From: an uncultured virus (IMG/VR IMGVR_UViG_3300017991_000098)
Taxonomy: Duplodnaviria > Heunggongvirae > Uroviricota > Caudoviricetes
Strand: one strand, 5' to 3'
Length of the DNA: 64,000 nt
IMG/VR virus record: IMGVR_UViG_3300017991_000098
Shown here: piece by piece, positions 1 to 64,000 of the stretch
How the letters are laid out: the number at the start of each line of letters is the position of its first letter
Position numbering within the stretch: the stretch's first letter is position 1
Made by a program: the position numbers and the translations under genes
Notes under the pieces: generated by a model
Told to the model about the DNA's origin: nothing
Seen by the model: the letters and a program-made list of their open reading frames with translations, nothing else
Databases searched by the model: none

Positions 1-224
1 ACAACAATGACACCAAATTGGGCACCCACGGCGACAGTATGGTCGAACAGCTCCTGCACCTGATCCGGCGTGGCGCTGGTGGCAATGTCGATATCCTTTG
101 GTTCAACACCCAAGAGAAAATCGCGGACACACCCACCAGCCATATATGCCTCATACCCCGCATCATGCAGGGTTAGCATGATCTTCTTGGCATAAATCTT
201 GGGTACAGACGATTTTAACGTCAT
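1..224 (-). CDS. cca: CCA-adding enzyme / poly(A) polymerase family nucleotidyltransferase (5' part; runs off window)
   Basis: Manual translation from ATG at 224: MTLKSSVPKIYAKKIMLTLHDAGYEAYMAGGCVRDFLLGVEPKDIDIATSATP. This has the class II NTase motif GGxVRD...DxD, with a GAGGGG RBS upstream. Confidence 0.85.
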   Translation of the reverse strand, partial: MTLKSSVPKIYAKKIMLTLHDAGYEAYMAGGCVRDFLLGVEPKDIDIATSATPDQVQELFDHTVAVGAQFGVIV

Positions 225-232
225 GCTTCCCC

Positions 233-709
233 TCACAGATGTTGGAACTTGTTGACGTCGATGGTGCGGACAGCAATCCCATAGTAGTTGGCTTCTGAGG
301 TCCATTCCTCATATTCAATGGCCATCCTTGAAATGACCTCTGGTGGAACGCCGTGGGTATTGCGGCCAATGCAGACCTTGATCGCCTCTACCGTCTTCAC
401 CGCAAACTCGACGATTTCGATCTCATAACCAGCAAGGTTAGCGGCCTCTACGTAGTTGATAAACTCCCAAATGTGGATATTGGTGTTGTCAACCACAATG
501 AGTTCCGCACCTTCATTGAGGAGCATCAGAAACTGGTGCATGCAATCTGCATGCGCCATACCAATGCGTGAAGGATCAAACTTATACTCGCCATCCACCA
601 CAAAGAAGTTGTCAGCCGATACCAACTTGGATGGCCTGAAATGGTTGCTGGCATATACGGACTTGCCACTGCCTGACGGCCCACGCAAAATGACGACCTT
701 GCCGCTCAT
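233..709 (-). CDS. P-loop kinase, AAA_33 / polynucleotide-kinase-like
   Basis: Likely start MSGKVVILRGPSGSGKS (Walker A); also SAD, IVVDNTN and RNTHGVP motifs typical of N4BP2/PNK-like kinases. Confidence 0.8.
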   Translation of the reverse strand: MSGKVVILRGPSGSGKSVYASNHFRPSKLVSADNFFVVDGEYKFDPSRIGMAHADCMHQFLMLLNEGAELIVVDNTNIHIWEFINYVEAANLAGYEIEIVEFAVKTVEAIKVCIGRNTHGVPPEVISRMAIEYEEWTSEANYYGIAVRTIDVNKFQHL

Positions 710-1167
710 GCTTCCTCCTTCTTGCCCAAACCGAGCCTCTCCCTTAGCTCCACGTGCCACTTGTCATCATAATCATACAGCACGACGTTTGGCTGTTCTG
801 TTATCTCTCCACCCAGTTCGTTCTCTAAGCACTCCTTATACATCCTGACGGAGAAAGTGCTGTAGATAATAAAGACAGCATTGGGATGGTCCTCTGCCTG
901 CCTCGCCAATTCGGCAAAGTGTGAGGCGACAGTGTCTTCACATCCATACGTCATGCCACCAAAGTCGAAGAGATAGACGTCGAACGGCTTGTTCTTCAAC
1001 TGGTATGGGAAGATGTCCCTCTCGAAGGACAGGTCGAATTCGACCATGACATCCTGAAGTTCCTCTTCGATAGCGTCGTATTCGGCACCCTGGTCGTTGT
1101 CATGAACACATGACGCCATGGGGTCCGTACACATAACTACTCGTAGTTTGTCCTTTTTATCAGACAC
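706..1167 (-). CDS. Hypothetical protein, possibly degenerate receiver-like fold
   Basis: 153-aa ORF overlapping its neighbours; FDVYLFDFGG resembles receiver strand beta3. Confidence 0.5.
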   Translation of the reverse strand: MSDKKDKLRVVMCTDPMASCVHDNDQGAEYDAIEEELQDVMVEFDLSFERDIFPYQLKNKPFDVYLFDFGGMTYGCEDTVASHFAELARQAEDHPNAVFIIYSTFSVRMYKECLENELGGEITEQPNVVLYDYDDKWHVELRERLGLGKKEEA

Positions 1168-1598
1168 GCCTCTTCTCCTTCTCTGCCGGCATTCTCCATA
1201 AAAACTTCATAATCAACGCACTCTAGATCAATGTCGTAATTCTTGGGCAGACCGACGTATACTACCTTGCTACCGGCCTTGAGTGCATTGACAAAAACTT
1301 CCTGATGCCAGCCAGAATGGTTTGGTCTAGCTATCAAGACTGTGTGGTCTGGCCGAAACGGGTATTCTATGGCGCACACGCCATATGACACATCGGCGAG
1401 TGGGCACCTCCGTTCCATAATGTCGATACCAATTACGTGCGAGTGCAGGCTACTGAGTAAACCCACACCACACCCACAGTCTATAATGAGCTTTTCAGCC
1501 CCCAACCACTCAGAGAAAGCGGCCGTGGGCTGAAAGAAGATCATGTCTGGCAACTGCACCAATAGGCCTTGATCGGCCATCACGGAGTAGATACTCAT
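1137..1598 (-). CDS. SAM-dependent methyltransferase-like protein
   Basis: IIDCGCGVG (motif I) followed by VIGID. Confidence 0.6.
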   Translation of the reverse strand: MSIYSVMADQGLLVQLPDMIFFQPTAAFSEWLGAEKLIIDCGCGVGLLSSLHSHVIGIDIMERRCPLADVSYGVCAIEYPFRPDHTVLIARPNHSGWHQEVFVNALKAGSKVVYVGLPKNYDIDLECVDYEVFMENAGREGEEACLIKRTNYE

Positions 1599-2488
1599 AG
1601 GTTGAGTACCCTCGGATTAGTGATTGCCTTCTCGAGCGCGGCGAAGCTAGTCTGAAACCTCTCTGTATCCCTGTCACCAAGAACCTCAGCATACCGTGCA
1701 ACACGATCCCGAAGTGCGGCAACCTGCTGTGTACGGTGGAGGGTCCACCGCTCTGTGGCCTCATCATCTCCGGCCTTAACCTTCTCAATATCCTCATCAA
1801 GCTTCTTCATGACGGCCCCAATCTCTTCCACGAGGCCACCACGTACAGCCTGCCGAGTAGAATCAACGTTGGGAATCGGCAGGTGTTCAAGTGTTGAATT
1901 ACCAAGCTGTGATACCAGAGACGAAACCTTCACCACGAGATCATGGAACACGGCAGGTACGTAGTATACCCCACCCTGCTGCCGCAGGCACACAATGTCA
2001 GCATGGCTGGAAAAGATGCGCTGAATAAGCCGAGTGATGTCGGATGATCGGAACTTGGTCTTTTCATCTTCAAAAAGTTCTGCCAAGCGGTTACAGATGT
2101 CGTCTGGTCCCTGAATGGCAGCGCGGAAGTTGCGGTCCTTCCTGTAATCAGATTTGTTGATGGTTATGGTTGCCTCACGGTTATATTCAAGAACCATGTC
2201 ATCTTCAGCCTTGCTCTCTGCGGTGAACTGATAAACCATAATGCCTGCGTTTTCTTCCACCGGACGGATAATGCGGTTTTCTTCCATGAACTTTAGGGCG
2301 CGTTTGAAGGCACTCAAGTAACTGTGTTCACGAGCAAAACTGCCAGGTAGCCCAACCGATTCAAGAAGCACTATGAGTTGTTGACGCTGGATCTGAACAT
2401 TTCGGACGTTCCAATACACAATCTCGCCAAGGGCGTTTTCGCACCCTTCCAGTGTTGCTACTAACTGTGCTTTTTGCATTGTAGTCAT
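1595..2488 (-). CDS. Conserved hypothetical protein (DUF6744/DUF3150-like)
   Basis: 297 aa; GEIVYW N-terminus and LRQQGGVYYVP motif. Confidence 0.55.
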   Translation of the reverse strand: MTTMQKAQLVATLEGCENALGEIVYWNVRNVQIQRQQLIVLLESVGLPGSFAREHSYLSAFKRALKFMEENRIIRPVEENAGIMVYQFTAESKAEDDMVLEYNREATITINKSDYRKDRNFRAAIQGPDDICNRLAELFEDEKTKFRSSDITRLIQRIFSSHADIVCLRQQGGVYYVPAVFHDLVVKVSSLVSQLGNSTLEHLPIPNVDSTRQAVRGGLVEEIGAVMKKLDEDIEKVKAGDDEATERWTLHRTQQVAALRDRVARYAEVLGDRDTERFQTSFAALEKAITNPRVLNL

Positions 2489-2503
2489 CTTGGGTCCTTC
2501 CGA

Positions 2504-3226
2504 TTAAAGTTGTAGAGTGCGAACGCCCATACAGGCGAACTGGCTCACAACTTGGTTGTTTGCACTGGAAGCTTGACTTCCAATATTGTTGAGAAGCTCT
2601 TCAAACTCGGCAGGCGGGGTCACATCCTCATCCTCGTCGTTGAATAGCTTGCGGACACCCATGGCCCCGAAGTTGACAACCTGAACAGCAGCCGCCACGA
2701 CCTCAGCAAGACGCTTGAGATAATTGCGCACACCACGAACAAAATTGCTGCTGGTCTTGCGTTTGTTGCCGAACGTCATGGTTTCACCACGCTCAACCAC
2801 ACCACCAGTGATCTCAAAAGACTCGGATTTGGAAAGAAGAAGACGAGTGATGGTCTTCTTCCATGAATTGAGGATCTCCACATACACATACTGGGTGGGA
2901 TCGTATTCAATAAGCTCTGTCATGGTCTTGCCGTCGAGGGAGACGAAGAGTAGCTTGGAGATTTTGTTCTGGTGGCCAAGATCATCGGCGGTCTTCTTCT
3001 CCTGGTCAAGCTCTTCCTCGGAAACGAGCTTATAACCCTTCTTTTCCTTTTCTCTGATCTTGCGGTTGACGAAGGACTGCGCCTTTGACTGATTGGTAAA
3101 GTTCTTGGTCTGCTCATCACCGGCAAGACCGACTCGCCCCCACTTTATATGAACCTCGGTGGGACTGAGGTACTCATATTCCCAAAACTTGTTATGTTGT
3201 GCGTCATTGTTGAGATATTTTGGCAT
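2504..3226 (-). CDS. WGR-domain protein
   Basis: NKFWE...VHIKWGRVG...KIREKEKKGY. Confidence 0.8.
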   Translation of the reverse strand: MPKYLNNDAQHNKFWEYEYLSPTEVHIKWGRVGLAGDEQTKNFTNQSKAQSFVNRKIREKEKKGYKLVSEEELDQEKKTADDLGHQNKISKLLFVSLDGKTMTELIEYDPTQYVYVEILNSWKKTITRLLLSKSESFEITGGVVERGETMTFGNKRKTSSNFVRGVRNYLKRLAEVVAAAVQVVNFGAMGVRKLFNDEDEDVTPPAEFEELLNNIGSQASSANNQVVSQFACMGVRTLQL

Positions 3227-3229
3227 GAT

Positions 3230-3493
3230 TTACTCCTTGTCGGCAGGTACCGGGATTCCATTGGCCTTAAGCCATTCAACCTCGGCATCGAGGGCCTCTT
3301 GACGCTTCTCGAATGGGCCAAGAACCGGACCTTCAACAGGGCTCAAATCAGCACCCCAACCGCCATCCTCGTGAGGCTCCACGTGACTAGCTCGACGAAC
3401 CTTTGCCTTGCCTTGATCCATAAGGCCAGTGAGGGCATCTGAGTAGATAAATCGCGCCTGACCACCCTTGATGACAATCTGCATTTCTTGCAT
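3230..3493 (-). CDS. Conserved small protein of Ycf46/DUF1257 clusters
   Basis: RRASHVEP...WGADLSPVEGPVLGPF..RQEALDAEVEWL motif; genomic context. Confidence 0.6.
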   Translation of the reverse strand: MQEMQIVIKGGQARFIYSDALTGLMDQGKAKVRRASHVEPHEDGGWGADLSPVEGPVLGPFEKRQEALDAEVEWLKANGIPVPADKE

Positions 3494-3526
3494 GTTAAAG
3501 CTCCAGTTTTCGGTGTTCTGGTTTAA

Positions 3527-3584
3527 AATGGGGCCTGCCGGTGTCGGGCAGTTGGGAAGGAGTGAGGGTTCGGCAGGCCCCGTT
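3527..3584 (-). terminator. GC-rich inverted repeat, putative terminator or RNA stem
   Basis: AATGGGGCCTGCCG ... CGGCAGGCCCCGTT in an intergenic gap, followed by a T-run on the minus strand. Confidence 0.45.
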
Positions 3585-3591
3585 CCCTCAC

Positions 3592-3798
3592 TTAAAACTC
3601 GCCGCCAACTCCAACGGTATCGTCCTGGCCTTCTTCCTGCTCCCAGAACTCGTCCTTGGTCTCACTTTCGACCTCCGTGCCCAACGCTTCCTGGAGGCGC
3701 TTGGTGACGTCCTTACAGCTAGGACCCTTGATACCATTGACATCGATCGTTGTCTTACCGTCTTTGGCAATGATGACTTTGATTTCTTCAGCGGACAT
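3592..3798 (-). CDS. DUF2997 family protein
   Basis: IKVIIAKDGKTTIDVNGIKGPSCKDVTKRLQEALG; adjacent to DUF1257. Confidence 0.75.
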   Translation of the reverse strand: MSAEEIKVIIAKDGKTTIDVNGIKGPSCKDVTKRLQEALGTEVESETKDEFWEQEEGQDDTVGVGGEF

Positions 3799-3825
3799 AT
3801 CTTCTCCTCATTTTCGAGTGAAATA

Positions 3826-4242
3826 TTAATACTTACGCAGGGTGATGGTAGTTTCTCCAGTGTTGTCGTTGACTTCCTCGTCGTACATCCACCCATCATT
3901 CAATGCCATATCCTGCACCTCTTTGCGTACTACCTCTTTGGTATACTCATTGATGAGGTACTGACAGCCTGGGCCAACTAGTGCCTGTAGACCCATGCCA
4001 CCACGGTAGTTGTCCCACTTAAAGCAATATGTGCCTTCTTCGGTGTCTTGAAAACACACACCGATTTCATAGGCCATGCTGTTATCAGGAACTCCGATGG
4101 CGTGTTCGCAGTCACCATCTTTGTGACCATACCATTTGAACTTCTTCTTGAATTTCTGAAAGTTAAGACCAAGCTTATTGCAAGCCTGTTCAAGAGATTC
4201 AAGGTCCTTTATGGTAACATCAACAACAGTAATATGACTCAT
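3826..4242 (-). CDS. DUF1257 (Ycf35-like) protein, paralog 1
   Basis: MSHITVVDVTIKDLESLEQACNKLGL...YEIGV...WD; GGAGG RBS upstream. Confidence 0.75.
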   Translation of the reverse strand: MSHITVVDVTIKDLESLEQACNKLGLNFQKFKKKFKWYGHKDGDCEHAIGVPDNSMAYEIGVCFQDTEEGTYCFKWDNYRGGMGLQALVGPGCQYLINEYTKEVVRKEVQDMALNDGWMYDEEVNDNTGETTITLRKY

Positions 4243-4348
4243 TTTCTGTCCTCCGTACGAGTCGAAATTGACTACCACAAAATAGCAATGGCTGTGCCAG
4301 CGAAGGTACAGCCGGTTGTATACTCAGATATTATGAAGACAGACAACC

Positions 4349-4864
4349 CTATCTCTCTGACATATCTCCTTGATCATCCTGACATTTCTCTTTGAACTTA
4401 TCCTTGGCGATCCGGAACTTGCCATCGCAAGAGTGACAAGAAATGATGGTATCAACGTCTTTTGATACTTCATGAGCCCGAGACACATTGCAGTGTGGGC
4501 ATGCCACAAAAATTGTGCAGGCGTTGGTTAGTATCCTGGGCTTTGTCTGTTTATGCTCAGGTATAAGCCCATTCTTGCGCTTTTCTTCTGCATGCTCCAA
4601 TTCCATATCAAGAAAACGCTGACCGAGCATATCTAAAAAGGTTCTCTGAAACAAATTCAGATTTTCACCGTTGTCTCTCTTCTCCTTCAAATCATCGATT
4701 ATATCTCCGGCCCTAGAGATCAAAAGCATCGAATCTTTCATAGGCAAATTAGCAAGCTCTTGCGCTAACTGCTCTGGACTACTGTCCATAACATCTTGCA
4801 TCATGGCATGGCCAAGCGTGTCAACGTTCAGTTCACCGCTGATTAATTTACCTATGAGAGACAT
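4349..4864 (-). CDS. Hypothetical protein with C-terminal zinc ribbon
   Basis: CPHC...CHSC; start overlaps upstream stop (TAATG). Confidence 0.6.
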   Translation of the reverse strand: MSLIGKLISGELNVDTLGHAMMQDVMDSSPEQLAQELANLPMKDSMLLISRAGDIIDDLKEKRDNGENLNLFQRTFLDMLGQRFLDMELEHAEEKRKNGLIPEHKQTKPRILTNACTIFVACPHCNVSRAHEVSKDVDTIISCHSCDGKFRIAKDKFKEKCQDDQGDMSER

Positions 4865-5322
4865 TAATACCTCCGAAGCGTGATGGTCGTTTCGCCAGTC
4901 TCACCATTGTATGATTCATCGACCATCCACCCGTCTTCGATGGCCATCTCATTCACCTCGGCTCGAGCAGCTTCCTTTGAATACTCATTGATGAGGTTGT
5001 CGCACTCATTACCGACAACATTTTGGAGCCCATACCCACCACCCCAGAAGTCCCACAAAAGACAGAATCCTTCTTGCCCGTCCCGGCGTTCACAGACTCC
5101 GATCTCGTAAGCCCTGTTGTTGCCCTTGACACGAAGTGCGTGAGCACATTTGCCCATGTCCTCTTTATTAAAACCATTAGGTAAAGGGTAATCACCAACA
5201 TGCCGACCATACCACTTGAATTTGGTTTGACCCTCGATAAATTCCAAGCCGAGTGTCTCACACGCCTTCTTGAGGGCTTCGAGGTTCTTAATCTGGACGT
5301 CTACGACCACGACATGACTCAT
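4864..5322 (-). CDS. DUF1257 (Ycf35-like) protein, paralog 2
   Basis: MSHVVVVDVQIKNLEALKKACETLGL...YEIGV...WDFW; clearly homologous to 3826-4242. Confidence 0.75.
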   Translation of the reverse strand: MSHVVVVDVQIKNLEALKKACETLGLEFIEGQTKFKWYGRHVGDYPLPNGFNKEDMGKCAHALRVKGNNRAYEIGVCERRDGQEGFCLLWDFWGGGYGLQNVVGNECDNLINEYSKEAARAEVNEMAIEDGWMVDESYNGETGETTITLRRY

Positions 5323-5346
5323 TTTGTGTATCTCTCCTTATCGTTG

Positions 5347-5582
5347 CAGTTATCCCGCGTGCGCGGAGTACATGTTTACGCCTTCCTGATCGCAGTGTCG
5401 GCTACCCATCTTCCCACGCGTGTTCGGAGCGCATTCATTTGTATTGGTCTGGAATGTCCCCATCTTTCCACGGAGCGTGAAGCTTGTAAACCCCATCTTT
5501 CCACGCGTGCGCGGAGCGCATTTCGGTGTCGCTCTTCAGCACGGAATACTCATCCATCTTTCCACGCGTGCGCGGAGCGCAT
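5347..5582 (-). CRISPR. CRISPR mini-array 1 (5 repeat units, 2 degenerate)
   Basis: +strand repeat CATCTT(C/T)CCACGCGTGCGCGGAGCGCAT at 5407-5434, 5494-5521 and 5555-5582; degenerate copy 5347-5373; internally deleted copy at 5461. Spacers 33, 26, ~16 and 33 nt. Confidence 0.9.
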
Positions 5583-5636
5583 ATTTGGTTAGTGAGTGAT
5601 TCCTCCTCACCATAAGGACCTGATGGAAGACCCCAT
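5583..5636 (-). ncRNA. Conserved array-proximal leader/scaffold element, copy 1
   Basis: Minus strand ATGGGGTCTTCCATCAGGTCCTTATGGTGAGGAGGAATCACTCACTAACCAAAT; near-identical copies precede all four arrays; two predicted hairpins. Confidence 0.7.
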
Positions 5637-5643
5637 AAAACAA

Positions 5644-6342
5644 TCATGAATCTTGTTTGTCTTCATATTGCTTAATGAAATTCTTGACGAAACTGAGTCG
5701 AGTTCCGATCAAACGCTTTGGATCATCTGGATCACGAAAATAAAAAGCAGCACCAGAACCACGTGGCACAACCTTTATGCAATCGGAGCCCTGAATATCG
5801 ACATAAGTTTCATCACCGACAGCACGAGTTTCTGACCGAATACGGCTGCGAACACGTTTAATCTTCAGCCTGCGTTCACGCAGTCGTTTATCTTCAATGA
5901 TCTTAATTTGCTCATCTACCGACGCGATCTTGGAGAATCCCCTTGGCAGCAATCTTGCCCATTCTGGATGCAGTACCTGGGAGGCTGGTTTGACCAACCT
6001 CTGTCCATCCACCGTAACAACAGTGACATCAATGTTGTTGATAATGTCGGCGGATGTGTCAGAATCAATCCGAGAAATCATGTGATCATCGAGACCGCAA
6101 ACGGACATAATGGCCTCATTGATTTCACCATTGCCGATTCGGCTCAATACCTTAAAACGAACCCTCGTCATGCCGCGTACGTTGCAAACATGATCTCGGA
6201 ACTTTTTGAACTCCCCAGTGTTAAGCAGCCCCTCCCATTTAACGATGATGCCGCCGAGTGCACGATAACCATCATGAATGGCAGTCAAACACTCATCAAA
6301 TTCTGCGCAAGCTTGTTCCAATTGTCCCATCGTTGCTGTCAT
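5644..6342 (-). CDS. Hypothetical protein embedded between CRISPR arrays 2 and 1
   Basis: 232-aa ORF with GGGAGAG RBS; no recognised motif. Confidence 0.7.
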   Translation of the reverse strand: MTATMGQLEQACAEFDECLTAIHDGYRALGGIIVKWEGLLNTGEFKKFRDHVCNVRGMTRVRFKVLSRIGNGEINEAIMSVCGLDDHMISRIDSDTSADIINNIDVTVVTVDGQRLVKPASQVLHPEWARLLPRGFSKIASVDEQIKIIEDKRLRERRLKIKRVRSRIRSETRAVGDETYVDIQGSDCIKVVPRGSGAAFYFRDPDDPKRLIGTRLSFVKNFIKQYEDKQDS

Positions 6343-6350
6343 AATCTCTC

Positions 6351-6612
6351 CCTTCGTTCGTGTGCGCGGAGCGCATGTCTTCTAGCGTTTTGCCTCATTC
6401 TGACCATCTTCCCACGCGTGCGCGGAGCGCATGCGTTCTTGCGCAACTTCTCCAAATCACTCTCATCTTCCCACGCGTGCGCGGAGCGAATCCCTGCACC
6501 ATCTTGCGCTCTTTCTCCGTAACCATCTTCCCACGCGTGCGCGGAGCGCATAGGAACCTATTTGGTGGCGACATCTACAACGCCCATCTTCCCACGCGTG
6601 CGCGGAGCGCAT
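6351..6612 (-). CRISPR. CRISPR mini-array 2 (4 intact repeats + 1 degenerate terminal repeat)
   Basis: Repeats at 6405-6432, 6464-6491, 6524-6551 and 6585-6612; degenerate copy ending 6376. Spacers 28, 31, 32 and 33 nt. Confidence 0.93.
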
Positions 6613-6666
6613 ATTTGGTTAGTGAGCGATTGCTCCTCACCATAAGGACCTGATGGAAAGGCCCCA
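6613..6666 (-). ncRNA. Conserved leader/scaffold element, copy 2
   Basis: Minus strand TGGGGCCTTTCCATCAGGTCCTTATGGTGAGGAGCAATCGCTCACTAACCAAAT, starting 8 nt after the stop codon of the Cas12f-like gene. Confidence 0.7.
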
Positions 6667-6674
6667 CAAAATAA

Positions 6675-7955
6675 TTATGCGGCTTCGCCGCTCATCTCGT
6701 CAACGCTCTTCGTCTTAACAAATGAGAGGCCGTGCTCCTGACACTTATGCTCAAGGAAAGTCAAAAACTGGTAATATGTCCAGTCACCCAGCATCTTGAT
6801 CGGACCCACCTCACACAGGTCAGTAATTCTGATGCCCTCGCACTTGCGTTTGATGGCTTCTTGAACAATGGCATGAGTGCGCTGGTGGTTCCAAGTTTTC
6901 TGGAAATTTTCACGTTTTGTGCGAAGATTATCATACGCCTTCATGGCTCGTTTACGACCCCTGCCATGCCGCGCAGTTTGCCGTCCATCACAGCGGAATG
7001 AATTACTCATGCTGAGCCGGCGCTTCTCGAATTGAACCATCTTGCGCCTCACATCTTCCCATGGCAACCGCCATTTCCAATTTGGATTATCAGACGGTGC
7101 GGCACACAGAAAGATATTTGGATCATCATCGACCCAAATATCAAAAGTCCTGCCTTCAACAGCCTTATGATTCTTAACAGGAACCTGGGCATTGAATACT
7201 GCATACCACTCGTCCTTATTGCCCTTCCTGTGACGTACAAATTTAATTTGTGGAACGTCGAGATTGCTGTCGATGAATACATCGATAAATTGTTTGATCT
7301 CTGTATTCTTATGATTCCAACTGCATGGGATTAACATCCTGGTGCTTTCGCGCCTGCCGGATTGCACAGCCTCTTTGCTGAACATTGTAACAGTGAGTAC
7401 ATAATTATCACCATCACGTTTGAGTGACCATGTTCTGGCATTCTGATCAAAAGATTTATCGCTGTGCCTGCTTACACCACGTGTTCCATCCACCAAGATG
7501 CCCTTGCGCTCAGTCTTATAGCGGCTGGCTGCTGATTGCTTGGCGACCTGAATCATCCCAGAAGCAATGTCCGGACACTCATCATGCAGTGTCCTAATGA
7601 TTTTAGAGACTTCACTCTTAATCACCTCCTTGCTTGGTAGTGGAAGCGAAGAAGCCCAAGAGGGTGCCTTCCTATTATTATCAATTGCATCTTTGATACG
7701 ACTATTCACAGCAGCGATTTCATCTGGGTTATAAACAGTATCGATTCGCCCCCACATTTGCAAAAAGCGATTCATAACAAAACGATAGTTTTTTGCGATC
7801 TCACGGAATGTCTTGTACTCATCGCCTTTCAAGTGTAACTTGATCTTGATGGCTTTTGGGGCCAAGTGGGTCCTGCAACAACGACCATTACCAAAAGACA
7901 CTGTCTTTTGGGTTTTTACTTCTTTGTTACAGATAAAACACTGAATTGTGCCCAT
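6675..7955 (-). CDS. Cas12f/TnpB-family protein, predicted nuclease-dead
   Basis: C-terminal HGRGRKR...LRTKRENFQKTWNHQRTHAIVQEAIKRKCEGIRITDL...LGDWTYYQFLTFLEHKCQEHGL matches the Cas12f bridge-helix/RuvC-II pattern. RuvC-I GIDLG appears replaced by FDIWVD and RuvC-II EDL reads TDL; no C-terminal CxxC finger or RuvC-III. N-terminal CxxC...CCxxH; flanked by arrays. Confidence 0.85.
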   Translation of the reverse strand: MGTIQCFICNKEVKTQKTVSFGNGRCCRTHLAPKAIKIKLHLKGDEYKTFREIAKNYRFVMNRFLQMWGRIDTVYNPDEIAAVNSRIKDAIDNNRKAPSWASSLPLPSKEVIKSEVSKIIRTLHDECPDIASGMIQVAKQSAASRYKTERKGILVDGTRGVSRHSDKSFDQNARTWSLKRDGDNYVLTVTMFSKEAVQSGRRESTRMLIPCSWNHKNTEIKQFIDVFIDSNLDVPQIKFVRHRKGNKDEWYAVFNAQVPVKNHKAVEGRTFDIWVDDDPNIFLCAAPSDNPNWKWRLPWEDVRRKMVQFEKRRLSMSNSFRCDGRQTARHGRGRKRAMKAYDNLRTKRENFQKTWNHQRTHAIVQEAIKRKCEGIRITDLCEVGPIKMLGDWTYYQFLTFLEHKCQEHGLSFVKTKSVDEMSGEAA

Positions 7956-7986
7956 ATCACTTTCTCCTTATCCACACAGTATACGA

Positions 7987-8045
7987 CCATTTTCCATTGC
8001 TGGTTGGTGAGACCACCTCACCATATGGGACAAATGGAGCCCCAT
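7987..8045 (-). ncRNA. Diverged fifth scaffold copy with repeat remnant, upstream of the cas-like gene
   Basis: Minus strand ATGGGGC-TCCATTT-GTCCCAT, then TGGTGAG-GTGGT-CTCACCA, then ACCAGCAATGGAAAATGG: the same two hairpins with compensatory changes. Confidence 0.6.
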
Positions 8046-8072
8046 GAAATCATCAAAAAATCCCCACATCGG

Positions 8073-8243
8073 CATCTTCCCACGCGTGCGCGGAGCGCAT
8101 GAGATCTCACTCTCCTTACACAGGCAAAAGCACATCTTCCCACGCGTGCGCGGAGCGCATGGGGTATTAATATTGACCATCTTCCCACGCGTGCGCGGAG
8201 CGCATGGTCATCTTCATTCATGTCACGCGTGCGCGGAGCGCAT
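8073..8243 (-). CRISPR. CRISPR mini-array 3 (3 intact repeats + 1 partial)
   Basis: Repeats at 8073-8100, 8133-8160 and 8178-8205; partial 8224-8243. Spacers 32, 17 and ~18 nt. Confidence 0.9.
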
Positions 8244-8295
8244 ATTTGGTTAGTGATTCCTCCTCACCATAAGGACCTGATGGAAAAGACCCCAT
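8244..8295 (-). ncRNA. Conserved leader/scaffold element, copy 3
   Basis: Same element with a 4-nt deletion in hairpin 2; TATAAT at 8299-8304 (minus strand) just upstream. Confidence 0.65.
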
Positions 8296-8319
8296 AATAT
8301 TATATACCCAAATGGTAAA

Positions 8320-9867
8320 TTACCCAATATTCAACTGTCGACCAGCCTGATCCCTGGCCCCCTTATGGGTTTCACTGGCATTGATGGCGTTGTCCTCGGC
8401 CCAATTCTTCATCTCCTCAAGATCACTGCTTCTGGACTTGGACAAGGGGTTGGTACCTTGAATCGCTGCCAGCACGTCGTCAGATTCCAATTCGCGATCG
8501 TTATGAAATGCGAGAAAAAGACCAGACCGGATGGCTTCTTCAAGCTCTGCGCCACTGAAACCATCGGATTCTTTAACGCATTTCTTGAAATCGAAATTCT
8601 TGGGGTCACGACCATACTTGCCAGCATGAATAGCCAAGATCTCAGCGCGTTCCTCTGGAGAGGGAAGGCCAACGAAGAAGATCTCGTCGAAGCGGCCCTT
8701 GCGCAGAAGCTCAGGCGGCAAGCCTTTCATGCGGTTAACCGTAGCGACAAGGAACACCGGGGCGGTCTTTTCCTGCATCCACGTGATGAAGTTGCCGAAC
8801 ACGCGCTGACTGGTGCCGCCATCCGTACTACCGCTACCGCCCATACCTGCAAATGCCTTATCCATCTCATCGATCCATAACACACATTGACCAACAGCTT
8901 CAACCGTCTGGATAGCACGGCGCAGGTTACTCTCAGACTCACCCACCAAGCCACCAAACACGCGCCCAATGTCGAGTCGAATGAGAGGGACGCCCAGGAT
9001 GTTGCTAGTAGCCTTGGCTGCGAGACTCTTACCACAACCGGGGAGGCCCACAAGCAGGGCACCACGTGGATTGGGGAGGCCGAATTCCCTGGCCTTCTTG
9101 CTGAACGCCTTACTGCGCATCTGCAACCACAATTTGAGGTTCTCCAACCCGCCAATATCATTGATGGTTTCGCTGGTTGGGAAGTATTCGAGGGTCCCTG
9201 ACTTCTTGACGGCAGAAGCCTTCTCAGCCAGAACAAGTTGTGACAGGGAAGTACCCTCGCCCATACTGGCAGCAATAATGATGGCTTTCGAGTACGCATT
9301 TTCGGCCTCGGTCGTGGTAAGGCCCATGGCTGCTTGAATGATCTTATCGCGCTCATCTTCATCAACATTAATGCCGCGCTTCTTAAGACCGGCCTTGTTG
9401 GTTTCGATTACTGCATCCAATGTCTTTGCCAGCGTCTCACGATCTGGCAAATCAAATTCGATGAGTGCAACGTCACGTTCGAGTTCCGGTGGGATCTGCT
9501 TGACGGGACTTATGATGACTATCGTCTTTTGAAGTTGCTTAAAATCGTTAGCAATGTCGCGCATCATGCGCACAGCCCTGACTTGCTTCCACGCAATGTG
9601 GATATCACGGAAGATATAAACAGCAGGACCAGGAAGCTTCTGAATGTGCATGAGGGCCTTGATGGGTTCAGCCATAGATTCGTCATATTGGACTTTCTTC
9701 TTGTCTGCACTAGGCTGATACATACCACGCGAACACGACCAGACGTGGATGTTTGGACGACCAGACTCTGCACAAGCCTTGATGACCTCTTTTTCTGCTC
9801 TGCCCTCTTCGGCAGTCAGCAAATAAATCACGGAATAACCGGCGTTAAAATAGGAAGCCAGATCCAT
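8320..9867 (-). CDS. Ycf46-like AAA+ ATPase
   Basis: DIGGLENLK, Walker A GLPGCGKS, Walker [31 protein letters not shown] before MDLASYF. Confidence 0.9.
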
Positions 9868-10122
9868 TGTGTTCCTCCTAAAAATGTGACAAAGGGATAT
9901 GCAAGAAAAAGTCACCCTTTCCTAGCAAACCGTGTGCCAGTTCACACATACCGCCAGTTGTATGTCTAGCCTCGACATCTTGTCGCTCTGACATAGAACA
10001 CTTTCTGTGTGACATGTTTTCTTGTAGTTTATATGGGGTTGGTAAACTATTGTGGATGCTCGTAGAGGCTAGTAATTTACCCTCGCTGCTATATAAGCGG
10101 ACAGAAAGACAGGAGGACCAAA

Positions 10123-10347
10123 ATGTCCGTTGAAGTGAAAGAAATAACCGACAACATCGAGAAGACACTAAGCCTCGCAGAAGATGTTGATGATGACGCT
10201 GAACGCTTTGACCCGTCAACAGATAGTGCAGAGATACATGTGCCAACCATGCTTGCTGTCTTGTCGCAACACCTGACAAATCAAGCCATGATTATGGAAA
10301 TACTAGGTGAGATAGAGTCAAACACTCGTATGAGGAGAAGAACATGA
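10123..10347 (+). CDS. Hypothetical protein
   Basis: AGGAGG RBS; ATGA overlap with the next gene. Confidence 0.65.
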   Translation: MSVEVKEITDNIEKTLSLAEDVDDDAERFDPSTDSAEIHVPTMLAVLSQHLTNQAMIMEILGEIESNTRMRRRT

Positions 10348-11108
10348 GCAAGACCCCAAAGCTTCATGAAGTTATTGCGGTAGAAGGTGAACTGGCTGGC
10401 GTGAACAGCCGGATTCTCACCGAGACTGCGGCTACCCTGAGCAAGAAGGAAGACCACTTCCTCGCGTGGCACAAGACCTATGAACCGAAAGACGAAGATG
10501 GGGAGAAGTTCCCGGATGAACACCACGAGATGGTGACCACCGTCCCGGATAAGCTCCAGTACATGTTCAAGCAGGTCGTGCCCTACATCGACGCTGTCCT
10601 GCAAAAGGAGCGCACTAACCAAGACGCCAGAGCCGACCTCGAGGTTGATGGGGTCATGATCGCAGAGGGGCTGCCTGCCACCTTCCTACTCGGCATGGAG
10701 ACCAAACTGAAGGAATGGCGCAAGGTTCTGGACTCCTGCCCCACCCTGGCCCCTGGTAAGTCGTGGCAGAAAGACGAGACAAAGGGTAAGAATGTCTTCG
10801 TCAGTGAGCACGACGACAAGCGCAGCAAGACGCAGAAGACCGTCAACCATAAGGTCATTGTACAGCCGACCGAACACCACCCGGCGCAGGTCGTGGAGTT
10901 CACCGAGAACATCATCGTCGGATGGACCAGTACCAGGAACTGGAGCGGCATGATCACCCCGGCCCAGAAATCTGACATGCTTGGGCGTCTGGACAAGCTT
11001 CTGCGGGCAGTGAAGAAGGCCCGACAGCGTGCTAACAGCACCGACCTCGTCAAGGTTAAGGTGGGTGATGCGATGGCTAACTATATCCTCGGAGATCTCA
11101 TTGCATAA
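10344..11108 (+). CDS. Conserved hypothetical helical protein
   Basis: 254 aa; KLHEVIAVE...KTYEPKDEDGE...LPATFLLGME...LLRAVKKARQRAN; GC3-rich codon usage. Confidence 0.75.
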   Translation: MSKTPKLHEVIAVEGELAGVNSRILTETAATLSKKEDHFLAWHKTYEPKDEDGEKFPDEHHEMVTTVPDKLQYMFKQVVPYIDAVLQKERTNQDARADLEVDGVMIAEGLPATFLLGMETKLKEWRKVLDSCPTLAPGKSWQKDETKGKNVFVSEHDDKRSKTQKTVNHKVIVQPTEHHPAQVVEFTENIIVGWTSTRNWSGMITPAQKSDMLGRLDKLLRAVKKARQRANSTDLVKVKVGDAMANYILGDLIA

Positions 11109-11227
11109 AAAGGTAACTGAAGAAAGTTGCAGTTGCCCGTACTATGGGGCCACCTTCAAACAGTAAAGGTATGGTTGCACATCACCTTGGTTTCGCTTTT
11201 GTGATGATTTTCTCGATACTTGTCTTC

Positions 11228-11281
11228 ATGGGGCCTTTCCATCAGGTCCTTATGGTGAGGAGCAATCGCTCACTAACCAAT
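11228..11281 (+). ncRNA. Conserved leader/scaffold element, copy 4 (opposite orientation)
   Basis: ATGGGGCCTTTCCATCAGGTCCTTATGGTGAGGAGCAATCGCTCACTAACCAAT, almost identical to copy 2. Confidence 0.7.
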
Positions 11282-11371
11282 ATGCGCTCCGCGCACACGT
11301 GGGAAGATGGTTTCGTAAACAGAGCCTGTCGCCCGACGAGATCATGCGCTCCGCGCACGCGTGGGAAGATG
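11282..11371 (+). CRISPR. CRISPR mini-array 4 (2 repeats, one 34-nt spacer)
   Basis: ATGCGCTCCGCGCAC(A/G)CGTGGGAAGATG at 11282-11309 and 11344-11371. Confidence 0.85.
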
Positions 11372-11653
11372 GTGGTGAGCATGAGGTGCGTCATAATCAT
11401 CATGGCAGTGGTTGCGCCATGAGTATTTGATTTTTGTAACTGAGCAGCGTTAGCTTCAGCGTCATAGGTGGAAGTCTGGTCCTACAATCACAGCAGTCCC
11501 ATATGAGAGGGAAGTTGGATTGTGGGTCAAGCCAGACCAAAGCCTCCCGTGCCCGATTGAGGTATGGGGTCAGCGTCATGTACGTCAGCGTATTGCTCAG
11601 ACAGCTTCAGGGAAGCACGCGAACAAGTAGGTAGATTGAAACCCTAGGATAAA

Positions 11654-11748
11654 GCCGAGGTCGTGGGTTCGTGTCCCACCCCGCCATCACCTGGCCCTTT
11701 TGAGTAGAGGACTCGGTGATGGCGGGTAGCTCAGTGGTAGAGCGCGGT
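11654..11748 (+). ncRNA. Circularly permuted tRNA-like domain (YrlA/Y-RNA-like)
   Basis: T-arm GTGGG-TTCGTGT-CCCAC (11663-11679) precedes a closed 12-bp acceptor-like stem CCCGCCATCACC/GGTGATGGCGGG. It is followed by TA and the D-arm GCTC-AGTGGTA-GAGC, and closed by GCCG/CGGT. Confidence 0.7.
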
Positions 11749-11798
11749 GATTCAGATTGAGGTTTCGACCTTACCGAAAATAGCGATGGGACCCAAGC

Positions 11799-11872
11799 TT
11801 TTCGGTAGCCCAATTGGATGAGGCACTGAGTCTAAAACTCAGTTGATATGGGTTCGATTCCCATACGATGCT
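11799..11872 (+). tRNA. Degenerate tRNA / tRNA-like element (anticodon loop TCTAAAA)
   Basis: TAGCCCAATTGGATGAGGC D-arm, CTGAG/CTCAG anticodon stem, ATGGG-TTCGATT-CCCAT T-arm; acceptor stem poorly paired. Confidence 0.5.
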
Positions 11873-11881
11873 TACAATCGC

Positions 11882-11920
11882 GGGGTGAGGTATTAGGATA
11901 GAATACCTCACCCCATTTTC
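11882..11920 (+). terminator. Perfect 13-bp hairpin, putative terminator
   Basis: GGGGTGAGGTATT-AGGATAG-AATACCTCACCCC followed by ATTTTC. Confidence 0.6.
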
Positions 11921-11933
11921 TAGGACACTCTCC

Positions 11934-12221
11934 TTGAAACGAATCATAACCATACTCAAAACAGATAACGAAAAGGCATATGCTGAGGTTCATGTGGCAT
12001 GGAGTACTATAATAGACCGTGCTTTGCGCGATATGGGCAGAGATGAATTTGTTGATACTATATTGACTGTTCTGAAGCATAAACGAGATGGTTTTGATGA
12101 CGACACCGCCTTTCAACTCAGAATGGTGTCAGACCATAGAGATAGGTTATTGTCTAGAACCGAATTCTTAGAAAAGCAGGTACGAGAACTCCATAACATG
12201 TTAGTGGATAAAAATGGATGA
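11934..12221 (+). CDS. Hypothetical protein
   Basis: 95-aa ORF overlapping the next gene; start uncertain. Confidence 0.5.
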   Translation: MKRIITILKTDNEKAYAEVHVAWSTIIDRALRDMGRDEFVDTILTVLKHKRDGFDDDTAFQLRMVSDHRDRLLSRTEFLEKQVRELHNMLVDKNG

Positions 12222-12633
12222 AAAACTAGAGATACCAGAAAAACTGGTATTATACGCCGTCCGTAATTCTGATGGGCAATGGTTCCGTCGTAAGGGTTAT
12301 GGTGGTTACGGCAAAACTTGGTGCGGTGAATTCCATAAAGCCAGAATATACACAGCCCCCAAGGGTGCTAGGGGCGTGGTAACATGGTTTGCTAGACAAT
12401 ACCCAGACTACCCCCCACCACACCTAGTTGCTTTGCACATTGGTGCCGTTGAGGTCATCGACGAGTCTGATCGACTCAAGAAGGTATTCGTTGATCACGT
12501 AACACAAAAAGCCAGAAGAGATGCTAGGCACAAGCAAATGCTGCTGCATCAGGCCCAGTTGGATCTAGATGAGGCTCAACGTAGGATCGAGGAGCTGAAC
12601 GTAGATGAAAATGACGGTTGCTGCGAACATTAG
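12214..12633 (+). CDS. Hypothetical protein
   Basis: 139-aa ORF in a + strand run. Confidence 0.65.
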   Translation: MDEKLEIPEKLVLYAVRNSDGQWFRRKGYGGYGKTWCGEFHKARIYTAPKGARGVVTWFARQYPDYPPPHLVALHIGAVEVIDESDRLKKVFVDHVTQKARRDARHKQMLLHQAQLDLDEAQRRIEELNVDENDGCCEH

Positions 12634-12666
12634 TAACCAGATGGTGTCATAACCTGCGAGAAACCA

Positions 12667-13062
12667 ATGGACAGAAAACTTCTCGGGAAACTCATAATTC
12701 AACTGCGACACCTGTTTGAAGGAGGAAAACTGCAGGCACCAGGAACTAGTGCTCATGACATACATCGCATGAGGGTGTGGGGAGAATTTGGTAGGTTCAT
12801 CCTTGGTGAATATGAAATTGTTGAGCCCATCCTACCAACGAACAAATGCGGGTGCTCTTTCTGCATTGAGACATATCCAGCGCTCATGCGGGCCAAAGAA
12901 TACCTCAAACCGGATGATTTTGCAGCTATATCTGATGCCCTAGAGGCATCGATGGTACACGAAAATGACGTGGCCTACTTGAAGGGCAAAAACGAAGAAT
13001 TGCAAGCCGAAATAGATAGACTCAATCTTTCCAAGGAGGAAACCAATGAAGGTAATAGTTAG
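12667..13062 (+). CDS. Hypothetical protein
   Basis: 131-aa ORF. Confidence 0.6.
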   Translation: MDRKLLGKLIIQLRHLFEGGKLQAPGTSAHDIHRMRVWGEFGRFILGEYEIVEPILPTNKCGCSFCIETYPALMRAKEYLKPDDFAAISDALEASMVHENDVAYLKGKNEELQAEIDRLNLSKEETNEGNS

Positions 13063-13339
13063 CTTTGGTGATACAAATCAGGCGATCCGATGGGGTTACA
13101 TCACAAAAGACGATTACGAGAAGCTCAAAGCGTACAAGCAGTCCGAGGGTGATCAGAAGCTACAACTTGATGCCCGTCTAATTGCGGTGTTCCTGGCAGA
13201 TGGTCATATCGTCAGTGCCCAGATGCAACACTTGACCGTAGAACCACCGCTTGCCACCACGAGCATGGCTCAACTCAGTGTGGTGCAACCGGGACCAACA
13301 TTTGAAGATCCAGAGGATGATGAGGACGACGGATCATGA
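13046..13339 (+). CDS. Hypothetical protein
   Basis: AAGGAGG RBS; 97 aa. Confidence 0.6.
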   Translation: MKVIVSFGDTNQAIRWGYITKDDYEKLKAYKQSEGDQKLQLDARLIAVFLADGHIVSAQMQHLTVEPPLATTSMAQLSVVQPGPTFEDPEDDEDDGS

Positions 13340-13348
13340 AGGCATAAT

Positions 13349-14101
13349 TTATAGCGTGTGCCCGGTCCTCAGATGCACCCTGTAACCAGCCCTCTCAGCG
13401 ACATTCTTGAACTCTTCGAGCTCTTCCATGGTGTACTGCTTGAAACCAGCCTTTTCTGAGTTTAAGACATCTGTTGGTTCGTACTGCTGCAGAATCCATA
13501 ATCCAGCGGGGTGCAACCACCCAGCCATCTGTTCGAATGTATTAATGTCTATATATTTGGGACACAAAGTGGTGTGATATTCTACTTCTATGCCTCTATG
13601 TGGGGCGATTTCTGCCAAATGAAAGCTACCCCACACATCATGAACCAGAGTTGCTTCTGATCGACCAGCCATATCATATAACCTCATGTCGATGGGAACT
13701 TTGAAGTCCAAACTCAGGCAATCCAGTAATCCTTCACTCATCATCTGCTCAATCACAGTCGGTCTGGAACCATTGGTGTGAAGTTTTATCTTCACCTTCT
13801 TTTTCTTCACCTCGCGTGCGAATTTAATTAATCCTGGTTGTAGGGTTGGTTCTCCTCCAGATATCACGACACCATTAATCCACCCCTGCTGGCGCTCCAA
13901 TAGTGATAGTACTGTGTCAGGATCGATTTTATCCATGGTCCTAATACCGTCTGCTTTTACAAACCGCCAGCTATGGCAGTATGGGCATCTCCAATTGCAA
14001 CCAGCCGTTACAACTACGGCTGCTACTTTGCCGTCCCACTCAATTAGGCTGTTAGTGATGAGTTGTCTTATATCAATATCAATCTCGTTTTGGGTGTGCA
14101 T
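13349..14101 (-). CDS. nrdG: Radical SAM protein, anaerobic ribonucleotide reductase activase-like
   Basis: SLIEWDGK..AVV.TAGCNWRCPYCH, GVVISGGEPTLQ, KLHTNGS. Confidence 0.8.
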   Translation of the reverse strand: MHTQNEIDIDIRQLITNSLIEWDGKVAAVVVTAGCNWRCPYCHSWRFVKADGIRTMDKIDPDTVLSLLERQQGWINGVVISGGEPTLQPGLIKFAREVKKKKVKIKLHTNGSRPTVIEQMMSEGLLDCLSLDFKVPIDMRLYDMAGRSEATLVHDVWGSFHLAEIAPHRGIEVEYHTTLCPKYIDINTFEQMAGWLHPAGLWILQQYEPTDVLNSEKAGFKQYTMEELEEFKNVAERAGYRVHLRTGHTL

Positions 14102-14627
14102 GCCTGTCCCTTTGAAAAACGCGTTTATCCATCATCTTTTTTATCTCTTCAAACGACACTGGAGTAAAATTCCACCGATCTACCCCAACATCGGTTGATA
14201 GAAGGCCAAGGTCATCAGGCAGCTGACCATGAGAGTGACCATACAATTGCCAACTGCCGTGATGTGACTTATTCCATACCCTCATTGCATAATGACATAG
14301 AACAATGCATTGATTACCTACTCTGATGGTGTCAAGATGCCTGACGGAAGCAAAACCATCAGACTTCGTTACAAACTTGCTATCGTGGTTGCCAACCACC
14401 AAGTGAACTTGGCCATTGAGCTTACGTAGGTAGTTCTCTACCACCCCATCTTTTCTGGTAAAGCAAAAATCACCAAGAACGTGAACAACATCACCGGGTT
14501 TTACAACAGAATTCCAATTTCTGATAATGGTTTCATTCATCTCAGTAACATTGCAAAATGGTCTGTTGCAATACTTGATGATGTTTGTGTGGCCAATATG
14601 TAGATCTGCTGTAAAAAATGTTCTCAT
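14079..14627 (-). CDS. Calcineurin-like metallophosphoesterase
   Basis: ADLHIGH, LGD, GNHD, CHY, YGHSH. Confidence 0.9.
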   Translation of the reverse strand: MRTFFTADLHIGHTNIIKYCNRPFCNVTEMNETIIRNWNSVVKPGDVVHVLGDFCFTRKDGVVENYLRKLNGQVHLVVGNHDSKFVTKSDGFASVRHLDTIRVGNQCIVLCHYAMRVWNKSHHGSWQLYGHSHGQLPDDLGLLSTDVGVDRWNFTPVSFEEIKKMMDKRVFQRDRHAHPKRD

Positions 14628-14655
14628 CTCAATGTCATCATCATCATCATCATCA

Positions 14656-15558
14656 TCATTCCGGATCTGTGTGCACGTCCCTTTTACCGCGCAACATTTC
14701 CGTAGTTACGCGCAAATCAGCACAGGTCCACGCATCCCACAAAAAATCCTTAACATATTGATATGGTAGGTACCCATATCCGCGATCACCCCAACTGGTT
14801 CCCCAGCTGTTCTTAAACTTAACCAGTTTGCGGTTATCATCGTATCCAACAGTGCAGATCGCATGTCCGCCATAAATCTGACTAGGATTTGCTGGATATG
14901 GAACCACGCCGTTCGAACCAACAAAGAAAAACTCGTAGAAACACGGAATGCCAATAGGTACAGGATTATTCACCAGAGCCTTTTTGAGTTCATACATGTT
15001 TGACACTCTGGTATATGATTCAATTAATGACCATCTAGCAACAAGATTGGCCCAAGATTCCGGCTCACCCACATTGACGTCATTATATGGCCATGCTTTT
15101 TCTGTCGGAACACCAACACGGTGTAGGACCTTCATGCCATAACGGATAGAACTACCTTCTTCTCCCGGCCACGGATCTATCTCCTTGCACTTATAATATA
15201 GCCACTGCTCAGACAGATCATACACCTTATCCCCATCACCGCGTTTACCCTCTGCTATCTCCTCAAGATGTTCTTTCTTTTCCTGCCACTCCTTGAGTGC
15301 CGTTACAGCAAAACCAACACAACTACCAAGACGGCCTTGATCCTTTACTGGCGACATGCCATCAGTGTGATCTATAACTGAAGGTAGCATCATGGGGCGC
15401 TCCATCTTAAAGACGAAGTCCCTATTATCAGCTGGGTCTCTGCGTAACGTCAGCGGACGAGCGCCATCAGGTATCTGAAGCATTGGTGCATGTTTGTGCA
15501 TTTCGCAATTATCATCACATTGATGTACGCCATCTCCAACAACACGATCTTCATTCAT
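14656..15558 (-). CDS. Papain-like (C1A) cysteine peptidase
   Basis: DQGRLGSCVGFA, GGHAI, KNSWGTSWGDRGY. Confidence 0.92.
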   Translation of the reverse strand: MNEDRVVGDGVHQCDDNCEMHKHAPMLQIPDGARPLTLRRDPADNRDFVFKMERPMMLPSVIDHTDGMSPVKDQGRLGSCVGFAVTALKEWQEKKEHLEEIAEGKRGDGDKVYDLSEQWLYYKCKEIDPWPGEEGSSIRYGMKVLHRVGVPTEKAWPYNDVNVGEPESWANLVARWSLIESYTRVSNMYELKKALVNNPVPIGIPCFYEFFFVGSNGVVPYPANPSQIYGGHAICTVGYDDNRKLVKFKNSWGTSWGDRGYGYLPYQYVKDFLWDAWTCADLRVTTEMLRGKRDVHTDPE

Positions 15559-15583
15559 ATTTGGTCCTCCTCATACTTTATAT

Positions 15584-15922
15584 TTATGGCGCACCAATTC
15601 TCATCAACACACCACCAGTAAGGAGAAAGCCGACACCGACCCATTGATACGTAGTAAACTTAACGCCCTGGCCAAGTGCTATCATTGTGGCATAATACGT
15701 CACAAGCATTAGTTGATCATAAATGACACCGTCTATAAATAACCTCTTTGATACCCAACTCACCAAGAGCCAAAGTGGGCATAGAGCACCGAATACAGCC
15801 ATTATCCAAAACCAATTGGACTGACCCTTATTAACCTTGACGCTCATCCAATAATAAATAACGTAATAGATAACAACGCCTGGGACCCACCACAAATAGT
15901 GAAAATCAGATTTGGTCATCAC
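15584..15922 (-). CDS. Small multi-pass membrane protein
   Basis: About 4 hydrophobic segments in 112 aa. Confidence 0.65.
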   Translation of the reverse strand: MMTKSDFHYLWWVPGVVIYYVIYYWMSVKVNKGQSNWFWIMAVFGALCPLWLLVSWVSKRLFIDGVIYDQLMLVTYYATMIALGQGVKFTTYQWVGVGFLLTGGVLMRIGAP

Positions 15923-16262
15923 CTTTTTCTTTTTCTAACATATATGTTGTAAATGGATCCATTATAGAAATCCTGTTCTGCTTGAGCATCACCATCAACC
16001 TTCTGGCAATCTCCTTCGCCTTTTTTAGGATTTCGTATGGCTTTTGTGGAAATCTCGGGTAATTTATGAGACCGATCTCTATGCCTGGCTCTTGTCCGTC
16101 TGTATATAAAAAGGTTGTTTGGGTTATTGTGGCACACAACCCCTCTTCGTCACAATATTCTCTGACTGCCAAGATTGGGTTTATCTGGCTGTGTACTGGA
16201 CCATCATATCCCTCGCGCAACCCCACAAAAATCTTGACCCAGTAGGTCTTAGCTTCTTTCAC
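15906..16262 (-). CDS. Conserved phage hypothetical protein
   Basis: YTDGQEPG..IGLINYPRFP motif. Confidence 0.65.
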   Translation of the reverse strand: MKEAKTYWVKIFVGLREGYDGPVHSQINPILAVREYCDEEGLCATITQTTFLYTDGQEPGIEIGLINYPRFPQKPYEILKKAKEIARRLMVMLKQNRISIMDPFTTYMLEKEKGDDQI

Positions 16263-16597
16263 ACCTTGGCCCTCTTAGCGACAACCTGCCCACCACCTTT
16301 GCATTCGGTGCAAACCACTCTATCATAGGGCTCGTCTCTAGTACAACAGCACCCCACGTACTTGAGTGTGGTGCCCTTACCATTGCACTTTGGACATTCT
16401 ACAATGACTCCGTCCTCACCCAGAAACTCTTGCAACTCTTTGATGTACTCAGCACTCACATCCTGCATGCACAATTTGAGTGCTTTGCGGAGGCCTGTCT
16501 TAAACTTAGAATTGGGGCATTTATCCAGCGCCACAAGTAGGTGACCAAGTTCATTTTGAACTGACCAAATCGGATTTTTCCTGAATTCTTCAATCAT
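16259..16597 (-). CDS. Hypothetical protein with DnaJ-type CxxCxGxG zinc finger
   Basis: CPKCNGKG and CTECKGGG. Confidence 0.65.
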   Translation of the reverse strand: MIEEFRKNPIWSVQNELGHLLVALDKCPNSKFKTGLRKALKLCMQDVSAEYIKELQEFLGEDGVIVECPKCNGKGTTLKYVGCCCTRDEPYDRVVCTECKGGGQVVAKRAKV

Positions 16598-16614
16598 ATC
16601 ATCCCATCATTTTG

Positions 16615-17178
16615 CTAGGAGCACACACATTTTTTGAGTTTGCGGCCACAGACGTTGCATTTGTCATTTGGACTTCTCTTTGGGCCGGTCCTACGAATGG
16701 TGGTGCAATCCCTGGGTTGTATATCTTCTTCCTTGAGACCATCTAAATATGCCCCGGCAACCTGCCAGTAATATGCCAACAAGCCCTCAGCCTCAAATTC
16801 TGCACTATCATTGTCGGAAACTGAAAAGGCATTTACTTTCACCCGCGATGACATTCCAACCTCAAACTTGCCACGAAAATTTGGACTATCAACCCAGTTT
16901 GATGTTAGGTCTGGTGTAACCGACATAGTTAACTCACCATTGATAGATTCTGAGGCAGGAGTAACTACTGCATTAGCATAAACATGGAACCCACCAGGTA
17001 CCTCGTGGTCTTGCATGACCAGCATTCTGCTGTTAGACCCAACTTGATTCGCGCACAGAAAAGCGAAATTTTGCTGGCGGCAAAAAGACGCCATGAGCAA
17101 CCCCAGTCGTTTACACTCATTAATGTCATCTTCATCTACTGGTTCTGTCTCAGTGAAAAGGAATTCATTGTTAAGCAT
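16615..17178 (-). CDS. Peptide-deformylase-like protein with degenerate active site and SEC-C-like tail
   Basis: LCANQVG (cf. GxGLAAxQIG), RVKVNA, GLLAYYWQVAGAYLDG (cf. QHExDHLxG), PNDKCNVCGRKLKKC. Confidence 0.65.
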   Translation of the reverse strand: MLNNEFLFTETEPVDEDDINECKRLGLLMASFCRQQNFAFLCANQVGSNSRMLVMQDHEVPGGFHVYANAVVTPASESINGELTMSVTPDLTSNWVDSPNFRGKFEVGMSSRVKVNAFSVSDNDSAEFEAEGLLAYYWQVAGAYLDGLKEEDIQPRDCTTIRRTGPKRSPNDKCNVCGRKLKKCVCS

Positions 17179-17386
17179 GTGTTAGACCCCTACAACAGTT
17201 ATTTAAATGCATATTTACTCAAATACCGAAACACGGAACTCGAGTCTACACCATGAAAAAGACCGCAGTGGTAGAAACTGTAAAAGGCGAAATGGAATTG
17301 ATATCTTATTGGGATGTTTGTAATATATAAAATAACCCCACCAGGGGGTCCCTCATATTGACGGTTAGCAGCTGGTGGGGAGCAAG

Positions 17387-17632
17387 TTATCTACGGGCAT
17401 CGATTATGACTGGGAGGCTACTGTTGCGGATTATCTCTATTACGGCCTTGGCCTTATCTGGGTTGGCAGTAGTATGCAATGAAATATAATTGCCGTCACC
17501 AAGTGGAACCTCAATCCCAGTGCCATAACCTTCTGCGAAATGGCCATCATGAATGACTATTTCACCTTCGTAATTGGGGTCATAGGCTTCGCCGATCTTC
17601 TTCAGCTGGCTGCAAGTGGGTTCGTTTTCCAT
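17387..17632 (-). CDS. Hypothetical protein
   Basis: 81-aa ORF. Confidence 0.5.
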   Translation of the reverse strand: MENEPTCSQLKKIGEAYDPNYEGEIVIHDGHFAEGYGTGIEVPLGDGNYISLHTTANPDKAKAVIEIIRNSSLPVIIDARR

Positions 17633-17636
17633 GATA

Positions 17637-18143
17637 TTATCCTAGTTCTGGGAACAACTGGGCCGGGTCACGACCTGTCTTGTCGGAAAGATTCTTGAGA
17701 GTCTGGAAGGACGGACGACGCTTGCCACTACCCTTGCTGAGCTTATACCTGGACAGAGTAGAGGAATGAACACCAACCTGCTTGGCGAGCTTTTCCTGGG
17801 TTTGGCCAGTTGCCTTCAGGCCCTTAGCCAGCGGACCCTTGGCTGGAAGGTCCTGGATGGAGGCAGTTGGTGCCTTCTGTGAGCTTGGCTTAAATCTCTT
17901 GGCCTGTTGCTTCTTCTCCATGAGGGCTATTTGGCTGCAGGTCATATTCTCAACAGGTCCCTCATAATTAATTGGGATCTCTGGTTCAGGTTCTGGTGCG
18001 GTCATACCAACAGACTGCTCTACAGTTTCCACAGCATCTTGTAAATTGGCATATTCTTCTGGACTATATTGATTTTTGAGGTGAGCCTCTAAATGCTCTC
18101 TGGCCATATTTACAACTAGTGTGATAGCCTCATCATATTGCAT
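17637..18143 (-). CDS. XRE-family HTH protein
   Basis: TQEKLAKQVGVHSSTLSRY...RPSFQTL. Confidence 0.75.
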   Translation of the reverse strand: MQYDEAITLVVNMAREHLEAHLKNQYSPEEYANLQDAVETVEQSVGMTAPEPEPEIPINYEGPVENMTCSQIALMEKKQQAKRFKPSSQKAPTASIQDLPAKGPLAKGLKATGQTQEKLAKQVGVHSSTLSRYKLSKGSGKRRPSFQTLKNLSDKTGRDPAQLFPELG

Positions 18144-18199
18144 ACTTATCTCCTACGGTATGTATCTCAGTACGATATCTTTGACTATAGGAAACCACA

Positions 18200-18796
18200 A
18201 TGACCCCCAATATCCTGATCCTCGGGCGCACTCAGGCCGGAAAAACAACAGCAGCAGAGATACTAGTAAAAAAGTTTGGATGGTCCACTTCCAATACTTC
18301 CGATCAGATAATCCATGATTATGCCGAAAATTGTGGCCTTGGCCTAACGGTCAATGAAATACTAGCCAATAAAGACCAACACAGGATGGCTCTTTACGAA
18401 TATGGGATAGAAGCTCAGTCCGTAGAGCCGGATTACCCCGTAGGACGCATGCTCAAAACCAGCAATATTATTGCTGGGGTTAGGACCCCCGAACAACTTA
18501 AAGCAGTGCATTCATTGTTCGACAATATTCTTTGGATAGAAAAGGATGTCCCAGCTGGACCCACAGATGCCATATCTTGGGATCTGTTGAGGTCTGGCGG
18601 ATACGGAGCCATCAAGATTGATAATAACGGGACCATAAAAGAAATGGAAGCAATGTTGTGCTCGCTATTTATACCGGATTCCTGTCCAGTGTGTCATACC
18701 ACCAAGAGTGTGATGTTTAAGGATGGGTGGCTTGAGTGCTCTAGGTGCGGTTCCCACTGTCATCTAACTTCTTTACCCGGAGCTTCGGAGGCTTAA
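18200..18796 (+). CDS. dNMP-kinase-like P-loop protein
   Basis: GRTQAGKTT, IIAGVR, IDNNGT. Confidence 0.7.
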   Translation: MTPNILILGRTQAGKTTAAEILVKKFGWSTSNTSDQIIHDYAENCGLGLTVNEILANKDQHRMALYEYGIEAQSVEPDYPVGRMLKTSNIIAGVRTPEQLKAVHSLFDNILWIEKDVPAGPTDAISWDLLRSGGYGAIKIDNNGTIKEMEAMLCSLFIPDSCPVCHTTKSVMFKDGWLECSRCGSHCHLTSLPGASEA

Positions 18797-18876
18797 CAAA
18801 GAAACTCATTTGGCGCTTCTTTTTCCTTTTGCCTGGCATTCCAGGATGACCACCAATGGGTTCCCAATGACCTTGC

Positions 18877-19152
18877 TCATGAAGAATCTTCAGTTTCATC
18901 TCTATCCTCGAACAGTTTACAGGTATTTGTAACTTCGGGGTTTCTGATCCAGTAACCCAAAAGCCTTTCGTGCCTTTCAATTACCTGGATTTTGATTTTG
19001 CATTTTGTAATATAACTACGATCGGTTTCAGAATGACGGCATCGATAACAAGAATGTTTTTTGCCTTTTGTCATCCTAATGTCCCTACATGGATAACGCA
19101 TCACGTCCGAGTTAAAGGAGATAGCCGATATTGCAGAAATCGGTGTAATCAC
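18877..19152 (-). CDS. Hypothetical Cys-rich protein
   Basis: CYRCRHS...C...CKLF; start uncertain. Confidence 0.4.
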   Translation of the reverse strand: MITPISAISAISFNSDVMRYPCRDIRMTKGKKHSCYRCRHSETDRSYITKCKIKIQVIERHERLLGYWIRNPEVTNTCKLFEDRDETEDSS

Positions 19153-19181
19153 TTAGCACTCTCCTAAAGGTATGTTTGAAT

Positions 19182-20828
19182 ATGAAAGAAATAGACAAAA
19201 ACTTTCCATTTAATGAATATAGGCCACACCAAAAAGAAACGATCTTAAAGATGTTGGCCAAATTCGACAAAGTCGATAACATAATACTCGAGAGTCCAGT
19301 AGGTACTGGGAAATCGGTATTGGCAGTCACGTTGTCGAATCTTCTTGGCAGATCATACTACCTCACAATTCAGCGTATACTGCAAGACCAGATCATAAAT
19401 GACTTCCGTTCTCAGGGAATGGTTGAACTAAAGGGTCGTAGTAATTATGAATGTTGGTTCCTGAATCGCATGGCCCAGGTGTCACGCAATGAAACTGCCA
19501 AATTCCTGGATGAAGCAGAGCAAACCGGCAGAAAACTCAACCTAGACAGGGAAGATGACGACGAGGACGAAGAATACGAAGAAGTAGAAAAGCGAAAGTA
19601 TTACGCCAATAAAGGGCGTTGCGTGCGTAAGGGCAAGAGCTTTCTGAAAGGTTGCATAGACAAGAACAAATGCGCCTATAAAAACCAAATAGACGCAGCC
19701 ACGTTCGCCAGGCATTCTGTGTTCAACTTCTCAAGCTTCCTATATCAAAGACGAGCCGGTAGGTTTGGAGAGGAAAGAGACCTGCTTGTGATAGACGAGG
19801 CGCATCAAATTGAACCACAAATAATGGATTATGTTGATGTCACTATTGATGGTAGTGACATTGGTCAGGCATTGCCAGAATATGAAACCGCATTGGAGTA
19901 TCGAGACTATTTCGAACAGGTTGGTCTTACCAAGATAATTGCTGGCCACATGATGCAGGCCGAAAGTGATGAAGATATCGATGAGATGGAGAAGTGGACC
20001 AGGATTCAGGGTAAGTATAACACATTTAAGTTATATGTAGAACATGTGGATTGTGTCGCCGAACTCAAGAAAAACGTGGTGACTATCAAACCACTATATG
20101 CCACTTACCACGCTCCTCGTTTGTTACTCCCAGCTGGACGTCGCCGTCTCTTTATGTCAGCAACCATATTAAATCCGCGCATCTTCGGCGACAGCATCGG
20201 TCTGGACCCAGAAAAAACTGCATATATAACAGTACCGCACACCTTTCCGGTTGCTAATAGGCCCATTCACCTGGATTATGCTGGGTCCATGAAATTTAGC
20301 AACCGCAAGAAAACCATGCCTGCCATGATCAAGAAAATCGACAAGATCATGACCAAGCACAAAGGTGAACGTGGTATCATCCACTGCCAATCCTTTGGTA
20401 TTATGGATGCTATTCTGTCTGGGTTGTCGTCCAAGAACAAACGCCGGATCATAGACCAGCGTGAGTACCGAAGAAGAGAGGAAGTACTCGCCACACAGTC
20501 TATAAGCACAGATTCTGTCATTATGGCCCCAGCCATGCATGAAGGCCTAGACCTGAAGGGTGATCTATCCCGGTTCCAAATCCTAATGAAGGTCCCATAC
20601 CCAGACGCCTCAAACAACAAACAGCTTAAGGTCAGAATGAATGAGTCCTGGCAATATTATTTGTGGTTGACAGCGTTAAAGTTTGTACAGAGCTATGGGC
20701 GCAGCATCCGTGCCCAAGATGATTGGGCAGAGACTTATATTCTAGATAGCGATTTTGACAGGTTCTATGGTATGGCTGATCGATTCAGCCTGCTTCCGGA
20801 TTGGTTTGTTGAGGCGATCCAGGTTTAA
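19182..20828 (+). CDS. DinG/XPD (Rad3)-like SF2 helicase
   Basis: YRPHQ Q-motif, ESPVGTGKS, LKGRSNYEC, VIDEAH, MSAT, EGLDL, KVPYP, QSYGRSIR. Confidence 0.9.
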   Translation: MKEIDKNFPFNEYRPHQKETILKMLAKFDKVDNIILESPVGTGKSVLAVTLSNLLGRSYYLTIQRILQDQIINDFRSQGMVELKGRSNYECWFLNRMAQVSRNETAKFLDEAEQTGRKLNLDREDDDEDEEYEEVEKRKYYANKGRCVRKGKSFLKGCIDKNKCAYKNQIDAATFARHSVFNFSSFLYQRRAGRFGEERDLLVIDEAHQIEPQIMDYVDVTIDGSDIGQALPEYETALEYRDYFEQVGLTKIIAGHMMQAESDEDIDEMEKWTRIQGKYNTFKLYVEHVDCVAELKKNVVTIKPLYATYHAPRLLLPAGRRRLFMSATILNPRIFGDSIGLDPEKTAYITVPHTFPVANRPIHLDYAGSMKFSNRKKTMPAMIKKIDKIMTKHKGERGIIHCQSFGIMDAILSGLSSKNKRRIIDQREYRRREEVLATQSISTDSVIMAPAMHEGLDLKGDLSRFQILMKVPYPDASNNKQLKVRMNESWQYYLWLTALKFVQSYGRSIRAQDDWAETYILDSDFDRFYGMADRFSLLPDWFVEAIQV

Positions 20829-22378
20829 CGTTCATAAACGAATCTGAGCTTTTTCTCGCCAAACACCTTATTGTAATTGTGTTTAGTTGCATATTCAGAT
20901 TCTGTTAAGGACATTTTACGGGCTCTGTTATATAGAGTCTTTTTGTGCATCACCCAACCATTAATCGAAACATACCAGTAATCTGGCTTAACCTCACCAT
21001 CCAATCTAAAGTTGCAAGCCTTGTATGTGGCACCGTTGTGGTTAAAGGTAGTGTCGCAGTAGGATATAACCGTTCGGTACTTGTCTGGCAATCTTTTTAT
21101 GCATCTTGAAACGAACCATGATGCGAAATTCTTTTTCTGGTATCTTGGGTGTATACAGAGTCGTGACAATTCCCTAGTGGTCTCCCTATCCCACGGAAGA
21201 TTTTGCCTAGTCAATGGACTAAAAACACAAACAGCCACCAAGCAATCCATCAAATAGGCACCAAGAACGTTGCCACCGCGACCAGCATTTGATAAATAAT
21301 GGTACTTCGACAAGAGGCTTCTATATTCATCAGCAGTACTGGGTTTTATATTGATGTCGCCGAATTCAAAATCAACCGCCTCAATACTCGACAAGCCAAC
21401 CCAGTACTTAATCAACTCAATAACACGGTCTTTGCAGCCAAACTCGTGCTCCCACAAATACCGCAGTTCGTAGTCTTTACAATAACGCTCAACGTAAGTT
21501 GATTTTGCTTTGTCGTTTCTAACCGCCTTACCTAGAGAATGCCAGTATTCGCCCTGGCACTCTATTAGAAGCGTCTTGTTGTGTAACTGTATGGCGCAGT
21601 CAAAGCAATATGGACCTATTTGGTGTTCAGCTTCATAAACAACACCGAGGTCATCCAATATGGAATACAACACCAATTGTATTGACGAAATGCGCGGCAT
21701 ATTGGACCTAACAACGGCCATCTTTTCTCTATATGCTGGGTCTTTCCACAGCCTTAGGGCATTCTCTCTAGCTATTTTCTGCATCCGTTCCCTATAGCCC
21801 GGAATAGACCAGATTTTTCTCATTGATTCTCTATACGGCTCGCTCCTCCTTTTCTCTATGATGCCGGCCTTGCGATCCTCATCGGCCCAATATGAGCTAG
21901 CCTTCTTAGCATTGTCCACCAACTTTGACTTTGGCATTTTGCCCATGCCAAGCTTGACAGCCTCAGAAAATTCCTTATTACCCTTTCTATTCTCATAGGA
22001 CTTGTCATATATACCACGGCTAGACTTGCGAGAACAACTTATACAAAGGTTGTTCAATTTTGCTGTTCTACGTTGTACGGTCCTGGCCTTGCCGCATCCG
22101 GGACAAACAACTTCTACCGCATCAGTGTTTGATGTGGAATTTATTCGCCTTTTGCGTGCAGATTCAGCACTGGCTTTGGCACCACATTCAGAACACCTGT
22201 TATAACCAAGCTTTTTCTTTTGCTTATAGAAGTTTGGGGACGTCATTGAGGTAAGATTGCCACATTCGTGGCAATTAAATGTCTTACGCTTTGCTGCCAT
22301 AGAAATAAAATACTATATGGTATGGCAGACCGGTTTAACCTGCTTCCGGATTGGTTTGTTGAGGCAATTCAGATCTAG
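20766..22378 (+). repeat. 63-bp imperfect direct repeat (20766-20828 and 22316-22378) of the helicase 3' end
   Basis: YGMADRFSLLPDWFVEAIQV* versus YGMADRFNLLPDWFVEAIQI*; 10 mismatches, 8 at third codon positions. Confidence 0.9.
20825..22300 (-). CDS. Zn-ribbon + Vsr/DUF559-like endonuclease + Mom-like GNAT fusion, copy 1
   Basis: FDC...LIECQGEYWH...DKAK...LWEHE; YHYL...RELSRLC...NFASWFVSR...ISYCD...HNGATYKACNF. Confidence 0.75.
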   Translation of the reverse strand: MAAKRKTFNCHECGNLTSMTSPNFYKQKKKLGYNRCSECGAKASAESARKRRINSTSNTDAVEVVCPGCGKARTVQRRTAKLNNLCISCSRKSSRGIYDKSYENRKGNKEFSEAVKLGMGKMPKSKLVDNAKKASSYWADEDRKAGIIEKRRSEPYRESMRKIWSIPGYRERMQKIARENALRLWKDPAYREKMAVVRSNMPRISSIQLVLYSILDDLGVVYEAEHQIGPYCFDCAIQLHNKTLLIECQGEYWHSLGKAVRNDKAKSTYVERYCKDYELRYLWEHEFGCKDRVIELIKYWVGLSSIEAVDFEFGDINIKPSTADEYRSLLSKYHYLSNAGRGGNVLGAYLMDCLVAVCVFSPLTRQNLPWDRETTRELSRLCIHPRYQKKNFASWFVSRCIKRLPDKYRTVISYCDTTFNHNGATYKACNFRLDGEVKPDYWYVSINGWVMHKKTLYNRARKMSLTESEYATKHNYNKVFGEKKLRFVYER

Positions 22379-22830
22379 CGGTACGCGTCTTTGACGGCAT
22401 TTCTTTTCTGATACAACTCATCTAAAAATGGGTGCCTCTGGGCCGACATGATGATATCTCTGGGGTCACCATAACCAATTTCCTGGGCGATCTCAACAGC
22501 GCTATCCGATATCTCACCCAAGTCAGAAACTATAGCCCCCAGTCTTTGTTTCATTGGCTGATTCTTTGACTTATTCTTAATGTCCTCTATCTGTCGCATC
22601 ACACCAAAGATCATGTCTCTAACCATGGCTATGAATTTAGGATGTCGCCGAACCATGTCCCATTTTGGTTTGTTTTTATAATTACCAAGGCCATATGAGG
22701 CAACTGCTGACTTGGATATCTCTTCGTCAGTGTACCGTGTGGGTTTCTGCCATTTGATCCCTGGATCAGATATGCCCAGTTCTTCCCAACCTTCGGTGAG
22801 GATGTGGTCTAACTCTTCTTTGAAATTCAT
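22375..22830 (-). CDS. Hypothetical protein (possible internal virion protein)
   Basis: Starts MNFKEELDHILTE at a TAATG overlap. Confidence 0.6.
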   Translation of the reverse strand: MNFKEELDHILTEGWEELGISDPGIKWQKPTRYTDEEISKSAVASYGLGNYKNKPKWDMVRRHPKFIAMVRDMIFGVMRQIEDIKNKSKNQPMKQRLGAIVSDLGEISDSAVEIAQEIGYGDPRDIIMSAQRHPFLDELYQKRNAVKDAYR

Positions 22831-23054
22831 TAGTCTAGATCGAACCAAGTGCGGAACCAGTCCTCGGTGTAACCATCTTCACTGTCTATTTCTGGGAATT
22901 CAACAAACTTCTGACCAGCAATCTCGACTTCTTCTGCGCCTGGCACCATCACAACGATGTCGTCTGGTGTGAGGAAATTGAGTGCCGAATTTGTTGTATC
23001 GGATAGACGGGCATATCCGTTAATGACCGGAAACCTGCGTGTAATAGTAATCAC
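22830..23054 (-). CDS. Hypothetical protein
   Basis: GTG start with GGAG RBS. Confidence 0.55.
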   Translation of the reverse strand: MITITRRFPVINGYARLSDTTNSALNFLTPDDIVVMVPGAEEVEIAGQKFVEFPEIDSEDGYTEDWFRTWFDLD

Positions 23055-23063
23055 AATATTCTC

Positions 23064-23438
23064 CTATATGGCGAATTTGAGAATACCACCAACTATTGTC
23101 AGAACTGCCACCACTATACCCATAAGTAGGTATAATCTCCTGATGACTTTCTCACACTCAGCCCGGATATCCCCAGCTCGCGCCTCATTGTGTTTAGCAA
23201 AAGCATCCTTAATTCTGTCGTTCACCTCAGCGAGTATCTCGTTCTGCAGACGATCCCTCTCGTTTCTAGAGGTGGCCCTATTTTCGCTCAACTTTCGCTC
23301 TAAAAGTAGGTCCAACGAATCCGATATGGCTTGGCGGATTTTGTTTGACTCTTCTACAGTGAGACTGCGAGTATTCAGGACCTCGTGAACTATTTTCTCT
23401 ACCTTGAGTTCGAATACTTCGTCTTCTTTTCCAGCCAT
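23064..23438 (-). CDS. Coiled-coil protein with C-terminal transmembrane helix
   Basis: LYLLMGIVVAVLTIVGGILKFAI. Confidence 0.65.
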   Translation of the reverse strand: MAGKEDEVFELKVEKIVHEVLNTRSLTVEESNKIRQAISDSLDLLLERKLSENRATSRNERDRLQNEILAEVNDRIKDAFAKHNEARAGDIRAECEKVIRRLYLLMGIVVAVLTIVGGILKFAI

Positions 23439-23439
23439 A

Positions 23440-23850
23440 TTAACCCGCCATGTTCATTTGCATCAGTACGGAAGTCTCAACCGCTTGTCTGACAATGTCG
23501 TCTTGTACCCGAATAACCTTCTCTGGATCTCTCATGAGGTCTGATTTCTCAAAGTAGAACTGAAAACCGCGACTGTATCCAGGATGTACTTCATCAGATA
23601 TGATGCGTACCTTGCCGGGAACATCGGTCCTAGCAAGCACGTTACGGGCTACATTGGCTCCATTAGTGCCGCCAAGACTGTGGTCAATCAGGATGTAATC
23701 GAACTCTTGAATTTTTGACCAGAAGTCTTCCAAACTGTCCGGATACAGGAAACTATGACATGAAAATCCCAGTTTCTTATATAGATCGGACAGCTTTAAA
23801 AGCATGGGCAAGCTGGAATCTATGATTGCAACACTTGGCTTGGGTTCCAT
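23440..23850 (-). CDS. Response-regulator receiver-like protein
   Basis: VAIIDS, FDYILIDHSLGGTNG, IIS, conserved K. Confidence 0.65.
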   Translation of the reverse strand: MEPKPSVAIIDSSLPMLLKLSDLYKKLGFSCHSFLYPDSLEDFWSKIQEFDYILIDHSLGGTNGANVARNVLARTDVPGKVRIISDEVHPGYSRGFQFYFEKSDLMRDPEKVIRVQDDIVRQAVETSVLMQMNMAG

Positions 23851-23954
23851 TTTCCTATGTATTCCTCCTACCAATATTTCCTCTTTATTTTTGAAGCAAC
23901 TTTCTGGCGGTTATATGAAGCGTAGCACCAGTATTTCAGGGAACCAGGAGGACA

Positions 23955-24308
23955 GTGTTTATGTATATTGTGATTTATGGCGTCATGTCTGATGACAAGG
24001 ACGAAGTTGAGGTTGACGGTCCATTCTACTATGGATGTGCACCAGAAGAGGAAGAGGCCACAAAACTGGCTAAAGACCTTGCCAATAGCCCAACCAAGGA
24101 CGTTGTGATACCACGCGTCATGCCTGCCAAAGAAACTGAAACAATACCCATTCTGATGATGAGGGCTCAGGATTCTTGGTTCAAGAGATTCAAAATCAGG
24201 GCTAAGGCTGCGTCACACACCATAAAACGCGAACTAGAAACTACACTGTGTCCATTCCAGAACGCATCCCTGTGTAAAATCCTTAAGCTTTCAGGATTGT
24301 CGGCATGA
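23955..24308 (+). CDS. Hypothetical protein
   Basis: GGAGG RBS; ATGA overlap with the next gene. Confidence 0.6.
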   Translation: MFMYIVIYGVMSDDKDEVEVDGPFYYGCAPEEEEATKLAKDLANSPTKDVVIPRVMPAKETETIPILMMRAQDSWFKRFKIRAKAASHTIKRELETTLCPFQNASLCKILKLSGLSA

Positions 24309-24856
24309 TTAGAAGAATCAATCTATTCGCCGGCCCTGGTGCTGGAAAATCAACCGCAGCAGCAGCCATATATTCAGACCTCAAGCGCCGTGGTTATAGC
24401 GTAGAACTCATCAACGAGTACATCAAAGGTTGGGCATATGAAGCTAGGGAAGTTAAGCCATATGACCAATTATATGTGTTTGCAAAACAACTACGCAAAG
24501 AAGAATTAGTTCTGCGAAATGGTGTGGATTTGATCGTCACAGACTCCCCCATCCTTCTGTCCATCTCTTACGCCAGGAAATATGGTTTCAAAGACTGGAA
24601 AGCGCTGCTTGATGTGGCCTGTGGATTTGAGAAGGAGTATCCATCTCTCAACATTTATCTAGATAGGGGTGACTGCCCCTATCAGGAAGATGGACGGTGG
24701 GAAACAAGAAAACAGGCAGTAGAAATGGATCGCCAGATCAAAGAACTAATGGAAGAGTGGCTCAATAATTGGACCGAATCGCCATATGATGCCCATGCTG
24801 CACTGGTGGAAATAGTAGAAGAGAAGATTGATGAGCAAGAAACCGTTGGGGCATAA
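24305..24856 (+). CDS. P-loop NTPase (AAA_28/NadR-like)
   Basis: INLFAGPGAGKST, IVTDSP. Confidence 0.8.
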   Translation: MIRRINLFAGPGAGKSTAAAAIYSDLKRRGYSVELINEYIKGWAYEAREVKPYDQLYVFAKQLRKEELVLRNGVDLIVTDSPILLSISYARKYGFKDWKALLDVACGFEKEYPSLNIYLDRGDCPYQEDGRWETRKQAVEMDRQIKELMEEWLNNWTESPYDAHAALVEIVEEKIDEQETVGA

Positions 24857-25571
24857 AGCCTACGGACACATACCGCACCTGCCAGGTTCTCGTATGGGTC
24901 CTGGTGACCACCATTGTGATGAGGGCCAGAAAAAGATCTGTACCCAAAAAGCACGAGATAAACACGACCTCATCATCGTGCAGGAGAAGGTTGATGGTAC
25001 CAATGTTGCCATCACCAGGATCGACGGGCAGATAATCCCGCTAACACGTAGTGGGTATCGGGCCGAGACCAGCAAGTACAAGCAGCATCACATGTTCGCC
25101 AAGTGGGTCATGCAAAACACTGACCGATTTGAATTTCTCAAAGAAACAGAGACAATAAACGGTGAGTGGATGGTACAGGCACATGGCACTCGTTACAAAT
25201 TACCCCACGAACCATTCGTACTGTTCGATATGATCATCCCAGACGAAGAATCAAAATTTGGTCGCTGGCGTATTCCATTTAAGGATCTGATCTGGATAGC
25301 CCAGGTCAATAAATTCGTGATGCCCAAGCTGCTCCATATAGGAGCCCCAGTTTCCATAGAGGAAATTCGTGGTATACTTGAACCCAGTGGACACGGGGCC
25401 ATAGACCCCGTGGAGGGGGCCGTGTGGAGAGTGGAGCGCAGAGGTAGGTTCGACTTCGTCGCCAAGTGGGTTAGGCCAGACAAAGAAGATGGATCATACC
25501 TACCAGGCCGTGGATCCGATGACGGCATTATTTGGAATTCTTGGTTCGGTTGGGCTTTTTTAGGCCCCTAA
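24828..25571 (+). CDS. RNA ligase (Rnl2-like nucleotidyltransferase)
   Basis: QEKVDGTN (motif I), GEW, FVLFD, EGAVWR, AKWV. Confidence 0.85.
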   Translation: MMSKKPLGHKAYGHIPHLPGSRMGPGDHHCDEGQKKICTQKARDKHDLIIVQEKVDGTNVAITRIDGQIIPLTRSGYRAETSKYKQHHMFAKWVMQNTDRFEFLKETETINGEWMVQAHGTRYKLPHEPFVLFDMIIPDEESKFGRWRIPFKDLIWIAQVNKFVMPKLLHIGAPVSIEEIRGILEPSGHGAIDPVEGAVWRVERRGRFDFVAKWVRPDKEDGSYLPGRGSDDGIIWNSWFGWAFLGP

Positions 25572-25733
25572 CAAGCTTTACTACTTTAAGTGGTTTTCCT
25601 TCGTAAAGAGGTTCCGCAATGTCGTCGCCAATTATTTCACCGGTGGCGGCGTTGACACCAATACAGTGATCAATCTTCTTATCCATTGGAATTCCTCCGG
25701 TACCTATAGTATCTTTATTAGAAGGATGTTATT

Positions 25734-26270
25734 ATGAAACAAGATACCATTAGTAACATCATAGGTTATGCTTCCAAGTCTGTTGTATTGCTGACAGTGT
25801 CAGCATTGATTTATCATATCAAGTTTCAACTATTGGGTGGCACTGAAAACCTGTTGGTGTGGGGCATTTGGATGGGCATGTTGATCGAATTTGCCGCCAC
25901 TTTAACTGGACTGATCATGCTGACATTATCAGCGATAATGTTACTGATAGTGTCAGAAAAGGCATGCATCTTAGACAGAGATAAAGAAAAATTCCGTGAT
26001 AACATTAAAAATGTCAGTTATGTCAAAAACATATTCTGGTATTGCGTTAGCGTGTTCCGCGTCAGCCTTCTAGCATATTTGGGGTGGGTAGCTTCAACGG
26101 TTATGGGGTCAGTGATTATATTACTGGGACTTAGCAGCATGATTATTGGACATTATGTGGTATCAAAATGCAAAAAGCTGGTGGCAGAGTATGATACTTG
26201 TCATAGTTGCAAAGATGGATGTGACTGTGATAGTCATGGCGTTGGTTGCCTGTGCAATCCGGAGAAGTAG
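25734..26270 (+). CDS. Membrane protein
   Basis: Several hydrophobic segments; Cys-rich tail. Confidence 0.6.
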   Translation: MKQDTISNIIGYASKSVVLLTVSALIYHIKFQLLGGTENLLVWGIWMGMLIEFAATLTGLIMLTLSAIMLLIVSEKACILDRDKEKFRDNIKNVSYVKNIFWYCVSVFRVSLLAYLGWVASTVMGSVIILLGLSSMIIGHYVVSKCKKLVAEYDTCHSCKDGCDCDSHGVGCLCNPEK

Positions 26271-26272
26271 AA

Positions 26273-26692
26273 ATGAAGAAAACTGCATGTGTTGATCTAG
26301 ACGGAACACTTATTCGATTTGATGAGTGGCGTGGTGTGGAATACTTCGGAGACCCACTTCCCGGAGCTAAAGAGTTCCTTTCTAAGTTACGGGAGAAGTT
26401 TGATGTGGTCATCTACACTTGTAGGTGCACGGAAGGCATCGACGGGCCAGAGAAAGCATCTCTCCTAAGAAATCGAGTGCGCGATGAACTAGATCGGTTG
26501 GGCTTCGAATACGACCACATCTGGATTGGCCAGGGAAAACCCATAGCGTCGGTCTACATTGATGATAAGGGAATGCGTTGCGACCCTGCTGCTGACAACT
26601 TGGCCTATCAGAGAATATTATATGCTCTTGGGTTCCGTGAGGATGGGTCAGGAGTTGGCGGCGTCGATGATGCCAATAATATGGTAGATTAA
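26273..26692 (+). CDS. HAD-superfamily phosphatase-like protein
   Basis: VDLDGTL, IYTCR, GKP...YIDD. Confidence 0.85.
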   Translation: MKKTACVDLDGTLIRFDEWRGVEYFGDPLPGAKEFLSKLREKFDVVIYTCRCTEGIDGPEKASLLRNRVRDELDRLGFEYDHIWIGQGKPIASVYIDDKGMRCDPAADNLAYQRILYALGFREDGSGVGGVDDANNMVD

Positions 26693-27193
26693 ACGCTTCT
26701 TCTCATCGTTAAATTTCCACTTCCTGCCAACATTCTTATCTGCCCATCCCTTGGCACTACCACCATCCTGCTCGAGCTCCTGTGACATGGCCGTCCAATC
26801 AGCCACCATCTCAATGATATCGATCTCTGACATGGCATTTGGGTTGCCATGAGCCTCTGGGTGGTGCTTGTTGACATTGATATGGTGTAAGCACGCATCC
26901 TTAACCTTAGCCTGCATGCCTTCAGGGTATTCAAAATCGATCCCATCGTTGTTGCATCGATGATATTCGGTGAGCCATATGTAAGCCGGTCGTTCGACAT
27001 TCCCATACTTGGACTTGTCATGCTTCTTGGCCCTGGCCATAATTTTGTCGCTGTTATAATCTGAGTGATCGGCTACTAGCTTCATATTGGCAACTACGCG
27101 GTCAATATGTTCCTTAGTCCTCTTCTCAAAGAATTGGACCATCTTCTGTGTGGGTTCCATATCTGTACTTTCAAATAATGTGTTTAGTTTCAT
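26648..27193 (-). CDS. HD-domain-like (DUF5662-type) protein
   Basis: EHI, HDKSK, HH..NKHHPE, EMVADW. Confidence 0.7.
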   Translation of the reverse strand: MKLNTLFESTDMEPTQKMVQFFEKRTKEHIDRVVANMKLVADHSDYNSDKIMARAKKHDKSKYGNVERPAYIWLTEYHRCNNDGIDFEYPEGMQAKVKDACLHHINVNKHHPEAHGNPNAMSEIDIIEMVADWTAMSQELEQDGGSAKGWADKNVGRKWKFNDEKKRLIYHIIGIIDAANS

Positions 27194-27819
27194 ACTGGGA
27201 CTAGCTCTCCCCCATCCATTGTGACCATGCCAGCATATCTGGCCCATTTTTCTGGTGAATTCAAATACTGGTCTAACTTTTGTAGGTGTTTTACTGTTGT
27301 TGGGAAATCCATCCTGCCATAAGATACTGCTGCGTCCCTGGCGGTTTTCTGGGCGTGGTTGTACACTGTCAGTTTGCTGTGAGCATCCGCATACTCAGCT
27401 CCGGCCCTCTTCATAGCTTCCCACCATTCATCTGGTGAGGTAATACCGGTTTCGTTAGACTTACTCCTGAGGTTGGCCTCTACTTGTTCCCTCAATTCGC
27501 GCTCGAAGCCATACTCGTTGGTCATGTACCTGAGAGCTCTGTTGACCTTTTCTTTTACGTAGGCCCACCCAAAGTCACCAAACCTGGTAGCCGTTCTCTG
27601 TGACATTCTGTGGGTAAGATCGCCGATGTGTTCGGCCATGTATTGGAAGAGCCCCGTACCAAGCACAACAATTGGTCTCTTGGCACCAGTAGCCAGGACC
27701 TCTGGTAGACCGCGTTGGTTGTCGGCCAGCTCATTGAATGAAGCTTCTACTTTGCTTTTTATTGGGCCGCTAAGTCTTGAGAAGTGAGTTACGTCTTCAG
27801 ATAACGTGCGCAGTTTCAT
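27190..27819 (-). CDS. Hypothetical protein (possible internal virion protein)
   Basis: 209 aa; starts MKLRTLSE. Confidence 0.65.
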   Translation of the reverse strand: MKLRTLSEDVTHFSRLSGPIKSKVEASFNELADNQRGLPEVLATGAKRPIVVLGTGLFQYMAEHIGDLTHRMSQRTATRFGDFGWAYVKEKVNRALRYMTNEYGFERELREQVEANLRSKSNETGITSPDEWWEAMKRAGAEYADAHSKLTVYNHAQKTARDAAVSYGRMDFPTTVKHLQKLDQYLNSPEKWARYAGMVTMDGGELVPV

Positions 27820-28730
27820 GCTATCTCCTCGTACTCACCTTGCACACGCTGCCAATCAGTTATAAACTTGCTGGGTACCTTGCCATACAAAACCCTGATC
27901 GCAGTTCTATAAGTAACCGATGGGTGTTTAACTAATTCCACGGCCGCTATGATTTTATTGCGGCCACGAAACATTACTGGTGTACCAATCCTGGCCGTAT
28001 AATTGAACTCGTCAACCCCATGATATGCAAACGATTTGGCGGCACGCGTTATCTTATCCTTTATCTTGAGCACGGTTTCCTCTGCCTCTTGCGAAGATGG
28101 CCTAGGTGGCGGGTTATCCCAGTCTATTTTGCCAATGGCGCTAGACATATACCTCTTATAATCAAATTCGCTGGAATACGAAAGGACTCTCATCATCTCG
28201 GCAACTAACGCTTCTTTCAACATTGGTATTATGGCTTGGCGTAACTGCGGTGTTATCTTCTTCTCTTTTACTCTTGTCATGAACTCAAAAAATGCGTCGA
28301 TGTACTTGTTGACAGCATAATCCCATGACTCCATGTTGCGCAACTTTGCCCCATACAATTGTGCAGCCATATAATCATTAGCAAGGCCGGCCTCGGCATC
28401 AGCACTGCTCATAGCGCCAGATATATTGTCTTCATCGTCAAACGCGGTTCTAGGTGAATATTGCAGGATGATTATGACCCTGTTACCACCAGATTTTTTT
28501 GCTGCGGTAGTTGATGATGACATTGCTGTCATTAGGTTGGTAGTTATGTAGGTGCCAGGTAATGATGCACGTGAAGATGAGGCTTGGGTTGCGTCATCAA
28601 CATCCCACACCTTGTCAGCATGTGGCAGCAAACCCTCGCCACCAATTTTAGACCATCTATTTGTTGACGTTCCATGATATGCTATAAATGTTGGAGTTTG
28701 CTTGCGCTCAGACAGAAGTTTCAGCTTCAC
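27816..28730 (-). CDS. ADP-ribosyltransferase-like protein
   Basis: AYHGTS...I..EGL.P, GTYITT; starts MKLKLLSE. Confidence 0.55.
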   Translation of the reverse strand: MKLKLLSERKQTPTFIAYHGTSTNRWSKIGGEGLLPHADKVWDVDDATQASSSRASLPGTYITTNLMTAMSSSTTAAKKSGGNRVIIILQYSPRTAFDDEDNISGAMSSADAEAGLANDYMAAQLYGAKLRNMESWDYAVNKYIDAFFEFMTRVKEKKITPQLRQAIIPMLKEALVAEMMRVLSYSSEFDYKRYMSSAIGKIDWDNPPPRPSSQEAEETVLKIKDKITRAAKSFAYHGVDEFNYTARIGTPVMFRGRNKIIAAVELVKHPSVTYRTAIRVLYGKVPSKFITDWQRVQGEYEEIA

Positions 28731-28989
28731 AACTCTTCTCCAACCTTCGCAGGCGGGTGTAATAGTCCGGGCACTCGAATAGATGATCCATCGCTATCTC
28801 GCGGGCAATGAACCGATTTTTGGTGTGTTCAAACTCAATCTCGATGCCCTTCTGCAGCTGCAACTTGATTTGTTCAATAGGAACGCCGTGCTTCTCTGCG
28901 ATCTTGTCAACAGTATATTGATCAGCGAGACCACCAGCTAGGTAGTCTTGCGCAATGGCTTCATCAATTCTTTGTGAGATGGATTTCAT
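28708..28989 (-). CDS. DUF5661-like protein
   Basis: GIEIEFEHT...IAMDHL.E.PDYYTRL. Confidence 0.75.
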   Translation of the reverse strand: MKSISQRIDEAIAQDYLAGGLADQYTVDKIAEKHGVPIEQIKLQLQKGIEIEFEHTKNRFIAREIAMDHLFECPDYYTRLRRLEKSCEAETSV

Positions 28990-28997
28990 TAGGCCCC

Positions 28998-29276
28998 CTA
29001 ATACTCATTATTACGCAGCTTATCTAGAACACGTTCTAACTTATCCCTATTGCTGAGAAGAATTCTTTCCATTTGGGTGTTCTGCGGGTCATCAAACTTC
29101 CGCCTGCCCATGGCGATCACAATGAGTTCAATATCTTGCGCAATCATCCTCTGGATACGTCTGGGCTCCTGCTCCAGGGCATGCTTTAATAAGTTGACTT
29201 GCTCCTTTAACCTACTAGTGGCATCCGGATAGACTTCTGGCTCAAGAGCTTCATCAAGTCTTTGACTAAACGACAT
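28998..29276 (-). CDS. Hypothetical protein
   Basis: Starts MSFSQRLDEALE at a TAATG overlap. Confidence 0.6.
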   Translation of the reverse strand: MSFSQRLDEALEPEVYPDATSRLKEQVNLLKHALEQEPRRIQRMIAQDIELIVIAMGRRKFDDPQNTQMERILLSNRDKLERVLDKLRNNEY

Positions 29277-30730
29277 TAGGCCGTTATCTCCCTTAGCTTC
29301 CACTTTAGAATATATTTGCGTTTTTGTTTGCCATAGACCTTATGATACCGATGTTCCTTGGCATATTCCAATTCCTTCATACCCATCTTTTTGGCATGGT
29401 CGTAGAGGGTTTTCTTGTGTATAGTCTTACCGTCTTCGCTCACATAATGGTAATCCGGAGGCACAATGTGCACAAATTTCCAGTTGGTGGCCTGGTATAT
29501 CGTGCCGACATGGCCAAACGTTTCGTCTGCAAAACTTATAAGACCACAGACAGAATCATTGTCTCGTTTAAAAGTACGAACAAAGCGCCCAAGTATGTAT
29601 GATGCAAAATTCTTCTTGTGATATGGATCAGATATGGCAAATCTCGTGAGTTCGCGTACCTGCCCAAACTTCAAATCGAGATCTTTGATGGATTCCCGCC
29701 TAGTTGGCGCTGCAAACCCGCAGATGGCAATTGTCTTGCCATTTAGAATGGCACCATAAAACTGGCCAGAACGGCCAGCATTGGCCATATAATGGTACTT
29801 CCCGCAAAAGATATTGGCATCTTGCCTAAAGATATTAGCAATCTTGCATTTTTTGAAGTCAAAATCCACAATCTCAGTATCTTCTAAACCACACCATTGC
29901 CTGACGTGACCAAGGACCTTACCAACCTCTTTGAATTCATGCTCCCAAATGGTCTTTAACTCATATTGGTCTGAGTAATAGCGGGAAATGAATGTGGCTT
30001 TTTGCTTGTCTCGAATAATCTTTTCCGGGCGATTGTGAAAGTAGTCACCTTGAACCTCTATAAGAAGATCTTTGCGACCCTCTCGCGGAATCATGCAATC
30101 AAAAGCGTTAAACCCAACCACAAACTCCGGTTCGTAACCAACCCCACAATCATCTAGCAAAGAATAAAGTATTTTCTGAAGGTTGCTGACTGGCTTGCCG
30201 TAAGACGCCATCAATTTGCGATACTCTGGATCTTGCCATCGCTTTTTCTGCCTTTTAGAATACTCCGCAGAGTGTGATTTTATACCCGCTATTGCTTTAT
30301 CCTTGATCTCTGGGTCAGACCATAGGGATTTTAACTTGCCTCCCACCTTCTCTCTGAATTCACTGTTCTGCCAAAGCTTCTTGGATGTCTCAGACATCTT
30401 GCTTTTGACATCGGGTCTGTTCTTAATGCGCTTTTGGGTTCTGGAAGCCTTTGCCCTATTGTCCGGATTATCCCAATATCCCTTGAGCTTGTCCCTCATC
30501 CGCTTTTTGTTGTTTGGGTCAACCATGTTTTTCTTAGACGCTGCCGATATCTTGGCTTTACACTTTGGGTCACGCACAGAACAAGGTCTGCATAAGTATC
30601 GGCCGTCACCGCGCCTTTTAATAGTGCGAACATAACGCCCATATAGCATATTGCGGCGTGCTCCACAAACATCACACGCCGCAATAATATTGGTTTTGAA
30701 TTTTGGGTTTTCTGGCTCTTCTATAAGCAT
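29276..30730 (-). CDS. Zn-ribbon/basic repeats + Vsr/DUF559-like endonuclease + Mom-like GNAT fusion, copy 2
   Basis: FDC...LIEVQGDYFH...DKQK...IWEHE; YHYM...RELTRFA...NFASYILG...ISFAD...HVGTIYQATNW; paralog of 20825-22300. Confidence 0.75.
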   Translation of the reverse strand: MLIEEPENPKFKTNIIAACDVCGARRNMLYGRYVRTIKRRGDGRYLCRPCSVRDPKCKAKISAASKKNMVDPNNKKRMRDKLKGYWDNPDNRAKASRTQKRIKNRPDVKSKMSETSKKLWQNSEFREKVGGKLKSLWSDPEIKDKAIAGIKSHSAEYSKRQKKRWQDPEYRKLMASYGKPVSNLQKILYSLLDDCGVGYEPEFVVGFNAFDCMIPREGRKDLLIEVQGDYFHNRPEKIIRDKQKATFISRYYSDQYELKTIWEHEFKEVGKVLGHVRQWCGLEDTEIVDFDFKKCKIANIFRQDANIFCGKYHYMANAGRSGQFYGAILNGKTIAICGFAAPTRRESIKDLDLKFGQVRELTRFAISDPYHKKNFASYILGRFVRTFKRDNDSVCGLISFADETFGHVGTIYQATNWKFVHIVPPDYHYVSEDGKTIHKKTLYDHAKKMGMKELEYAKEHRYHKVYGKQKRKYILKWKLREITA

Positions 30731-30744
30731 AAGTTATTTTTGAC

Positions 30745-33171
30745 TTACGCCGTTATCTCCAGCTGCCCGTGGATGAACTCGTTGACTAGCTGGTTCTGGC
30801 TGTAGACCTCTACCTGGCGCAACTTGGTACCAGGCCACAATCTCATGCCGAACTTACCCACCTCTACTTCATTTGATATCGGGAAGTACGGGGTATTGAG
30901 TGGCGTTGGTGACAAATTCAGATCCGGTGGGATCAAGAGGCCATTCCACCATATCCACAACTGATCGTCGCGTACCATGAGCTCAAGTGTGTTCCAGCGC
31001 TCAGTAACATCACCAATTGGTGCAGTAAGAAAACCGCCCATATAGCACCTGAAATTGGCCGGGTCACTTGACGGGTTCTCTTCGTGACGAATAAAACCGT
31101 TCTGTGTATACCAACGGCTAACTGCGTAGTTTAGCTCCTCAAAGCCCTTAACCAGATCATCCTCTGGTGATGGGTTATCCAACTCATAAGGAGTATTCAT
31201 ATCAAGAACACCAGAACGGAATTGTAATTCAACGATCTCTTGTTCTGTATTTACTGAAAACTCAAGACGAAGGCATGGCGCGTTGTAATCTGCATGAAGA
31301 AGGGCAACCACAATTGGGTCAACTACTGTTGGGTTTTCAACAGGGAATTGTGTCTCGCCGATGAGAAGCACCGTTCCGTCTGTGGCCATGGCCTTATTGG
31401 TGTACTTCCAGGTGGTCATGGTCTCGGTGGTGGCACCACGCATAACGAAAATGTGCCCAGTTTCTGGAAGGTCGTGCCATTGTGCGCCAGCAACCAAGAT
31501 GTAATACAGATCATCTGCGGCGGTACTGAAGGAACCACCTTCAGAGAAGACACCACTGCCAGTAACCGTCATAAAACGATCACAATAGCTGTCAATCGGC
31601 GCTCTAAGAAGAATGTCGATCGGTGGGAAGTCGCTACTATCTGGTTGCCCCACCAACATCTTAGCGTAGAAATTGCGGTGATTACGTCGCTGCCACATGA
31701 ATACTGGGCGCTCCAAAATGTACTCATCACCGGTATCCACAGTGTTGTCATTGACACGTAGACCAGGAAGATTATAGTCAACGTCAGCTACGAACCTGTT
31801 GTTGATCGGTCCAATAAGGCTACCAGACGGGTCAAGGATGTGGAGAGGGTCATCAAACCAAGTGAGCCCCCACTCGCTCTTCTCAAATAAGCGCTTATCA
31901 GAAGATGACTCAACGGCCACCTCTGGAATATCCTCACCAGTCTCATCGCGTTCAGTGAGTGTGTCGCCAAAACGAGCGGCACCAGCCATTGACCAGATCA
32001 CACTTGCGGTGAGATGGGGCTCAAGGTTGAAGTAACGACGAGTCACGCTGTCATTGACCTTCATCTCCCACAGTTGTACCAATGTGCCTACCTGCAGGAC
32101 TTGTCCATAACCATCAAGCTGCAATGATTTCGGTGCTGATGCATCGGTAAATGAGTTCTCTGGGTTGTTGTAGCGCCAAATATTCGTGGCTGTGAATGAA
32201 TCTCCATTTGGCTCTTCCGACTGAATATCCCAGTACCTGATGACATATTGATTGGTAGACAAAACTGTTGGTGTATAATCAACAATGACACCCATCTTGC
32301 GAGTAAGAGTGTGACCCTTATAAAGCAAAGCACCAAAAAGACCTGGCTCTTGTTCGCTTTGGAAGTCGAAACGAATCAGATTGCCGTCAGCATCCTGGCC
32401 GGTAAACCATACTACCTCAGCCTGCTCACCCTGGGCTGGATCACCAGGTGTCATTGAATGACCAACCAATGTCGTTCCAGATGAGGCGCGACGTAGTATC
32501 ATCTCAAGTGAACCAAGGGATGGCGAAGTTGAATCCTCGTAACGACGGAAGATTAGCGCTGGATAATCATCCTTGTGCTTTAGAATATCGGCTGTGTCAG
32601 TTGGGTCGACGATGGTGCTTTCTGGGAACAGGAACACCTTCATTTCACCGTACATGTTCACACCGGGAAGAACCCCGGCACAACTTGGTGGCCTGATGGA
32701 GGCCACGTCTGTCTCGTCCTGAATCCAATAGATCTGGGCGCAGGTCTCGCAGTTACAGTTGAGTGGAATTGGGGTGTCTACGGTGAATCGGACCACATTG
32801 CCGATGCGTTCAATCGAGATGTTTTCAGAACCGGCAGAAAGAATAATATCTCCCTGCATCCAACCGCCGTCATCTGGGAATCCTGCTCCTTGGAACCCAA
32901 GGACGCCAACTCGCATCTGTAGGAGGGCCTCGAGCTTGGCCTTATCATCGGCACTCATATGACCCTGGGTGTCAACCGTAGCGATCGGCACTGGGTCTTC
33001 TGCGATGTGGGTAATGCCGTGGAAGCTCGGTATGATTACCTGGGACTCTTTGATATAGTAAGACTTAGTCTCTTTGTCTACCTGGAATCCACTGATAATG
33101 CCATCCGGGCCATAAACCTGCACAAACTGCTGGTCTACGGTCTGGTTGATTGGAGGGAGCCTATAAATCAT
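30745..33171 (-). CDS. Large putative virion structural protein
   Basis: 808 aa, acidic and beta-rich; ATVDTQGHMSADDKAKL motif seen in tail-fibre-type proteins. Confidence 0.6.
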   Translation of the reverse strand: MIYRLPPINQTVDQQFVQVYGPDGIISGFQVDKETKSYYIKESQVIIPSFHGITHIAEDPVPIATVDTQGHMSADDKAKLEALLQMRVGVLGFQGAGFPDDGGWMQGDIILSAGSENISIERIGNVVRFTVDTPIPLNCNCETCAQIYWIQDETDVASIRPPSCAGVLPGVNMYGEMKVFLFPESTIVDPTDTADILKHKDDYPALIFRRYEDSTSPSLGSLEMILRRASSGTTLVGHSMTPGDPAQGEQAEVVWFTGQDADGNLIRFDFQSEQEPGLFGALLYKGHTLTRKMGVIVDYTPTVLSTNQYVIRYWDIQSEEPNGDSFTATNIWRYNNPENSFTDASAPKSLQLDGYGQVLQVGTLVQLWEMKVNDSVTRRYFNLEPHLTASVIWSMAGAARFGDTLTERDETGEDIPEVAVESSSDKRLFEKSEWGLTWFDDPLHILDPSGSLIGPINNRFVADVDYNLPGLRVNDNTVDTGDEYILERPVFMWQRRNHRNFYAKMLVGQPDSSDFPPIDILLRAPIDSYCDRFMTVTGSGVFSEGGSFSTAADDLYYILVAGAQWHDLPETGHIFVMRGATTETMTTWKYTNKAMATDGTVLLIGETQFPVENPTVVDPIVVALLHADYNAPCLRLEFSVNTEQEIVELQFRSGVLDMNTPYELDNPSPEDDLVKGFEELNYAVSRWYTQNGFIRHEENPSSDPANFRCYMGGFLTAPIGDVTERWNTLELMVRDDQLWIWWNGLLIPPDLNLSPTPLNTPYFPISNEVEVGKFGMRLWPGTKLRQVEVYSQNQLVNEFIHGQLEITA

Positions 33172-33251
33172 GTTTTGGGTTCCTTTATGTTCTCAATTAT
33201 ATTTGATATCCCTCTACATCCGGTCCGGATATGCTTGGGTACTACGGATTA

Positions 33252-33521
33252 TCACAACAACACCTGTTTTGGAACCCTCTCCCAATGTTGGATTCTAACC
33301 CACCTCGGGAAGGAGTTGCGCTTCTTGAACAACTGATTAATTTTGGTGTTGTAATAATATTTACCCCTGAATGTGGCAGGATCTGGTTCAGCGAACATCA
33401 TTGGTACAATCGTGCCACCAAACATTTCAACCGCATTGTGACTATGCCCACCAGAAGGATATGTCTGATAGGATGCCCGTCGCGACATAATATCATTCAG
33501 GACAGTGAGGCCGGTTGTCAT
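33252..33521 (-). CDS. Hypothetical protein
   Basis: GGAG RBS; 89 aa. Confidence 0.55.
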   Translation of the reverse strand: MTTGLTVLNDIMSRRASYQTYPSGGHSHNAVEMFGGTIVPMMFAEPDPATFRGKYYYNTKINQLFKKRNSFPRWVRIQHWERVPKQVLL

Positions 33522-33588
33522 ACGTTCTCCGATGGTTCTCCAAGATACATTAAGAGCATTATTGTGATATCAATACCATATTTTTGCG

Positions 33589-34536
33589 TTATCTTATGAC
33601 AGTCACGAAACAATCGTGGGCAGTGGTCGGTATGGTACTACGCAAAATATTGGTTTTGTACCCATCAAGCTTTCCAAAGAATAACTTTATCTTGTGGTCA
33701 GACCCAAGATCTGCTGGATCCTGCGTCACCAACACTCCTCCTGGGTCTTCTGGAATATCACAAAGCATCGATGCTGTCTTAACCCACGGAAGACCAGTTC
33801 TATCATCTAGTGAGGTACAACCAATATCCCTAAGTAAATTGGACAACGCCACCGGGTATCCAAAATGAACCCAACAATGTGATTTTCTTAATATCCGAAA
33901 CACTGACCAACGAGTTATGTCAGCGCCCATGTAGAATACTTTGTCTATGGCTCTCACAAGATTAGTTGTGGTCCACACGGCTGGGAACCTACCTTCAGTA
34001 ACCTTATTTAGGTCCGACAAATGAAGACTTATATGCATTGCTCGCACAGCCTGATGGCGTGTCTGGATGTAAACATTACCACTTTTTATTGGTTTTTCTG
34101 CCCGACATATCTTGAGTAGTCTTTTTATTTCTTTATCTGGGTACCTTACGTCTATCCATCCCTCATCCGCAAGCTTACCAGCCATTCTGTGGATAAAAAT
34201 CCTAATGTTGCAAAAGGGATACTTTTTTAAGTACGAAGGACGTACCATGAATAGGGGCTCAGTGAGCTCATATTCTTCCTCAAGCGGGTTGCGAGTGAAT
34301 TGATACTTAAGTTCTGGCCATCTCGTCCCAAACGGGTAATTCTCATCGTCAGGAATCTCATGGAGCCTAAATTTGGTGTGTTTTCCGTGCTTGCGGAATT
34401 TCCAGTGTTCTATAATACCATCGGCGAATTTTACGTGTAATTCGCAGGCGTGTTCTATCTTACACTGTTCAACTTCTGGCTGTGCTAGTAAGAAGTCTAG
34501 AGTCTTCCGGATTTTGTCGTACTGCGAAAGCCTCAT
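33589..34536 (-). CDS. Hypothetical protein
   Basis: Long ORF; start uncertain (MRLSQ chosen). Confidence 0.6.
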   Translation of the reverse strand: MRLSQYDKIRKTLDFLLAQPEVEQCKIEHACELHVKFADGIIEHWKFRKHGKHTKFRLHEIPDDENYPFGTRWPELKYQFTRNPLEEEYELTEPLFMVRPSYLKKYPFCNIRIFIHRMAGKLADEGWIDVRYPDKEIKRLLKICRAEKPIKSGNVYIQTRHQAVRAMHISLHLSDLNKVTEGRFPAVWTTTNLVRAIDKVFYMGADITRWSVFRILRKSHCWVHFGYPVALSNLLRDIGCTSLDDRTGLPWVKTASMLCDIPEDPGGVLVTQDPADLGSDHKIKLFFGKLDGYKTNILRSTIPTTAHDCFVTVIR

Positions 34537-35191
34537 GAACGTCTCTCGGTCTAATCCCAAAGTGAATAAGCCAGTTTCTGATGGTATGAGGACAAACACC
34601 GGCTAGTTCAGCGCACGCCCTCAATGTAAGACCACCAATAACATAATTCTGTGTCAACCACTCCCTACTTCTACACGAATTGTTTGGTCCTGTAACTTGG
34701 CGATCTGGTTTTGAAATATCAAACTTCTGCAGATATTTTCTCACTCTTTCCACAGAAACGCCAGCCATCTTGGATATCGATATCTTACCGTGATCGTCGT
34801 GTAGCTTAGAAAGTTTCGACTTGTTCTTTAAGATACTTTTGTCAATTTTCTTGTAATCAGTCTTCTCCCTACGATAATCACTGTATTGTTCGTCTGACTC
34901 TTCGTACTTTGTAATACCATATTTCTTTAGATAATACCTAAACATCCTATGGCTAAGTCCAGTTATGATGGCTGCCTCGGCTATTGTGTAAGACTTATAC
35001 GTGACCCAAACCGTAAACAGATCCCTGTCTTTTGGATCTATAACATCATATGCGACGCGCCATTGCATGATGCGTTCAAAAGTCAAACCAGTTCTATTAG
35101 CTAATTCTCTGGATGATAGGCTTTTGTGTTTCTCGAGCCAGGGGCGAATGTCATCAGACTTTCTGCTTCGTGGTAGAGAGATTTTTCGCAT
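34469..35191 (-). CDS. Multi-HTH DNA-binding protein
   Basis: Four HTH-like segments, e.g. SSRELANRTGLT, TIAEAAIITGLS, TLRACAELAGVCPHTIRNWL. Confidence 0.65.
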   Translation of the reverse strand: MRKISLPRSRKSDDIRPWLEKHKSLSSRELANRTGLTFERIMQWRVAYDVIDPKDRDLFTVWVTYKSYTIAEAAIITGLSHRMFRYYLKKYGITKYEESDEQYSDYRREKTDYKKIDKSILKNKSKLSKLHDDHGKISISKMAGVSVERVRKYLQKFDISKPDRQVTGPNNSCRSREWLTQNYVIGGLTLRACAELAGVCPHTIRNWLIHFGIRPRDVHEAFAVRQNPEDSRLLTSTARS

Positions 35192-35199
35192 TGCATCCC

Positions 35200-35967
35200 C
35201 TAGTCACCAAGCGTAAGATCCCATTCTGTGTCGTCGTCTTCCTCTTCCTCTGGCTCTTCTGGCTCTATCTCGGCCTTGACCTTTGGTTCAGGTTTACGCT
35301 TTTGGGGCTTCGGCTTCTGTTCTGGTTCAACTTCTGGTTTGGGCTCTGGTTTGGGCTCAGCACCCTTCTTGAGCTTTTCTATTTCCTCTGGTGGCGTCTT
35401 GCTGATATCTATCTTCTCGTCTGGATGTGGAGGAGGAACCTTGGCCTTTTCAACCTCTGGGGGCAGCTTCTCTGGTGGTTTTTCAAATTCAGCCTCAGGC
35501 TTCTCTGCGGTATTTACAGACGGCTCTGGAAGTGGTTTTCTTATCTTGACTTTGCTCTGCCTCTCCTGCTTGATGCCTTCCGCGATGAAACGTAGCGTTG
35601 ACGGCGAAATACCTTCAATGCCATCTATCCTATCAACACGATAAGTGCGGTAGGCCGTACTCAAAATGTCATTGAGACCAAGCTGCCTTGCCCTCCAATA
35701 GCGGTAGTACCCATTACGGGAAAAGCTCAGAATGTCTTGCAGATTCTTTTGAAGCTTTATTATCTGACCTTCTGACAGATAATTGAGGTTGATAGCACTC
35801 ATCAACCTATTTCTTGTGGATGGGTGTATAAATCTACCCAGAAACAATGCACGGGGCCTTGGGTCATGCTTCCAGTTACGATAGTGGAAATAATAAACAC
35901 GACCATAACCTTCGCAGATGATCGGCATGTAGTGGTCGGATGTCGATGTTAAGAGGTCAAGTTTCAT
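35200..35967 (-). CDS. Hypothetical protein, possibly T4 gp2 (DNA end protector)-like, with Pro/Glu/Lys tail
   Basis: GRVYYFHY...DPRP...AINLNYL resembles gp2-like motifs. Confidence 0.45.
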   Translation of the reverse strand: MKLDLLTSTSDHYMPIICEGYGRVYYFHYRNWKHDPRPRALFLGRFIHPSTRNRLMSAINLNYLSEGQIIKLQKNLQDILSFSRNGYYRYWRARQLGLNDILSTAYRTYRVDRIDGIEGISPSTLRFIAEGIKQERQSKVKIRKPLPEPSVNTAEKPEAEFEKPPEKLPPEVEKAKVPPPHPDEKIDISKTPPEEIEKLKKGAEPKPEPKPEVEPEQKPKPQKRKPEPKVKAEIEPEEPEEEEDDDTEWDLTLGD

Positions 35968-35982
35968 ACGATATATTTGAGA

Positions 35983-36927
35983 TTATAGGTGTGCTAGGGC
36001 CATGCGGATGGAATTGCGTTTTAATTGCTCTATCTCCTCGTCCGTGAGACCCCAGTTCTCCTTGATGATACCATATTCCTTCACCAAGCTTGATCTACAC
36101 GTGCAACTATCATCTGTGCCTATGGTTATAATATTCCCATTTCTCAACATCTTTATTGCCGGATGCCCAATAACACTATCAACAACCCCAGTCAGAATAT
36201 TTGAAGTAACTGCTATATCAAAACAGATACCACGATCCTTACAAACATCTAGTAGTTCTGGGTCTTCTGATGGTACCCTGATACCATGGGCTATTCTCTG
36301 CGGGTTCAGGTATTCAACTGCTGCTCTCACATTGTGCGCCCCCTGTGACTCGCCTGCGTGGACAACCACCCCCAAACCCTCAGAATTCCACTTGTCAGTA
36401 ATCGGTTTCATCTTATCTATGTTGAAGTACTTCTCATCACCAACAAAGTCTATACCCACAACACTATCCCTGTACTCACATACCTTATGGGCGGTGTTAA
36501 CCTCACGCTCCTTAGCTTCATACTTGAGAGCCAACAATAACCTAACTTCAACACCACTGTTTCTTTGTGCATCGTCAAATGCCTGACGTACAAACTTTAT
36601 TAACTCTACATCAGTCATGTTGACATGATCTAAATATTTGTCTATAGAAAATCTGATTTCACTATATGATACATCTTCCCTTATTAGCTCGGCAACGACA
36701 TGGTGAGCGAGATCAATTATGTCCTGATAATCCCATGGGATCGTTTTGAGAATATGAAATTTTTTCAGAAATGTCTGGAAGTCGTGTGGGTCACCTACCT
36801 GATAAGTCATCGATTTTCTGACTTGTTTGAGACTTAAACCAAGATTATGCTTTTGTGATAACGCGTACACAAACTCTGGCAATAAAGATCCACCCAGGTG
36901 GCGATGTAAGTCGAAAAGTTTCGTCAT
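35983..36927 (-). CDS. add: Adenosine/adenine deaminase family protein
   Basis: DLHRHLGGS, YSEIRFS, HAGE, RIAHG, TSN, GTDD. Confidence 0.88.
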   Translation of the reverse strand: MTKLFDLHRHLGGSLLPEFVYALSQKHNLGLSLKQVRKSMTYQVGDPHDFQTFLKKFHILKTIPWDYQDIIDLAHHVVAELIREDVSYSEIRFSIDKYLDHVNMTDVELIKFVRQAFDDAQRNSGVEVRLLLALKYEAKEREVNTAHKVCEYRDSVVGIDFVGDEKYFNIDKMKPITDKWNSEGLGVVVHAGESQGAHNVRAAVEYLNPQRIAHGIRVPSEDPELLDVCKDRGICFDIAVTSNILTGVVDSVIGHPAIKMLRNGNIITIGTDDSCTCRSSLVKEYGIIKENWGLTDEEIEQLKRNSIRMALAHL

Positions 36928-36932
36928 GTGTC

Positions 36933-37184
36933 TTAAATACTGATGCCAAATTGTCTAGCAAAATCGGCCGCTTCCTGTTCGGCCTCTTCAGAACTACGCA
37001 TTGGTAGGTCACAGCATGAGTGACGCCATGTGTTGTTTGGACCACTGCGAAGTGATTTTTCTGCTATCTCTTCGTTACAGTGTGGGCACACATCTATGGT
37101 GGTGGGGACCTGAACCACCCTACGAATTATGCGGGGTGGTTCAGGGTTGAGTGCTTGTTCGAGCTTGTCACAAAAATCTTGCAT
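36933..37184 (-). CDS. Small zinc-binding hypothetical protein
   Basis: CPHC...HSCC. Confidence 0.55.
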   Translation of the reverse strand: MQDFCDKLEQALNPEPPRIIRRVVQVPTTIDVCPHCNEEIAEKSLRSGPNNTWRHSCCDLPMRSSEEAEQEAADFARQFGISI

Positions 37185-37693
37185 TATTGACGCCCAAGGA
37201 TCTTAGCGATTTCTCCAGCCTTTCTCAACCAACGTGGTTGGCTCGGATCTGCGGCTTTTGGTTTCAAGAATTCCTTAGCACCCTTGGAAAGCCTGGCACC
37301 GAGTCCGAGTTTGGGGGCTATGGCTTCAACTTGTGCAGCCAGATCATCCATGCCATGCTTCTGAAGTGACGCGGCAAACGCCTCAAACAACTTGATGAGG
37401 GTATCTTCACCAAGTTGAGAACCAATCTGAGCCGGATCTGCTTCAGTAGCCAGCCTAACCATCTTGTCATAGATTGGATCCTGAGCGATTTCCGGATTTT
37501 GTGCCTTGGCCGCTTTTAGAATCTTGCGAGCTCCACTAAGGATCTCGTAGATGCTACGAGCTTCTTCGATGAGTTCCTCTATGAGAGTGATGTCCTCATC
37601 ACTCATGGATTCAACTAGCGTGATGAATTCAACCAGCGATTGGCCTTCATTCATCTCTAGAGCTTCATCAAGTCTCTTATCAATAGGTTTCAT
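37184..37693 (-). CDS. Hypothetical protein
   Basis: AAGGAG RBS; starts MKPIDKRLDEALE. Confidence 0.65.
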   Translation of the reverse strand: MKPIDKRLDEALEMNEGQSLVEFITLVESMSDEDITLIEELIEEARSIYEILSGARKILKAAKAQNPEIAQDPIYDKMVRLATEADPAQIGSQLGEDTLIKLFEAFAASLQKHGMDDLAAQVEAIAPKLGLGARLSKGAKEFLKPKAADPSQPRWLRKAGEIAKILGRQ

Positions 37694-37703
37694 GCTTCTC
37701 TCC

Positions 37704-39065
37704 TTATGACACCTCACCCGCAAACTCAATTGCAGTCTGCCTTGGGTCGGTTACAGTAAACTCTTTGTCGGTGTGCGGCATCTCGCCCTTCTTGGACTTA
37801 TCACCCTTCTTGAAACCGAAGATGGCCCTATGTGACCAACCATACCACTTCCCATCTTTTTCACAGAAACCGATGGAGCACACGCAGTGCTTGGGGTCGG
37901 CCTTCTCCGGGGCGATACCACGCTTATCACACAGAAATTTGGCCTGATCAGCATCGCCTATCCATTCATCGTTGTGGTTATAGGCGTTTTGCATCTCCAT
38001 GGGCTCCATATCTGAGCCCTTTTCTTTTATCTTCTCTGTGCGCAAAACATATGTACCCTTGTCCTGTTCCTTCTTAACATCGACTTCCCAGGCGTCTCTG
38101 TTGAACTCTCTCAGAAGACGACCGCGATTGCGGTGAAGCTGCCTCCACTCCATATTTAGTGTGTCTTTGATCATCTCAATGTCATCATCATCGTCGATGT
38201 CACCCTCTTCGGCAATCTGCTTGAGTTCGCGCATCCACTTGAGGTAGTAGTATCTCTCAAGAAGCTTGAAAATGACGTTGTCTGGTAGTTCATTGCGGCT
38301 ACCATATCTTGCTATTTCAGCTGGGTTTGCCTCGTCGCTGAAGGCTCTATGGCGAAAATCTCTGAGGTGGTTATACTGCGACACTATCTCCTCAACAGCA
38401 TCTTCTATGTCAATGAGCTTTTCACTCATGGCCTTCTCAATACCCTTAACTTCGCTCTTTGGTAGCTCTCTCATGAGTTCATAATCGATGATGTTTCTCT
38501 TAAGCTCACCAGTGGTGGTGTCAATCATGGCGGCGACTTTTTGAAATTTGGACATATAATCGCCAACATTGATAGAGATATTATACGGACCCTTTATCCA
38601 CCCATGTTCCCACCCACGCTCCCTGAAATCTGGATAATATATTCCATCAGCGTTGACAGGATTATATTGACCTTGGTTCAAATAAATCTGTAGTGGATGT
38701 TCTGTGCCAGGAACGAGGATTTCACCGATTTCATCATCGACCTGATTCTGCAGCCTATCCCTTTCCTCATCGGTAGTCGATTTGTCAATCTCGATTAGAA
38801 TATCGAGATCTGTGGTATCACGCCACTGGAAGCTTAGAAGTGATCCCTTGACGAACCAGTCTTTAACGTCAACAACGTCTCGATCTACCCTATCCACGAT
38901 GGTCTTGATGAAATTGGATACGTCAGAACGCATTTCATACTCATCTTCGTCTTTGGTGAATATATCAGGATCTAGGGTTGAGCGCGTCCAGTCGATGACG
39001 GCTTCACTTAGAATGGAGGACAACGTGTCCCCAAACATGGCTTGAGGTTTGTAATCTAGTTTCAT
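37704..39065 (-). CDS. Pol-beta-superfamily nucleotidyltransferase-like protein
   Basis: FVKGS...W...TDLDILI; ELPDNVIFKLLERY. Confidence 0.6.
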   Translation of the reverse strand: MKLDYKPQAMFGDTLSSILSEAVIDWTRSTLDPDIFTKDEDEYEMRSDVSNFIKTIVDRVDRDVVDVKDWFVKGSLLSFQWRDTTDLDILIEIDKSTTDEERDRLQNQVDDEIGEILVPGTEHPLQIYLNQGQYNPVNADGIYYPDFRERGWEHGWIKGPYNISINVGDYMSKFQKVAAMIDTTTGELKRNIIDYELMRELPKSEVKGIEKAMSEKLIDIEDAVEEIVSQYNHLRDFRHRAFSDEANPAEIARYGSRNELPDNVIFKLLERYYYLKWMRELKQIAEEGDIDDDDDIEMIKDTLNMEWRQLHRNRGRLLREFNRDAWEVDVKKEQDKGTYVLRTEKIKEKGSDMEPMEMQNAYNHNDEWIGDADQAKFLCDKRGIAPEKADPKHCVCSIGFCEKDGKWYGWSHRAIFGFKKGDKSKKGEMPHTDKEFTVTDPRQTAIEFAGEVS

Positions 39066-39083
39066 TTACTTATATTTGGGCGA

Positions 39084-39521
39084 CTACTTTTTGGCTTCTT
39101 TAGCCTCTTTAGCCATTGGGGGGGTCTTGCGACGGGGGTCCTTGCGCTTAATTATTAACCGTCCGTTAACCCAACAAGTCTCCAGGTATTTTGATTCTGC
39201 CCTTGCCTTTAGTAGTTTCTGTTTGAATCTGCGCACATCCTTCTGTAAGGCTGCAAGATCCTTTAGTAGCTGGTCGGTTTTGGTTACCGCCTCACCAGTA
39301 GTAACAAAATAGTCTTTTGGGTTGACGCCAACAAAATCATCAATAGGGATCTGCCATGTCTTGTGTGGTTGGTCAAGAACGGGGTCATCACCCAACATCG
39401 CGAATGGTTCAATGTTATTTGCGGTAGGTTCTGGTTCTTCGTCTTTGTGGGTCTTGCGGTGCGCCGAAAGAGCACCATTGTTCGCACACACTTTACCACA
39501 CACTGGGCAGCTAACACTCAT
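39084..39521 (-). CDS. C2H2 zinc-finger-containing protein
   Basis: CPVCGKVCANNGALSAHRKTH. Confidence 0.65.
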   Translation of the reverse strand: MSVSCPVCGKVCANNGALSAHRKTHKDEEPEPTANNIEPFAMLGDDPVLDQPHKTWQIPIDDFVGVNPKDYFVTTGEAVTKTDQLLKDLAALQKDVRRFKQKLLKARAESKYLETCWVNGRLIIKRKDPRRKTPPMAKEAKEAKK

Positions 39522-39769
39522 TCAGAATCCTCGTCGAAATAATCTTCTAGGTTATCGAGCTCATCATCCTCGGCTTCTGCTAATTCGGCATCAGCCTGTG
39601 ACTCAGCCACATCATCTTCGCTCATAAAATAAGCCTCTGCCGCCAGGCTAAACATCGCCATGTGCATGGTGCCAAGGGCTTCTGCGTATGTTATATTGTA
39701 TTCGCTGCGCACATAGCTGAGAATTTTGTTGAGTTCATCGGTCAAGTAAGTTACTGCTCTTGTACTCAT
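39518..39769 (-). CDS. Acidic hypothetical protein
   Basis: 83 aa; ATGA overlap. Confidence 0.6.
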   Translation of the reverse strand: MSTRAVTYLTDELNKILSYVRSEYNITYAEALGTMHMAMFSLAAEAYFMSEDDVAESQADAELAEAEDDELDNLEDYFDEDSE

Positions 39770-39899
39770 TTTTCTTCCAGCTTCTTGGCCTCAGGCGGTT
39801 TTTCCTTTTTCTTCCTCTTCCGGCGTGGAGATTGAGGTGGTGGTGTCGCAAACCCCGGTGCTATTGCAATTGCTCCTGATGTCATTGTCTCTACCAACT

Positions 39900-40412
39900 T
39901 CATGCTGATTTCCTCGCTTGTTTGTATTGATGCACTTCGCGAGACGCCATTGGCATGCTGTTGGCGATATTCCTATGTTTAGTATTAAAATACTCTATAT
40001 AGGCACAATCGTCAACTATTACGAAGTCAACACCGCATTTATCCTTGGTAAACTTTTCCACCATTCCCACCAACTTTTTGGGGTCATCATTTCTCATGAC
40101 GAGCTTGGAAGGAAATGTTATAACGTTTGGATTGTAGAAAGCAAAAACCTCGTGTTTCTGTGGCTCAGCCTTAAAACTCTTAAGAATATATGGATATCGG
40201 CGCATCAAAAAAGCGGAAAGCTGCGCCTCAAGACCCATATCCTTGAGGACATTCACAATCTTCACCATACACAGCTCAACATCGCCGCAGCCATGTTTTT
40301 CTATGGTATAAACAAGTTCTGCTAACAGTTCTTTTGAGTGGATTCCCAGCCACTCCTGCCATGGAGATTCTCTAGCTATTCTGCAAAACAGGCCAGTTTT
40401 TAGTTCCATCAT
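39900..40412 (-). CDS. Hypothetical protein
   Basis: 170 aa; overlaps upstream stop. Confidence 0.6.
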   Translation of the reverse strand: MMELKTGLFCRIARESPWQEWLGIHSKELLAELVYTIEKHGCGDVELCMVKIVNVLKDMGLEAQLSAFLMRRYPYILKSFKAEPQKHEVFAFYNPNVITFPSKLVMRNDDPKKLVGMVEKFTKDKCGVDFVIVDDCAYIEYFNTKHRNIANSMPMASREVHQYKQARKSA

Positions 40413-43400
40413 ATGCCCTCAGCAGCCCACAGGATACCTTCGTCAAGAAGCGTCGTCCAGGCATCCGGTTGGATATTGTTCCAGCCAGTAGTACACCAAA
40501 AAACCCTGCCGGAAGTTTCTTGCCTACGATATGCTGCAGCAGACGGCTGTGGTGGCTCGTTATTGTAATCCCTACCAGGTATGTCAAAGGTGATATCATT
40601 AAACTTTGCCAGTATGCCGTCAGTATCAGGATCAAACACAACCGTTGTACCTGCACCATTACTAACTTGGTAAACTCTGTCGCCTGGTTGCAATGTTCCA
40701 AGATCTACCACCATGTCTGCAGTGAGTGCATCTGGAGACGACACTGTCTGATAAACACCGCCACCAGCCAACCAACTTGGCATAGAACCAACACCTGGTT
40801 GCTTAGCTAAGAAATATATAGCATTGCCAACAACAAACAGGCCACCACCAGCATTTACATAAACCTCTAGTGCATCGGCACTAGCTATAGCACCAGCACT
40901 ATCGGCAACGATAATTGCATTATATTCATTATATCCAGTTGCGTCTGTCTGCCATGTTGCGTCTAGACCAAGCCTAGACATAACCGCATCATATATTCTG
41001 GCGTCTGGATCGCTAGTTATGATAAGTATCTTGGTGTCAGTGTTACCAGGATTGAAGAAATCCTCAACATCTACTGGGGAATGAGGGAATATGATTGTAT
41101 CAAAGTCAGAAATGTCACCATGGACCTCGATTGGGTCCTCCAACTTTTCCTTAAACAAGTCGTTTAACTCCTCATCATAAATCAGAGCATAATCTGAATC
41201 TTCAAGGCCGAGGAAGTTATTGCCGTCCGAAGTTTGCCATGCAAGGGCTGGTTTACCAAACCCGTTCTGCTCGAATTTTCTGATGCATGGAACATCATCT
41301 GAAAGGTTTGGCCTTACAACTATCCATTGGGTGCCACCAACATCGACCAAGGCTCCATTAGCACTACCGCTCTTCCAGGTACGTTCATGCCATGAAATAT
41401 TTCCATGTGACATTATGCACCAATATTCAAAATCCTCAAACCCAATATTAACTGGTGTACCTATGAAGCAAGAGGCATTCCACAAGCAAATCTTAACAGA
41501 TCCAGATTCACCATGATTGCCGGCAAACCAGAACCTTATTTCCCCGCCACCATGTTCTATGAGTACCAAGGATCCATTGTAATGTGCTGCAGCTTGGTCG
41601 TTGTTTTGGAAATTGGTAACCTGAGTTTCATCCTCTTCCGGAATGAGGTATGATCTGGTAACACCAGGTGCAATTGTTGTCTGTATTCTGGTCTCACCAC
41701 TGTACTTGATGCGGTTATAGATACAACACTCCTGGATCTCTGCCATATAAAGGCCAGCCGGGAATTCGTCTACAATTACTGGGTTAGTTACCATATTGTT
41801 AGCGTCGACTTCAACTGATAACACGCAATCGTCACAACCACCGGCACCAGCCTCACCACCAGGAACCCCTCCCTGCGCGTCACAGTCCTTCCAGGAGTCC
41901 ATATCAATGATGACCTTGGAGCCGTTGTTGACAATTTCTCCGGACTGCTTTTCGAGAGCCCCGCCAGATGGTTGATTGGTACCTTCGGTGCTGTTTTCAA
42001 TGGTCGTCTCTGCCACTCCGTATAGTCTTACTTCAACGCTGGAGTCATACTGCCACCCAGACAGTGTGCAGAAAAACTCGGTTTCACCAAATTCAACGCT
42101 GCTACTACCAACTAAAGCACCATCAAAATATACGTCTGTGCGACCCTCGGTGCGCTCTATCCTGAATCTGTGTTCCTCGTAGTGCGCAATGGTGCCACCA
42201 GTGGCCCCAGACACACCATCAAAACTGTAACCGCCATTGTGGTCTATGTCTAGTGCTATCTTGTTACCACTGCCGACATCTCTAATCCCGATCATGGCAC
42301 TATTATAATTATTGGCACCTGGGAATAGGTTCCACCACTTGAACGCCAGATTGACACCGGTCCACCCCTTCTCTATGGAATTGACTGTGAAGCTTGGGGG
42401 TTTGCTAGTTGCGTCATTCATACTGCTGAGAGCAATATGGGCATGGTCTGGAACTACACCCCATTCACCGTAATCTCCAGCGCTGTTTACGGTGAATGAT
42501 GCTAGGTCAGATTCACCAGTGCTGGAGGTAGTCCATTTATTGGTATCAACCGCACCACCAGAAAAATCATCGTACGCAGAATAGTTATATAATGACACGC
42601 CTTTATTGTCGCCGCGCAATAGTGATGATGGGCTGGTTGCGGCCATATCACCATCAATCGTGACTTTGAAATTGCTTAATGCACCCTGCACGCGCTGCTG
42701 CTCAATATATCTACGCTCATCTTGGTTGCGTTTCCTGCTTTCACAATTTTCTAGAGCACAGCAAAGAGCAGCTTTTTGGTCATTAAAGACCTTCATCATG
42801 GTCATCAACCATTCTCTGGCCTTATTTTCTCTGTCAACCTTAGCTTGATTTAATAGGTAGACATATCTGTCATATACCGACTCTTCAATGCCCTTGAAAT
42901 CAAGGTAAAATAGCGTTGCACATACCGGACATCCAGTATCACACTGCAATCTGGACTCTGAAACAAAGTCTAGAGCCAAAACCCATGGGCTCTGTTGAAG
43001 CTGAACATTGACTTCATCTGGGCATGCATCTGGATTACCAATCAGTCCACGAGTAATAACCAGATAGTTTTCATCTTTGGATATAGACTCGACCTCTACT
43101 TTAATTACGGCTCTGTTGGGGTCTCCTGTGATCTCGAATGGAATTGATTCTTCAACAAGATCACCAGCAAATGGTGCATTCTGACCATCTTCACCGGTTG
43201 GTCCTTTGGGACCTGTATCTAGCTTGTCGATGCCTGGATCGCCCTTTTCCCCAGTGTCACCTTTAGGTCCTTGTATTTGTTCAAAATGTATGTTGCCACG
43301 CTTTTCAAGCTCTTCAACGAGCTTGTCAATATTTACGCGGAAGTTGAAACCATATGTATTCTCGTGTAGGTGCCAGGTCTCCTTTGTTACCTCGCCATCC

Positions 43401-43714
43401 TGGCCAATCAAGTCGAGCGTGTCTTCAATGAATAAAGACTCATCGTTTGAGAACAAACCAATCTGACCAGCCTCAAAAGCACCGCCACATTGATCTGAAG
43501 ACAATGTAATCTGAGGTGGTGGTATCAATAGTTGGTTGATTTTAGCATAGTCTTCTGACGACATCAACCCAGGTGCCAGAGCAGTAGCCAATTCGATGGA
43601 CTTATATCCATCCAGCCTAACCCAACTCTTAGTACCTGAATCATACTGGAAGAAAACTCCAGGAGTTTTCTCAAAAATCATACCATCTTGTGGGTCTTTT
43701 GGCCAATCGGACAT
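40409..43714 (-). CDS. Large putative virion/fibre protein with collagen-like segment
   Basis: GPKGDTGEKGDPG...GPKGPTGEDG; WPKDPQDG N-terminus; lectin-like central region. Confidence 0.65.
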   Translation of the reverse strand: MSDWPKDPQDGMIFEKTPGVFFQYDSGTKSWVRLDGYKSIELATALAPGLMSSEDYAKINQLLIPPPQITLSSDQCGGAFEAGQIGLFSNDESLFIEDTLDLIGQDGEVTKETWHLHENTYGFNFRVNIDKLVEELEKRGNIHFEQIQGPKGDTGEKGDPGIDKLDTGPKGPTGEDGQNAPFAGDLVEESIPFEITGDPNRAVIKVEVESISKDENYLVITRGLIGNPDACPDEVNVQLQQSPWVLALDFVSESRLQCDTGCPVCATLFYLDFKGIEESVYDRYVYLLNQAKVDRENKAREWLMTMMKVFNDQKAALCCALENCESRKRNQDERRYIEQQRVQGALSNFKVTIDGDMAATSPSSLLRGDNKGVSLYNYSAYDDFSGGAVDTNKWTTSSTGESDLASFTVNSAGDYGEWGVVPDHAHIALSSMNDATSKPPSFTVNSIEKGWTGVNLAFKWWNLFPGANNYNSAMIGIRDVGSGNKIALDIDHNGGYSFDGVSGATGGTIAHYEEHRFRIERTEGRTDVYFDGALVGSSSVEFGETEFFCTLSGWQYDSSVEVRLYGVAETTIENSTEGTNQPSGGALEKQSGEIVNNGSKVIIDMDSWKDCDAQGGVPGGEAGAGGCDDCVLSVEVDANNMVTNPVIVDEFPAGLYMAEIQECCIYNRIKYSGETRIQTTIAPGVTRSYLIPEEDETQVTNFQNNDQAAAHYNGSLVLIEHGGGEIRFWFAGNHGESGSVKICLWNASCFIGTPVNIGFEDFEYWCIMSHGNISWHERTWKSGSANGALVDVGGTQWIVVRPNLSDDVPCIRKFEQNGFGKPALAWQTSDGNNFLGLEDSDYALIYDEELNDLFKEKLEDPIEVHGDISDFDTIIFPHSPVDVEDFFNPGNTDTKILIITSDPDARIYDAVMSRLGLDATWQTDATGYNEYNAIIVADSAGAIASADALEVYVNAGGGLFVVGNAIYFLAKQPGVGSMPSWLAGGGVYQTVSSPDALTADMVVDLGTLQPGDRVYQVSNGAGTTVVFDPDTDGILAKFNDITFDIPGRDYNNEPPQPSAAAYRRQETSGRVFWCTTGWNNIQPDAWTTLLDEGILWAAEGI

Positions 43715-45012
43715 TATAATCCACTCGCTCCACTTGATGTTGAAGGACTAACTATTGATCCAGCGATTGCCGCTGCGGCGGCTGCAATGGTCTCACTAAT
43801 AGTATTCGAACTATTAACAATCGCAGTGCTTATTTCGTAGCTGGCCTCGTCGATTTCACCAGCGACATCGTCCGTGGCATCAACAAGGTCGTGTATTGGT
43901 TTGCCGTCATCACCAATGCGCTCTGTTGGTATAATAGCGATACTAGCATCACAAGTCTCTGGAGTGATGCCCAGACAGTAGTCTATTGGCAGTTGCCATT
44001 CACATTCCGATAGTTTTTGCGATAGCTGGGCTAGAACTTTCCTGGCTTCCTTATCCTTGGCACACATAAATTCGCTGAGTTCTAGATCGTACTTCTTCTC
44101 CGCATCATCCAACTTTTCCTGGTATTTACTTATCATCCTGTCGATGATATAACTAAGTTTTTTTGTGCCAATTTGAGAAATGCCAGGAGGGGTAAACTTC
44201 TCCGGTAGGTGGACAATCATTGGGTCCGCCTTATCTAATGGATCATCCTGCGGCCTTATGATCTCATAATTCCAGCCATCAGTAAATTGAACAGATCGAA
44301 TTATGGGATCCGCTATGACTTGATCAGCCGGTGTATCGTCACTCGGAACCTTGACCTTGGACTTAGTGACAGTAAGAACACCATCATCTGGCTCCAGATC
44401 CAACTTCACTACAGCCGTGTCATAAACTCCCTGATCTTCTAGAATCTTGACACCAGTAAAAGTGCCTGGTTCCGTTTCATCCTTACCAGATGGTCCTTGC
44501 TCACCAACTGGACCGTCACCAGTTCCTGGCTCACCTTCCGGGCCTTTTTCTCCCTTGCACCCTTTTGAACCGGGAACACTAGGCACTTTGATACAGAATG
44601 CTTCCAGGAACTTATTGTTTATGCGGAAATCAAATCCTGGAAGTTCGTCTTCGGCACCCTCAATGACCGTCTGGCATGGCTCCGACGTGATTCTGCCCTT
44701 ATTATCAACACAAAAAATATCAAGCGAATCACTAACAAGCTTGACGTCACCCATTATCATGCCATCTGGGACTCCAGGATCACGCTTTAGTGGTTTAGTG
44801 ATGATGGCAAAACCACCACCCTTTTGTGGGATGGAATCAATTTTAACCTTGAGCTTGGCACTCAATAGGCCAGATTGTTCGTCTGATGCCAGTGGTATAT
44901 CTTCTGTTTCACCACGGCGCTTCCAGCACTTGGCCTCAGCATCATAGAGCCATTCAACCCGATAGGCATCTATTAGAATTTGGCCATCAAACGGGAATTT
45001 CGGGAAAGCCAC
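43714..45012 (-). CDS. Putative virion protein with collagen-like segment (paralogous to N-terminus of 40409-43714)
   Basis: FPKFPFDG...GSKGCKGEKGPEGEPG...GPVGEQGPSG. Confidence 0.65.
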   Translation of the reverse strand: MAFPKFPFDGQILIDAYRVEWLYDAEAKCWKRRGETEDIPLASDEQSGLLSAKLKVKIDSIPQKGGGFAIITKPLKRDPGVPDGMIMGDVKLVSDSLDIFCVDNKGRITSEPCQTVIEGAEDELPGFDFRINNKFLEAFCIKVPSVPGSKGCKGEKGPEGEPGTGDGPVGEQGPSGKDETEPGTFTGVKILEDQGVYDTAVVKLDLEPDDGVLTVTKSKVKVPSDDTPADQVIADPIIRSVQFTDGWNYEIIRPQDDPLDKADPMIVHLPEKFTPPGISQIGTKKLSYIIDRMISKYQEKLDDAEKKYDLELSEFMCAKDKEARKVLAQLSQKLSECEWQLPIDYCLGITPETCDASIAIIPTERIGDDGKPIHDLVDATDDVAGEIDEASYEISTAIVNSSNTISETIAAAAAAIAGSIVSPSTSSGASGL

Positions 45013-45109
45013 TACTATCTCCTGATATCTAAGATATCTTTGTGTTGTCTGAATACGCGAATGGACCCATTAATACAGGGTCCATTCAATTCCCGCTTTG
45101 TACTCAATA

Positions 45110-45565
45110 TCACTGGGCCGGAGGTTCGGCCGGTGGTGGTGCATCTATTGGTGCCGGTTCCGGATCTGGCTCAACTGGTGGCTGTTGATCTACTGGTGGA
45201 TTGATGCGGATCTTGTCACCAGCTTCAAGCTGATATCTCTCACCATCGAGCACAACATCTACATTTGAATCAACGGTATAGACCTTATTACCTTGGTCTG
45301 CCATATCAACGTCCTCCTTAGTGACCTCAATACCAGGGTATGCCTTACTGACGGCACTACGAACCCTATCTTTTAGGGCCTCTAGCGACCCGATACCACG
45401 TTTCTTGGCCCATCCTGGCACACTGCTGTATTGTGCTACTCTAGATAGGGCATTTCTGGCGTGTGATTTATCGTGGATTGGAAAATGGACCTCTGAGTCC
45501 TCTTCCGTTGCAGGGAACACAACCTTACGCTTCCTCTGCTTTTCCTTGTACGAAATATCAGTCAT
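45110..45565 (-). CDS. Hypothetical head-associated protein
   Basis: FPIHDKSHARNALSRVAQ motif. Confidence 0.6.
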   Translation of the reverse strand: MTDISYKEKQRKRKVVFPATEEDSEVHFPIHDKSHARNALSRVAQYSSVPGWAKKRGIGSLEALKDRVRSAVSKAYPGIEVTKEDVDMADQGNKVYTVDSNVDVVLDGERYQLEAGDKIRINPPVDQQPPVEPDPEPAPIDAPPPAEPPAQ

Positions 45566-45603
45566 AATTTACTCCCATAAAATACTATTAGAATTGCAAA
45601 AGA

Positions 45604-47322
45604 CTAACCAACCCAGCTGTCACCATTGTAGGTCTTAAAACGGGTACCATCATACCACTCATCACCAAAGACAGGGTCACGACCAAGCAAACAACGCAGA
45701 CGAGGCAGGATGTCAGTGTCATAATCGTGATCCTCACCAGATGAGTCAACAACCAGCTTCACACACCTATGAGCACTACCACCAGACCAACCATACCGCT
45801 CAATATCTGGGTTGTCAGTGATTCCGGGCTTCGTCGTAAAGTCAGTACGATCACCAAGACCCTCGTCCATTTCGGTTACGTACCTATTATCGTCGCTTGG
45901 TTGTATCGGCCCATCAACGCGGCGTGCTGCTGAACCCTTCATAGCTTGATTCTCGCCGATTGTCGGTACGTACTTTGGAATACGACTTACACTGTAGGAA
46001 GAAAGGATCGTGCTGTCCTTGGTAAACTCAATCTGAGCAGGCTCACCAATAAGCGTAAGGAACTCATCGAAGAAATCTTCAATATCTGAACCGGTGCCAC
46101 CCCAGATTGGGCTTAGAACAACATGGCCACGACCCATGTGCTGGTTGAAAAGATCGGCCTCTGTGCCTTCAACACCCCACAGATTACCAAGAGGTTCAAT
46201 CGAAACAACACGACCTGCCAAATATGATCTATCAAGTGTTAATGCGGCAAATTCTACTGGTGCCGTTGATGGATTATCATCTACTATCGCATAAGTCGCG
46301 AAGTAAAAAGTGAGTGATTGGGCACCAGCATCATCGCGCACAATGCGCGTCACCCATACCGGGTAATATGTGCCAGAAATATCACTTTCTGGTTCGTCAC
46401 CTGCGGGTGCTGTGATATTGAATTCGTGGAATAATTCATCTGGTATCTGGATTGCCACTGGTGAATAGGCAGTTCTGTTGGCTCCAGAACGATATGGGTA
46501 GTTGAAGGTACGAATCCAAGCAGACATCTCTGAACCAATGTCAGGAATCGCATTGGACGCGTTATCAACCAAAAGACCCGTGCCATGTGCAAGAGCAACG
46601 CTATCATACACACCAGCAGTTGAATCCATGACCTCATAAATGGCTGGGCTGTCAAATTCGCCATCACTATTTGAGTCGGTGGTATCCATTGGAGGCGCAA
46701 CGACGTCCAACCACGCCTGCACGACGGGGTCTTCTGTGTCCAGGGTGCGGAAGGCTACGAAGCCGTCAACTGTACCACTCTCACTGGGGTCAATATTTAT
46801 AGACTCATCCGTTGCAATCTCAACGCGCATGCGCTGATAGGTCTGCGCACTACCAATATTGTAATCGAGCGTGAAGATGGCTGTCTCAGTTGCAGATCCT
46901 TCATGGTTGGCAGCAAAAACCAAACGTAAGATGCCAGTATAATCCGTCTCGCTACCAGTACTACCATTCTGTCCGCTAACCCTCTTGATACGAACAAGGC
47001 GCAAATCTTCCCACTTACTGGGAAGAGATACGTGCATATCCCAAATCAAACCGAGAGGAACATCCGTTCCATCATCAAGCTTAGGCTGAACAAGGAATGG
47101 GAAGTATGTCTGGTACCCAAGGCGAATCGCGATAGCGTCAAGAGTCTTTGCCATAATAAGCTGACGCATGGCCATGTCGGCAATGGGCCTGTTGACGGCC
47201 TCAAAGAACACAGGATCTTGTGAGGTCAACCATCTAACATTAAGGTTCTCATCTGTCGCCAAACGACTGAAGAGGTCTCCTGGGTCTACGGATGGGACCA
47301 AATCGGGGTCAATAGTAGGCAT
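45604..47322 (-). CDS. Putative virion structural protein
   Basis: 572 aa in a structural operon; acidic. Confidence 0.6.
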   Translation of the reverse strand: MPTIDPDLVPSVDPGDLFSRLATDENLNVRWLTSQDPVFFEAVNRPIADMAMRQLIMAKTLDAIAIRLGYQTYFPFLVQPKLDDGTDVPLGLIWDMHVSLPSKWEDLRLVRIKRVSGQNGSTGSETDYTGILRLVFAANHEGSATETAIFTLDYNIGSAQTYQRMRVEIATDESINIDPSESGTVDGFVAFRTLDTEDPVVQAWLDVVAPPMDTTDSNSDGEFDSPAIYEVMDSTAGVYDSVALAHGTGLLVDNASNAIPDIGSEMSAWIRTFNYPYRSGANRTAYSPVAIQIPDELFHEFNITAPAGDEPESDISGTYYPVWVTRIVRDDAGAQSLTFYFATYAIVDDNPSTAPVEFAALTLDRSYLAGRVVSIEPLGNLWGVEGTEADLFNQHMGRGHVVLSPIWGGTGSDIEDFFDEFLTLIGEPAQIEFTKDSTILSSYSVSRIPKYVPTIGENQAMKGSAARRVDGPIQPSDDNRYVTEMDEGLGDRTDFTTKPGITDNPDIERYGWSGGSAHRCVKLVVDSSGEDHDYDTDILPRLRCLLGRDPVFGDEWYDGTRFKTYNGDSWVG

Positions 47323-47345
47323 TTATCGTACTCCTATGAGCTTTC

Positions 47346-48371
47346 TTACGAGAATATGATGCGCCAGCGGATAGTGATTTCAAAATCACCTGTCTTCTTG
47401 GCTGGCGACTTCAGAATTCTATGAGAAAAGATGCGCAGCGTATCTCTATGGACATCTACCACACCCGATAGCGGATTCTGTTCAGAATCAACAGGGACAC
47501 GGTCAAGAACCATATCACGACCAGATTCTGCCTTCTCCATTATCAAGTAAAATGGATTGACCTGATCTAGGGTATCATCATTAGAACCAGTTGCGGTGAT
47601 CTTTATTTGATCACCTTCCTTAATCTTGTCGGCATCTGCAGCATTATCCAATGTTACAACATCACCACCAGATGCGGTCGCGGCATAAGGACCATCAAGG
47701 AACAACTCTCTTGGCGTACACTCACACTGGTCTACCTCATCAAAAGTTCTACCAGCAGCTAAGGCGACTTCAGTAATGGTGAAAAAGTCAGAATCACTCG
47801 CACCAAACCCGTTATACTCATCTGGTCGCAAAGTGGTTTCAACCAACATAATATTATTGATTGCCCTAACATCATCCTGAAGAAGTGGGGTGCCAGCTGG
47901 TTGATAAGTGGTCTCGTGGGCTATTCTCTCAATCCTCTTGAGCGGTCTTGATGGCTCCGAGATAGGAATAGCGTTTATCAACCCACCTCCATAATGAGCA
48001 CCAGGATCTAACCTGATTGGTATATAAGTACCAGACACCTCATCATAGGTGTAATACCTTTCGTCTTCTGCGTCAAGCGGCACTCCGTTGTCATCAAAAG
48101 AGGCACCTAGAAGGATATACTTGACAGCGAATTCCTCGTCCGGGTCATTGTCAGATTCAACCCACGCACCAACGCCTGTTCCGGCATTGGGGTCCCATAC
48201 CTTAGAATAAGGAAGGGTGTGTGCAAGACATTCTTTGGCAAAAATCTTAACAATATTCGGTTCTACGATGCGATCTATGACATTGCCACTGCGATCCTTG
48301 ACGATGATTTCAATCTCGCCCTTATACTCTTTATATGGCATCTTTTCGCTAAGGTTCAATTTCCTGGTCAT
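47346..48371 (-). CDS. Putative baseplate/tail-fibre-associated protein
   Basis: YKGEIEIIVKD...EPNIV, ITEVAL, KKTGDFEITIRWRIIF. Confidence 0.6.
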   Translation of the reverse strand: MTRKLNLSEKMPYKEYKGEIEIIVKDRSGNVIDRIVEPNIVKIFAKECLAHTLPYSKVWDPNAGTGVGAWVESDNDPDEEFAVKYILLGASFDDNGVPLDAEDERYYTYDEVSGTYIPIRLDPGAHYGGGLINAIPISEPSRPLKRIERIAHETTYQPAGTPLLQDDVRAINNIMLVETTLRPDEYNGFGASDSDFFTITEVALAAGRTFDEVDQCECTPRELFLDGPYAATASGGDVVTLDNAADADKIKEGDQIKITATGSNDDTLDQVNPFYLIMEKAESGRDMVLDRVPVDSEQNPLSGVVDVHRDTLRIFSHRILKSPAKKTGDFEITIRWRIIFS

Positions 48372-48379
48372 GTCTTACC

Positions 48380-49015
48380 TCAGTCTACTATGACGTCGCT
48401 TTCGTACAAGACGTCTACCTTTTCAATAACGACTGTGAAAGTATCCCCTTCCTCCAAAACAGCATCACCTAACAATTCGATGCAGGTGGGGCATCCAGAG
48501 TTAAAATCAGTCAGTCGTGGATCTTGTAGCTTACCATTTTTGTATACAAACGGCCTATTATCATTCTCTGCAGCAACTGCTTGTACAGAGGCCGGCATGT
48601 TGATTACACTAGAATCTGACCTGGCTTCACCGCTGAACACGGCCCTACGGGTTATGCTGTCAACTTTGGAAGTAACAGCTTGAGCCCAGTCATGAAGATT
48701 GCCAAGACTATCCTCATCCGTAACATCATCCGGGACCAAGATACCTTTGGAAATATGCTCAAAGTTAGATCCATCAAAGTACTTGTAGGCCATTTGGGCA
48801 AGGCTGAACCACGGCGTGCCTGTGCGGTAGTTTGTCGGTTGGTCTTCAGATGCCTGACAAGACAACAAACCGATCAAGTAAAGGCGCATCCAATCATATC
48901 TGGCCTGAGTATCTGGGGACGGATAATCATCATGATCCTGGCCGGTTGTGCCAACATCATTGTTGAAGTCAACCTTTGTAGATGGAAATAATATCCTATA
49001 ATCTGGAGCTGACAT
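48380..49015 (-). CDS. Putative virion protein
   Basis: 211 aa in a structural operon. Confidence 0.55.
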   Translation of the reverse strand: MSAPDYRILFPSTKVDFNNDVGTTGQDHDDYPSPDTQARYDWMRLYLIGLLSCQASEDQPTNYRTGTPWFSLAQMAYKYFDGSNFEHISKGILVPDDVTDEDSLGNLHDWAQAVTSKVDSITRRAVFSGEARSDSSVINMPASVQAVAAENDNRPFVYKNGKLQDPRLTDFNSGCPTCIELLGDAVLEEGDTFTVVIEKVDVLYESDVIVD

Positions 49016-49640
49016 CGTCTTCCTTTAGGACCGAATCTAATTTCTTGTTGAATGCACTCTCTGATAAGCGCTTATATGATATATTTTTCTTAGATCCTCC
49101 AACCCCGCCGAAGGATTTCGTCTTGCTAAACGAACTTGGAAACCCAGACTGGTCCCTTATCATCTTACGGTTTGGACTTTTATATTGGTCTTCTGAGGCA
49201 ATAACCAATGGCTTGACAGATTTAAGGGTCTTAACCATGGTGTCTATGTGACCCCTAACCGATTCTGGAATCTTGTCCTTGATTCGTTCCCAGAACCCAA
49301 TATCACCTTCACCAAGTTCACCCTGTTCAGCCTTGAGCTGTTGGGCGGCGTAAACCTGCCTGATGGCCTTCTCGTCTTCCTGACCAAGCTTATCCTTTGC
49401 TAGCAACCGACCCAGGATCTTACTGTACTCTCTGGGGTCATCAAGAAGGGCTTGACCAACCCATTTGCGATTGGCCTTTTGCAGATTCTTATCAATGAGT
49501 TCAAGTTTTCTACGAAGGGCCATATTTTCTGGGCTTGATTTGATCTTGGCAAGAGTGCTGCGCTTTGCATCGATTAGACCAGATATCTCCGATCTAATCT
49601 CTGCTAGATCCTCAAATAACGTATTCCAGAATTGACTCAT
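48996..49640 (-). CDS. Hypothetical protein
   Basis: Starts MSQFWNTLFE. Confidence 0.6.
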   Translation of the reverse strand: MSQFWNTLFEDLAEIRSEISGLIDAKRSTLAKIKSSPENMALRRKLELIDKNLQKANRKWVGQALLDDPREYSKILGRLLAKDKLGQEDEKAIRQVYAAQQLKAEQGELGEGDIGFWERIKDKIPESVRGHIDTMVKTLKSVKPLVIASEDQYKSPNRKMIRDQSGFPSSFSKTKSFGGVGGSKKNISYKRLSESAFNKKLDSVLKEDDVSSRL

Positions 49641-49918
49641 TTCTTGAACTCCACTCTCAGCTCTTCCACAAGCTCATCAATGAGCCGTTCCTTATCTTCA
49701 GGAATACCGATATTGGTCTGGAAAAAATCCACTAGTTCCTCGGCGTCATTAGACTGCATTCTGTCGTCGTCTATACTTAGAATAACAGAATCATCTGAAG
49801 ATTCAAAAGCACAGGACCGATCCTGATACTGAAACTCCAGACGACCGTCTTCAAGAGTGTCTGGATCTTGTTCAATATCAAGCCTCGATAATAATATATC
49901 AATCAGTTCTAATGACAT
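49637..49918 (-). CDS. Hypothetical protein
   Basis: 93 aa, acidic. Confidence 0.6.
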   Translation of the reverse strand: MSLELIDILLSRLDIEQDPDTLEDGRLEFQYQDRSCAFESSDDSVILSIDDDRMQSNDAEELVDFFQTNIGIPEDKERLIDELVEELRVEFKK

Positions 49919-49956
49919 TCCAAGCCTCGTTTAGATATATTTGCGAGCTAGGAACA

Positions 49957-50340
49957 TCACTCGATGATAAGCCAATCAAGTGCGAGCAATGTAACTGGTT
50001 TCACCTTGATGTGTCCAAATTCAGATAATGATATTGTATCCACTTTGACTTCTACCTCAATTTCGAGAAGTTCCAAAAGGTCTTTTTGAAAACCTGCCGG
50101 GTCCAATAATGTCACCGAATCTGGATTGTCCGTTGACTTAACAAATCCGCCATCCTCATCTTTCTGTGCATATTTGTCTATCAATTTTTTGCGTGATTCT
50201 TCAATGCTGATAATTATTGGGTCAATCTCTTTGGTTATCCTTGACAATTTAAATGATATTGCAATGGGTAAATCGATATTGATTAGATCCTGTAACGCCG
50301 CTGCACTGTCATATATCTGCCTATTTTTAATAATCATCAA
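49957..50340 (-). CDS. Conserved phage protein (DUF1617-like)
   Basis: LPIAISFKLSR...RKKLIDKYAQKDEDG...ELLEIEVEV. Confidence 0.65.
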   Translation of the reverse strand: MMIIKNRQIYDSAAALQDLINIDLPIAISFKLSRITKEIDPIIISIEESRKKLIDKYAQKDEDGGFVKSTDNPDSVTLLDPAGFQKDLLELLEIEVEVKVDTISLSEFGHIKVKPVTLLALDWLIIE

Positions 50341-50374
50341 AAATCTCCATCAATATAATGTGAGTATAAAATAC

Positions 50375-50872
50375 TCAATCACCAACATACCAGGATAGAG
50401 CATTTTCTTTTCTGGACAAATTTAGCCATTCAAAATGCACAGCGTCATAATCCATCACTTTGTTATCTATTATCATAGTTATAACGGCGTGGCCATTTCC
50501 GTCTTTATCCTGGTGATAAAACCTAACAAACACAGCTACGCCATCAGGTTCTATTGTGTCTGGGCATTCCTGGGCAAACATCTCTCTGATATATGAACTC
50601 ATGTGTCTAGCACGATTATCACAATCCCACCTTTTACTCCACTTAAACACAAATGATAGCGCATATTTTCTACAATATGACTTTATGCAACCGTCTACCC
50701 ATTCTTTTGATGGCATGACATAAGCTTTGTCGGCCAAACACACAAAGCTGTGTGGGTATTTGTTTTCAACTTGTCTTCTAGTGATTGTTTTACCAAATGC
50801 ATTAATCTGAATATTGGCGCATCCAGCTATTAAAATAGCACACGCACTAAGATATATCATCTGGCGTTTCAT
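50375..50872 (-). CDS. Lipoprotein with possible Cys-His-Asp (transglutaminase-like) motif
   Basis: Lipobox LIAGC; WDCDNRA...GHAV...YD; start uncertain. Confidence 0.55.
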   Translation of the reverse strand: MKRQMIYLSACAILIAGCANIQINAFGKTITRRQVENKYPHSFVCLADKAYVMPSKEWVDGCIKSYCRKYALSFVFKWSKRWDCDNRARHMSSYIREMFAQECPDTIEPDGVAVFVRFYHQDKDGNGHAVITMIIDNKVMDYDAVHFEWLNLSRKENALSWYVGD

Positions 50873-51234
50873 TCTGGTTGTTCGGGCCAATCAAAATTGT
50901 TGGGATCAAATGGTGGATTAGGTAAATCGCGCAATGCCTGCCAATATTCCAACCAGTCCTGCCAATTTTCAGAATCGTCAATGCCAAGTTCCTGCCAGTC
51001 GGCATGGCGTTCTCTGGCCCAGGCCGTTTCTCTAAACATAGCTGCTCTAGCACAGTCAAAATCCCATTTAATGAAATGTAGGCTTGATGAACTACTAGAA
51101 TGACTACTCGAACTCGAACTCGAACTTGAACTCATACTCGAACTTGAACTTCGCGAACTGCTAGACGAACTCAAGCTGCTAGACGAACTCAAGCTGCTGG
51201 AAGAATTACTGGAATTAGAAGAACTGGATGCCAT
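50869..51234 (-). CDS. Tail fibre assembly chaperone-like protein with poly-Ser N-terminus
   Basis: DW...WLEYWQALRDLP...FDWPEQP; AAGGAG RBS. Confidence 0.65.
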   Translation of the reverse strand: MASSSSNSSNSSSSLSSSSSLSSSSSSRSSSSSMSSSSSSSSSSHSSSSSSLHFIKWDFDCARAAMFRETAWARERHADWQELGIDDSENWQDWLEYWQALRDLPNPPFDPNNFDWPEQPE

Positions 51235-51243
51235 GCAAACTCC

Positions 51244-54200
51244 TTATGCATATTCTGTGATCTGGTATTGGTATTTATTGGTTCTAGTACCCGTTGCGCG
51301 GTGCGTAATCTGCATGTTCGTGGAACTGGTCATCACAGCAAATGCTGTTGTGGCGTCACCATTCTGACCACCATCACTCAAAATATTGATATCACATTTG
51401 CATTTGGTGTAATCAGATACAGAACTTACCGTGACATTGGTCGTACTCTCAGACGTAGTGACGCTTAAAGTTCCAGTACCTTCTTGGTAACTCTTCACGC
51501 CACCAGCATTGCCAGCAGCTTCGTACTCCGTGACCTCCCAGTGGATGTCACCAGTGTAGCTACCAGGTGCCTGATGCCACAAACGTAGATTTGTGGTAGA
51601 AGTCAGTTCGCCATAAGCAAATGTCTGACCTGTGCTGCTGTTCATAGGTGGATAGACCTTCACCGAACAGTTGGCAACATCATCAACTTGCGTGATGGTG
51701 ACATCTGTGAAGGACTTAGTTGTCGTAACACTAACGCCAGTCTGAGTACCTGTCTGCACACTCTTCACACCGGCAGTTAGGAGCTTGGGATCACCGTATT
51801 CAACTACTTGCCACGAGAACTCCTGTGCATGTGTGCTGTTTGCGTAGTAGTAGATTCTGAGTGTGGTACTGTCAATCAGTTTAGCATAAACAGGGGGTAC
51901 ACTTGAAGTCGTAGTGAACTTGCCAGCAACATCTACATAACACTTGGCTGGATTTACTGCACTGATTGTCACGTCTGTTGTTTGGCTACCCGAACCACCT
52001 GCTGCAACAGTTTCCACATCAGCCTGCACACTCTTCACGTTGGCACCAAGCACATGTGCATCATCGTACTCAACGATCTCCCATGGAATGTTGATCTCAT
52101 AAGCAGTTCCGAGAGTATTGCGCACACGGAACTGTACAGTTGTGCCGTTAATAATCTCACCCGAGATATCGTAGTTCTGCGTCACATTCAGGTTTGTGCC
52201 ACCACTATGATATCCGTCCTTGATGAGCAAGAAGGACTTACTTGGGTCAACAGCAGAAGATAAAGTTTCGTTGTATGTGGCATAGGATGTCGCACTTGGT
52301 GTAATCGTCTTTACATCACGGATGACCTGCTTCACATTGGCACCAAGCACAGCAGGGTCAGCATACTCGACTACTTGCCAACCAATGTTCAAATCATATG
52401 AGTTAGTAGATGTTTCCCTTGTTGTAACGCGAAGTGTGGTCGCATTAATCAACTCAGAGGTCATGCCAACATAATTGTTGTATCTTGAGTTAGTATCCAC
52501 CTGCTTGTCAAGTATGACCTCACACTTGCCCACATCAACAGGAGAAATGGTAATATCCCAATTCTGTGTAGCACCACCTGTAAGTGATACTTCCTCAACA
52601 CCACGCTGCACCAGCTTCACATTGGCACCAATTACTTGTGGGTCACTATATTCAATGACCTGCCAGACAAATGACATGTCTCTGGAGCTACCGTCTGGAT
52701 TCTGATAATAGAGCCGGAGTGTGGTGTCATCTACAAGCTCTGGTGTGACCTTTGGCACCAAAGTCAGAGAGGTACCGGAATCGTACTTCGCCTTTGCCAG
52801 CACAAAGGTCTTATTTGTATTGACCGAAGAGATGCTAACATCCACAGAAGAGCGAGAGTAACCAGCCACACCAGTAACAGCTTCTACGCCACGCTGCACT
52901 TGCTTCACATTCGTGCCAAGCACAGCAGGATCAGCATACTCAACAACCTGCCAATGCACGTCGATGTCATACGCAGAACTCATGGTATTATTGACATGTA
53001 TCCGCAAGGTTGTGGCGTTGATGAACTCACCAGAAACACCGGGGTTTCTGTTGATTGAAGAACCTTGGAATATTGCATCTACAAGAATAGCTGATTTGCC
53101 AGTATCTACGGCTGGGATAGTAACGTCTGCATATGTATTAGCGCCTGCTGTCACAGATGAGAACTCTTCTACACCACTCTGAACCTGCTTCACGTTGGCA
53201 CCAATAAGCTGAGCATCTGCATATTCAACCACCTGCCAATACAGTTCCATATTGGCATTACTATTGGACGCATTGAAGTAGTGGATACGCAAAGTTGTAT
53301 TATTAATCAGTTCACCAGTGGCAGATGAACTAGCTGATTCAGCAGATCCATTACTGTATAGCGCATCTACCTTGACCATTGACTTAACAGTACTTACAGT
53401 TGGTATCGTCACGTCTACATATGCCTGTGTTCCGGATGTAGCATTAGTCACAGACTCAACACCACGCAGTACCTGCTTCACAGAACCATCGACCACAGCA
53501 GTCTCATCGTACTCGACTACCTGCCAACCGACGTATCCTGCATTTGTCTGTCCACTGTTATTTGAGGTAGACACAGTAAGTCTAAGAGTCTCTGAGTCCA
53601 CAAAACTAGCTGTAGCACCCCATTGATCAACAATCACATTGTTATCGTATGGTCTACGATCGAGAACAATCTGACACTTATCAGTATTCACTGAGTCAAT
53701 AGTAATATCAAACGTATTGGGGTTGCTGGCTTGTGCTGGAATATCAATAACTTCTACACCACGCTGCACCTTTTTGACGTTCGTGCCGAGTACAGCAGGG
53801 TTGTCGTACTCAATGACCTGCCACTGTAGCTCCTGCTGGTATGTAACATGACGACGGTAATTCAAACGCAAAGTGGTACTGTCTACCAACTCAAACGTAC
53901 AGGGAGCAAGTCCACCAAACGACTTGTACTTACCATTGAGCAACACTGCACACTTCGTGACATCCACAGCATTGATGGTAACATCCACAGACAGGTCAGT
54001 CGCACTGCCACTGGCTACAGTCTCAATGTCGCTTTGAATACTCTTAACCGAAGTCCCAAGCACAGCACCAGCTTCATACTCAATGACGTAGTAACGAATC
54101 TTCCAGTTCGTTCGTGTACTAGGCGCTCGATGAGTAAGTCGAAGATTCGTCGGGGTAGTAAGGTGACCTACAACACCTGCTGTAAGATTAGCACCATCAC

Positions 54201-54369
54201 CAATATCTTCAATATACACAATCGACTTTTGTGGATCAGCAGTTTCAATGGTAATATCTGTAGTTGCCTCAGTGGTGTTGATCGTAGGAATCGTATATTC
54301 TTCCGTTTGAACCTTCTTAATGCCAACACCAGCACCAGCTGTACCAAAGAGTGTTTGTAGTGAACTCAT
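51244..54369 (-). CDS. Tail-associated repeat protein, 11 x ~95-aa domains
   Basis: Repeated VKxVQxG...DVTIxxV...ELxxxTTLR...WQV(V/I)EY units. Confidence 0.75.
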   Translation of the reverse strand: MSSLQTLFGTAGAGVGIKKVQTEEYTIPTINTTEATTDITIETADPQKSIVYIEDIGDGANLTAGVVGHLTTPTNLRLTHRAPSTRTNWKIRYYVIEYEAGAVLGTSVKSIQSDIETVASGSATDLSVDVTINAVDVTKCAVLLNGKYKSFGGLAPCTFELVDSTTLRLNYRRHVTYQQELQWQVIEYDNPAVLGTNVKKVQRGVEVIDIPAQASNPNTFDITIDSVNTDKCQIVLDRRPYDNNVIVDQWGATASFVDSETLRLTVSTSNNSGQTNAGYVGWQVVEYDETAVVDGSVKQVLRGVESVTNATSGTQAYVDVTIPTVSTVKSMVKVDALYSNGSAESASSSATGELINNTTLRIHYFNASNSNANMELYWQVVEYADAQLIGANVKQVQSGVEEFSSVTAGANTYADVTIPAVDTGKSAILVDAIFQGSSINRNPGVSGEFINATTLRIHVNNTMSSAYDIDVHWQVVEYADPAVLGTNVKQVQRGVEAVTGVAGYSRSSVDVSISSVNTNKTFVLAKAKYDSGTSLTLVPKVTPELVDDTTLRLYYQNPDGSSRDMSFVWQVIEYSDPQVIGANVKLVQRGVEEVSLTGGATQNWDITISPVDVGKCEVILDKQVDTNSRYNNYVGMTSELINATTLRVTTRETSTNSYDLNIGWQVVEYADPAVLGANVKQVIRDVKTITPSATSYATYNETLSSAVDPSKSFLLIKDGYHSGGTNLNVTQNYDISGEIINGTTVQFRVRNTLGTAYEINIPWEIVEYDDAHVLGANVKSVQADVETVAAGGSGSQTTDVTISAVNPAKCYVDVAGKFTTTSSVPPVYAKLIDSTTLRIYYYANSTHAQEFSWQVVEYGDPKLLTAGVKSVQTGTQTGVSVTTTKSFTDVTITQVDDVANCSVKVYPPMNSSTGQTFAYGELTSTTNLRLWHQAPGSYTGDIHWEVTEYEAAGNAGGVKSYQEGTGTLSVTTSESTTNVTVSSVSDYTKCKCDINILSDGGQNGDATTAFAVMTSSTNMQITHRATGTRTNKYQYQITEYA

Positions 54370-56555
54370 TATCGAACTCCCCATTGATCAGTCGTGCTGT
54401 CAAACACGAATATTGCCGATCCGTAGTTTACGTCTACATCAAAATTATCACTGCTGCCAACGATGTCCTTGCCGTTACCATCAACATCGACAACGTAAGT
54501 CTCAACCATACCACCAACGTCCATCACCAACACTTCATCCCCATCAGACGGGCTGGAAGGTAAGGTGATAGTGAATGCAGTTCCACCACTTGAATCAACT
54601 CGAATACCATCTCCAGCTGACGCTGTGTAATTCGCTGTCTTGTGTGTGTAGCTAAAGCCACCACTCCCACCACCACCTGGAATCGTGATCGTCGCAACAC
54701 CACTTCCACCGTCAGTGGCTGTCACACCTGCACCCACGAAGTTGAGGGTAGAGGCTGTGAGAACTGCTGAGCCTTCATCCTGTACGGGAATGCTTGAACC
54801 ACCACCAGCAAGAAGGTCAGTCTCGTTACCGCTGTCGTCCATGAAGTAGAGCTTACTGTCAGACGATTTGACGTACAGCTTACCCCAGCCAGATGTTTGG
54901 CTGGGAGCTGTTGTCTCTTGGAGCGCAGTTACACCTTCAACTGACAACATACCGGCAGCTGTTGTACCGGCACCAATCACAACACCGCCACCAGAAACCA
55001 GTGTTAAGCGCATCCCATTATTTGTGCCAAACCGGGCATGAGTAGACTCGTAATTGTATAGGTAGACAGTACCGTCCGTAGCGTTGCCGAACACGAAGCC
55101 ATCACCACTTGTGCTTCCTGTCGTTGCATTGGTGAAATGCATGTAGTTATTGGCAGCGTTCGGCTCATGAAGCTGTACTCGGTAGGTGCTTGGCAAATTG
55201 ATGCCAAAGCCGACCTTTCCGTTAAAGAAGTTGCTCGTATCAGAAGTTGGACCAGCCTGGAAGATACCCCAATGATTCGTAACCGTCCCACCACTAACAG
55301 ACGGAGCTGTGAGATACAGATCCACCATGCTCGTAATCGTACCAGAATTACATGTTGGTGAAATCTGGACACCACGGGCGTTTGAGGTTACTGGCGATGA
55401 CCCGTCTTCACTCAAATGACCATATTGGAACAAACCACAATACATCTGGGTAAGGGAACCGGCATCCCCGGTAATACCCCAGTTACGGAAGTTGTTCACA
55501 TAGAGAGCAGCCCGATGACCGCTATCCGTGATTCCAGTATCAATTTTACTCCGCATATTGATCTGAGCAGCGTTGTTGTAGACAGTTCCAGTGCTCGTAG
55601 CATAATGTCTATGTTCAAGAATAAATCCATACTGAGCAGTGTTGTATGCTTCCTTATAGACATTCAGCTGAGCACCCGTGGAGGTGGTCGTACCAATCAG
55701 AAGATTGCCGTCCTGTGTAATGCGCATGCGTTCTTCAACACCCGTACTTCCGCCTTCATCCAGTGTCAAAAACACCAAACCAGCATCCGCATATGTATGG
55801 CTTGTACCAGTGCGTGTATGTACTGCACGGATTGAAGCATTTGGACCGGGTGTATATGGATGTGCCGTACTTTGAGTATGGAAATCCAATGTGCTGTAAA
55901 CGTCATTGTAGTCCCACGTGCTCGAAGTATCATTGTTGTTCAGCAACAATGTTGGATTTGCAGTTCTGATAATATTGACATCACCACCACCATCGATTCG
56001 GATTCTGCCGAGTCCATTTGTGCCCAAATACAATGGCGTGTTTTCATAGGAATACAGATAGGCGTTTGAAGAATCGATTCCGACAATAATGCCATCACTT
56101 GAAGTGGTACCAGTCGTTGTGTTTGTGAATCTGGCAAAACTTCCTGCTGTTGTATTTCTGTGTACATGCAGTTGGTTTGCGGGAGTGTTGATGCCCATGC
56201 CAACTTCGCCACCGCTCGTAATGCGCACCTTCTCGGCACCATTGGTTCCAAACCTCAAAAAGTTACTGCCATGATTATATTGAATGAAACCTGCGTATAA
56301 AGTATCTCCTGATGTCCCATCAGCGAAATAGATATTACCATTGTTGGCGGCATTTGAATAAATAGTTGCGCCAAAATCACCACTGCCATCACCAATAACT
56401 AGGTCGTTTGCATCAGAAGCCAGGTCGCCTGGGTTAGACGTAGCAACCCCAATGGATGTGACGCCATTGATGGTTCCACCAGTTATTGCCGCACTAGCAT
56501 TTCTGGTAATGCCAGATGGAAATTGATTTAGAGGGACATCTATAAGTTCTACCAT
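54369..56555 (-). CDS. Tail fibre protein
   Basis: EKVRITSGGEVGMG / ERMRITQDGNLLIGTT repeats; C-terminal NYTASAGD...VDSSGG..TITLPSSPSDGD. Confidence 0.8.
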   Translation of the reverse strand: MVELIDVPLNQFPSGITRNASAAITGGTINGVTSIGVATSNPGDLASDANDLVIGDGSGDFGATIYSNAANNGNIYFADGTSGDTLYAGFIQYNHGSNFLRFGTNGAEKVRITSGGEVGMGINTPANQLHVHRNTTAGSFARFTNTTTGTTSSDGIIVGIDSSNAYLYSYENTPLYLGTNGLGRIRIDGGGDVNIIRTANPTLLLNNNDTSSTWDYNDVYSTLDFHTQSTAHPYTPGPNASIRAVHTRTGTSHTYADAGLVFLTLDEGGSTGVEERMRITQDGNLLIGTTTSTGAQLNVYKEAYNTAQYGFILEHRHYATSTGTVYNNAAQINMRSKIDTGITDSGHRAALYVNNFRNWGITGDAGSLTQMYCGLFQYGHLSEDGSSPVTSNARGVQISPTCNSGTITSMVDLYLTAPSVSGGTVTNHWGIFQAGPTSDTSNFFNGKVGFGINLPSTYRVQLHEPNAANNYMHFTNATTGSTSGDGFVFGNATDGTVYLYNYESTHARFGTNNGMRLTLVSGGGVVIGAGTTAAGMLSVEGVTALQETTAPSQTSGWGKLYVKSSDSKLYFMDDSGNETDLLAGGGSSIPVQDEGSAVLTASTLNFVGAGVTATDGGSGVATITIPGGGGSGGFSYTHKTANYTASAGDGIRVDSSGGTAFTITLPSSPSDGDEVLVMDVGGMVETYVVDVDGNGKDIVGSSDNFDVDVNYGSAIFVFDSTTDQWGVR

Positions 56556-56601
56556 TTTGTTTTCCCACCTATATATTTGCACCATACAAACTGGTGCTTA
56601 A

Positions 56602-59600
56602 TCAACTTAAACTTGAGCTCGATGAACCAGATGAACTGCTAGAAGGACAATCACATATTTTGAGTGGGTCACCTTCTACTGTAACCTGCTCACTTTCAAC
56701 AGTAATTTGATCACAACATGTTGATGAGCTAGAACTCAAACTGTTCGAACTTGATGACAAGCTGCTACAAGATGAACTGGATGAACTACTCCTACTAGAC
56801 GAGGAGCTGCTATTAGAACTACTGGAACTCTCAGAACAACTGCTGGAACTATTGGAACAGCTAGAACTACTTAGGCTACTGCAAGAAGAACTTGAGGAAC
56901 TTGATCTACTCGAAGAACTAGAAGATCTACTACAACTAGAAGAGCTGCTTGATCTAGAACAGCTACTTGACGATAAGCTTGAGCAAGACGAACTTGATGA
57001 ACTGGATTGGCTAGAACTGCTAGAACTTTGTGAACAGCTTGAAGAGCTAGAACTGCTGGAACTAGATCTTGAACAAGAAGAACTGCTCAGGCTACTACAG
57101 GATGAACTTGATGAACTGGATTGGCTAGAACTAGACGAACTCCTGGAACAACTAGATGAACTTATCGAACAAGAAGAACTACTCAGGCTACTACAGGATG
57201 AACTTGAAGAAGAACTGCGCGAAGAACTACTCAAACTGTTTGACGAAGAACTAGATGACGAACTCCTCGAACAGCTACTTGAAGACAAGCTTGAACAAGA
57301 TGAACTACTGGAACTTGATTGGCTGCAAGATGAACTGCTCTGCGAGCAGCTGGATGAGCTATGGCTGCTGCTAGAAGACGAATGACTAGAGCTGCTTGAA
57401 GAACTTGATTGGCTTGATGAAGACGAGCTCTGAGAACAACTGCTTGAACTTGAACTACTAGAGCTTGATTGGCTACAACTGCTGGATGACAGGCTTGAGC
57501 AGGAAGAACTAGAAGAACTAGATTGACTAGATGAGGAACTGCTTTGGCTGCAACTTGATGAACTGCTTGAACTACTAGAACTCCGAGAGCTACTTGAGGA
57601 ACTCAAGCTACTGCATGATGAACTTGAAGAGCTACTCTGACTCGAGGATGATGAACTTTGGGAACAGCTGCTTGAACTTGAACTACTGGATGAACTATGC
57701 GAGCAAGAAGAGCTGCTGAGTGAACTGCAAGATGAACTCGAAGACGAAGATCTACTTGAACTACTAGAACTCTGAGAGCTACTTGAACTACTAGAACTCT
57801 GAGAACAACTAGAAGAGCTGAGTGAGCTACAGGACGAACTAGAACTACTTGACCCACTTGATGATGATGAGCTTTGGCTGCAGGATGAAGAGCTAGAACT
57901 GCTGGAACTTGACCTGGAACAACTGCTTGAAGACAAGCTTGAGCAAGATGAACTTGATGAGCTAGATTGACTACTTGATGAAGAACTCTGCGAGCAACTC
58001 GAAGAACTTGATGATGAACTACTAGATCTTGAACAACTCGAGCTACTAAGTGAACTGCAGGATGAACTTGAGGATGAGGATTTACTTGAACTACTACTGC
58101 GACTACTAGAGCTCCTAGAGCTACTCGAAGAACTTAGTGAGCAACTGGAGCTACTAAGGCTACTACAAGACGAAGAACTACTCGAACTATTGCTCGAAGA
58201 TGAAGAACTTTGGGAGCAGCTTGAGGAGCTAGAGGAGCTTGATGAGCTTCTGGAACAACTTGAACTACTCAAACTACTACATGAGCTACTGGACGAACTT
58301 GATTGGCTCGAAGAAGACGAGCTCTTAGAACAGCTTGAAGAGCTGGAACTACTAGACCTTGAACAACTTGAACTACTCAAACTACTGCAGCTAGATGAGC
58401 TTGAACTGGACCGGCTTGATGATGAACTACTCTGACTGCAGCTAGACGAGCTTGAGCTACTTGAAGAACTTCTGGAGCAAGATGAACTACTAATCGAGCT
58501 ACAAGATGAGCTCGAAGAACTGCTCTGGCTCGAAGATGATGAACTATATGAACTACTTGAAGAGCTATGGCTGCAACTACTAGATGAAAGACTAGAGCAC
58601 GACGAGCTTGATGAACTCGAGCGACTACAAGATGAGCTGCTTTGACTACAGGACGACGAACTAGATGAAGAGCTACTAGACATCGAGCAACTGCTTGATG
58701 ACAAGCTTGAACAGGACGAGCTACTGGAACTTGATTGACTTGAAGAAGACGAACTCTTGCTGCAAGACGAAGAGCTTGAACTGCTTGACGAACTCCTGGA
58801 ACAACTGCTGGAACTCAAGCTGCTACAAGACGAGCTTGAAGAACTACTCTGACTGGATGAGGAACTACTTTTAGAACTTGATGAACTGCTTTGGCTCCCA
58901 CTGCTGGAAGATAGGCTTGAACAAGACGAACTGCTGGAGCTAGACCTAGAACAACTTGAAGAGCTTTGTGAACAGCTACTAGAGCTAGAACTGCTGGAAC
59001 TACTGCGACTGCAACTAGAGGAGCTAAGCGAACTACAAGATGAACTACTGGAACTTGATTGACTCGAGGAAGATGAGCTTTGGCTGCAGCTGGACGAACT
59101 GGACGAACTAGAACTACTGTGACTACAGCTACTTGAAGACAAGCTTGAGCAAGATGAACTGCTAGAACTTGACTGACTGCTCGATGAACTGCTCTTGCTG
59201 CAAGACGAAGAGCTACTAGAACTAGACCTCGAACAAGATGAGCTACTAATTGAACTGCAAGACGAGCTTGAGGAACTTGATTGACTTGAAGACGAGCTAC
59301 TCTTGGAACAACTTGATGAGCTAGAACTACTTGAGGAACTCTGGCTGCAACTGCTTGAAGACAAGCTTGAGCAAGATGAACTACTGGAACTTGACTGGCT
59401 ACTCGATGAACTGCTTTTAGAACTTGATGAACTACTTTGACTTCCACTGCTTGAAGACAAGCTTGAACAAGACGAACTCGAAGAGCTTGATTGGCTACTC
59501 GATGAACTGCTCTGCGAGCAACTAGAAGAACTTGATGATGAACTACTAGATCTTGAACAACTTGAACTGCTCAGGCTACTGCAGGATGAACTTGAAGAAC

Positions 59601-61626
59601 TGGATTGGCTGCAACTTGACGAACTCTGGGAGCAGCTAGAAGAACTAGAACTGGATGAACTAGATTGTGAACAAGACGAGCTAGAGCTGCTTAAACTACT
59701 GCAAGAGGAGCTAGATGAACTTGATTGGCTCGAACTACTCCTTGAACAGCTACTACTTGAAGAGCTTTGTGAGCAGCTTGAGGAGCTAAGCGAACTACAA
59801 GAACTGCTTGATGAACTTGATTGGCTAGAAGAAGACGAGCTCTGTGAACAGCTTGAGGAACTAGAACTACTTGATGAACTTCTGGAGCAACTGCTTGATG
59901 ACAAGCTTGAACAGGACGAGCTACTGGAACTTGATTGACTTGAAGAAGACGAACTCTTGCTGCAAGACGAAGAGCTTGAACTGCTTGACGAACTCCTGGA
60001 ACAAGAAGAACTACTAAGACTACTACAAGACGAACTTGATGAGCTAGAGCGGCTGCTGCTTGAACTAGATCTGCTACAACTACTTGAGCTGCTAGATCGG
60101 CTGCAAGACGATGAACTCAAACTACTACATGAACTACTAGACGAACTTGATTGGCTCGAAGAAGACGAGCTCTTACTGCAACTCGAAGAGCTTGAACTGC
60201 TAGAACTAGACCTAGAACAACTGCTTGAAGACAGGCTTGAACAAGATGAACTTGATGAGCTACTCTGACTGCAGGACGAAGAACTCCGCGAGCAACTACT
60301 ACTAGAACTGCTATGCGAGCAGCTAGAGGAACTGAGTGAACTGCAGGATGAGCTACTAGAACTTGATTGGCTGCAAGATGAACTGCTCTGGGAACAACTA
60401 GAAGAACTTGATGATGAACTCTGTGAACAACTGCTAGAAGATAAGCTACTGCATGATGAGCTTGATGAGCTCGAACGACTAGAAGACGAAGAACTCTGTG
60501 AACAGCTAGACGAACTTGAACTACTTGAACAACTTCTTGAACAAGATGAGCTTGAGCTACTGAGTGAACTACAGGAACTGCTGCTTGAGCTAGAGCGGCT
60601 GCTGCTTGAACTAGATCTGCTGCAACTACTTGAGCTGCTGGATCGGCTACACGAAGAACTACTAAGGCTACTACAAGATGAACTTGAACTACTTGATTTG
60701 CTTGATGAAGAAGAACTTTGTGAACAGCTTGAAGAGCTTGAGCTGCTGGATGAACTCCTAGAACAAGAAGAACTACTCAGACTACTGCAGGATGAACTTG
60801 ATGAACTCGAACGGCTACAAGACGAACTAGAATTACTGGAACTAGAAGAGCTGCTTGACAGGCTACAAGACGAGCTGCTCAGGCTGCTACAAGAAGAACT
60901 GCTTGAACTTGATTTGCTTGAAGACGAGGAACTACGTGAGCTACTGGAACTGGATATTGAGCAGCTAGAACTACTTAGGCTGCTGCAAGACGAAGAGGAA
61001 CTGCTTGAACGACTACTGCTACTAGAACTCTGACTACAGCTACTTGAGCTGCTAGAGCTTGATGAACTTCTGGAACAGCTACTTGATGACAAACTGGAAC
61101 AAGACGAACTTGATGAGCTACTCTGACTGCAGGACGAAGAGCTTTTAGAACAACTAGATGAACTGCTGGAACTACTATTAGAACTACTAGAGCAGCTAAG
61201 AGAACTACATGATGACGAACTACTAGAACTTCTTGAACTCGATGATGAACTTGTTGACAATGAACTACTACTGGCGCTGGACGAAGATGATCCAGATGTT
61301 GTCAGGTAATATTCCCTGATTATCCCACGTTCCTCAAAAAATCTTATTGTGCCGCCGCCAACATTGCCAACACATTGTGGTGTGTCCCAATTATCTTGAG
61401 TAAAGTCTATGGTGTAGGTGGAAAGAGACATTCCAGAACTTGGCTCAAGTTGTACAACCAAATCAACATATGGCTGTCCAGAAAGATGGAAGCAGAAGCC
61501 GGAACCAGTCTGGCCGGTGACCACAATATCAAGAATGGGATGTTGTATGATCTTTTGGTGCCGACGGAATGGCTCGTACCATGTGGATCCAGGAGTTACA
61601 GGTATTCTGATGTAAAAGTCAGACAT
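56602..61626 (-). CDS. Giant Ser/Cys-rich repeat protein (~1670 aa)
   Basis: Uninterrupted ORF; ~110-aa globular N-terminus then ~1500 aa of periodic SSSSSSCSSLSSSSCSR units; start MSDFY follows the upstream stop. Confidence 0.75.
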   Translation of the reverse strand: MSDFYIRIPVTPGSTWYEPFRRHQKIIQHPILDIVVTGQTGSGFCFHLSGQPYVDLVVQLEPSSGMSLSTYTIDFTQDNWDTPQCVGNVGGGTIRFFEERGIIREYYLTTSGSSSSSASSSSLSTSSSSSSRSSSSSSSCSSLSCSSSSNSSSSSSSSCSKSSSSCSQSSSSSSSCSSLSSSSCSRSSSSSSSSSSCSQSSSSSSRSSSSSSSCSSLSSSSCSISSSSSSRSSSSSSKSSSSSSSCSSLSSSSCSLSSSSSSSSNSSSSCSRSSSSSSSCSSLSSSSCSRSSSSSSSSSSCSQSSSSSSKSSSSSSSCSSLSSSSCSRSSSSSSCSRSSSSSSRSSSSSSSCSSLSSSSSSCSRSCSSSSSSSSCSQSSSSSSRSSSSSSSCSSLSSSSCSQSSSSSSSSCSQSSSSCSQSSSSSSSCSSLSSSSCSHSSSSSSCSRSSSSCSQSSSSSSSCSSLSSSSCSRSSSSSSSSSSCSKSSSSSSQSSSSSSSCSSLSSSSCSRSSSSSSCSRSSSSSSRSSSSSSSCSSLSSSSCSRSSSSSSSSSSCSKSSSSSSQSSSSSSSCSSLSSSSCSRSSSSSSSSSSCSQSSSSSSQSSSSSSSCSSLSSSSCSQSSSSSSCSRSSSSQSSSSSSSCSSLSSSSSSCSQSSSSSSSSSSCSQSSSSCSQSSSSSSSCSSLSSSSCSRSSSSSSSSSSCSQSSSSSSQSSSSSSSCSSLSSSSGSQSSSSSSKSSSSSSQSSSSSSSCSSLSSSSCSQSSSSSSSSSSCSKSSSSSSQSSSSSSSCSSISSSSCSRSSSSSSSSCSKSSSSSSQSSSSSSSCSSLSSSSCSHSSSSSSSSSSCSQSSSSSSQSSSSSSSCSSLSSSSCSRSSSSSSSSSSCSQSSSSCSRSSSSSSSCSSLSSSSGSQSSSSSSKSSSSSSQSSSSSSSCSSLSSSSCSRSSSSSSSSSSCSKSSSSSSQSSSSSSSCSSLSSSSCSMSSSSSSSSSSCSQSSSSCSRSSSSSSSCSSLSSSSCSHSSSSSSYSSSSSSQSSSSSSSCSSISSSSCSRSSSSSSSSSSCSQSSSSSSRSSSSSSSCSSLSSSSCSRSSSSSSSSCSKSSSSSSQSSSSSSSCSSLSSSSCSRSSSSSSSSSSCSQSSSSSSNSSSSSSSCSSLSSSSCSLSSSSSSRSSSSRSSSSSKSSSSSSSCSSLSSSSCSRSSSSSSSSSSCSQSSSSSSQSSSSSSSCSSLSSSSCSRSSSSSSSSSSCSQSSSSSSGSSSSSSSCSSLSSSSCSQSSSSSSSSQSSSSSSRSSSSSSSCSSLSSSSCSHSSSSSSSSSSCSQSSSSSSQSSSSSSSCSSLSSSSSSRSSSSSSSSSSCSQSSSSSSQSSSSSSSCSSLSSSSCSQSSSSSSSSSSCSQSSSSSSQSSSSSSSSHSSSSSSHSSSSCSQSSSSCSQSSSSSSSCSSLSSSSCSRSSSSSSSSNSLSSSSRSSSSSSSCSSLSSSSCSISSSSCSRSSSSSSQSSSSSSSCSSLSSSSCSRSSSSSSSSSSCSQSSSSSSQSSSSSSSCSSLSSSSCSRSSSSSSCSRSSSSSSRSSSSSSSCSSLSSSSCSNSSSSCSESSSSSNSSSSSSRSSSSSSSCSSLSSSSNSLSSSSSTCCDQITVESEQVTVEGDPLKICDCPSSSSSGSSSSSLS
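56720..61292 (-). repeat. Low-complexity poly-Ser coding repeat (~4.6 kb)
   Basis: Mixed TCN/AGY codons; recurring CSSLSSSSC unit roughly every 30-37 codons. Confidence 0.9.
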
Positions 61627-61627
61627 C

Positions 61628-62554
61628 TCAACTCCACACGTCGATCCACTCAAAGGTGCCAGCGCCAGTTGAGGTGTCTGGATCTGCCCAGGCTGAGTCT
61701 GGGTCGGTGGTTTCGGTGTCTGGGTCGACCCATCTCGGGCCACTAGTAACTATCAGATCAACCTCGTCAGATACAGAACAATCCACATGATGGGCAAATG
61801 GGTCATCTGGCTTGTTATTTGGGCAGGTGTAGTTGGTCTGACGATATTCGACAAACTGTTCTCCACCCTCGGCCGCAATAACGTACCCATTATCTTCGGC
61901 GAAGATGATTTGTCTTGTAATAGTAGTGACGCCCTTGCGGTATATCTTTAGGCCATCCCTATACCCGCTCTGTTCCTCACCTGGTACTCGTGGGTCGAAA
62001 GTCTCGGTAATGATATCGATTCGATACCCATCAGTTACCCATTCTACGCGATAGATGCGGTTATAATCATCAACATAATCAAGAGCACCAGTTGGTGTTG
62101 GCGAAATAAGATTAGAAATAAACATGTCTGGTATCTCTCCATCTAGGAGAGTGCTACAAGTGCCAACCTTTTCTGGCAGAACCATGGTCCTATCGAATTC
62201 GACGCGATCACAGTTCCAGTCATAATTGCCGTCTTCACTACGGAAAAAATCTAAAGAGCAAGAGTTGGCTTGCTCCGGTTCCGTTCCACATTCATATCTG
62301 AGGCAACCGCAGTCTAAACGGTACCCCTTCCACTGGTGATAATTTTTTGTTGTTTCATTGAGATATATGCCAGAACCTAACCTGGCAACGAGAGTGACAT
62401 CACCGCCACTATCAGCCAGATCAGTCTGTGGAACACCCATAGCCGACAGCAGATTTTCGTGCCTTGTGTATGCGGAGAACTCGTCAACATTCATAACGAA
62501 CTCACCGGTTTCGGCCGGGTATCCATCTATGTAATCTGTGTGCAGATTAGCCAT
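61628..62554 (-). CDS. Putative virion structural protein
   Basis: 308 aa in a structural operon. Confidence 0.6.
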   Translation of the reverse strand: MANLHTDYIDGYPAETGEFVMNVDEFSAYTRHENLLSAMGVPQTDLADSGGDVTLVARLGSGIYLNETTKNYHQWKGYRLDCGCLRYECGTEPEQANSCSLDFFRSEDGNYDWNCDRVEFDRTMVLPEKVGTCSTLLDGEIPDMFISNLISPTPTGALDYVDDYNRIYRVEWVTDGYRIDIITETFDPRVPGEEQSGYRDGLKIYRKGVTTITRQIIFAEDNGYVIAAEGGEQFVEYRQTNYTCPNNKPDDPFAHHVDCSVSDEVDLIVTSGPRWVDPDTETTDPDSAWADPDTSTGAGTFEWIDVWS

Positions 62555-64000
62555 CTGTTCCTATCACACCGCAATCGCTTGCGGATTCAAAAATTGGTTC
62601 TGATACGTTAACTGCTTCTTCTTCAGCATACACAGTCATGTCGAGAGTTATTCCTGGCCTCTCTTCTGCAGTGGTATAAATAGCATGTGTGATATCGTAA
62701 ATGGTTGTTGGATCCCCAAGTGAGGTCTGATCTGGAACTAGGCCATTACCTTGATACACCAAATCTGCATCATCCCATACAATATATTCCTCCCCATCTG
62801 TACCCTCTTCTATCCTAGCATTTAATGGGTTATATGGGGTGTCAATATCGCATCTGCATGGCTCAGTAAAGTCCCACGGCCTTGCTCGGTACTCGGGGTG
62901 TGTAAAATCAGTTAAGATCTTGAACATTGTTAAGAACCTATGACCTGGGAAGTGCATGGCATACTTCTCAATGTCCAAACTGGGGCGCAAAATGGCCGGC
63001 TGAGATATTGGTCCTGGGAAGAACGTGCGATTACTAAATTGCAGATTGGTGTCACCATAATTTCTCTGAAGCCTTCCAAGCCACCCCTTACCTTGATTCT
63101 TAGCGTTGGTGGTGTCAAGAGTGTAGTAAACACCCTGACCCATGCCAAGTGAACATGGCTTGCATCTTACCCTCTCATCCAGGAGCATTACTCTTTGTGG
63201 GTCTACCTCGTCCTGAACCCTGCCTTTATAGCAATAATCGACTCCAGCATCTGTGTCTCGAACACGGCCTCTGGTGTCTGGTCCATCATCTGGGTCATAA
63301 TCTGGATCAAATGCCCTTCGATCCTGGCCATAATTGTTATACCCATCATTGTCATTGTCGGGATATGCTGTAGGTACGTCAGAGATATTGCTGAGATCTT
63401 GTCTGTCTGAGTCCGTGATTCTGTGAGAATCAATAGTATCCTGCCAAACCTGAAATTCGCGCTCTAGCTCAGCCAAAATGGCTTGGCGCATTGCAATATC
63501 TTCTGGCTTGAAACCGCGAGTTACCGCAATATCATCACACTCATCACCTGGATCGGTTGGGATGATTGCTGGAGGTACCTGAAGATTGCCAGCATCATAA
63601 TTTGGATCCTGAGTAATCTCTGATCCAGCACAAAAGTCTGAAACATTATATACCGTATCAAGTGTAATTGTATAAGTGATCTTTCTGAGAATTGAATGAA
63701 ATGCCTTCATACCAAACAGAAGATTTATGAGGAAGTCATATAGATTGGAGTCTATGACTTCACCGGTTTTCATTTCAACATTTACATCAAAGCGGTTGGA
63801 CTGCCTGCGCTCAAGCTTGTCTGGCAACACAATCTGGTCGCGTTGATATGAAATAAAGAAATATGCGGAATAGTCATCAAATCCCTGATGACCATTAAAT
63901 ATCAAATTGGCTGTGTTTGTGACTCTATCAAACGACACACCGTTGGCATTGAGTGGGGCACTGCCGGTTGAATACTCTACCCTGACTGATCCATTAACAA
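62547..64000 (-). CDS. Putative baseplate/tail protein (5' end outside window)
   Basis: Frame open to the window edge; KAFHSILR motif reminiscent of baseplate-wedge KP(x)H. Confidence 0.55.
   Translation of the reverse strand, partial: VNGSVRVEYSTGSAPLNANGVSFDRVTNTANLIFNGHQGFDDYSAYFFISYQRDQIVLPDKLERRQSNRFDVNVEMKTGEVIDSNLYDFLINLLFGMKAFHSILRKITYTITLDTVYNVSDFCAGSEITQDPNYDAGNLQVPPAIIPTDPGDECDDIAVTRGFKPEDIAMRQAILAELEREFQVWQDTIDSHRITDSDRQDLSNISDVPTAYPDNDNDGYNNYGQDRRAFDPDYDPDDGPDTRGRVRDTDAGVDYCYKGRVQDEVDPQRVMLLDERVRCKPCSLGMGQGVYYTLDTTNAKNQGKGWLGRLQRNYGDTNLQFSNRTFFPGPISQPAILRPSLDIEKYAMHFPGHRFLTMFKILTDFTHPEYRARPWDFTEPCRCDIDTPYNPLNARIEEGTDGEEYIVWDDADLVYQGNGLVPDQTSLGDPTTIYDITHAIYTTAEERPGITLDMTVYAEEEAVNVSEPIFESASDCGVIGTDG

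Follow-up and report, generated by a model that had tools for sequence, protein, structure and literature searches.

The locus lies on a sediment-derived, phage-like contig and combines a Cas12f homologue without nuclease site (dcas12f), four CRISPR mini-arrays and a partner gene (Table 1). Our analysis covered a 64-kb window, i.e., the whole stretch of 64,000 nucleotides. Phage-like genes are present on the contig, whose only record gives 76,993 bp, a size that leaves the earlier attribution to a jumbo phage unsupported. The 426-aa ORF is present and intact as originally described, flanked by three arrays of one 28-nt repeat (A, B and C). These arrays share its minus strand and flank or separate dcas12f and the 232-aa partner gene, while the fourth array noticed near 11.3 kb corresponds to array D on the plus strand. 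Pfam scans of 59 ORFs of the window (five at E ≤ 1, 54 at E ≤ 1e-4) bear out the reported absence of cas1, cas2, cas4 and transposase genes: no Cas1, Cas2, Cas4, transposase, Tn7 or sigma-factor family was found. Counter-defence genes are abundant in the window, with a Tad6 domain (E 2.5e-35) and two Mom-family proteins in the Pfam scan.

Table 1. Features of the dcas12f locus, in order of position in the window
Feature	Coordinates	Strand	Description
Array A	5346..5582	-	4 repeats plus one collapsed repeat within a 59-nt interval; last degenerate; intact spacers 33, 33 nt
Leader/scaffold A	5583..5634	-	5' of array A
Partner gene	5644..6342	-	232 aa, between two arrays; RBS inside degenerate last repeat of array B
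Array B	6349..6612	-	5 repeats, last degenerate; spacers 33, 32, 31, 28 nt
Leader/scaffold B	6613..6665	-	5' of array B
Sigma-70-like promoter match	6674..6703	-	TTGACG-18-CATAAT, 10/12; ends 8 nt before GGGG of scaffold B; consensus match only
dcas12f	6675..7955	-	426 aa, nuclease-dead Cas12f homologue, C-terminally truncated; sequence and fold matches
Orphan leader-like copy E	7990..8047	-	Same two-hairpin topology, no repeat, immediately 5' of dcas12f RBS
Array C	8073..8243	-	4 repeats, insertion in first; spacers 10, 17, 32 nt
Leader/scaffold C	8244..8293	-	Begins at GGGG, two predicted hairpins, abuts 5' side of array C
Leader/scaffold D	11230..11281	+	Opposite strand, 5' of array D
Array D	11282..11371	+	2 repeats; one 34-nt spacer

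A Cas12f homologue without catalytic site

The Cas12f-like identity proposed for the 426-aa protein is upheld by both its sequence profile and its AlphaFold model. The PADLOC profile PDLC01699 (Cas12f) matches residues 35–414 at E 1.4e-31 (profile positions 6–342 of 399), with PADLOC Cas12u3 also matching (E 1.6e-30), and Cas12f structures in the PDB match the sequence at E 5.4e-17 to 1.9e-10, the best being Cas12f1 9i8y. The structural comparison with AsCas12f that the first-pass annotation had suggested reveals a Cas12f fold. The AF2 model (pLDDT 83.3, pTM 0.71) has the WED-REC-RuvC fold of Cas12f, with AsCas12f 8j12_A as top Foldseek match (E 2.7e-22, TM 0.59, 399 columns) and dCas12f 9n9c_A among the top matches (E 3.8e-15, TMt 0.64). 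In addition, residues 6–30 carry an N-terminal CxxC...CxxH motif.

Several related families were considered and rejected. A TnpB or TldR identity disagrees with the best matches being to Cas12f, with an NCBIfam guided_TnpB score of 62.5 bits against a cut-off of 100, with Foldseek matches to TnpB structures only at E 6e-10 and weaker, and with the presence of CRISPR arrays at the locus. Cas12k of type V-K CAST was dismissed since no Tn7 genes occur in the ORFs scanned and Cas12k structures match at E 4.9e-8 and weaker. Cas12m structures match far more weakly (Foldseek E 2.6e-9 and weaker, TMt 0.31–0.41).

The motifs FDIWVD (residues 271–276), ITDL (377–380) and WTYY (392–395), quoted in the first-pass annotation, are present, and the RuvC-I aspartate and RuvC-II glutamate are indeed absent. 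In a 16-sequence alignment the RuvC-I aspartate of GVD(M/L)G aligns with W274 and the RuvC-II glutamate of IQ(L/I)E(D/N)L with T378, while the protein stops at residue 426, ahead of the motif TSQxCSxCG...NADxNAA, so that the TNB zinc finger and RuvC-III are missing, as claimed. Both substitutions and the early stop were reproduced in a 133-sequence alignment, and the Pfam Cas12f1-like_TNB match is partial (profile positions 1–22 of 60; 15.4 bits, cut-off 26.3). Neither the RuvC D-E-D triad nor the TNB CxxC zinc finger of Cas12f is therefore present, and the protein cannot cut DNA because RuvC-I D is replaced by W and RuvC-II E by T, and both TNB and RuvC-III are absent. When compared to 9n9c, residues 309–412 align with chain residues 252–362, and the protein ends at the equivalent of residue 362 in this 365-aa chain.

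Age of the truncation

Among 133 representative matches of at least 330 aa, 41 lack both the RuvC-I aspartate and the TNB cysteines. In the tree of these matches the query falls within a 41-row clade (SH-aLRT 99), 40 rows of which lack these same residues; the remaining one, P0147, is also truncated and has K at RuvC-II. All clade members are metagenomic proteins with a C-terminal truncation and intact ORFs, at a divergence of up to 57%. The closest relative of the dcas12f product is P0002 (43% identity over residues 6–418), which groups with it at a support of 99, and of 97 once P0003 is added. P0002 still has the zinc motif at its N-terminus, a complete scaffold and a homologue of the partner gene. 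As P0002, P0003 and the 41-member clade share the site of truncation, the ORF is not a recent pseudogene, a concern raised at the outset that would have called for full-length close homologues. Judging by these sequences, the truncation is old and under selection, and not a matter of decay. A word-index search of 5.8 billion clusters returned the 426-aa protein itself as sole match.

The 232-aa partner gene

The only homologue found for the partner is a 213-aa ORF in L001, the locus of P0002, where it overlaps the stop of the P0002 gene by 4 nt. Both ORFs share 28% identity over nearly their full length (pairwise E 2e-22), which argues that the 232-aa ORF is a conserved partner of the truncated dCas12f. 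The first-pass annotation saw no evident partner gene. This holds for sigma-E and Tn7 genes among the 59 ORFs, but it overlooked this conserved ORF. The partner shows no match to sigma-70 region 2 or region 4, Pfam, NCBIfam, PHROG or PADLOC, and its model has no recognisable fold in structure comparison. The N-terminal 80 residues are modelled as a helical bundle (pLDDT 66–90) with a weak resemblance to a ParB/KorB-type HTH, at VIA Z values (4.3–5.0) below the noise of the tool for helical models.

Arrays, leaders and guides

The 28-nt repeat ATGCGCTCCGCGCACGCGTGGGAAGATG (minus-strand reading) occurs in 12 copies at ≤3 mismatches in the 64-kb window, ten on the minus strand (5407–8205) and two on the plus strand (11282–11371), against a chance expectation of 0.00, and no shuffle in 100 gave as many. 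Degenerate terminal copies occupy 8216–8243, 6349–6376 and 5346–5373. In arrays A and B the degenerate copy sits at the end away from the leader, which is consistent with transcription in the direction of the gene. Full-size spacers measure 28–34 nt and the array period is 56–61 nt. Parts of the arrays show erosion: array C has two short spacers (10 and 17 nt) and an insertion in its first repeat, and one repeat of array A has collapsed. Some units are therefore probably not used. Two active phage Cas12f arrays that we compared have a period of 65–75 nt, unlike the arrays at the dcas12f locus with their 28-nt repeat and 60–61-nt period, which could therefore stem from, or serve, another CRISPR type. 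No Rfam CRISPR-DR family matches at E ≤ 1, and the repeat was not found in IMG/VR.

Directly 5' of each of the four arrays lies a conserved leader, about 52 nt long and predicted to form two hairpins. Its 24-nt core is exact in 4/4 copies (0 expected). The first-pass annotation mentions neither these leaders nor the fifth copy E, nor the erosion of array units. The array-less copy E may be either a stand-alone scaffold/guide RNA or a copy of a promoter/5'UTR. The leader folds gain modestly in stability over shuffles (z -1.2 to -1.9 for A, B and D; -2.8 for E), and the four copies are too similar for covariation to be derived. An extended anti-repeat, as in a separate tracrRNA, was not seen. 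The conserved leader runs straight into the first repeat, and at most a 5–6-bp pairing between a loop and the repeat end may form. Leader and repeat together amount to about 81 nt, plus guide.

None of the 13 guides has a second match in the 64-kb window at ≤6 mismatches over the full spacer length, nor at ≤2 mismatches in the first 16 nt or ≤4 in the first 20 nt. The comparison with viral sequences proposed earlier likewise yielded no target in phage records, plasmids or window: spacers had no match at E ≤ 1 in 50,697 phage records and chance-level matches only (E 0.7–10) against plasmids and phages. The first 22 nt of three of the eight full-size spacers gave 0 exact matches in IMG/VR.

Discussion

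We favour, with moderate confidence, a phage-borne, CRISPR-array-associated dCas12f module that acts as a non-cutting, RNA-guided DNA binder and blocks its target, together with the 232-aa partner. RNA-guided DNA binding without cutting, serving silencing, is the most likely function. Here, the retained WED/REC/RuvC-core scaffold of Cas12f would hold the guide RNA and form an R-loop. The four leader-array units would act as short transcription units, each yielding the two-hairpin leader fused to repeat and guide. Once loaded, dCas12f would bind complementary DNA beside an adjacent motif and remain bound, thereby blocking the target's transcription or its replication; the likeliest targets are rival mobile elements or host genes. 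The downstream 232-aa protein may serve dCas12f as a cofactor or as an output module. We infer that dCas12f is loaded with RNA, binds DNA and silences, as well as what the partner contributes. The silencing of host or competitor genes put forward in the first-pass annotation is likewise still something we infer, the searches run having returned no target for any spacer. A further reading, which we hold only tentatively, is that dCas12f and the 232-aa protein form a new, phage-specific two-protein RNA-guided effector, in which guide-loaded dCas12f locates the DNA site. Its partner would deliver the output by blocking or recruiting polymerase or by another activity, as a solution reached independently of, and in parallel to, the sigma-E of Bacteroidota, and it would be fed by several self-contained scaffold-guide units that the phage could multiply.

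The function of the partner also bears on an RNA-guided activator, in which this protein replaces sigma-E and recruits host or phage RNA polymerase to guide-specified sites. We regard it as unlikely. Of the C-terminally truncated dCas12f proteins, the single one characterised by experiment acts in this way (Hoffmann, Wiegand et al., 2026, Nature; PMC13472631), the partner is a conserved protein whose gene is translationally coupled in L001, and its N-terminal helical bundle has the weak ParB/KorB-type resemblance (Z 4.3–5.0). However, these Z values are below noise level for helical models, the partner has no sigma-70 region 2/4 or other family match, and the profile of the truncated clade is far closer to AsCas12f (E 1.2e-52) than to the sigma-E-type dCas12f 9n9c (E 1.5e-19). 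Moreover, for the array-associated dCas12f cluster of bacteria the proposed role is repression (PMC13472631). It is improbable, too, that the arrays are independent of dCas12f, as viral mini-arrays borrowing a host CRISPR system (e.g., type I, with 28–29-nt repeats and 32-nt spacers) against competing phages, with dCas12f relying solely on stand-alone guides, of which copy E may be one, or on no guide at all. Repeats of 28 nt, spacers of 28–34 nt and a period of 56–61 nt resemble the dimensions of type I-E/I-F arrays, which favours such borrowing. The periods also differ from those of the two active phage Cas12f arrays (65–75 nt), and viruses are known to carry mini-arrays whose repeats equal those of the host and which are directed at related viruses (PMC11656645). 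Against this, dcas12f and its partner alternate with three arrays that share their strand, every array has the same leader with a fifth copy directly 5' of dcas12f, no Rfam CRISPR-DR family matches at E ≤ 1, and published array-associated dCas12f loci carry a putative scaffold upstream of the array (PMC13472631).

We give little credence to a non-functional relic, i.e., a type V-F locus in decay on the phage, its effector cut short and its arrays eroding. The 10- and 17-nt spacers, the collapsed repeat, the degenerate terminal repeats and the lack of an adaptation module in the scanned ORFs would fit decay, as would the rarity of the family, with only the protein itself among 5.8 billion clusters in the word-index search. 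Yet the truncation is common to a 41-member clade of intact ORFs diverging by up to 57%, P0002 keeps zinc motif, scaffold and partner gene, the leader core is exact in four copies, and the 426-aa model folds with high confidence. Very improbable in our view is an anti-CRISPR decoy, in which dead Cas12f soaks up host type V-F crRNA/tracrRNA or occupies phage targets and so prevents cleavage. Such a role has been proposed for a phage Cas9 whose RuvC domain is inactivated (cited in PMC11656645), and the window is rich in counter-defence genes (Tad6 domain, two Mom-family proteins), but four arrays and leaders of its own would be superfluous for a pure decoy and the conserved partner gene would be left unexplained.

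That non-cutting Cas12f proteins serve as natural RNA-guided transcription factors in bacteria was shown only in 2026 (PMC13472631). A phage dCas12f with multiplied guide units suggests that viruses, too, may use programmable DNA binding, either against rivals or for host reprogramming. With a conserved partner that is not related to sigma factors, the locus further suggests that dCas12f scaffolds have been joined to output proteins of more than one kind. The 232-aa partner provides a concrete handle on what array-associated dCas12f systems do. A small (426 aa), naturally dead protein with compact guide units is also of practical interest for CRISPRi-type tools.

Comparison with known systems

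Active type V-F nucleases (AsCas12f 8j12, SpCas12f1 9i8y) are the best sequence and fold matches of the 426-aa protein, share adjacent arrays and the lack of cas1/2/4, and are also carried by phages (L002 and L003 from IMG/VR). In contrast to these, the D-E-D triad and TNB zinc finger are missing here, repeats are 28 nt instead of about 30–40 nt, and no extended anti-repeat, as in a separate tracrRNA, was seen. Cas12m (type V-M) and TldR, known RNA-guided repressors that do not cut and are carried by plasmids and temperate phages, likely share the mode of action (RNA-guided binding with no cleavage), as well as carriage by mobile elements, but are lineages different from the 426-aa dCas12f; TldR derives from TnpB and uses an omega-RNA guide, with no CRISPR arrays (PMC13472631).

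According to the same paper, C-terminally truncated dCas12f proteins bind DNA via a guide RNA. The dCas12f-sigmaE of Flagellimonas taeanensis (PDB 9n9c and related entries) is likewise a truncated dead Cas12f ending at the same structural point, and the published single guides of 85–105 nt (PMC13472631) are similar to the leader-repeat unit, with its guide added, at our locus. It differs by its weak sequence similarity (E 6.8e-4 with the 426-aa sequence alone, 1.5e-19 with the clade profile), by the operonic rpoE, which codes for a sigma-E with a C-terminal extension, as no sigma factor occurs in the 59 ORFs here, and by single guide genes in place of repeat-spacer arrays.

Closest in architecture is the bacterial dCas12f cluster adjoining CRISPR arrays, for which putative guide RNAs upstream of the arrays are described and repression of transcription is proposed (PMC13472631). 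It shares the Cas12f-like fold, the C-terminal truncation removing part of the RuvC site, adjacent arrays, an upstream intergenic putative scaffold and the lack of rpoE. An array nearby and a putative scaffold upstream of it, which define this subclass, are both found here. The candidate new RNA-guided system of the first-pass annotation is thus not supported: because the truncated-dCas12f-plus-array architecture was published in 2026 for bacteria (PMC13472631), the locus is a phage-borne variant and not a new kind. Compared by description, the locus is set apart from the bacterial cluster by its phage-like contig, its four leader-plus-mini-array units with an additional array-less leader, the 232-aa partner and the N-terminal CxxC...CxxH extension. 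What is new at this locus is the conserved 232-aa partner.

A truncated Cas12f and its relatives

By sequence and predicted fold, the intact 426-aa ORF among the repeat arrays encodes a dead Cas12f (dCas12f), as the first-pass annotation had proposed. The PADLOC Cas12f model matches residues 35-414 (E 1.4e-31), over profile positions 6-342 of 399 only, and solved Cas12f structures are matched in sequence with E-values of 5.4e-17 to 1.9e-10, compared to 6.8e-4 for 9n9c, a sigma-E-type dCas12f with a 365-aa chain whose end coincides with that of the query. The Pfam TNB domain is matched under its cut-off, over the first 22 of 60 positions only, and the score of the NCBIfam TnpB subfamily model is also under cut-off. 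A Cas12f-like fold is borne out by an AlphaFold2 model built with 16 sequences (pLDDT 83.3, pTM 0.71), for which Foldseek returned AsCas12f (8j12_A) as best match (E 2.7e-22, TM 0.59), followed by other Cas12f structures and by 9n9c (E 3.8e-15); TnpB, Cas12m and Cas12k were far weaker than the Cas12f structures. When aligned with four active relatives, W274 occupies the position of the catalytic Asp of GVD(M/L)G and T378 that of the Glu of IQxE(D/N)L, and the chain ends ahead of the CxxC finger and of the NADxNAA motif bearing RuvC-III. An HMMER pairwise alignment would also allow a placement of D276-278 near RuvC-I; these residues are not conserved in relatives, and a third of the site is absent in any case.

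A word-index search returned no protein besides the query itself (on a 76,993-bp contig), and an exhaustive HMMER search gave 319 representatives at E ≤ 1e-3, from which 150 matches were listed and 133 used after leaving out 17 under 330 aa. The closest among the matches listed are the metagenomic homologues P0002 (468 aa, 43% identity) and P0003 (459 aa, 30%). Both have the same end point as the query and lack the RuvC-I Asp, and P0002 also retains the N-terminal CxxC...CxxH motif. Of the 133 listed matches of at least 330 aa, 41 have neither the RuvC-I Asp nor the TNB Cys; at the RuvC-I position these dead proteins carry Tyr (14), Trp (8), Arg (4), Phe (4) or other residues (11), and the RuvC-II Glu is still present in 20. 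In a quick maximum-likelihood tree of the 133, the clade of the query (41 rows, SH-aLRT 99) holds 40 of the 41 dead proteins plus P0147, truncated too and with a Lys at RuvC-II, the dead protein P0088 falling outside; support is 99 for the query with P0002 and 97 with P0003 added. Because these truncated proteins form a well-supported clade, the truncation is, on this phylogeny, ancestral and maintained, and dCas12f is no recent pseudogene, a possibility that had been tied to close homologues being full-length.

With a profile built from 12 members of the clade, AsCas12f gave E 1.2e-52 and 9n9c gave 1.5e-19; judged by these profile matches, the clade cannot simply be equated with the sigma-E branch, nor does this imply identity with the published array-associated cluster. 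The 10 relatives looked up (P0002-P0014) come from metagenomes, each a singleton or nearly so, and their contigs are between 1.5 and 26 kb long (3,680 bp for P0002, 26,276 bp for P0008). Locus searches with the alignment of close relatives found none in IMG/VR or genomes and a single metagenome contig, L001 (1,360 bp); those with other truncated subclades found none in genomes or IMG/VR, and the A7 subclade profile retrieved no more than two phage loci, both with an active Cas12f of full length. These lie on IMG/VR phage contigs of 105 kb (L002, 7458-9341) and 62 kb (L003, 7096-11719), where Cas12f proteins of 447 and 541 aa, apparently active from their D-E-D motifs and zinc finger, are encoded beside CRISPR arrays; L003 additionally contains a TnpB/Cas12-like ORF of 486 aa and another array. 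Isolated phages yielded four tblastn records at ≤32% identity: three carry a transposase or transposase-like annotation, and the fourth has none.

Repeat arrays and candidate guide scaffolds

The arrays reported around the ORF hold up. Their repeat, ATGCGCTCCGCGCACGCGTGGGAAGATG (28 nt, on the gene's strand), occurs in 12 copies at ≤3 mismatches, against a chance expectation of 0 and with 12 reached in 0 of 100 shuffles; three arrays share the strand of the gene and array D lies on the other. Array ends are closed by further, more degenerate repeat copies, which in arrays A and B mark the leader-distal end, and this position fits transcription in the gene direction. Eight spacers are of normal size (28-34 nt). 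A search for sequencing runs that contain the stretch returned no RNA run and one sediment metagenome DNA run, in contigs identical to the window at ~3-5x depth and without array variants.

Organization of the dcas12f locus, in gene-direction order with the fourth unit last
Feature	Position	Strand	Remark
AAA ATPase gene	8320-9915	-	first in order
Leader C + array C	8293-8073	-	after AAA ATPase gene
Array-less leader copy E	~8047-7990	-	between array C and dcas12f
dcas12f	7955-6675	-	426 aa
Leader B + array B	6665-6349	-	between dcas12f and partner
Partner ORF	6342-5644	-	232 aa; between array B and leader A
Leader A + array A	5634-5346	-	then further small ORFs
Leader D + array D	11230-11371	+	fourth unit, opposite strand

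The leaders, elements of ~52 nt located 5' of each array, share a 24-nt core that is exact in all four copies (0 expected). In every unit the leader starts with GGGG after an AT-rich stretch, and unit B has a match to a sigma-70-like promoter whose end lies 8 nt before it. Four of the five leader and E copies are nearly identical; copy E, of which MAFFT misaligned stem 1, has other stem letters in the same topology. The predicted fold consists of two hairpins, then a small hairpin within the repeat, with a modest gain in stability over shuffled sequence (z -1.2 to -1.9; copy E, -2.8). The stem-1 loop UUCCAUC possibly pairs with the 3' end of the repeat, GAUGG (5-6 predicted bp); for copy E, a pairing of the loop UCCAUUU with AAUGGA downstream may be proposed in the same way. 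Leader and repeat together measure ~81 nt.

According to Hoffmann et al. (2026; PMC13472631), dCas12f guides are single RNAs of 85-105 nt whose 3' end is a guide of 14-16 nt, and putative guide RNAs of the array-associated cluster lie upstream of arrays. On account of this size and position, we read leader, repeat and first spacer as a unit that would form one complete guide RNA; downstream repeat-spacer units may either be used with the leader in trans or be unused.

A conserved partner gene

None of the partner genes of known dead type V derivatives had been evident to the first-pass annotation; L001 points to a conserved partner. This contig, the one locus of a relative for which surrounding DNA was found, carries the 3' end of the P0002 gene and then, with a 4-nt overlap, a 213-aa ORF that shares 28% identity with the window's 232-aa ORF over almost the whole length (pairwise E 2e-22). 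From this comparison, the 232-aa ORF is a conserved partner of dcas12f. The window's two genes have leader B and array B between them, and the RBS of the partner sits within the degenerate last repeat. The family has these two members only in a collection of 5.8 billion clusters; no homologues were found in IMG/VR or phage records, nor any match in Pfam, NCBIfam, PHROG or PADLOC. Its AlphaFold2 model is poor (pLDDT 53.4) except for the helical N-terminal 80 residues, and fold searches gave no convincing match (VIA, best Z 5.6; Foldseek against PDB and BFVD, none at E ≤ 0.001). Weak Atlas hits to DUF3102 (0.90, 0.91) and a ParB-HTH cluster (0.91) make a likeness to DUF3102 and to ParB/KorB-type HTH proteins leads only. 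A complex prediction of dCas12f with the partner scored 0.00 and carries no weight either way.

L001 also has, bounded by the partner gene and a tRNA-Leu(UAG), an intergenic stretch of 86 nt (1130-1215, +) with two predicted hairpins (z -4.9; none of 200 shuffles was as stable) and then a T-run, which makes it a candidate for a stand-alone guide RNA used by the dCas12f of this relative. It has a GGTGAG...CTCACC hairpin in common with the window leaders; BLAST of this RNA against the window gave nothing above chance (best rows E 1.1-17, none in leaders), and the likeness is therefore unused as evidence.

Phage context

With a tail-fibre match, a phage helicase and a tail-assembly chaperone, the window looks like phage DNA; the AAA ATPase matches phrog_8638 (E 1.4e-143). 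No capsid or terminase gene was recognised in the window, and the suggestion of a jumbo phage found no support. Neighbours of the module at 1595-3226 (-), 8320-9915 (-) and 10344-11108 (+) comprise a DUF6744 protein, a WGR-domain protein, the AAA ATPase and a DUF7873 protein (E 3e-74). Immediately downstream of array A, and oriented like it, paralogous ORFs of 150 and 152 aa (3826-4278 and 4864-5322, both -; a 140-nt DNA repeat at 70% identity), neither with a family match, lie on either side of a 171-aa ORF whose product has a zinc-ribbon-like motif. A YrlA-type Y-RNA-like match (11639-11864, +; 41.3 bits, gathering score 69; E 9.5e-8 on 601 nt) and, after it, a tRNA-like element (11806-11864; 33.7 bits, gathering score 29) are located some 270 nt downstream of array D; ARAGORN found no tRNA in the window. 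A gene at 24828-25571 encodes an RNA ligase (PF09414). Farther away are a counter-defence gene, a 453-aa ORF with a C-terminal Tad6 domain (37704-39065, -; type I Thoeris inhibitor, PF25188, E 2.5e-35), a phage-borne adenosine deaminase (35983-36927, -; PF00962, E 5e-57) and two large paralogous ORFs (20825-22300 and 29276-30730, both -) in which HNH/homing-endonuclease-like N-terminal parts are fused to C-terminal Mom-family DNA-modification domains (PF25680; phrog_1384).

Spacer targets and proposed function

Spacer targets, proposed earlier as a check, were found neither in the window, phage or plasmid records nor, for three spacers, in IMG/VR. None of the 13 guides and spacers has a second match in the window, where the 3' flank of copy E matches only one 16-mer with 2 mismatches, taken as chance. 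Blastn of window 5300-8300 against phages gave none at E ≤ 1, matches to plasmids (arrays A-C) and to phages (array D) stayed at chance level (E 0.7-10), and exact 22-mers of spacers B1, A1 and D1 (three of the eight full-size spacers) and of the repeat had 0 matches in IMG/VR. As no target was found, function rests on homology and precedent. On these grounds the locus probably provides RNA-guided DNA binding without cleavage, for silencing: guide-loaded dCas12f would bind DNA without cutting it, and the partner would act as its cofactor.

The same components admit other readings. Activation mediated by the conserved partner is one, which we regard as unlikely. Eroded units occur in array C (spacers of 10 and 17 nt) and array A (a 59-nt interval with a collapsed repeat inside); against these stands the truncation of dCas12f, shared by its clade and maintained, and it is quite improbable that the locus is a relic. 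The same holds for arrays that serve a host CRISPR system, three of them standing around dcas12f on its own strand, and a role as anti-CRISPR decoy is hardly credible.

Comparison with known systems

Among non-cutting RNA-guided regulators, TldR is known to be carried by phages. Cas12m is another such regulator carried by phage, according to PMC11656645. Truncated dCas12f, including an array-associated cluster, is already described in PMC13472631, which covers more than 660 dCas12f homologues, and the "candidate new RNA-guided binding/regulatory system" of the first-pass annotation thus belongs to a published kind. Full-text literature searches, judged by titles and abstract openings, gave no report of a phage-encoded dCas12f. 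What this locus adds is its phage setting, its multiplied leader-array units plus a leader copy lacking an array, and the N-terminal zinc motif; the foremost novelty is the conserved partner of no recognised family.

Follow-up and report, generated by a model that had tools for sequence, protein, structure and literature searches.

Organization of the locus

The window analysed here is a 64,000-nucleotide stretch of DNA from an uncultured virus of the Caudoviricetes (IMG/VR record IMGVR_UViG_3300017991_000098). Part of it encodes a Cas12f-like protein of 426 residues (P0001; 6675..7955, minus strand) among four mini arrays built on a 29-nt repeat, ATGCGCTCCGCGCACGCGTGGGAAGATGG. At up to three mismatches, this repeat has 12 matches in the 64-kb window, with none expected from shuffled sequences. 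Array 1 (5345..5582, minus strand) holds four repeats and one internally deleted repeat, and array 2 (6348..6612, minus strand) has five repeats with spacers of 27–32 nt. The terminal repeats of both are degenerate (10 mismatches in array 1), and that of array 2 includes the ribosome-binding site for the gene that follows. The four repeats of array 3 (8072..8243, minus strand) are separated by 9, 16, and 31 nt, and the last one is followed by 26 nt; array 4 (11282..11372, plus strand) consists of two repeats and a 33-nt spacer. The arrays lie inside an operon, flanked by same-strand genes. Within the repeat, UCCGCG and CGUGGG can form a 6-bp hairpin around the 4-nt loop CACG, and a 7-nt tail follows. 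The 21-nt core of the repeat was absent from the 185,579 species genomes searched. No targets of the spacers were found, and a target-adjacent motif could therefore not be deduced.

When compared with solved chains using phmmer, P0001 matched Cas12f1 (9i8y, 5e-17) and AsCas12f (8j3r, 3.5e-14), with alignments that end approximately 60–130 residues short of the nuclease C-terminus. The best Foldseek matches of its AF2 model (pLDDT 87.7) were AsCas12f (8j12_A; E 9e-22, TM 0.63/0.64) and a dCas12f structure (9n9c_A, TMt 0.71); the LaTranC structure 9jfo was a weak fold match. By motif alignment, the GxDxG motif of RuvC-I is missing, the RuvC-II glutamate is replaced by threonine, and the protein ends before the zinc finger (CxxC) and RuvC-III. 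A Cas12f fold is thus combined with the loss of RuvC residues and a C-terminal truncation, as in nuclease-dead Cas12f. Because the zinc finger and RuvC-III are lost and the RuvC-II glutamate is changed, P0001, a Cas12f homologue, should bind DNA without cutting it. A similarly short tail occurs in 47 of 150 sequences (the query and the 149 listed matches), the eight best full-length matches included; a 254-residue fragment (P0007) was not counted as short-tailed. P0001 is very divergent: only three of 1.84 billion representatives, itself included, were found at E ≤ 1e-30. It nests among Cas12f-like proteins, and both its sequence and its fold place it nearer to Cas12f than to TnpB.

The locus also contains an AAA ATPase gene and a gene for a 232-residue partner protein (P0002; 5644..6342, minus strand), a homologue of which lies directly behind the Cas12f-like gene of a related contig (L001, below). 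Searches found no family for P0002, and its AF2 model was poor. Among the 66 window ORFs scanned, there was no cas1, cas2, or any other cas gene, those of class 1 included. The same ORFs contained no sigma-factor domain (Pfam), and no neighbouring HTH gene was detected.

A two-hairpin element precedes each array

The original prediction placed a conserved structured element before every array, and we confirmed this arrangement. Four near-identical elements of approximately 54 nt each lie directly 5′ of the first repeat in the array sense: c1 (5583..5636, minus strand), c2 (6613..6667, minus strand), c3 (8244..8295, minus strand), and c4 (11228..11281, on the other, plus strand). A diverged solo copy, c5 (7987..8045, minus strand), is found upstream of the Cas12f-like gene; its span was first given as 8001–8045 and is extended here. 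A 16-mer from the element had six matches in the window at up to three mismatches, compared with 0.46 expected. Five of these are c1–c5; the sixth, at 41851, is probably due to chance.

Both of the predicted hairpins are kept in all five copies. Hairpin 1 (HP1) of c1–c4 is best drawn with 7 bp, GGGGYCU pairing with AGGUCCU across a loop of 6–8 nt that includes CCAUC (in c1, GGGGUCU and AGGUCCU flank UCCAUC). Hairpin 2 (HP2) has the stem UGGUGAG/CUCACUA in c1–c4, the 3′ strand being CUCACCA in c5, and its loops vary (5, 7, or 9 nt, the last in c1) on an invariant stem. In c3, a 4-nt deletion cuts HP2 to 6 bp, and the hairpin is still kept; the first repeat after this copy has a damaged 3′ end and is followed by only 9 nt, leaving the c3 unit without a usable first spacer. 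Since HP1 of c1–c4 holds two or three G-U pairs, it can form on the array-sense strand alone, as had been proposed. For all five copies, the sense strand folds better than the antisense strand, by 3.4–4.9 kcal/mol. The fold z-scores of the elements alone were −3.1 for c2, −2.8 for c4, and −1.9 for c5, with weak support for c1 (−0.57) and none for c3 (+0.73). The stems of the window copies vary only one-sidedly between G-C and G-U and include no double compensatory change; covariation is found between loop and tail and in a distant HP2, as described below.

The first base of c2 is located 8 nt past the stop codon of the Cas12f-like gene, on the same strand, in accord with its predicted location at the gene’s 3′ end. 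A sigma-70-like promoter (TTGACG-18-CATAAT; 6674..6703, minus strand; 10 of 12 positions matched) resides inside the 3′ end of that ORF, and its −10 hexamer stops 6 nt ahead of c2, the first base of which is 7 nt on. Similar −10-like hexamers, read from the sequence and unscored, occur 6–7 nt upstream of the other copies. The only public sequencing run that holds this stretch is of DNA.

In the solo copy c5, HP1 is formed by AUGGGGC and GUCCCAU around UCCAUUU, and HP2 by UGGUGAG and CUCACCA around GUGGU. HP2 is followed by ACCAGCA AUGGAAAAUGG, which corresponds to the repeat without its internal hairpin. Compared with c2, c5 has 12 substitutions and seven indel columns, but it has an equal fold stability, a result matched by only 0.6% of 3000 random mutants. 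The copy stops 31 nt ahead of the start codon of the Cas12f-like gene, on the same strand. The stretch behind its tail (7960..7986, minus strand) is the predicted 5′ UTR of that gene, with the ribosome-binding site AAGGAG, and it is possible that it doubles as a 3′ guide of c5. Its sequence has no match elsewhere in the 64-kb window.

The loop of hairpin 1 is complementary to the end of the repeat

In c1–c4, the HP1 loop sequence CCAUC is complementary to the last five nucleotides of the repeat, GAUGG. In c5, both sides have changed together, giving the loop CCAUUU and the tail AAAUGG. The original prediction had pointed out both of these relationships, and both are real: for a 7-nt loop and an 8-nt tail, the probability of a chance match is 0.010 for at least 5 nt and 0.0013 for at least 6 nt. 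The complementarity connects the nucleotides that would directly precede the guide with a 5′-proximal part of the putative scaffold. The putative pseudoknot has only 5 bp in c1–c4, and its last base on the repeat side varies (G in 8 of the 12 repeats, another base in 4). A stem directly upstream of the pseudoknot strand is present in the repeat and missing in c5. The element contains no anti-repeat of at least about 10 nt, as a tracrRNA in the strict sense would, and only 5 nt of it are complementary to the repeat. Outside the arrays, the window holds just three anti-repeat 10-mers, all in coding regions and about as many as chance would give.

Related loci

A single related gene pair was available for comparison, on a 1360-bp contig (L001). 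There, the homologous genes are followed by an HP1 with the stem GCGGC/GCCGC and the loop ACCAACCA, by UAA, and by an HP2 with the stem GGUGAG/CUCACC; the fold z-score of this element is −5.6. No CRISPR repeat was found on the 1360-bp contig, nor is there a complement on this short sequence to the HP1 loop, the 3′ flank of which instead pairs with its 5′ flank.

Two distant phage loci that encode Cas12f-like proteins, L014 and L015, share the layout of HP1, UAAA, and a GGYGAG/CUCRCC hairpin; these hairpins were picked after the pattern was known. In L014, the HP1 loop CCUCCA faces repeat nucleotides 31–35, UGGAG (CUCCA/UGGAG), HP2 is GGCGAG/CUCGCC, which differs from GGUGAG/CUCACC by a double compensatory change, and there is an 11-nt anti-repeat to repeat nucleotides 20–30. 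In L015, the HP1 loop GUUGUA is the complement of the last six nucleotides of its own repeat (UACAAC), HP2 is GGUGA/UCACC, and an anti-repeat is present. Cognate loop–tail matches therefore measure 5, 6, 5, and 6 nt in c1–c4, c5, L014, and L015, with chance probabilities of 0.010, 0.0013, 0.0072, and 0.0006, respectively; non-cognate matches do not exceed 4 nt. In a third distant locus (L016), there is a 7-nt complement to a short repeat motif, and its topology is not clear-cut, such that the comparative pattern is clear in only two of the three distant loci. L014 and L015 represent the canonical tracrRNA version of the HP1–HP2 architecture, and we regard the comparison with them as the decisive evidence for viewing the element as a putative RNA scaffold.

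Alternative explanations

Could the element be an ordinary CRISPR leader that acts as DNA, providing a promoter and integration signals for a host’s Cas1–Cas2, so that the copies merely reflect copies of one array type? It does occupy exactly the leader position, and the degenerate terminal repeats of arrays 1 and 2 are at the far end, as in leader-proximal growth. Variation in the final repeat base and the 30–33-nt spacers are also reminiscent of type I-E adaptation. However, a CRISPR leader is AT-rich, unstructured, and bound to arrays, whereas the element has a G+C content of 51% (counted on c2), has kept its hairpins through heavy divergence, and exists in c5 and in L001 without a normal repeat. 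Moreover, the promoter-like site is upstream of the element and not within it, the loop/repeat-end complementarity recurs with other sequences in L014 and L015, and cas genes, cas1 and cas2 included, were not found among the 66 scanned ORFs of the window. We thus consider a DNA leader unlikely. The original preference for an RNA scaffold over an ordinary AT-rich leader is supported by the neighbouring protein with its dead Cas12f fold, by the L001 element, by L014 and L015, and by the stability of c5.

We find it highly improbable that the element is a leader for processing or antitermination. In this view, its 3′ part (GCUCACUAACCAA), which presumably resembles the rrn boxA consensus, would permit RNA polymerase to read through the untranslated arrays into downstream genes; the arrays do sit in an operon between same-strand genes. 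BoxA elements upstream of natural CRISPR arrays are described in the accessible portion of a report that cites Stringer et al. (PMC7862264). However, the boxA-like bases constitute the 3′ strand of HP2, and because the 5′ strand is invariant in the five window copies and in L001, pairing is favoured over a single-stranded protein site. In addition, no array follows c5 or the L001 element, and the loop–tail covariation would be left unexplained.

Finally, we give hardly any credence to the notion that the arrays are phage mini-arrays hijacking a class 1 (type I-E-like) effector of the host, with an element unrelated to P0001: although the 29-nt repeat with its central 6-bp hairpin and 4-nt loop, the 7-nt 3′ handle, and the 30–33-nt spacers are features that we take to resemble type I-E or I-F repeats and class 1 (type I-E-like) arrays, the repeat end complements the loop of an element tied to a Cas12f-like gene in L001, L014, and L015, the repeat core is missing from the species genomes searched, and the window has no class 1 cas gene.

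Comparison with known guide RNAs

An upstream feature similar to the element is already known bioinformatically: Hoffmann et al. (Nature 2026, PMC13472631) describe array-linked dCas12f whose arrays are preceded by putative structured guide RNAs. As there, a C-terminally truncated Cas12f homologue resides beside arrays that have a covarying structured RNA directly upstream, and RNA-guided binding to DNA has been proposed as a means of gene control. Unlike those bioinformatic examples, so far as that text describes them (PMC13472631), the present system is phage-borne, has one copy of the element for each of its four arrays, a solo copy in the gene’s 5′ UTR, a 29-nt palindromic repeat, and the P0002 partner, and features a very divergent protein with no sigma-E or HTH gene detected beside the locus. 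Sigma-E-associated dCas12f, by contrast, occurs in an operon with rpoE and often an HTH gene; the Pfam scan of the 66 window ORFs revealed no sigma-factor domain.

The locus shares with sigma-E dCas12f (PMC13472631) and TldR (Wiegand et al., 10.1101/2023.11.30.569447), as covered by the available portions of these sources, a putative guide immediately downstream of a nuclease-dead gene of the TnpB/Cas12f family, no separate tracrRNA, and a scaffold of approximately 70–97 nt with the guide at its 3′ end; TldR is phage-encoded as well. Those systems use single or tandem full-length guides, whereas here a 5′ module is combined with a repeat–spacer array. The predicted analogy to an omegaRNA pseudoknot next to the guide matches Nakagawa et al. 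2023 (PMC10097598), in which base pairs join nucleotides −5 to −3 of the omegaRNA with −103 to −105, and Cas12 guide RNAs have kept a guide–pseudoknot–stem core. The element resembles the ISDra2 TnpB omegaRNA and the Cas12f sgRNA of that work in having this core, with the stem immediately upstream. Unlike a Cas12f tracrRNA, it has no long anti-repeat, in place of which a hairpin is found inside the repeat; unlike both that tracrRNA and an omegaRNA, its 5′ module spans only about 54 nt, in a cis fusion with the first repeat.

In accounts of scoutRNA (Cas12c/Cas12d) as far as they are available, a short structured RNA likewise touches the repeat via only about 5 nt, but that RNA derives from a separate gene and works in trans with a large, active Cas12c/d, whereas the element is covalently continuous with the first repeat. 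The complementarity between scoutRNA and repeat is 3–5 nt. The TranC transposon–CRISPR intermediates reportedly have a guide RNA split into tracr-like and repeat-derived parts, as here, and are said to belong to a different protein lineage that, unlike P0001, is active. Phage VIPR, in the available part of its description (10.64898/2026.10.15.759431), is also an RNA-guided silencing system with arrays, solo guide genes, and mobile-element conflicts, but its RNAs are built from arrayed 5-nt GGYNN units plus a 3′ tail, and their reading of DNA is noncontiguous; the present locus has none of these.

A model for a putative guide RNA

We propose that the element is the 5′ module, or tracrRNA-/omegaRNA-like half, of the guide scaffold of the dead Cas12f-like protein, and we consider this model as a whole to be probable. 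It builds on observations of sequence and folding, of complementarity and of covariation across loci, and of the protein’s fold and missing catalytic residues; from these we infer transcription, protein binding, use in cis or in trans, and a biological target. The transcript would start a few bases upstream of the element and would extend across HP1, HP2, and a linker of 7 nt before passing through the first of the 29-nt repeats and the spacer behind it. The repeat would provide the 3′ module, with an internal hairpin (the counterpart of stem 4 of the omegaRNA and stem 5 of the Cas12f guide) and the tail GAAGAUGG, the last five nucleotides of which (GAUGG) would pair with the HP1 loop CCAUC to form a pseudoknot immediately 5′ of the guide, the position that this pseudoknot has in all TnpB and Cas12 guide RNAs. 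Element and first repeat together would therefore make up a natural single-guide scaffold of approximately 84 nt. With a guide of about 16 nt, its length would fit the 85–105 nt measured for other dCas12f guide RNAs, which lack a tracrRNA according to Hoffmann et al. (PMC13472631). The spacers here are longer than the 14–16-nt guides measured for other dCas12f.

Later repeat–spacer units would supply the 3′ module only and could not form the pseudoknot alone; they may either borrow the 5′ module in trans via the same 5-bp contact or see little use. The solo copy c5 would be self-contained, its loop and tail having co-adapted to each other, and would be continuous with the 5′ UTR of the dCas12f mRNA. 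The complex of protein and RNA would bind complementary DNA without cleavage, to silence genes or to control them in some other way. Most likely, this arrangement occupies a middle ground, with transposon-type single guide RNAs on one side and true CRISPR arrays on the other. Because P0001 nests among Cas12f-like proteins, a secondary condensation of a tracrRNA is as possible an origin for the element as an omegaRNA-to-CRISPR intermediate.

Element copies and arrays in the phage genome

The window is a fragment of a phage genome, with genes for tail proteins, an RNA ligase, a Tad6-like domain and two Mom-like proteins. The 66 ORFs scanned yielded neither cas1 nor cas2, nor any class 1 cas gene. 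Twelve copies of a 29-nt repeat occur in it at ≤3 mismatches, versus 0 expected. They make up four small arrays: three on the minus strand, lying between genes of the same orientation, and a fourth on the plus strand. Full-length spacers measure 27–33 nt, and arrays 1 and 2 each close, at the element-distal end, with a degenerate repeat. Directly 5′ of each first repeat, in the array sense, lies one of four near-identical elements of 52–55 nt (c1–c4). A diverged fifth copy, c5, lies ahead of a 426-aa ORF, between its start and array 3. The original prediction had placed these elements correctly to within one or two bases. In c3, the first repeat is damaged and only 9 nt precede the next one; this copy would thus be either a relic or limited to action in trans.

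The last base of the repeat is variable: it is G in 8 of the 12 copies and otherwise A, C or T (repeat ends in 5406-8205 and 11282-11372). In type I-E arrays, the repeat’s last base is brought in by the spacer, and the variability seen here hints at how the arrays were built. No second site for the spacers was found in the window. A comparison of arrays 1 and 2 with GenBank phages returned six records only (best E = 1); when two spacer 18-mers were sought in viral_contigs, one gave 9 loci, each matching only 20–22 of 32 nt, and the other gave 0.

Several other features were recorded. Two paralogous ORFs of ~150 aa lie downstream of array 1 (3826-4278 and 4864-5322 (-)); they share ~70% DNA identity over 140 nt and are without a known family. 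After array 4 are tRNA-like sequences (11600-11870), where Rfam recognized one tRNA (11806-11864, 33.7 bits); ARAGORN reported no tRNA in the window. The Tad6-like Thoeris-inhibitor domain and the two Mom-family proteins (37704-39065, 20825-22300, 29276-30730 (-)), near which an adenosine deaminase, the RNA ligase and a radical SAM protein are encoded, are likely counter-defence genes. Among the public sequencing runs listed as containing the stretch, there was one DNA run, from a sediment metagenome, and none on record as RNA.

The element can form two conserved hairpins

The first hairpin (HP1) has 7 bp, reading GGGGYCU/AGGUCCU in c1–c4 and AUGGGGC/GUCCCAU in c5, with a loop of 6–8 nt. The second (HP2) reads UGGUGAG/CUCACYA, has 6 bp in c3, and carries loops of 5, 7 or 9 nt. 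Because HP1 of c1–c4 includes 2–3 G-U pairs, it exists on the array-sense strand only; in 5/5 copies, that strand folds better than the antisense by 3.4–4.9 kcal/mol. The fold z-scores were uneven (c2, −3.1; c4, −2.8; c5, −1.9; c1, −0.57; c3, +0.73). More telling than the thermodynamic signal alone is the manner in which c5 has diverged: over 55 columns, 12 substitutions and 7 indel columns set it apart from c2, for the most part in loops and linkers, and it is as stable (−20.4 vs. −20.3 kcal/mol), a stability equaled by only 0.6% of 3000 random mutants carrying the same number of changes. Base-pair tables were made by scripts; MAFFT alignments of the element (A5, A7 and A9) were out of structural register.

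A sigma-70-like promoter (10/12 matches) ends 6 nt before c2, within the 3′ end of the 426-aa ORF, and similar −10-like hexamers, read from the sequence by eye, lie 6–7 nt upstream of the other copies. Rfam returned nothing at the element, either at gathering thresholds or at E≤5, and an exact 22-nt stretch of the element had 0 matches in viral_contigs. A scan of viral_contigs for the HP2 motif yielded 12 loci, which we rejected as chance hairpins; a family gene was nearby in 0/12. VIPR was likewise ruled out, as there are no GGYNN units.

The element accompanies a Cas12f-like gene pair

The 426-aa ORF (P0001; 6675-7955, minus strand) encodes a Cas12f-like protein without a Pfam family. Its match to NCBIfam guided_TnpB (4e-17) falls below that family’s cut-off. 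Among solved structures, its best sequence matches are Cas12f1 (9i8y, 5e-17) and AsCas12f; the alignments to these chains, which have 432–500 residues, stop at about residue 370. The AF2 model (37 family members; pLDDT 87.7) most closely resembled AsCas12f in Foldseek (8j12_A, E 9e-22, TM 0.63/0.64); other Cas12f structures were also found, along with the solved dCas12f 9n9c_A (TMt 0.71), and TnpB scored lower. When aligned with active-looking relatives, the protein displays no GxDxG RuvC-I motif, has Thr at the position of the RuvC-II Glu, and ends before the zinc finger and RuvC-III. With these features, it should bind, and is predicted not to cut.

Close relatives are scarce. HMMER searches of 1.84 billion representatives gave 319 proteins at E≤1e-3, only 3 of them at E≤1e-30 (P0001 included). 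A short tail without the zinc finger was present in 47/150 sequences (the query and 149 listed hits), among them the eight best full-length hits. No relatives were detected in viral_contigs, whether by a single-protein search or with alignment A2, nor in genome_contigs with alignment A6 (0/92), and a word-based protein search retrieved the query itself only. The neighbouring AAA ATPase had no match in viral_contigs and only relatives at ≤39% identity in GenBank phages.

In metagenome_contigs, one of 263 candidate stretches proved to be related: a 1360-bp contig (L001) encoding the C-terminus of a 43%-identical protein (P0003). Directly after this gene is a homologue of the window’s 232-aa gene (27% identity, E 3e-12), which in the window comes after array 2. 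Taken together, the two gene orders indicate that the genes are a conserved pair, between which the window’s element-array unit is inserted. After the L001 gene pair come an HP1 (GCGGC[ACCAACCA]GCCGC), UAA, and an HP2 (GGUGAG..CUCACC) with the same stem sequence as in the window, a 30-nt loop and a fold z-score of −5.6; a tRNA-Leu gene follows. This contig bears no CRISPR repeat. Thus, the element travels with the gene pair, not with the arrays.

The partner protein (P0002; 5644-6342 (-); counterpart at L001 457-1098 (+), 27–30% identity) had no match among phages and no Pfam, NCBIfam or PHROG family; it occurs in the Atlas in unnamed clusters only. Its AF2 model was poor (pLDDT 53). The protein may serve the system as an accessory factor.

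The HP1 loop matches the end of the repeat

The sequence CCAUC in the HP1 loop of c1–c4 is the complement of the repeat’s last five bases, GAUGG. Of the repeat, c5 retains only AUG-GAAAAUGG, with the internal hairpin lost; the loop (CCAUUU) and tail (AAAUGG) there form 6 bp, one change being compensatory and the other adding a pair. The probabilities of such matches by chance are 0.010 (CCAUC/GAUGG) and 0.0013 (c5); taken within the window alone, the correspondence is suggestive only. The c5 loop pairs over 6 bp with its own tail vs. 4 bp with the array repeats, which argues for cis pairing, at least in this copy.

How, then, might the later repeats be served? The 29-nt repeat holds no internal complement to GAUGG, and later repeat-spacer units therefore cannot make the pseudoknot by themselves. 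They may be little used, or may draw on the 5′ module in trans via the 5-bp contact, in the manner of scoutRNA. ScoutRNA contacts its repeat in trans through short complementarity.

The repeat geometry and spacer length, which are similar in type I-E arrays, suggest another user of the arrays: a type I-E-like effector of the host. However, this use, which we consider very unlikely, leaves the complementarity between element and repeat unaccounted for, and the repeat core was found in 0 of 185,579 species genomes in genome_contigs, which is weak evidence against it.

Loop and repeat end covary in distant phage loci

A profile of more distant short-tailed relatives recovered three phage loci (L014, L015 and L016) from 58 candidate stretches in viral_contigs, all encoding Cas12f-like proteins with zinc fingers. 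We consider L014 and L015 to be the decisive test, at the sequence level, of whether the element is a guide-RNA scaffold.

L014 is a 193-kb contig from a large phage, encoding a Cas12f-like protein of 522 aa in which the RuvC-I motif is VNRG, with Asn in place of Asp; the gene, a 16-repeat array and a tracrRNA-like RNA lie at 3942-5510 and 6302-7433. This RNA precedes the gene and folds strongly, at −90.9 kcal/mol over 201 nt; it contains in order an HP1 (UUGGGUCG[CCUCCA]CGGCCUAA), an HP2 (GGCGAG/CUCGCC), two further hairpins and an 11-nt anti-repeat complementary to nt 20–30 of the 36-nt repeat. CUCCA of the HP1 loop is complementary to repeat nt 31–35. In L015, an active-looking Cas12f-like locus (5640-5830), an HP1 (AGGGUG[GUUGUA]CACCCU), AAA and an HP2 (GGUGA..UCACC) lie between gene and array, and the HP1 loop is perfectly complementary to the repeat’s last six bases. 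On the 3′ side of HP2, an anti-repeat runs through a UUAA loop into a truncated repeat, after which come a 7-nt tail and a 30-nt spacer, an arrangement that would make this first unit a natural single guide; a normal 4-repeat array follows.

L016 is an ambiguous case, having a 7-nt complement to a short repeated motif in a topology that differs from those of L014 and L015 and is hard to make out. Its Cas12f-like gene has a RuvC-I reading INRG, and the complement, CATCTCC, is upstream of that gene. The purine-rich tract from the gene to the contig end (6219-6576) contains AGATGGAGG at least 7 times, irregularly spaced by 27–78 nt, and possibly represents an array whose repeats are very short.

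Across c1–c4, c5, L014 and L015, cognate loop-tail matches span 5, 6, 5 and 6 nt, and swapped pairs at most 4; each of three or four distinct loop sequences is matched by the end of its own repeat. The respective chance values (0.010, 0.0013, 0.0072 and 0.0006) are indicative, not formal, because the L014 and L015 hairpins were chosen after the pattern had been seen. In L014, HP2 displays a double compensatory change, from U-A to C-G.

It is conceivable, though very unlikely, that the element holds a boxA-like antitermination site, for the arrays sit within an operon and boxA elements have been reported upstream of natural CRISPR arrays (PMC7862264); the boxA-like motif is, however, the paired 3′ strand of HP2. 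That the element is a plain DNA leader is unlikely: its position and the polarity of repeat decay fit, but the conservation of the hairpins, the array-less copies and the cross-locus loop-tail covariation are at odds with it.

Interpretation as a guide-RNA scaffold

On the best reading, the element supplies a putative tracrRNA-like or omegaRNA-like 5′ module to the guide RNA of a nuclease-dead Cas12f encoded by the phage; it is attached in cis to each array and probably forms a guide-adjacent pseudoknot with the repeat end. The original observation of a structured element before every array is thereby confirmed, and its interpretation as a scout/tracr-like scaffold is supported in its core, namely a scaffold with a loop-to-repeat-end pseudoknot, by the cross-locus loop-tail matches.

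According to PMC10097598, bases −5 to −3 by the guide of the ISDra2 omegaRNA pair with −103 to −105 near its 5′ end, and Cas12 guide RNAs generally have a pseudoknot-stem core ahead of the guide. By analogy, the HP1 loop and GAUGG would constitute the pseudoknot, the repeat’s internal hairpin would stand in for stem 4 / stem 5, the spacer would be the guide, and the element plus the first repeat would amount to a scaffold of ~84 nt. With a guide of ~16 nt, it would be like the guide RNAs of sigma-E-associated dCas12f, for which 85–105 nt, without a tracrRNA, were measured (PMC13472631). The legend to Extended Data Fig. 1a of that paper mentions a separate dCas12f cluster adjoining CRISPR arrays, with putative guide RNAs found upstream by covariance; compared by this legend text, the array-adjacent cluster is the closest published description. 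The kind of system, an array-linked dCas12f, has thus already been noted in print, and the element described here is a new variant.

Implications for the origin of CRISPR arrays

The boldest reading joins these points, and we hold it to be possible though rather doubtful: the system would be a functional intermediate between CRISPR arrays and transposon-type single guide RNAs. Duplication of the 3′ module alone (stem plus pseudoknot strand) of an omegaRNA-like scaffold would have given the repeat, and the 5′ module would be present once per array, serving the first spacer in cis and later crRNAs in trans by a 5-bp kissing contact. Through the solo copy c5, fused to the 5′ UTR of its mRNA, the dCas12f would bind its own ribosome-binding site as a “guide” and so autoregulate its synthesis. 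If this were true, no tracrRNA-like partner of a Cas12f-family protein would be shorter than the 5′ module.

The architecture of the element is directly relevant to the possible origin of CRISPR arrays from single guide RNAs. Such a step from omegaRNA to the arrays of type V CRISPR has been proposed on structural grounds (PMC10097598, in its Discussion). If confirmed, the present system would be a compact natural example of dividing one guide-RNA scaffold, with the 5′ module kept once and the short palindromic 3′ module multiplied into an array, and, with its protein of 426 aa and scaffold of ~84 nt, would make that step open to testing. It would also extend RNA-guided, non-cutting DNA binders to a phage lineage without close relatives in the collections searched, and would provide a very small programmable DNA-binding module carrying several guides.
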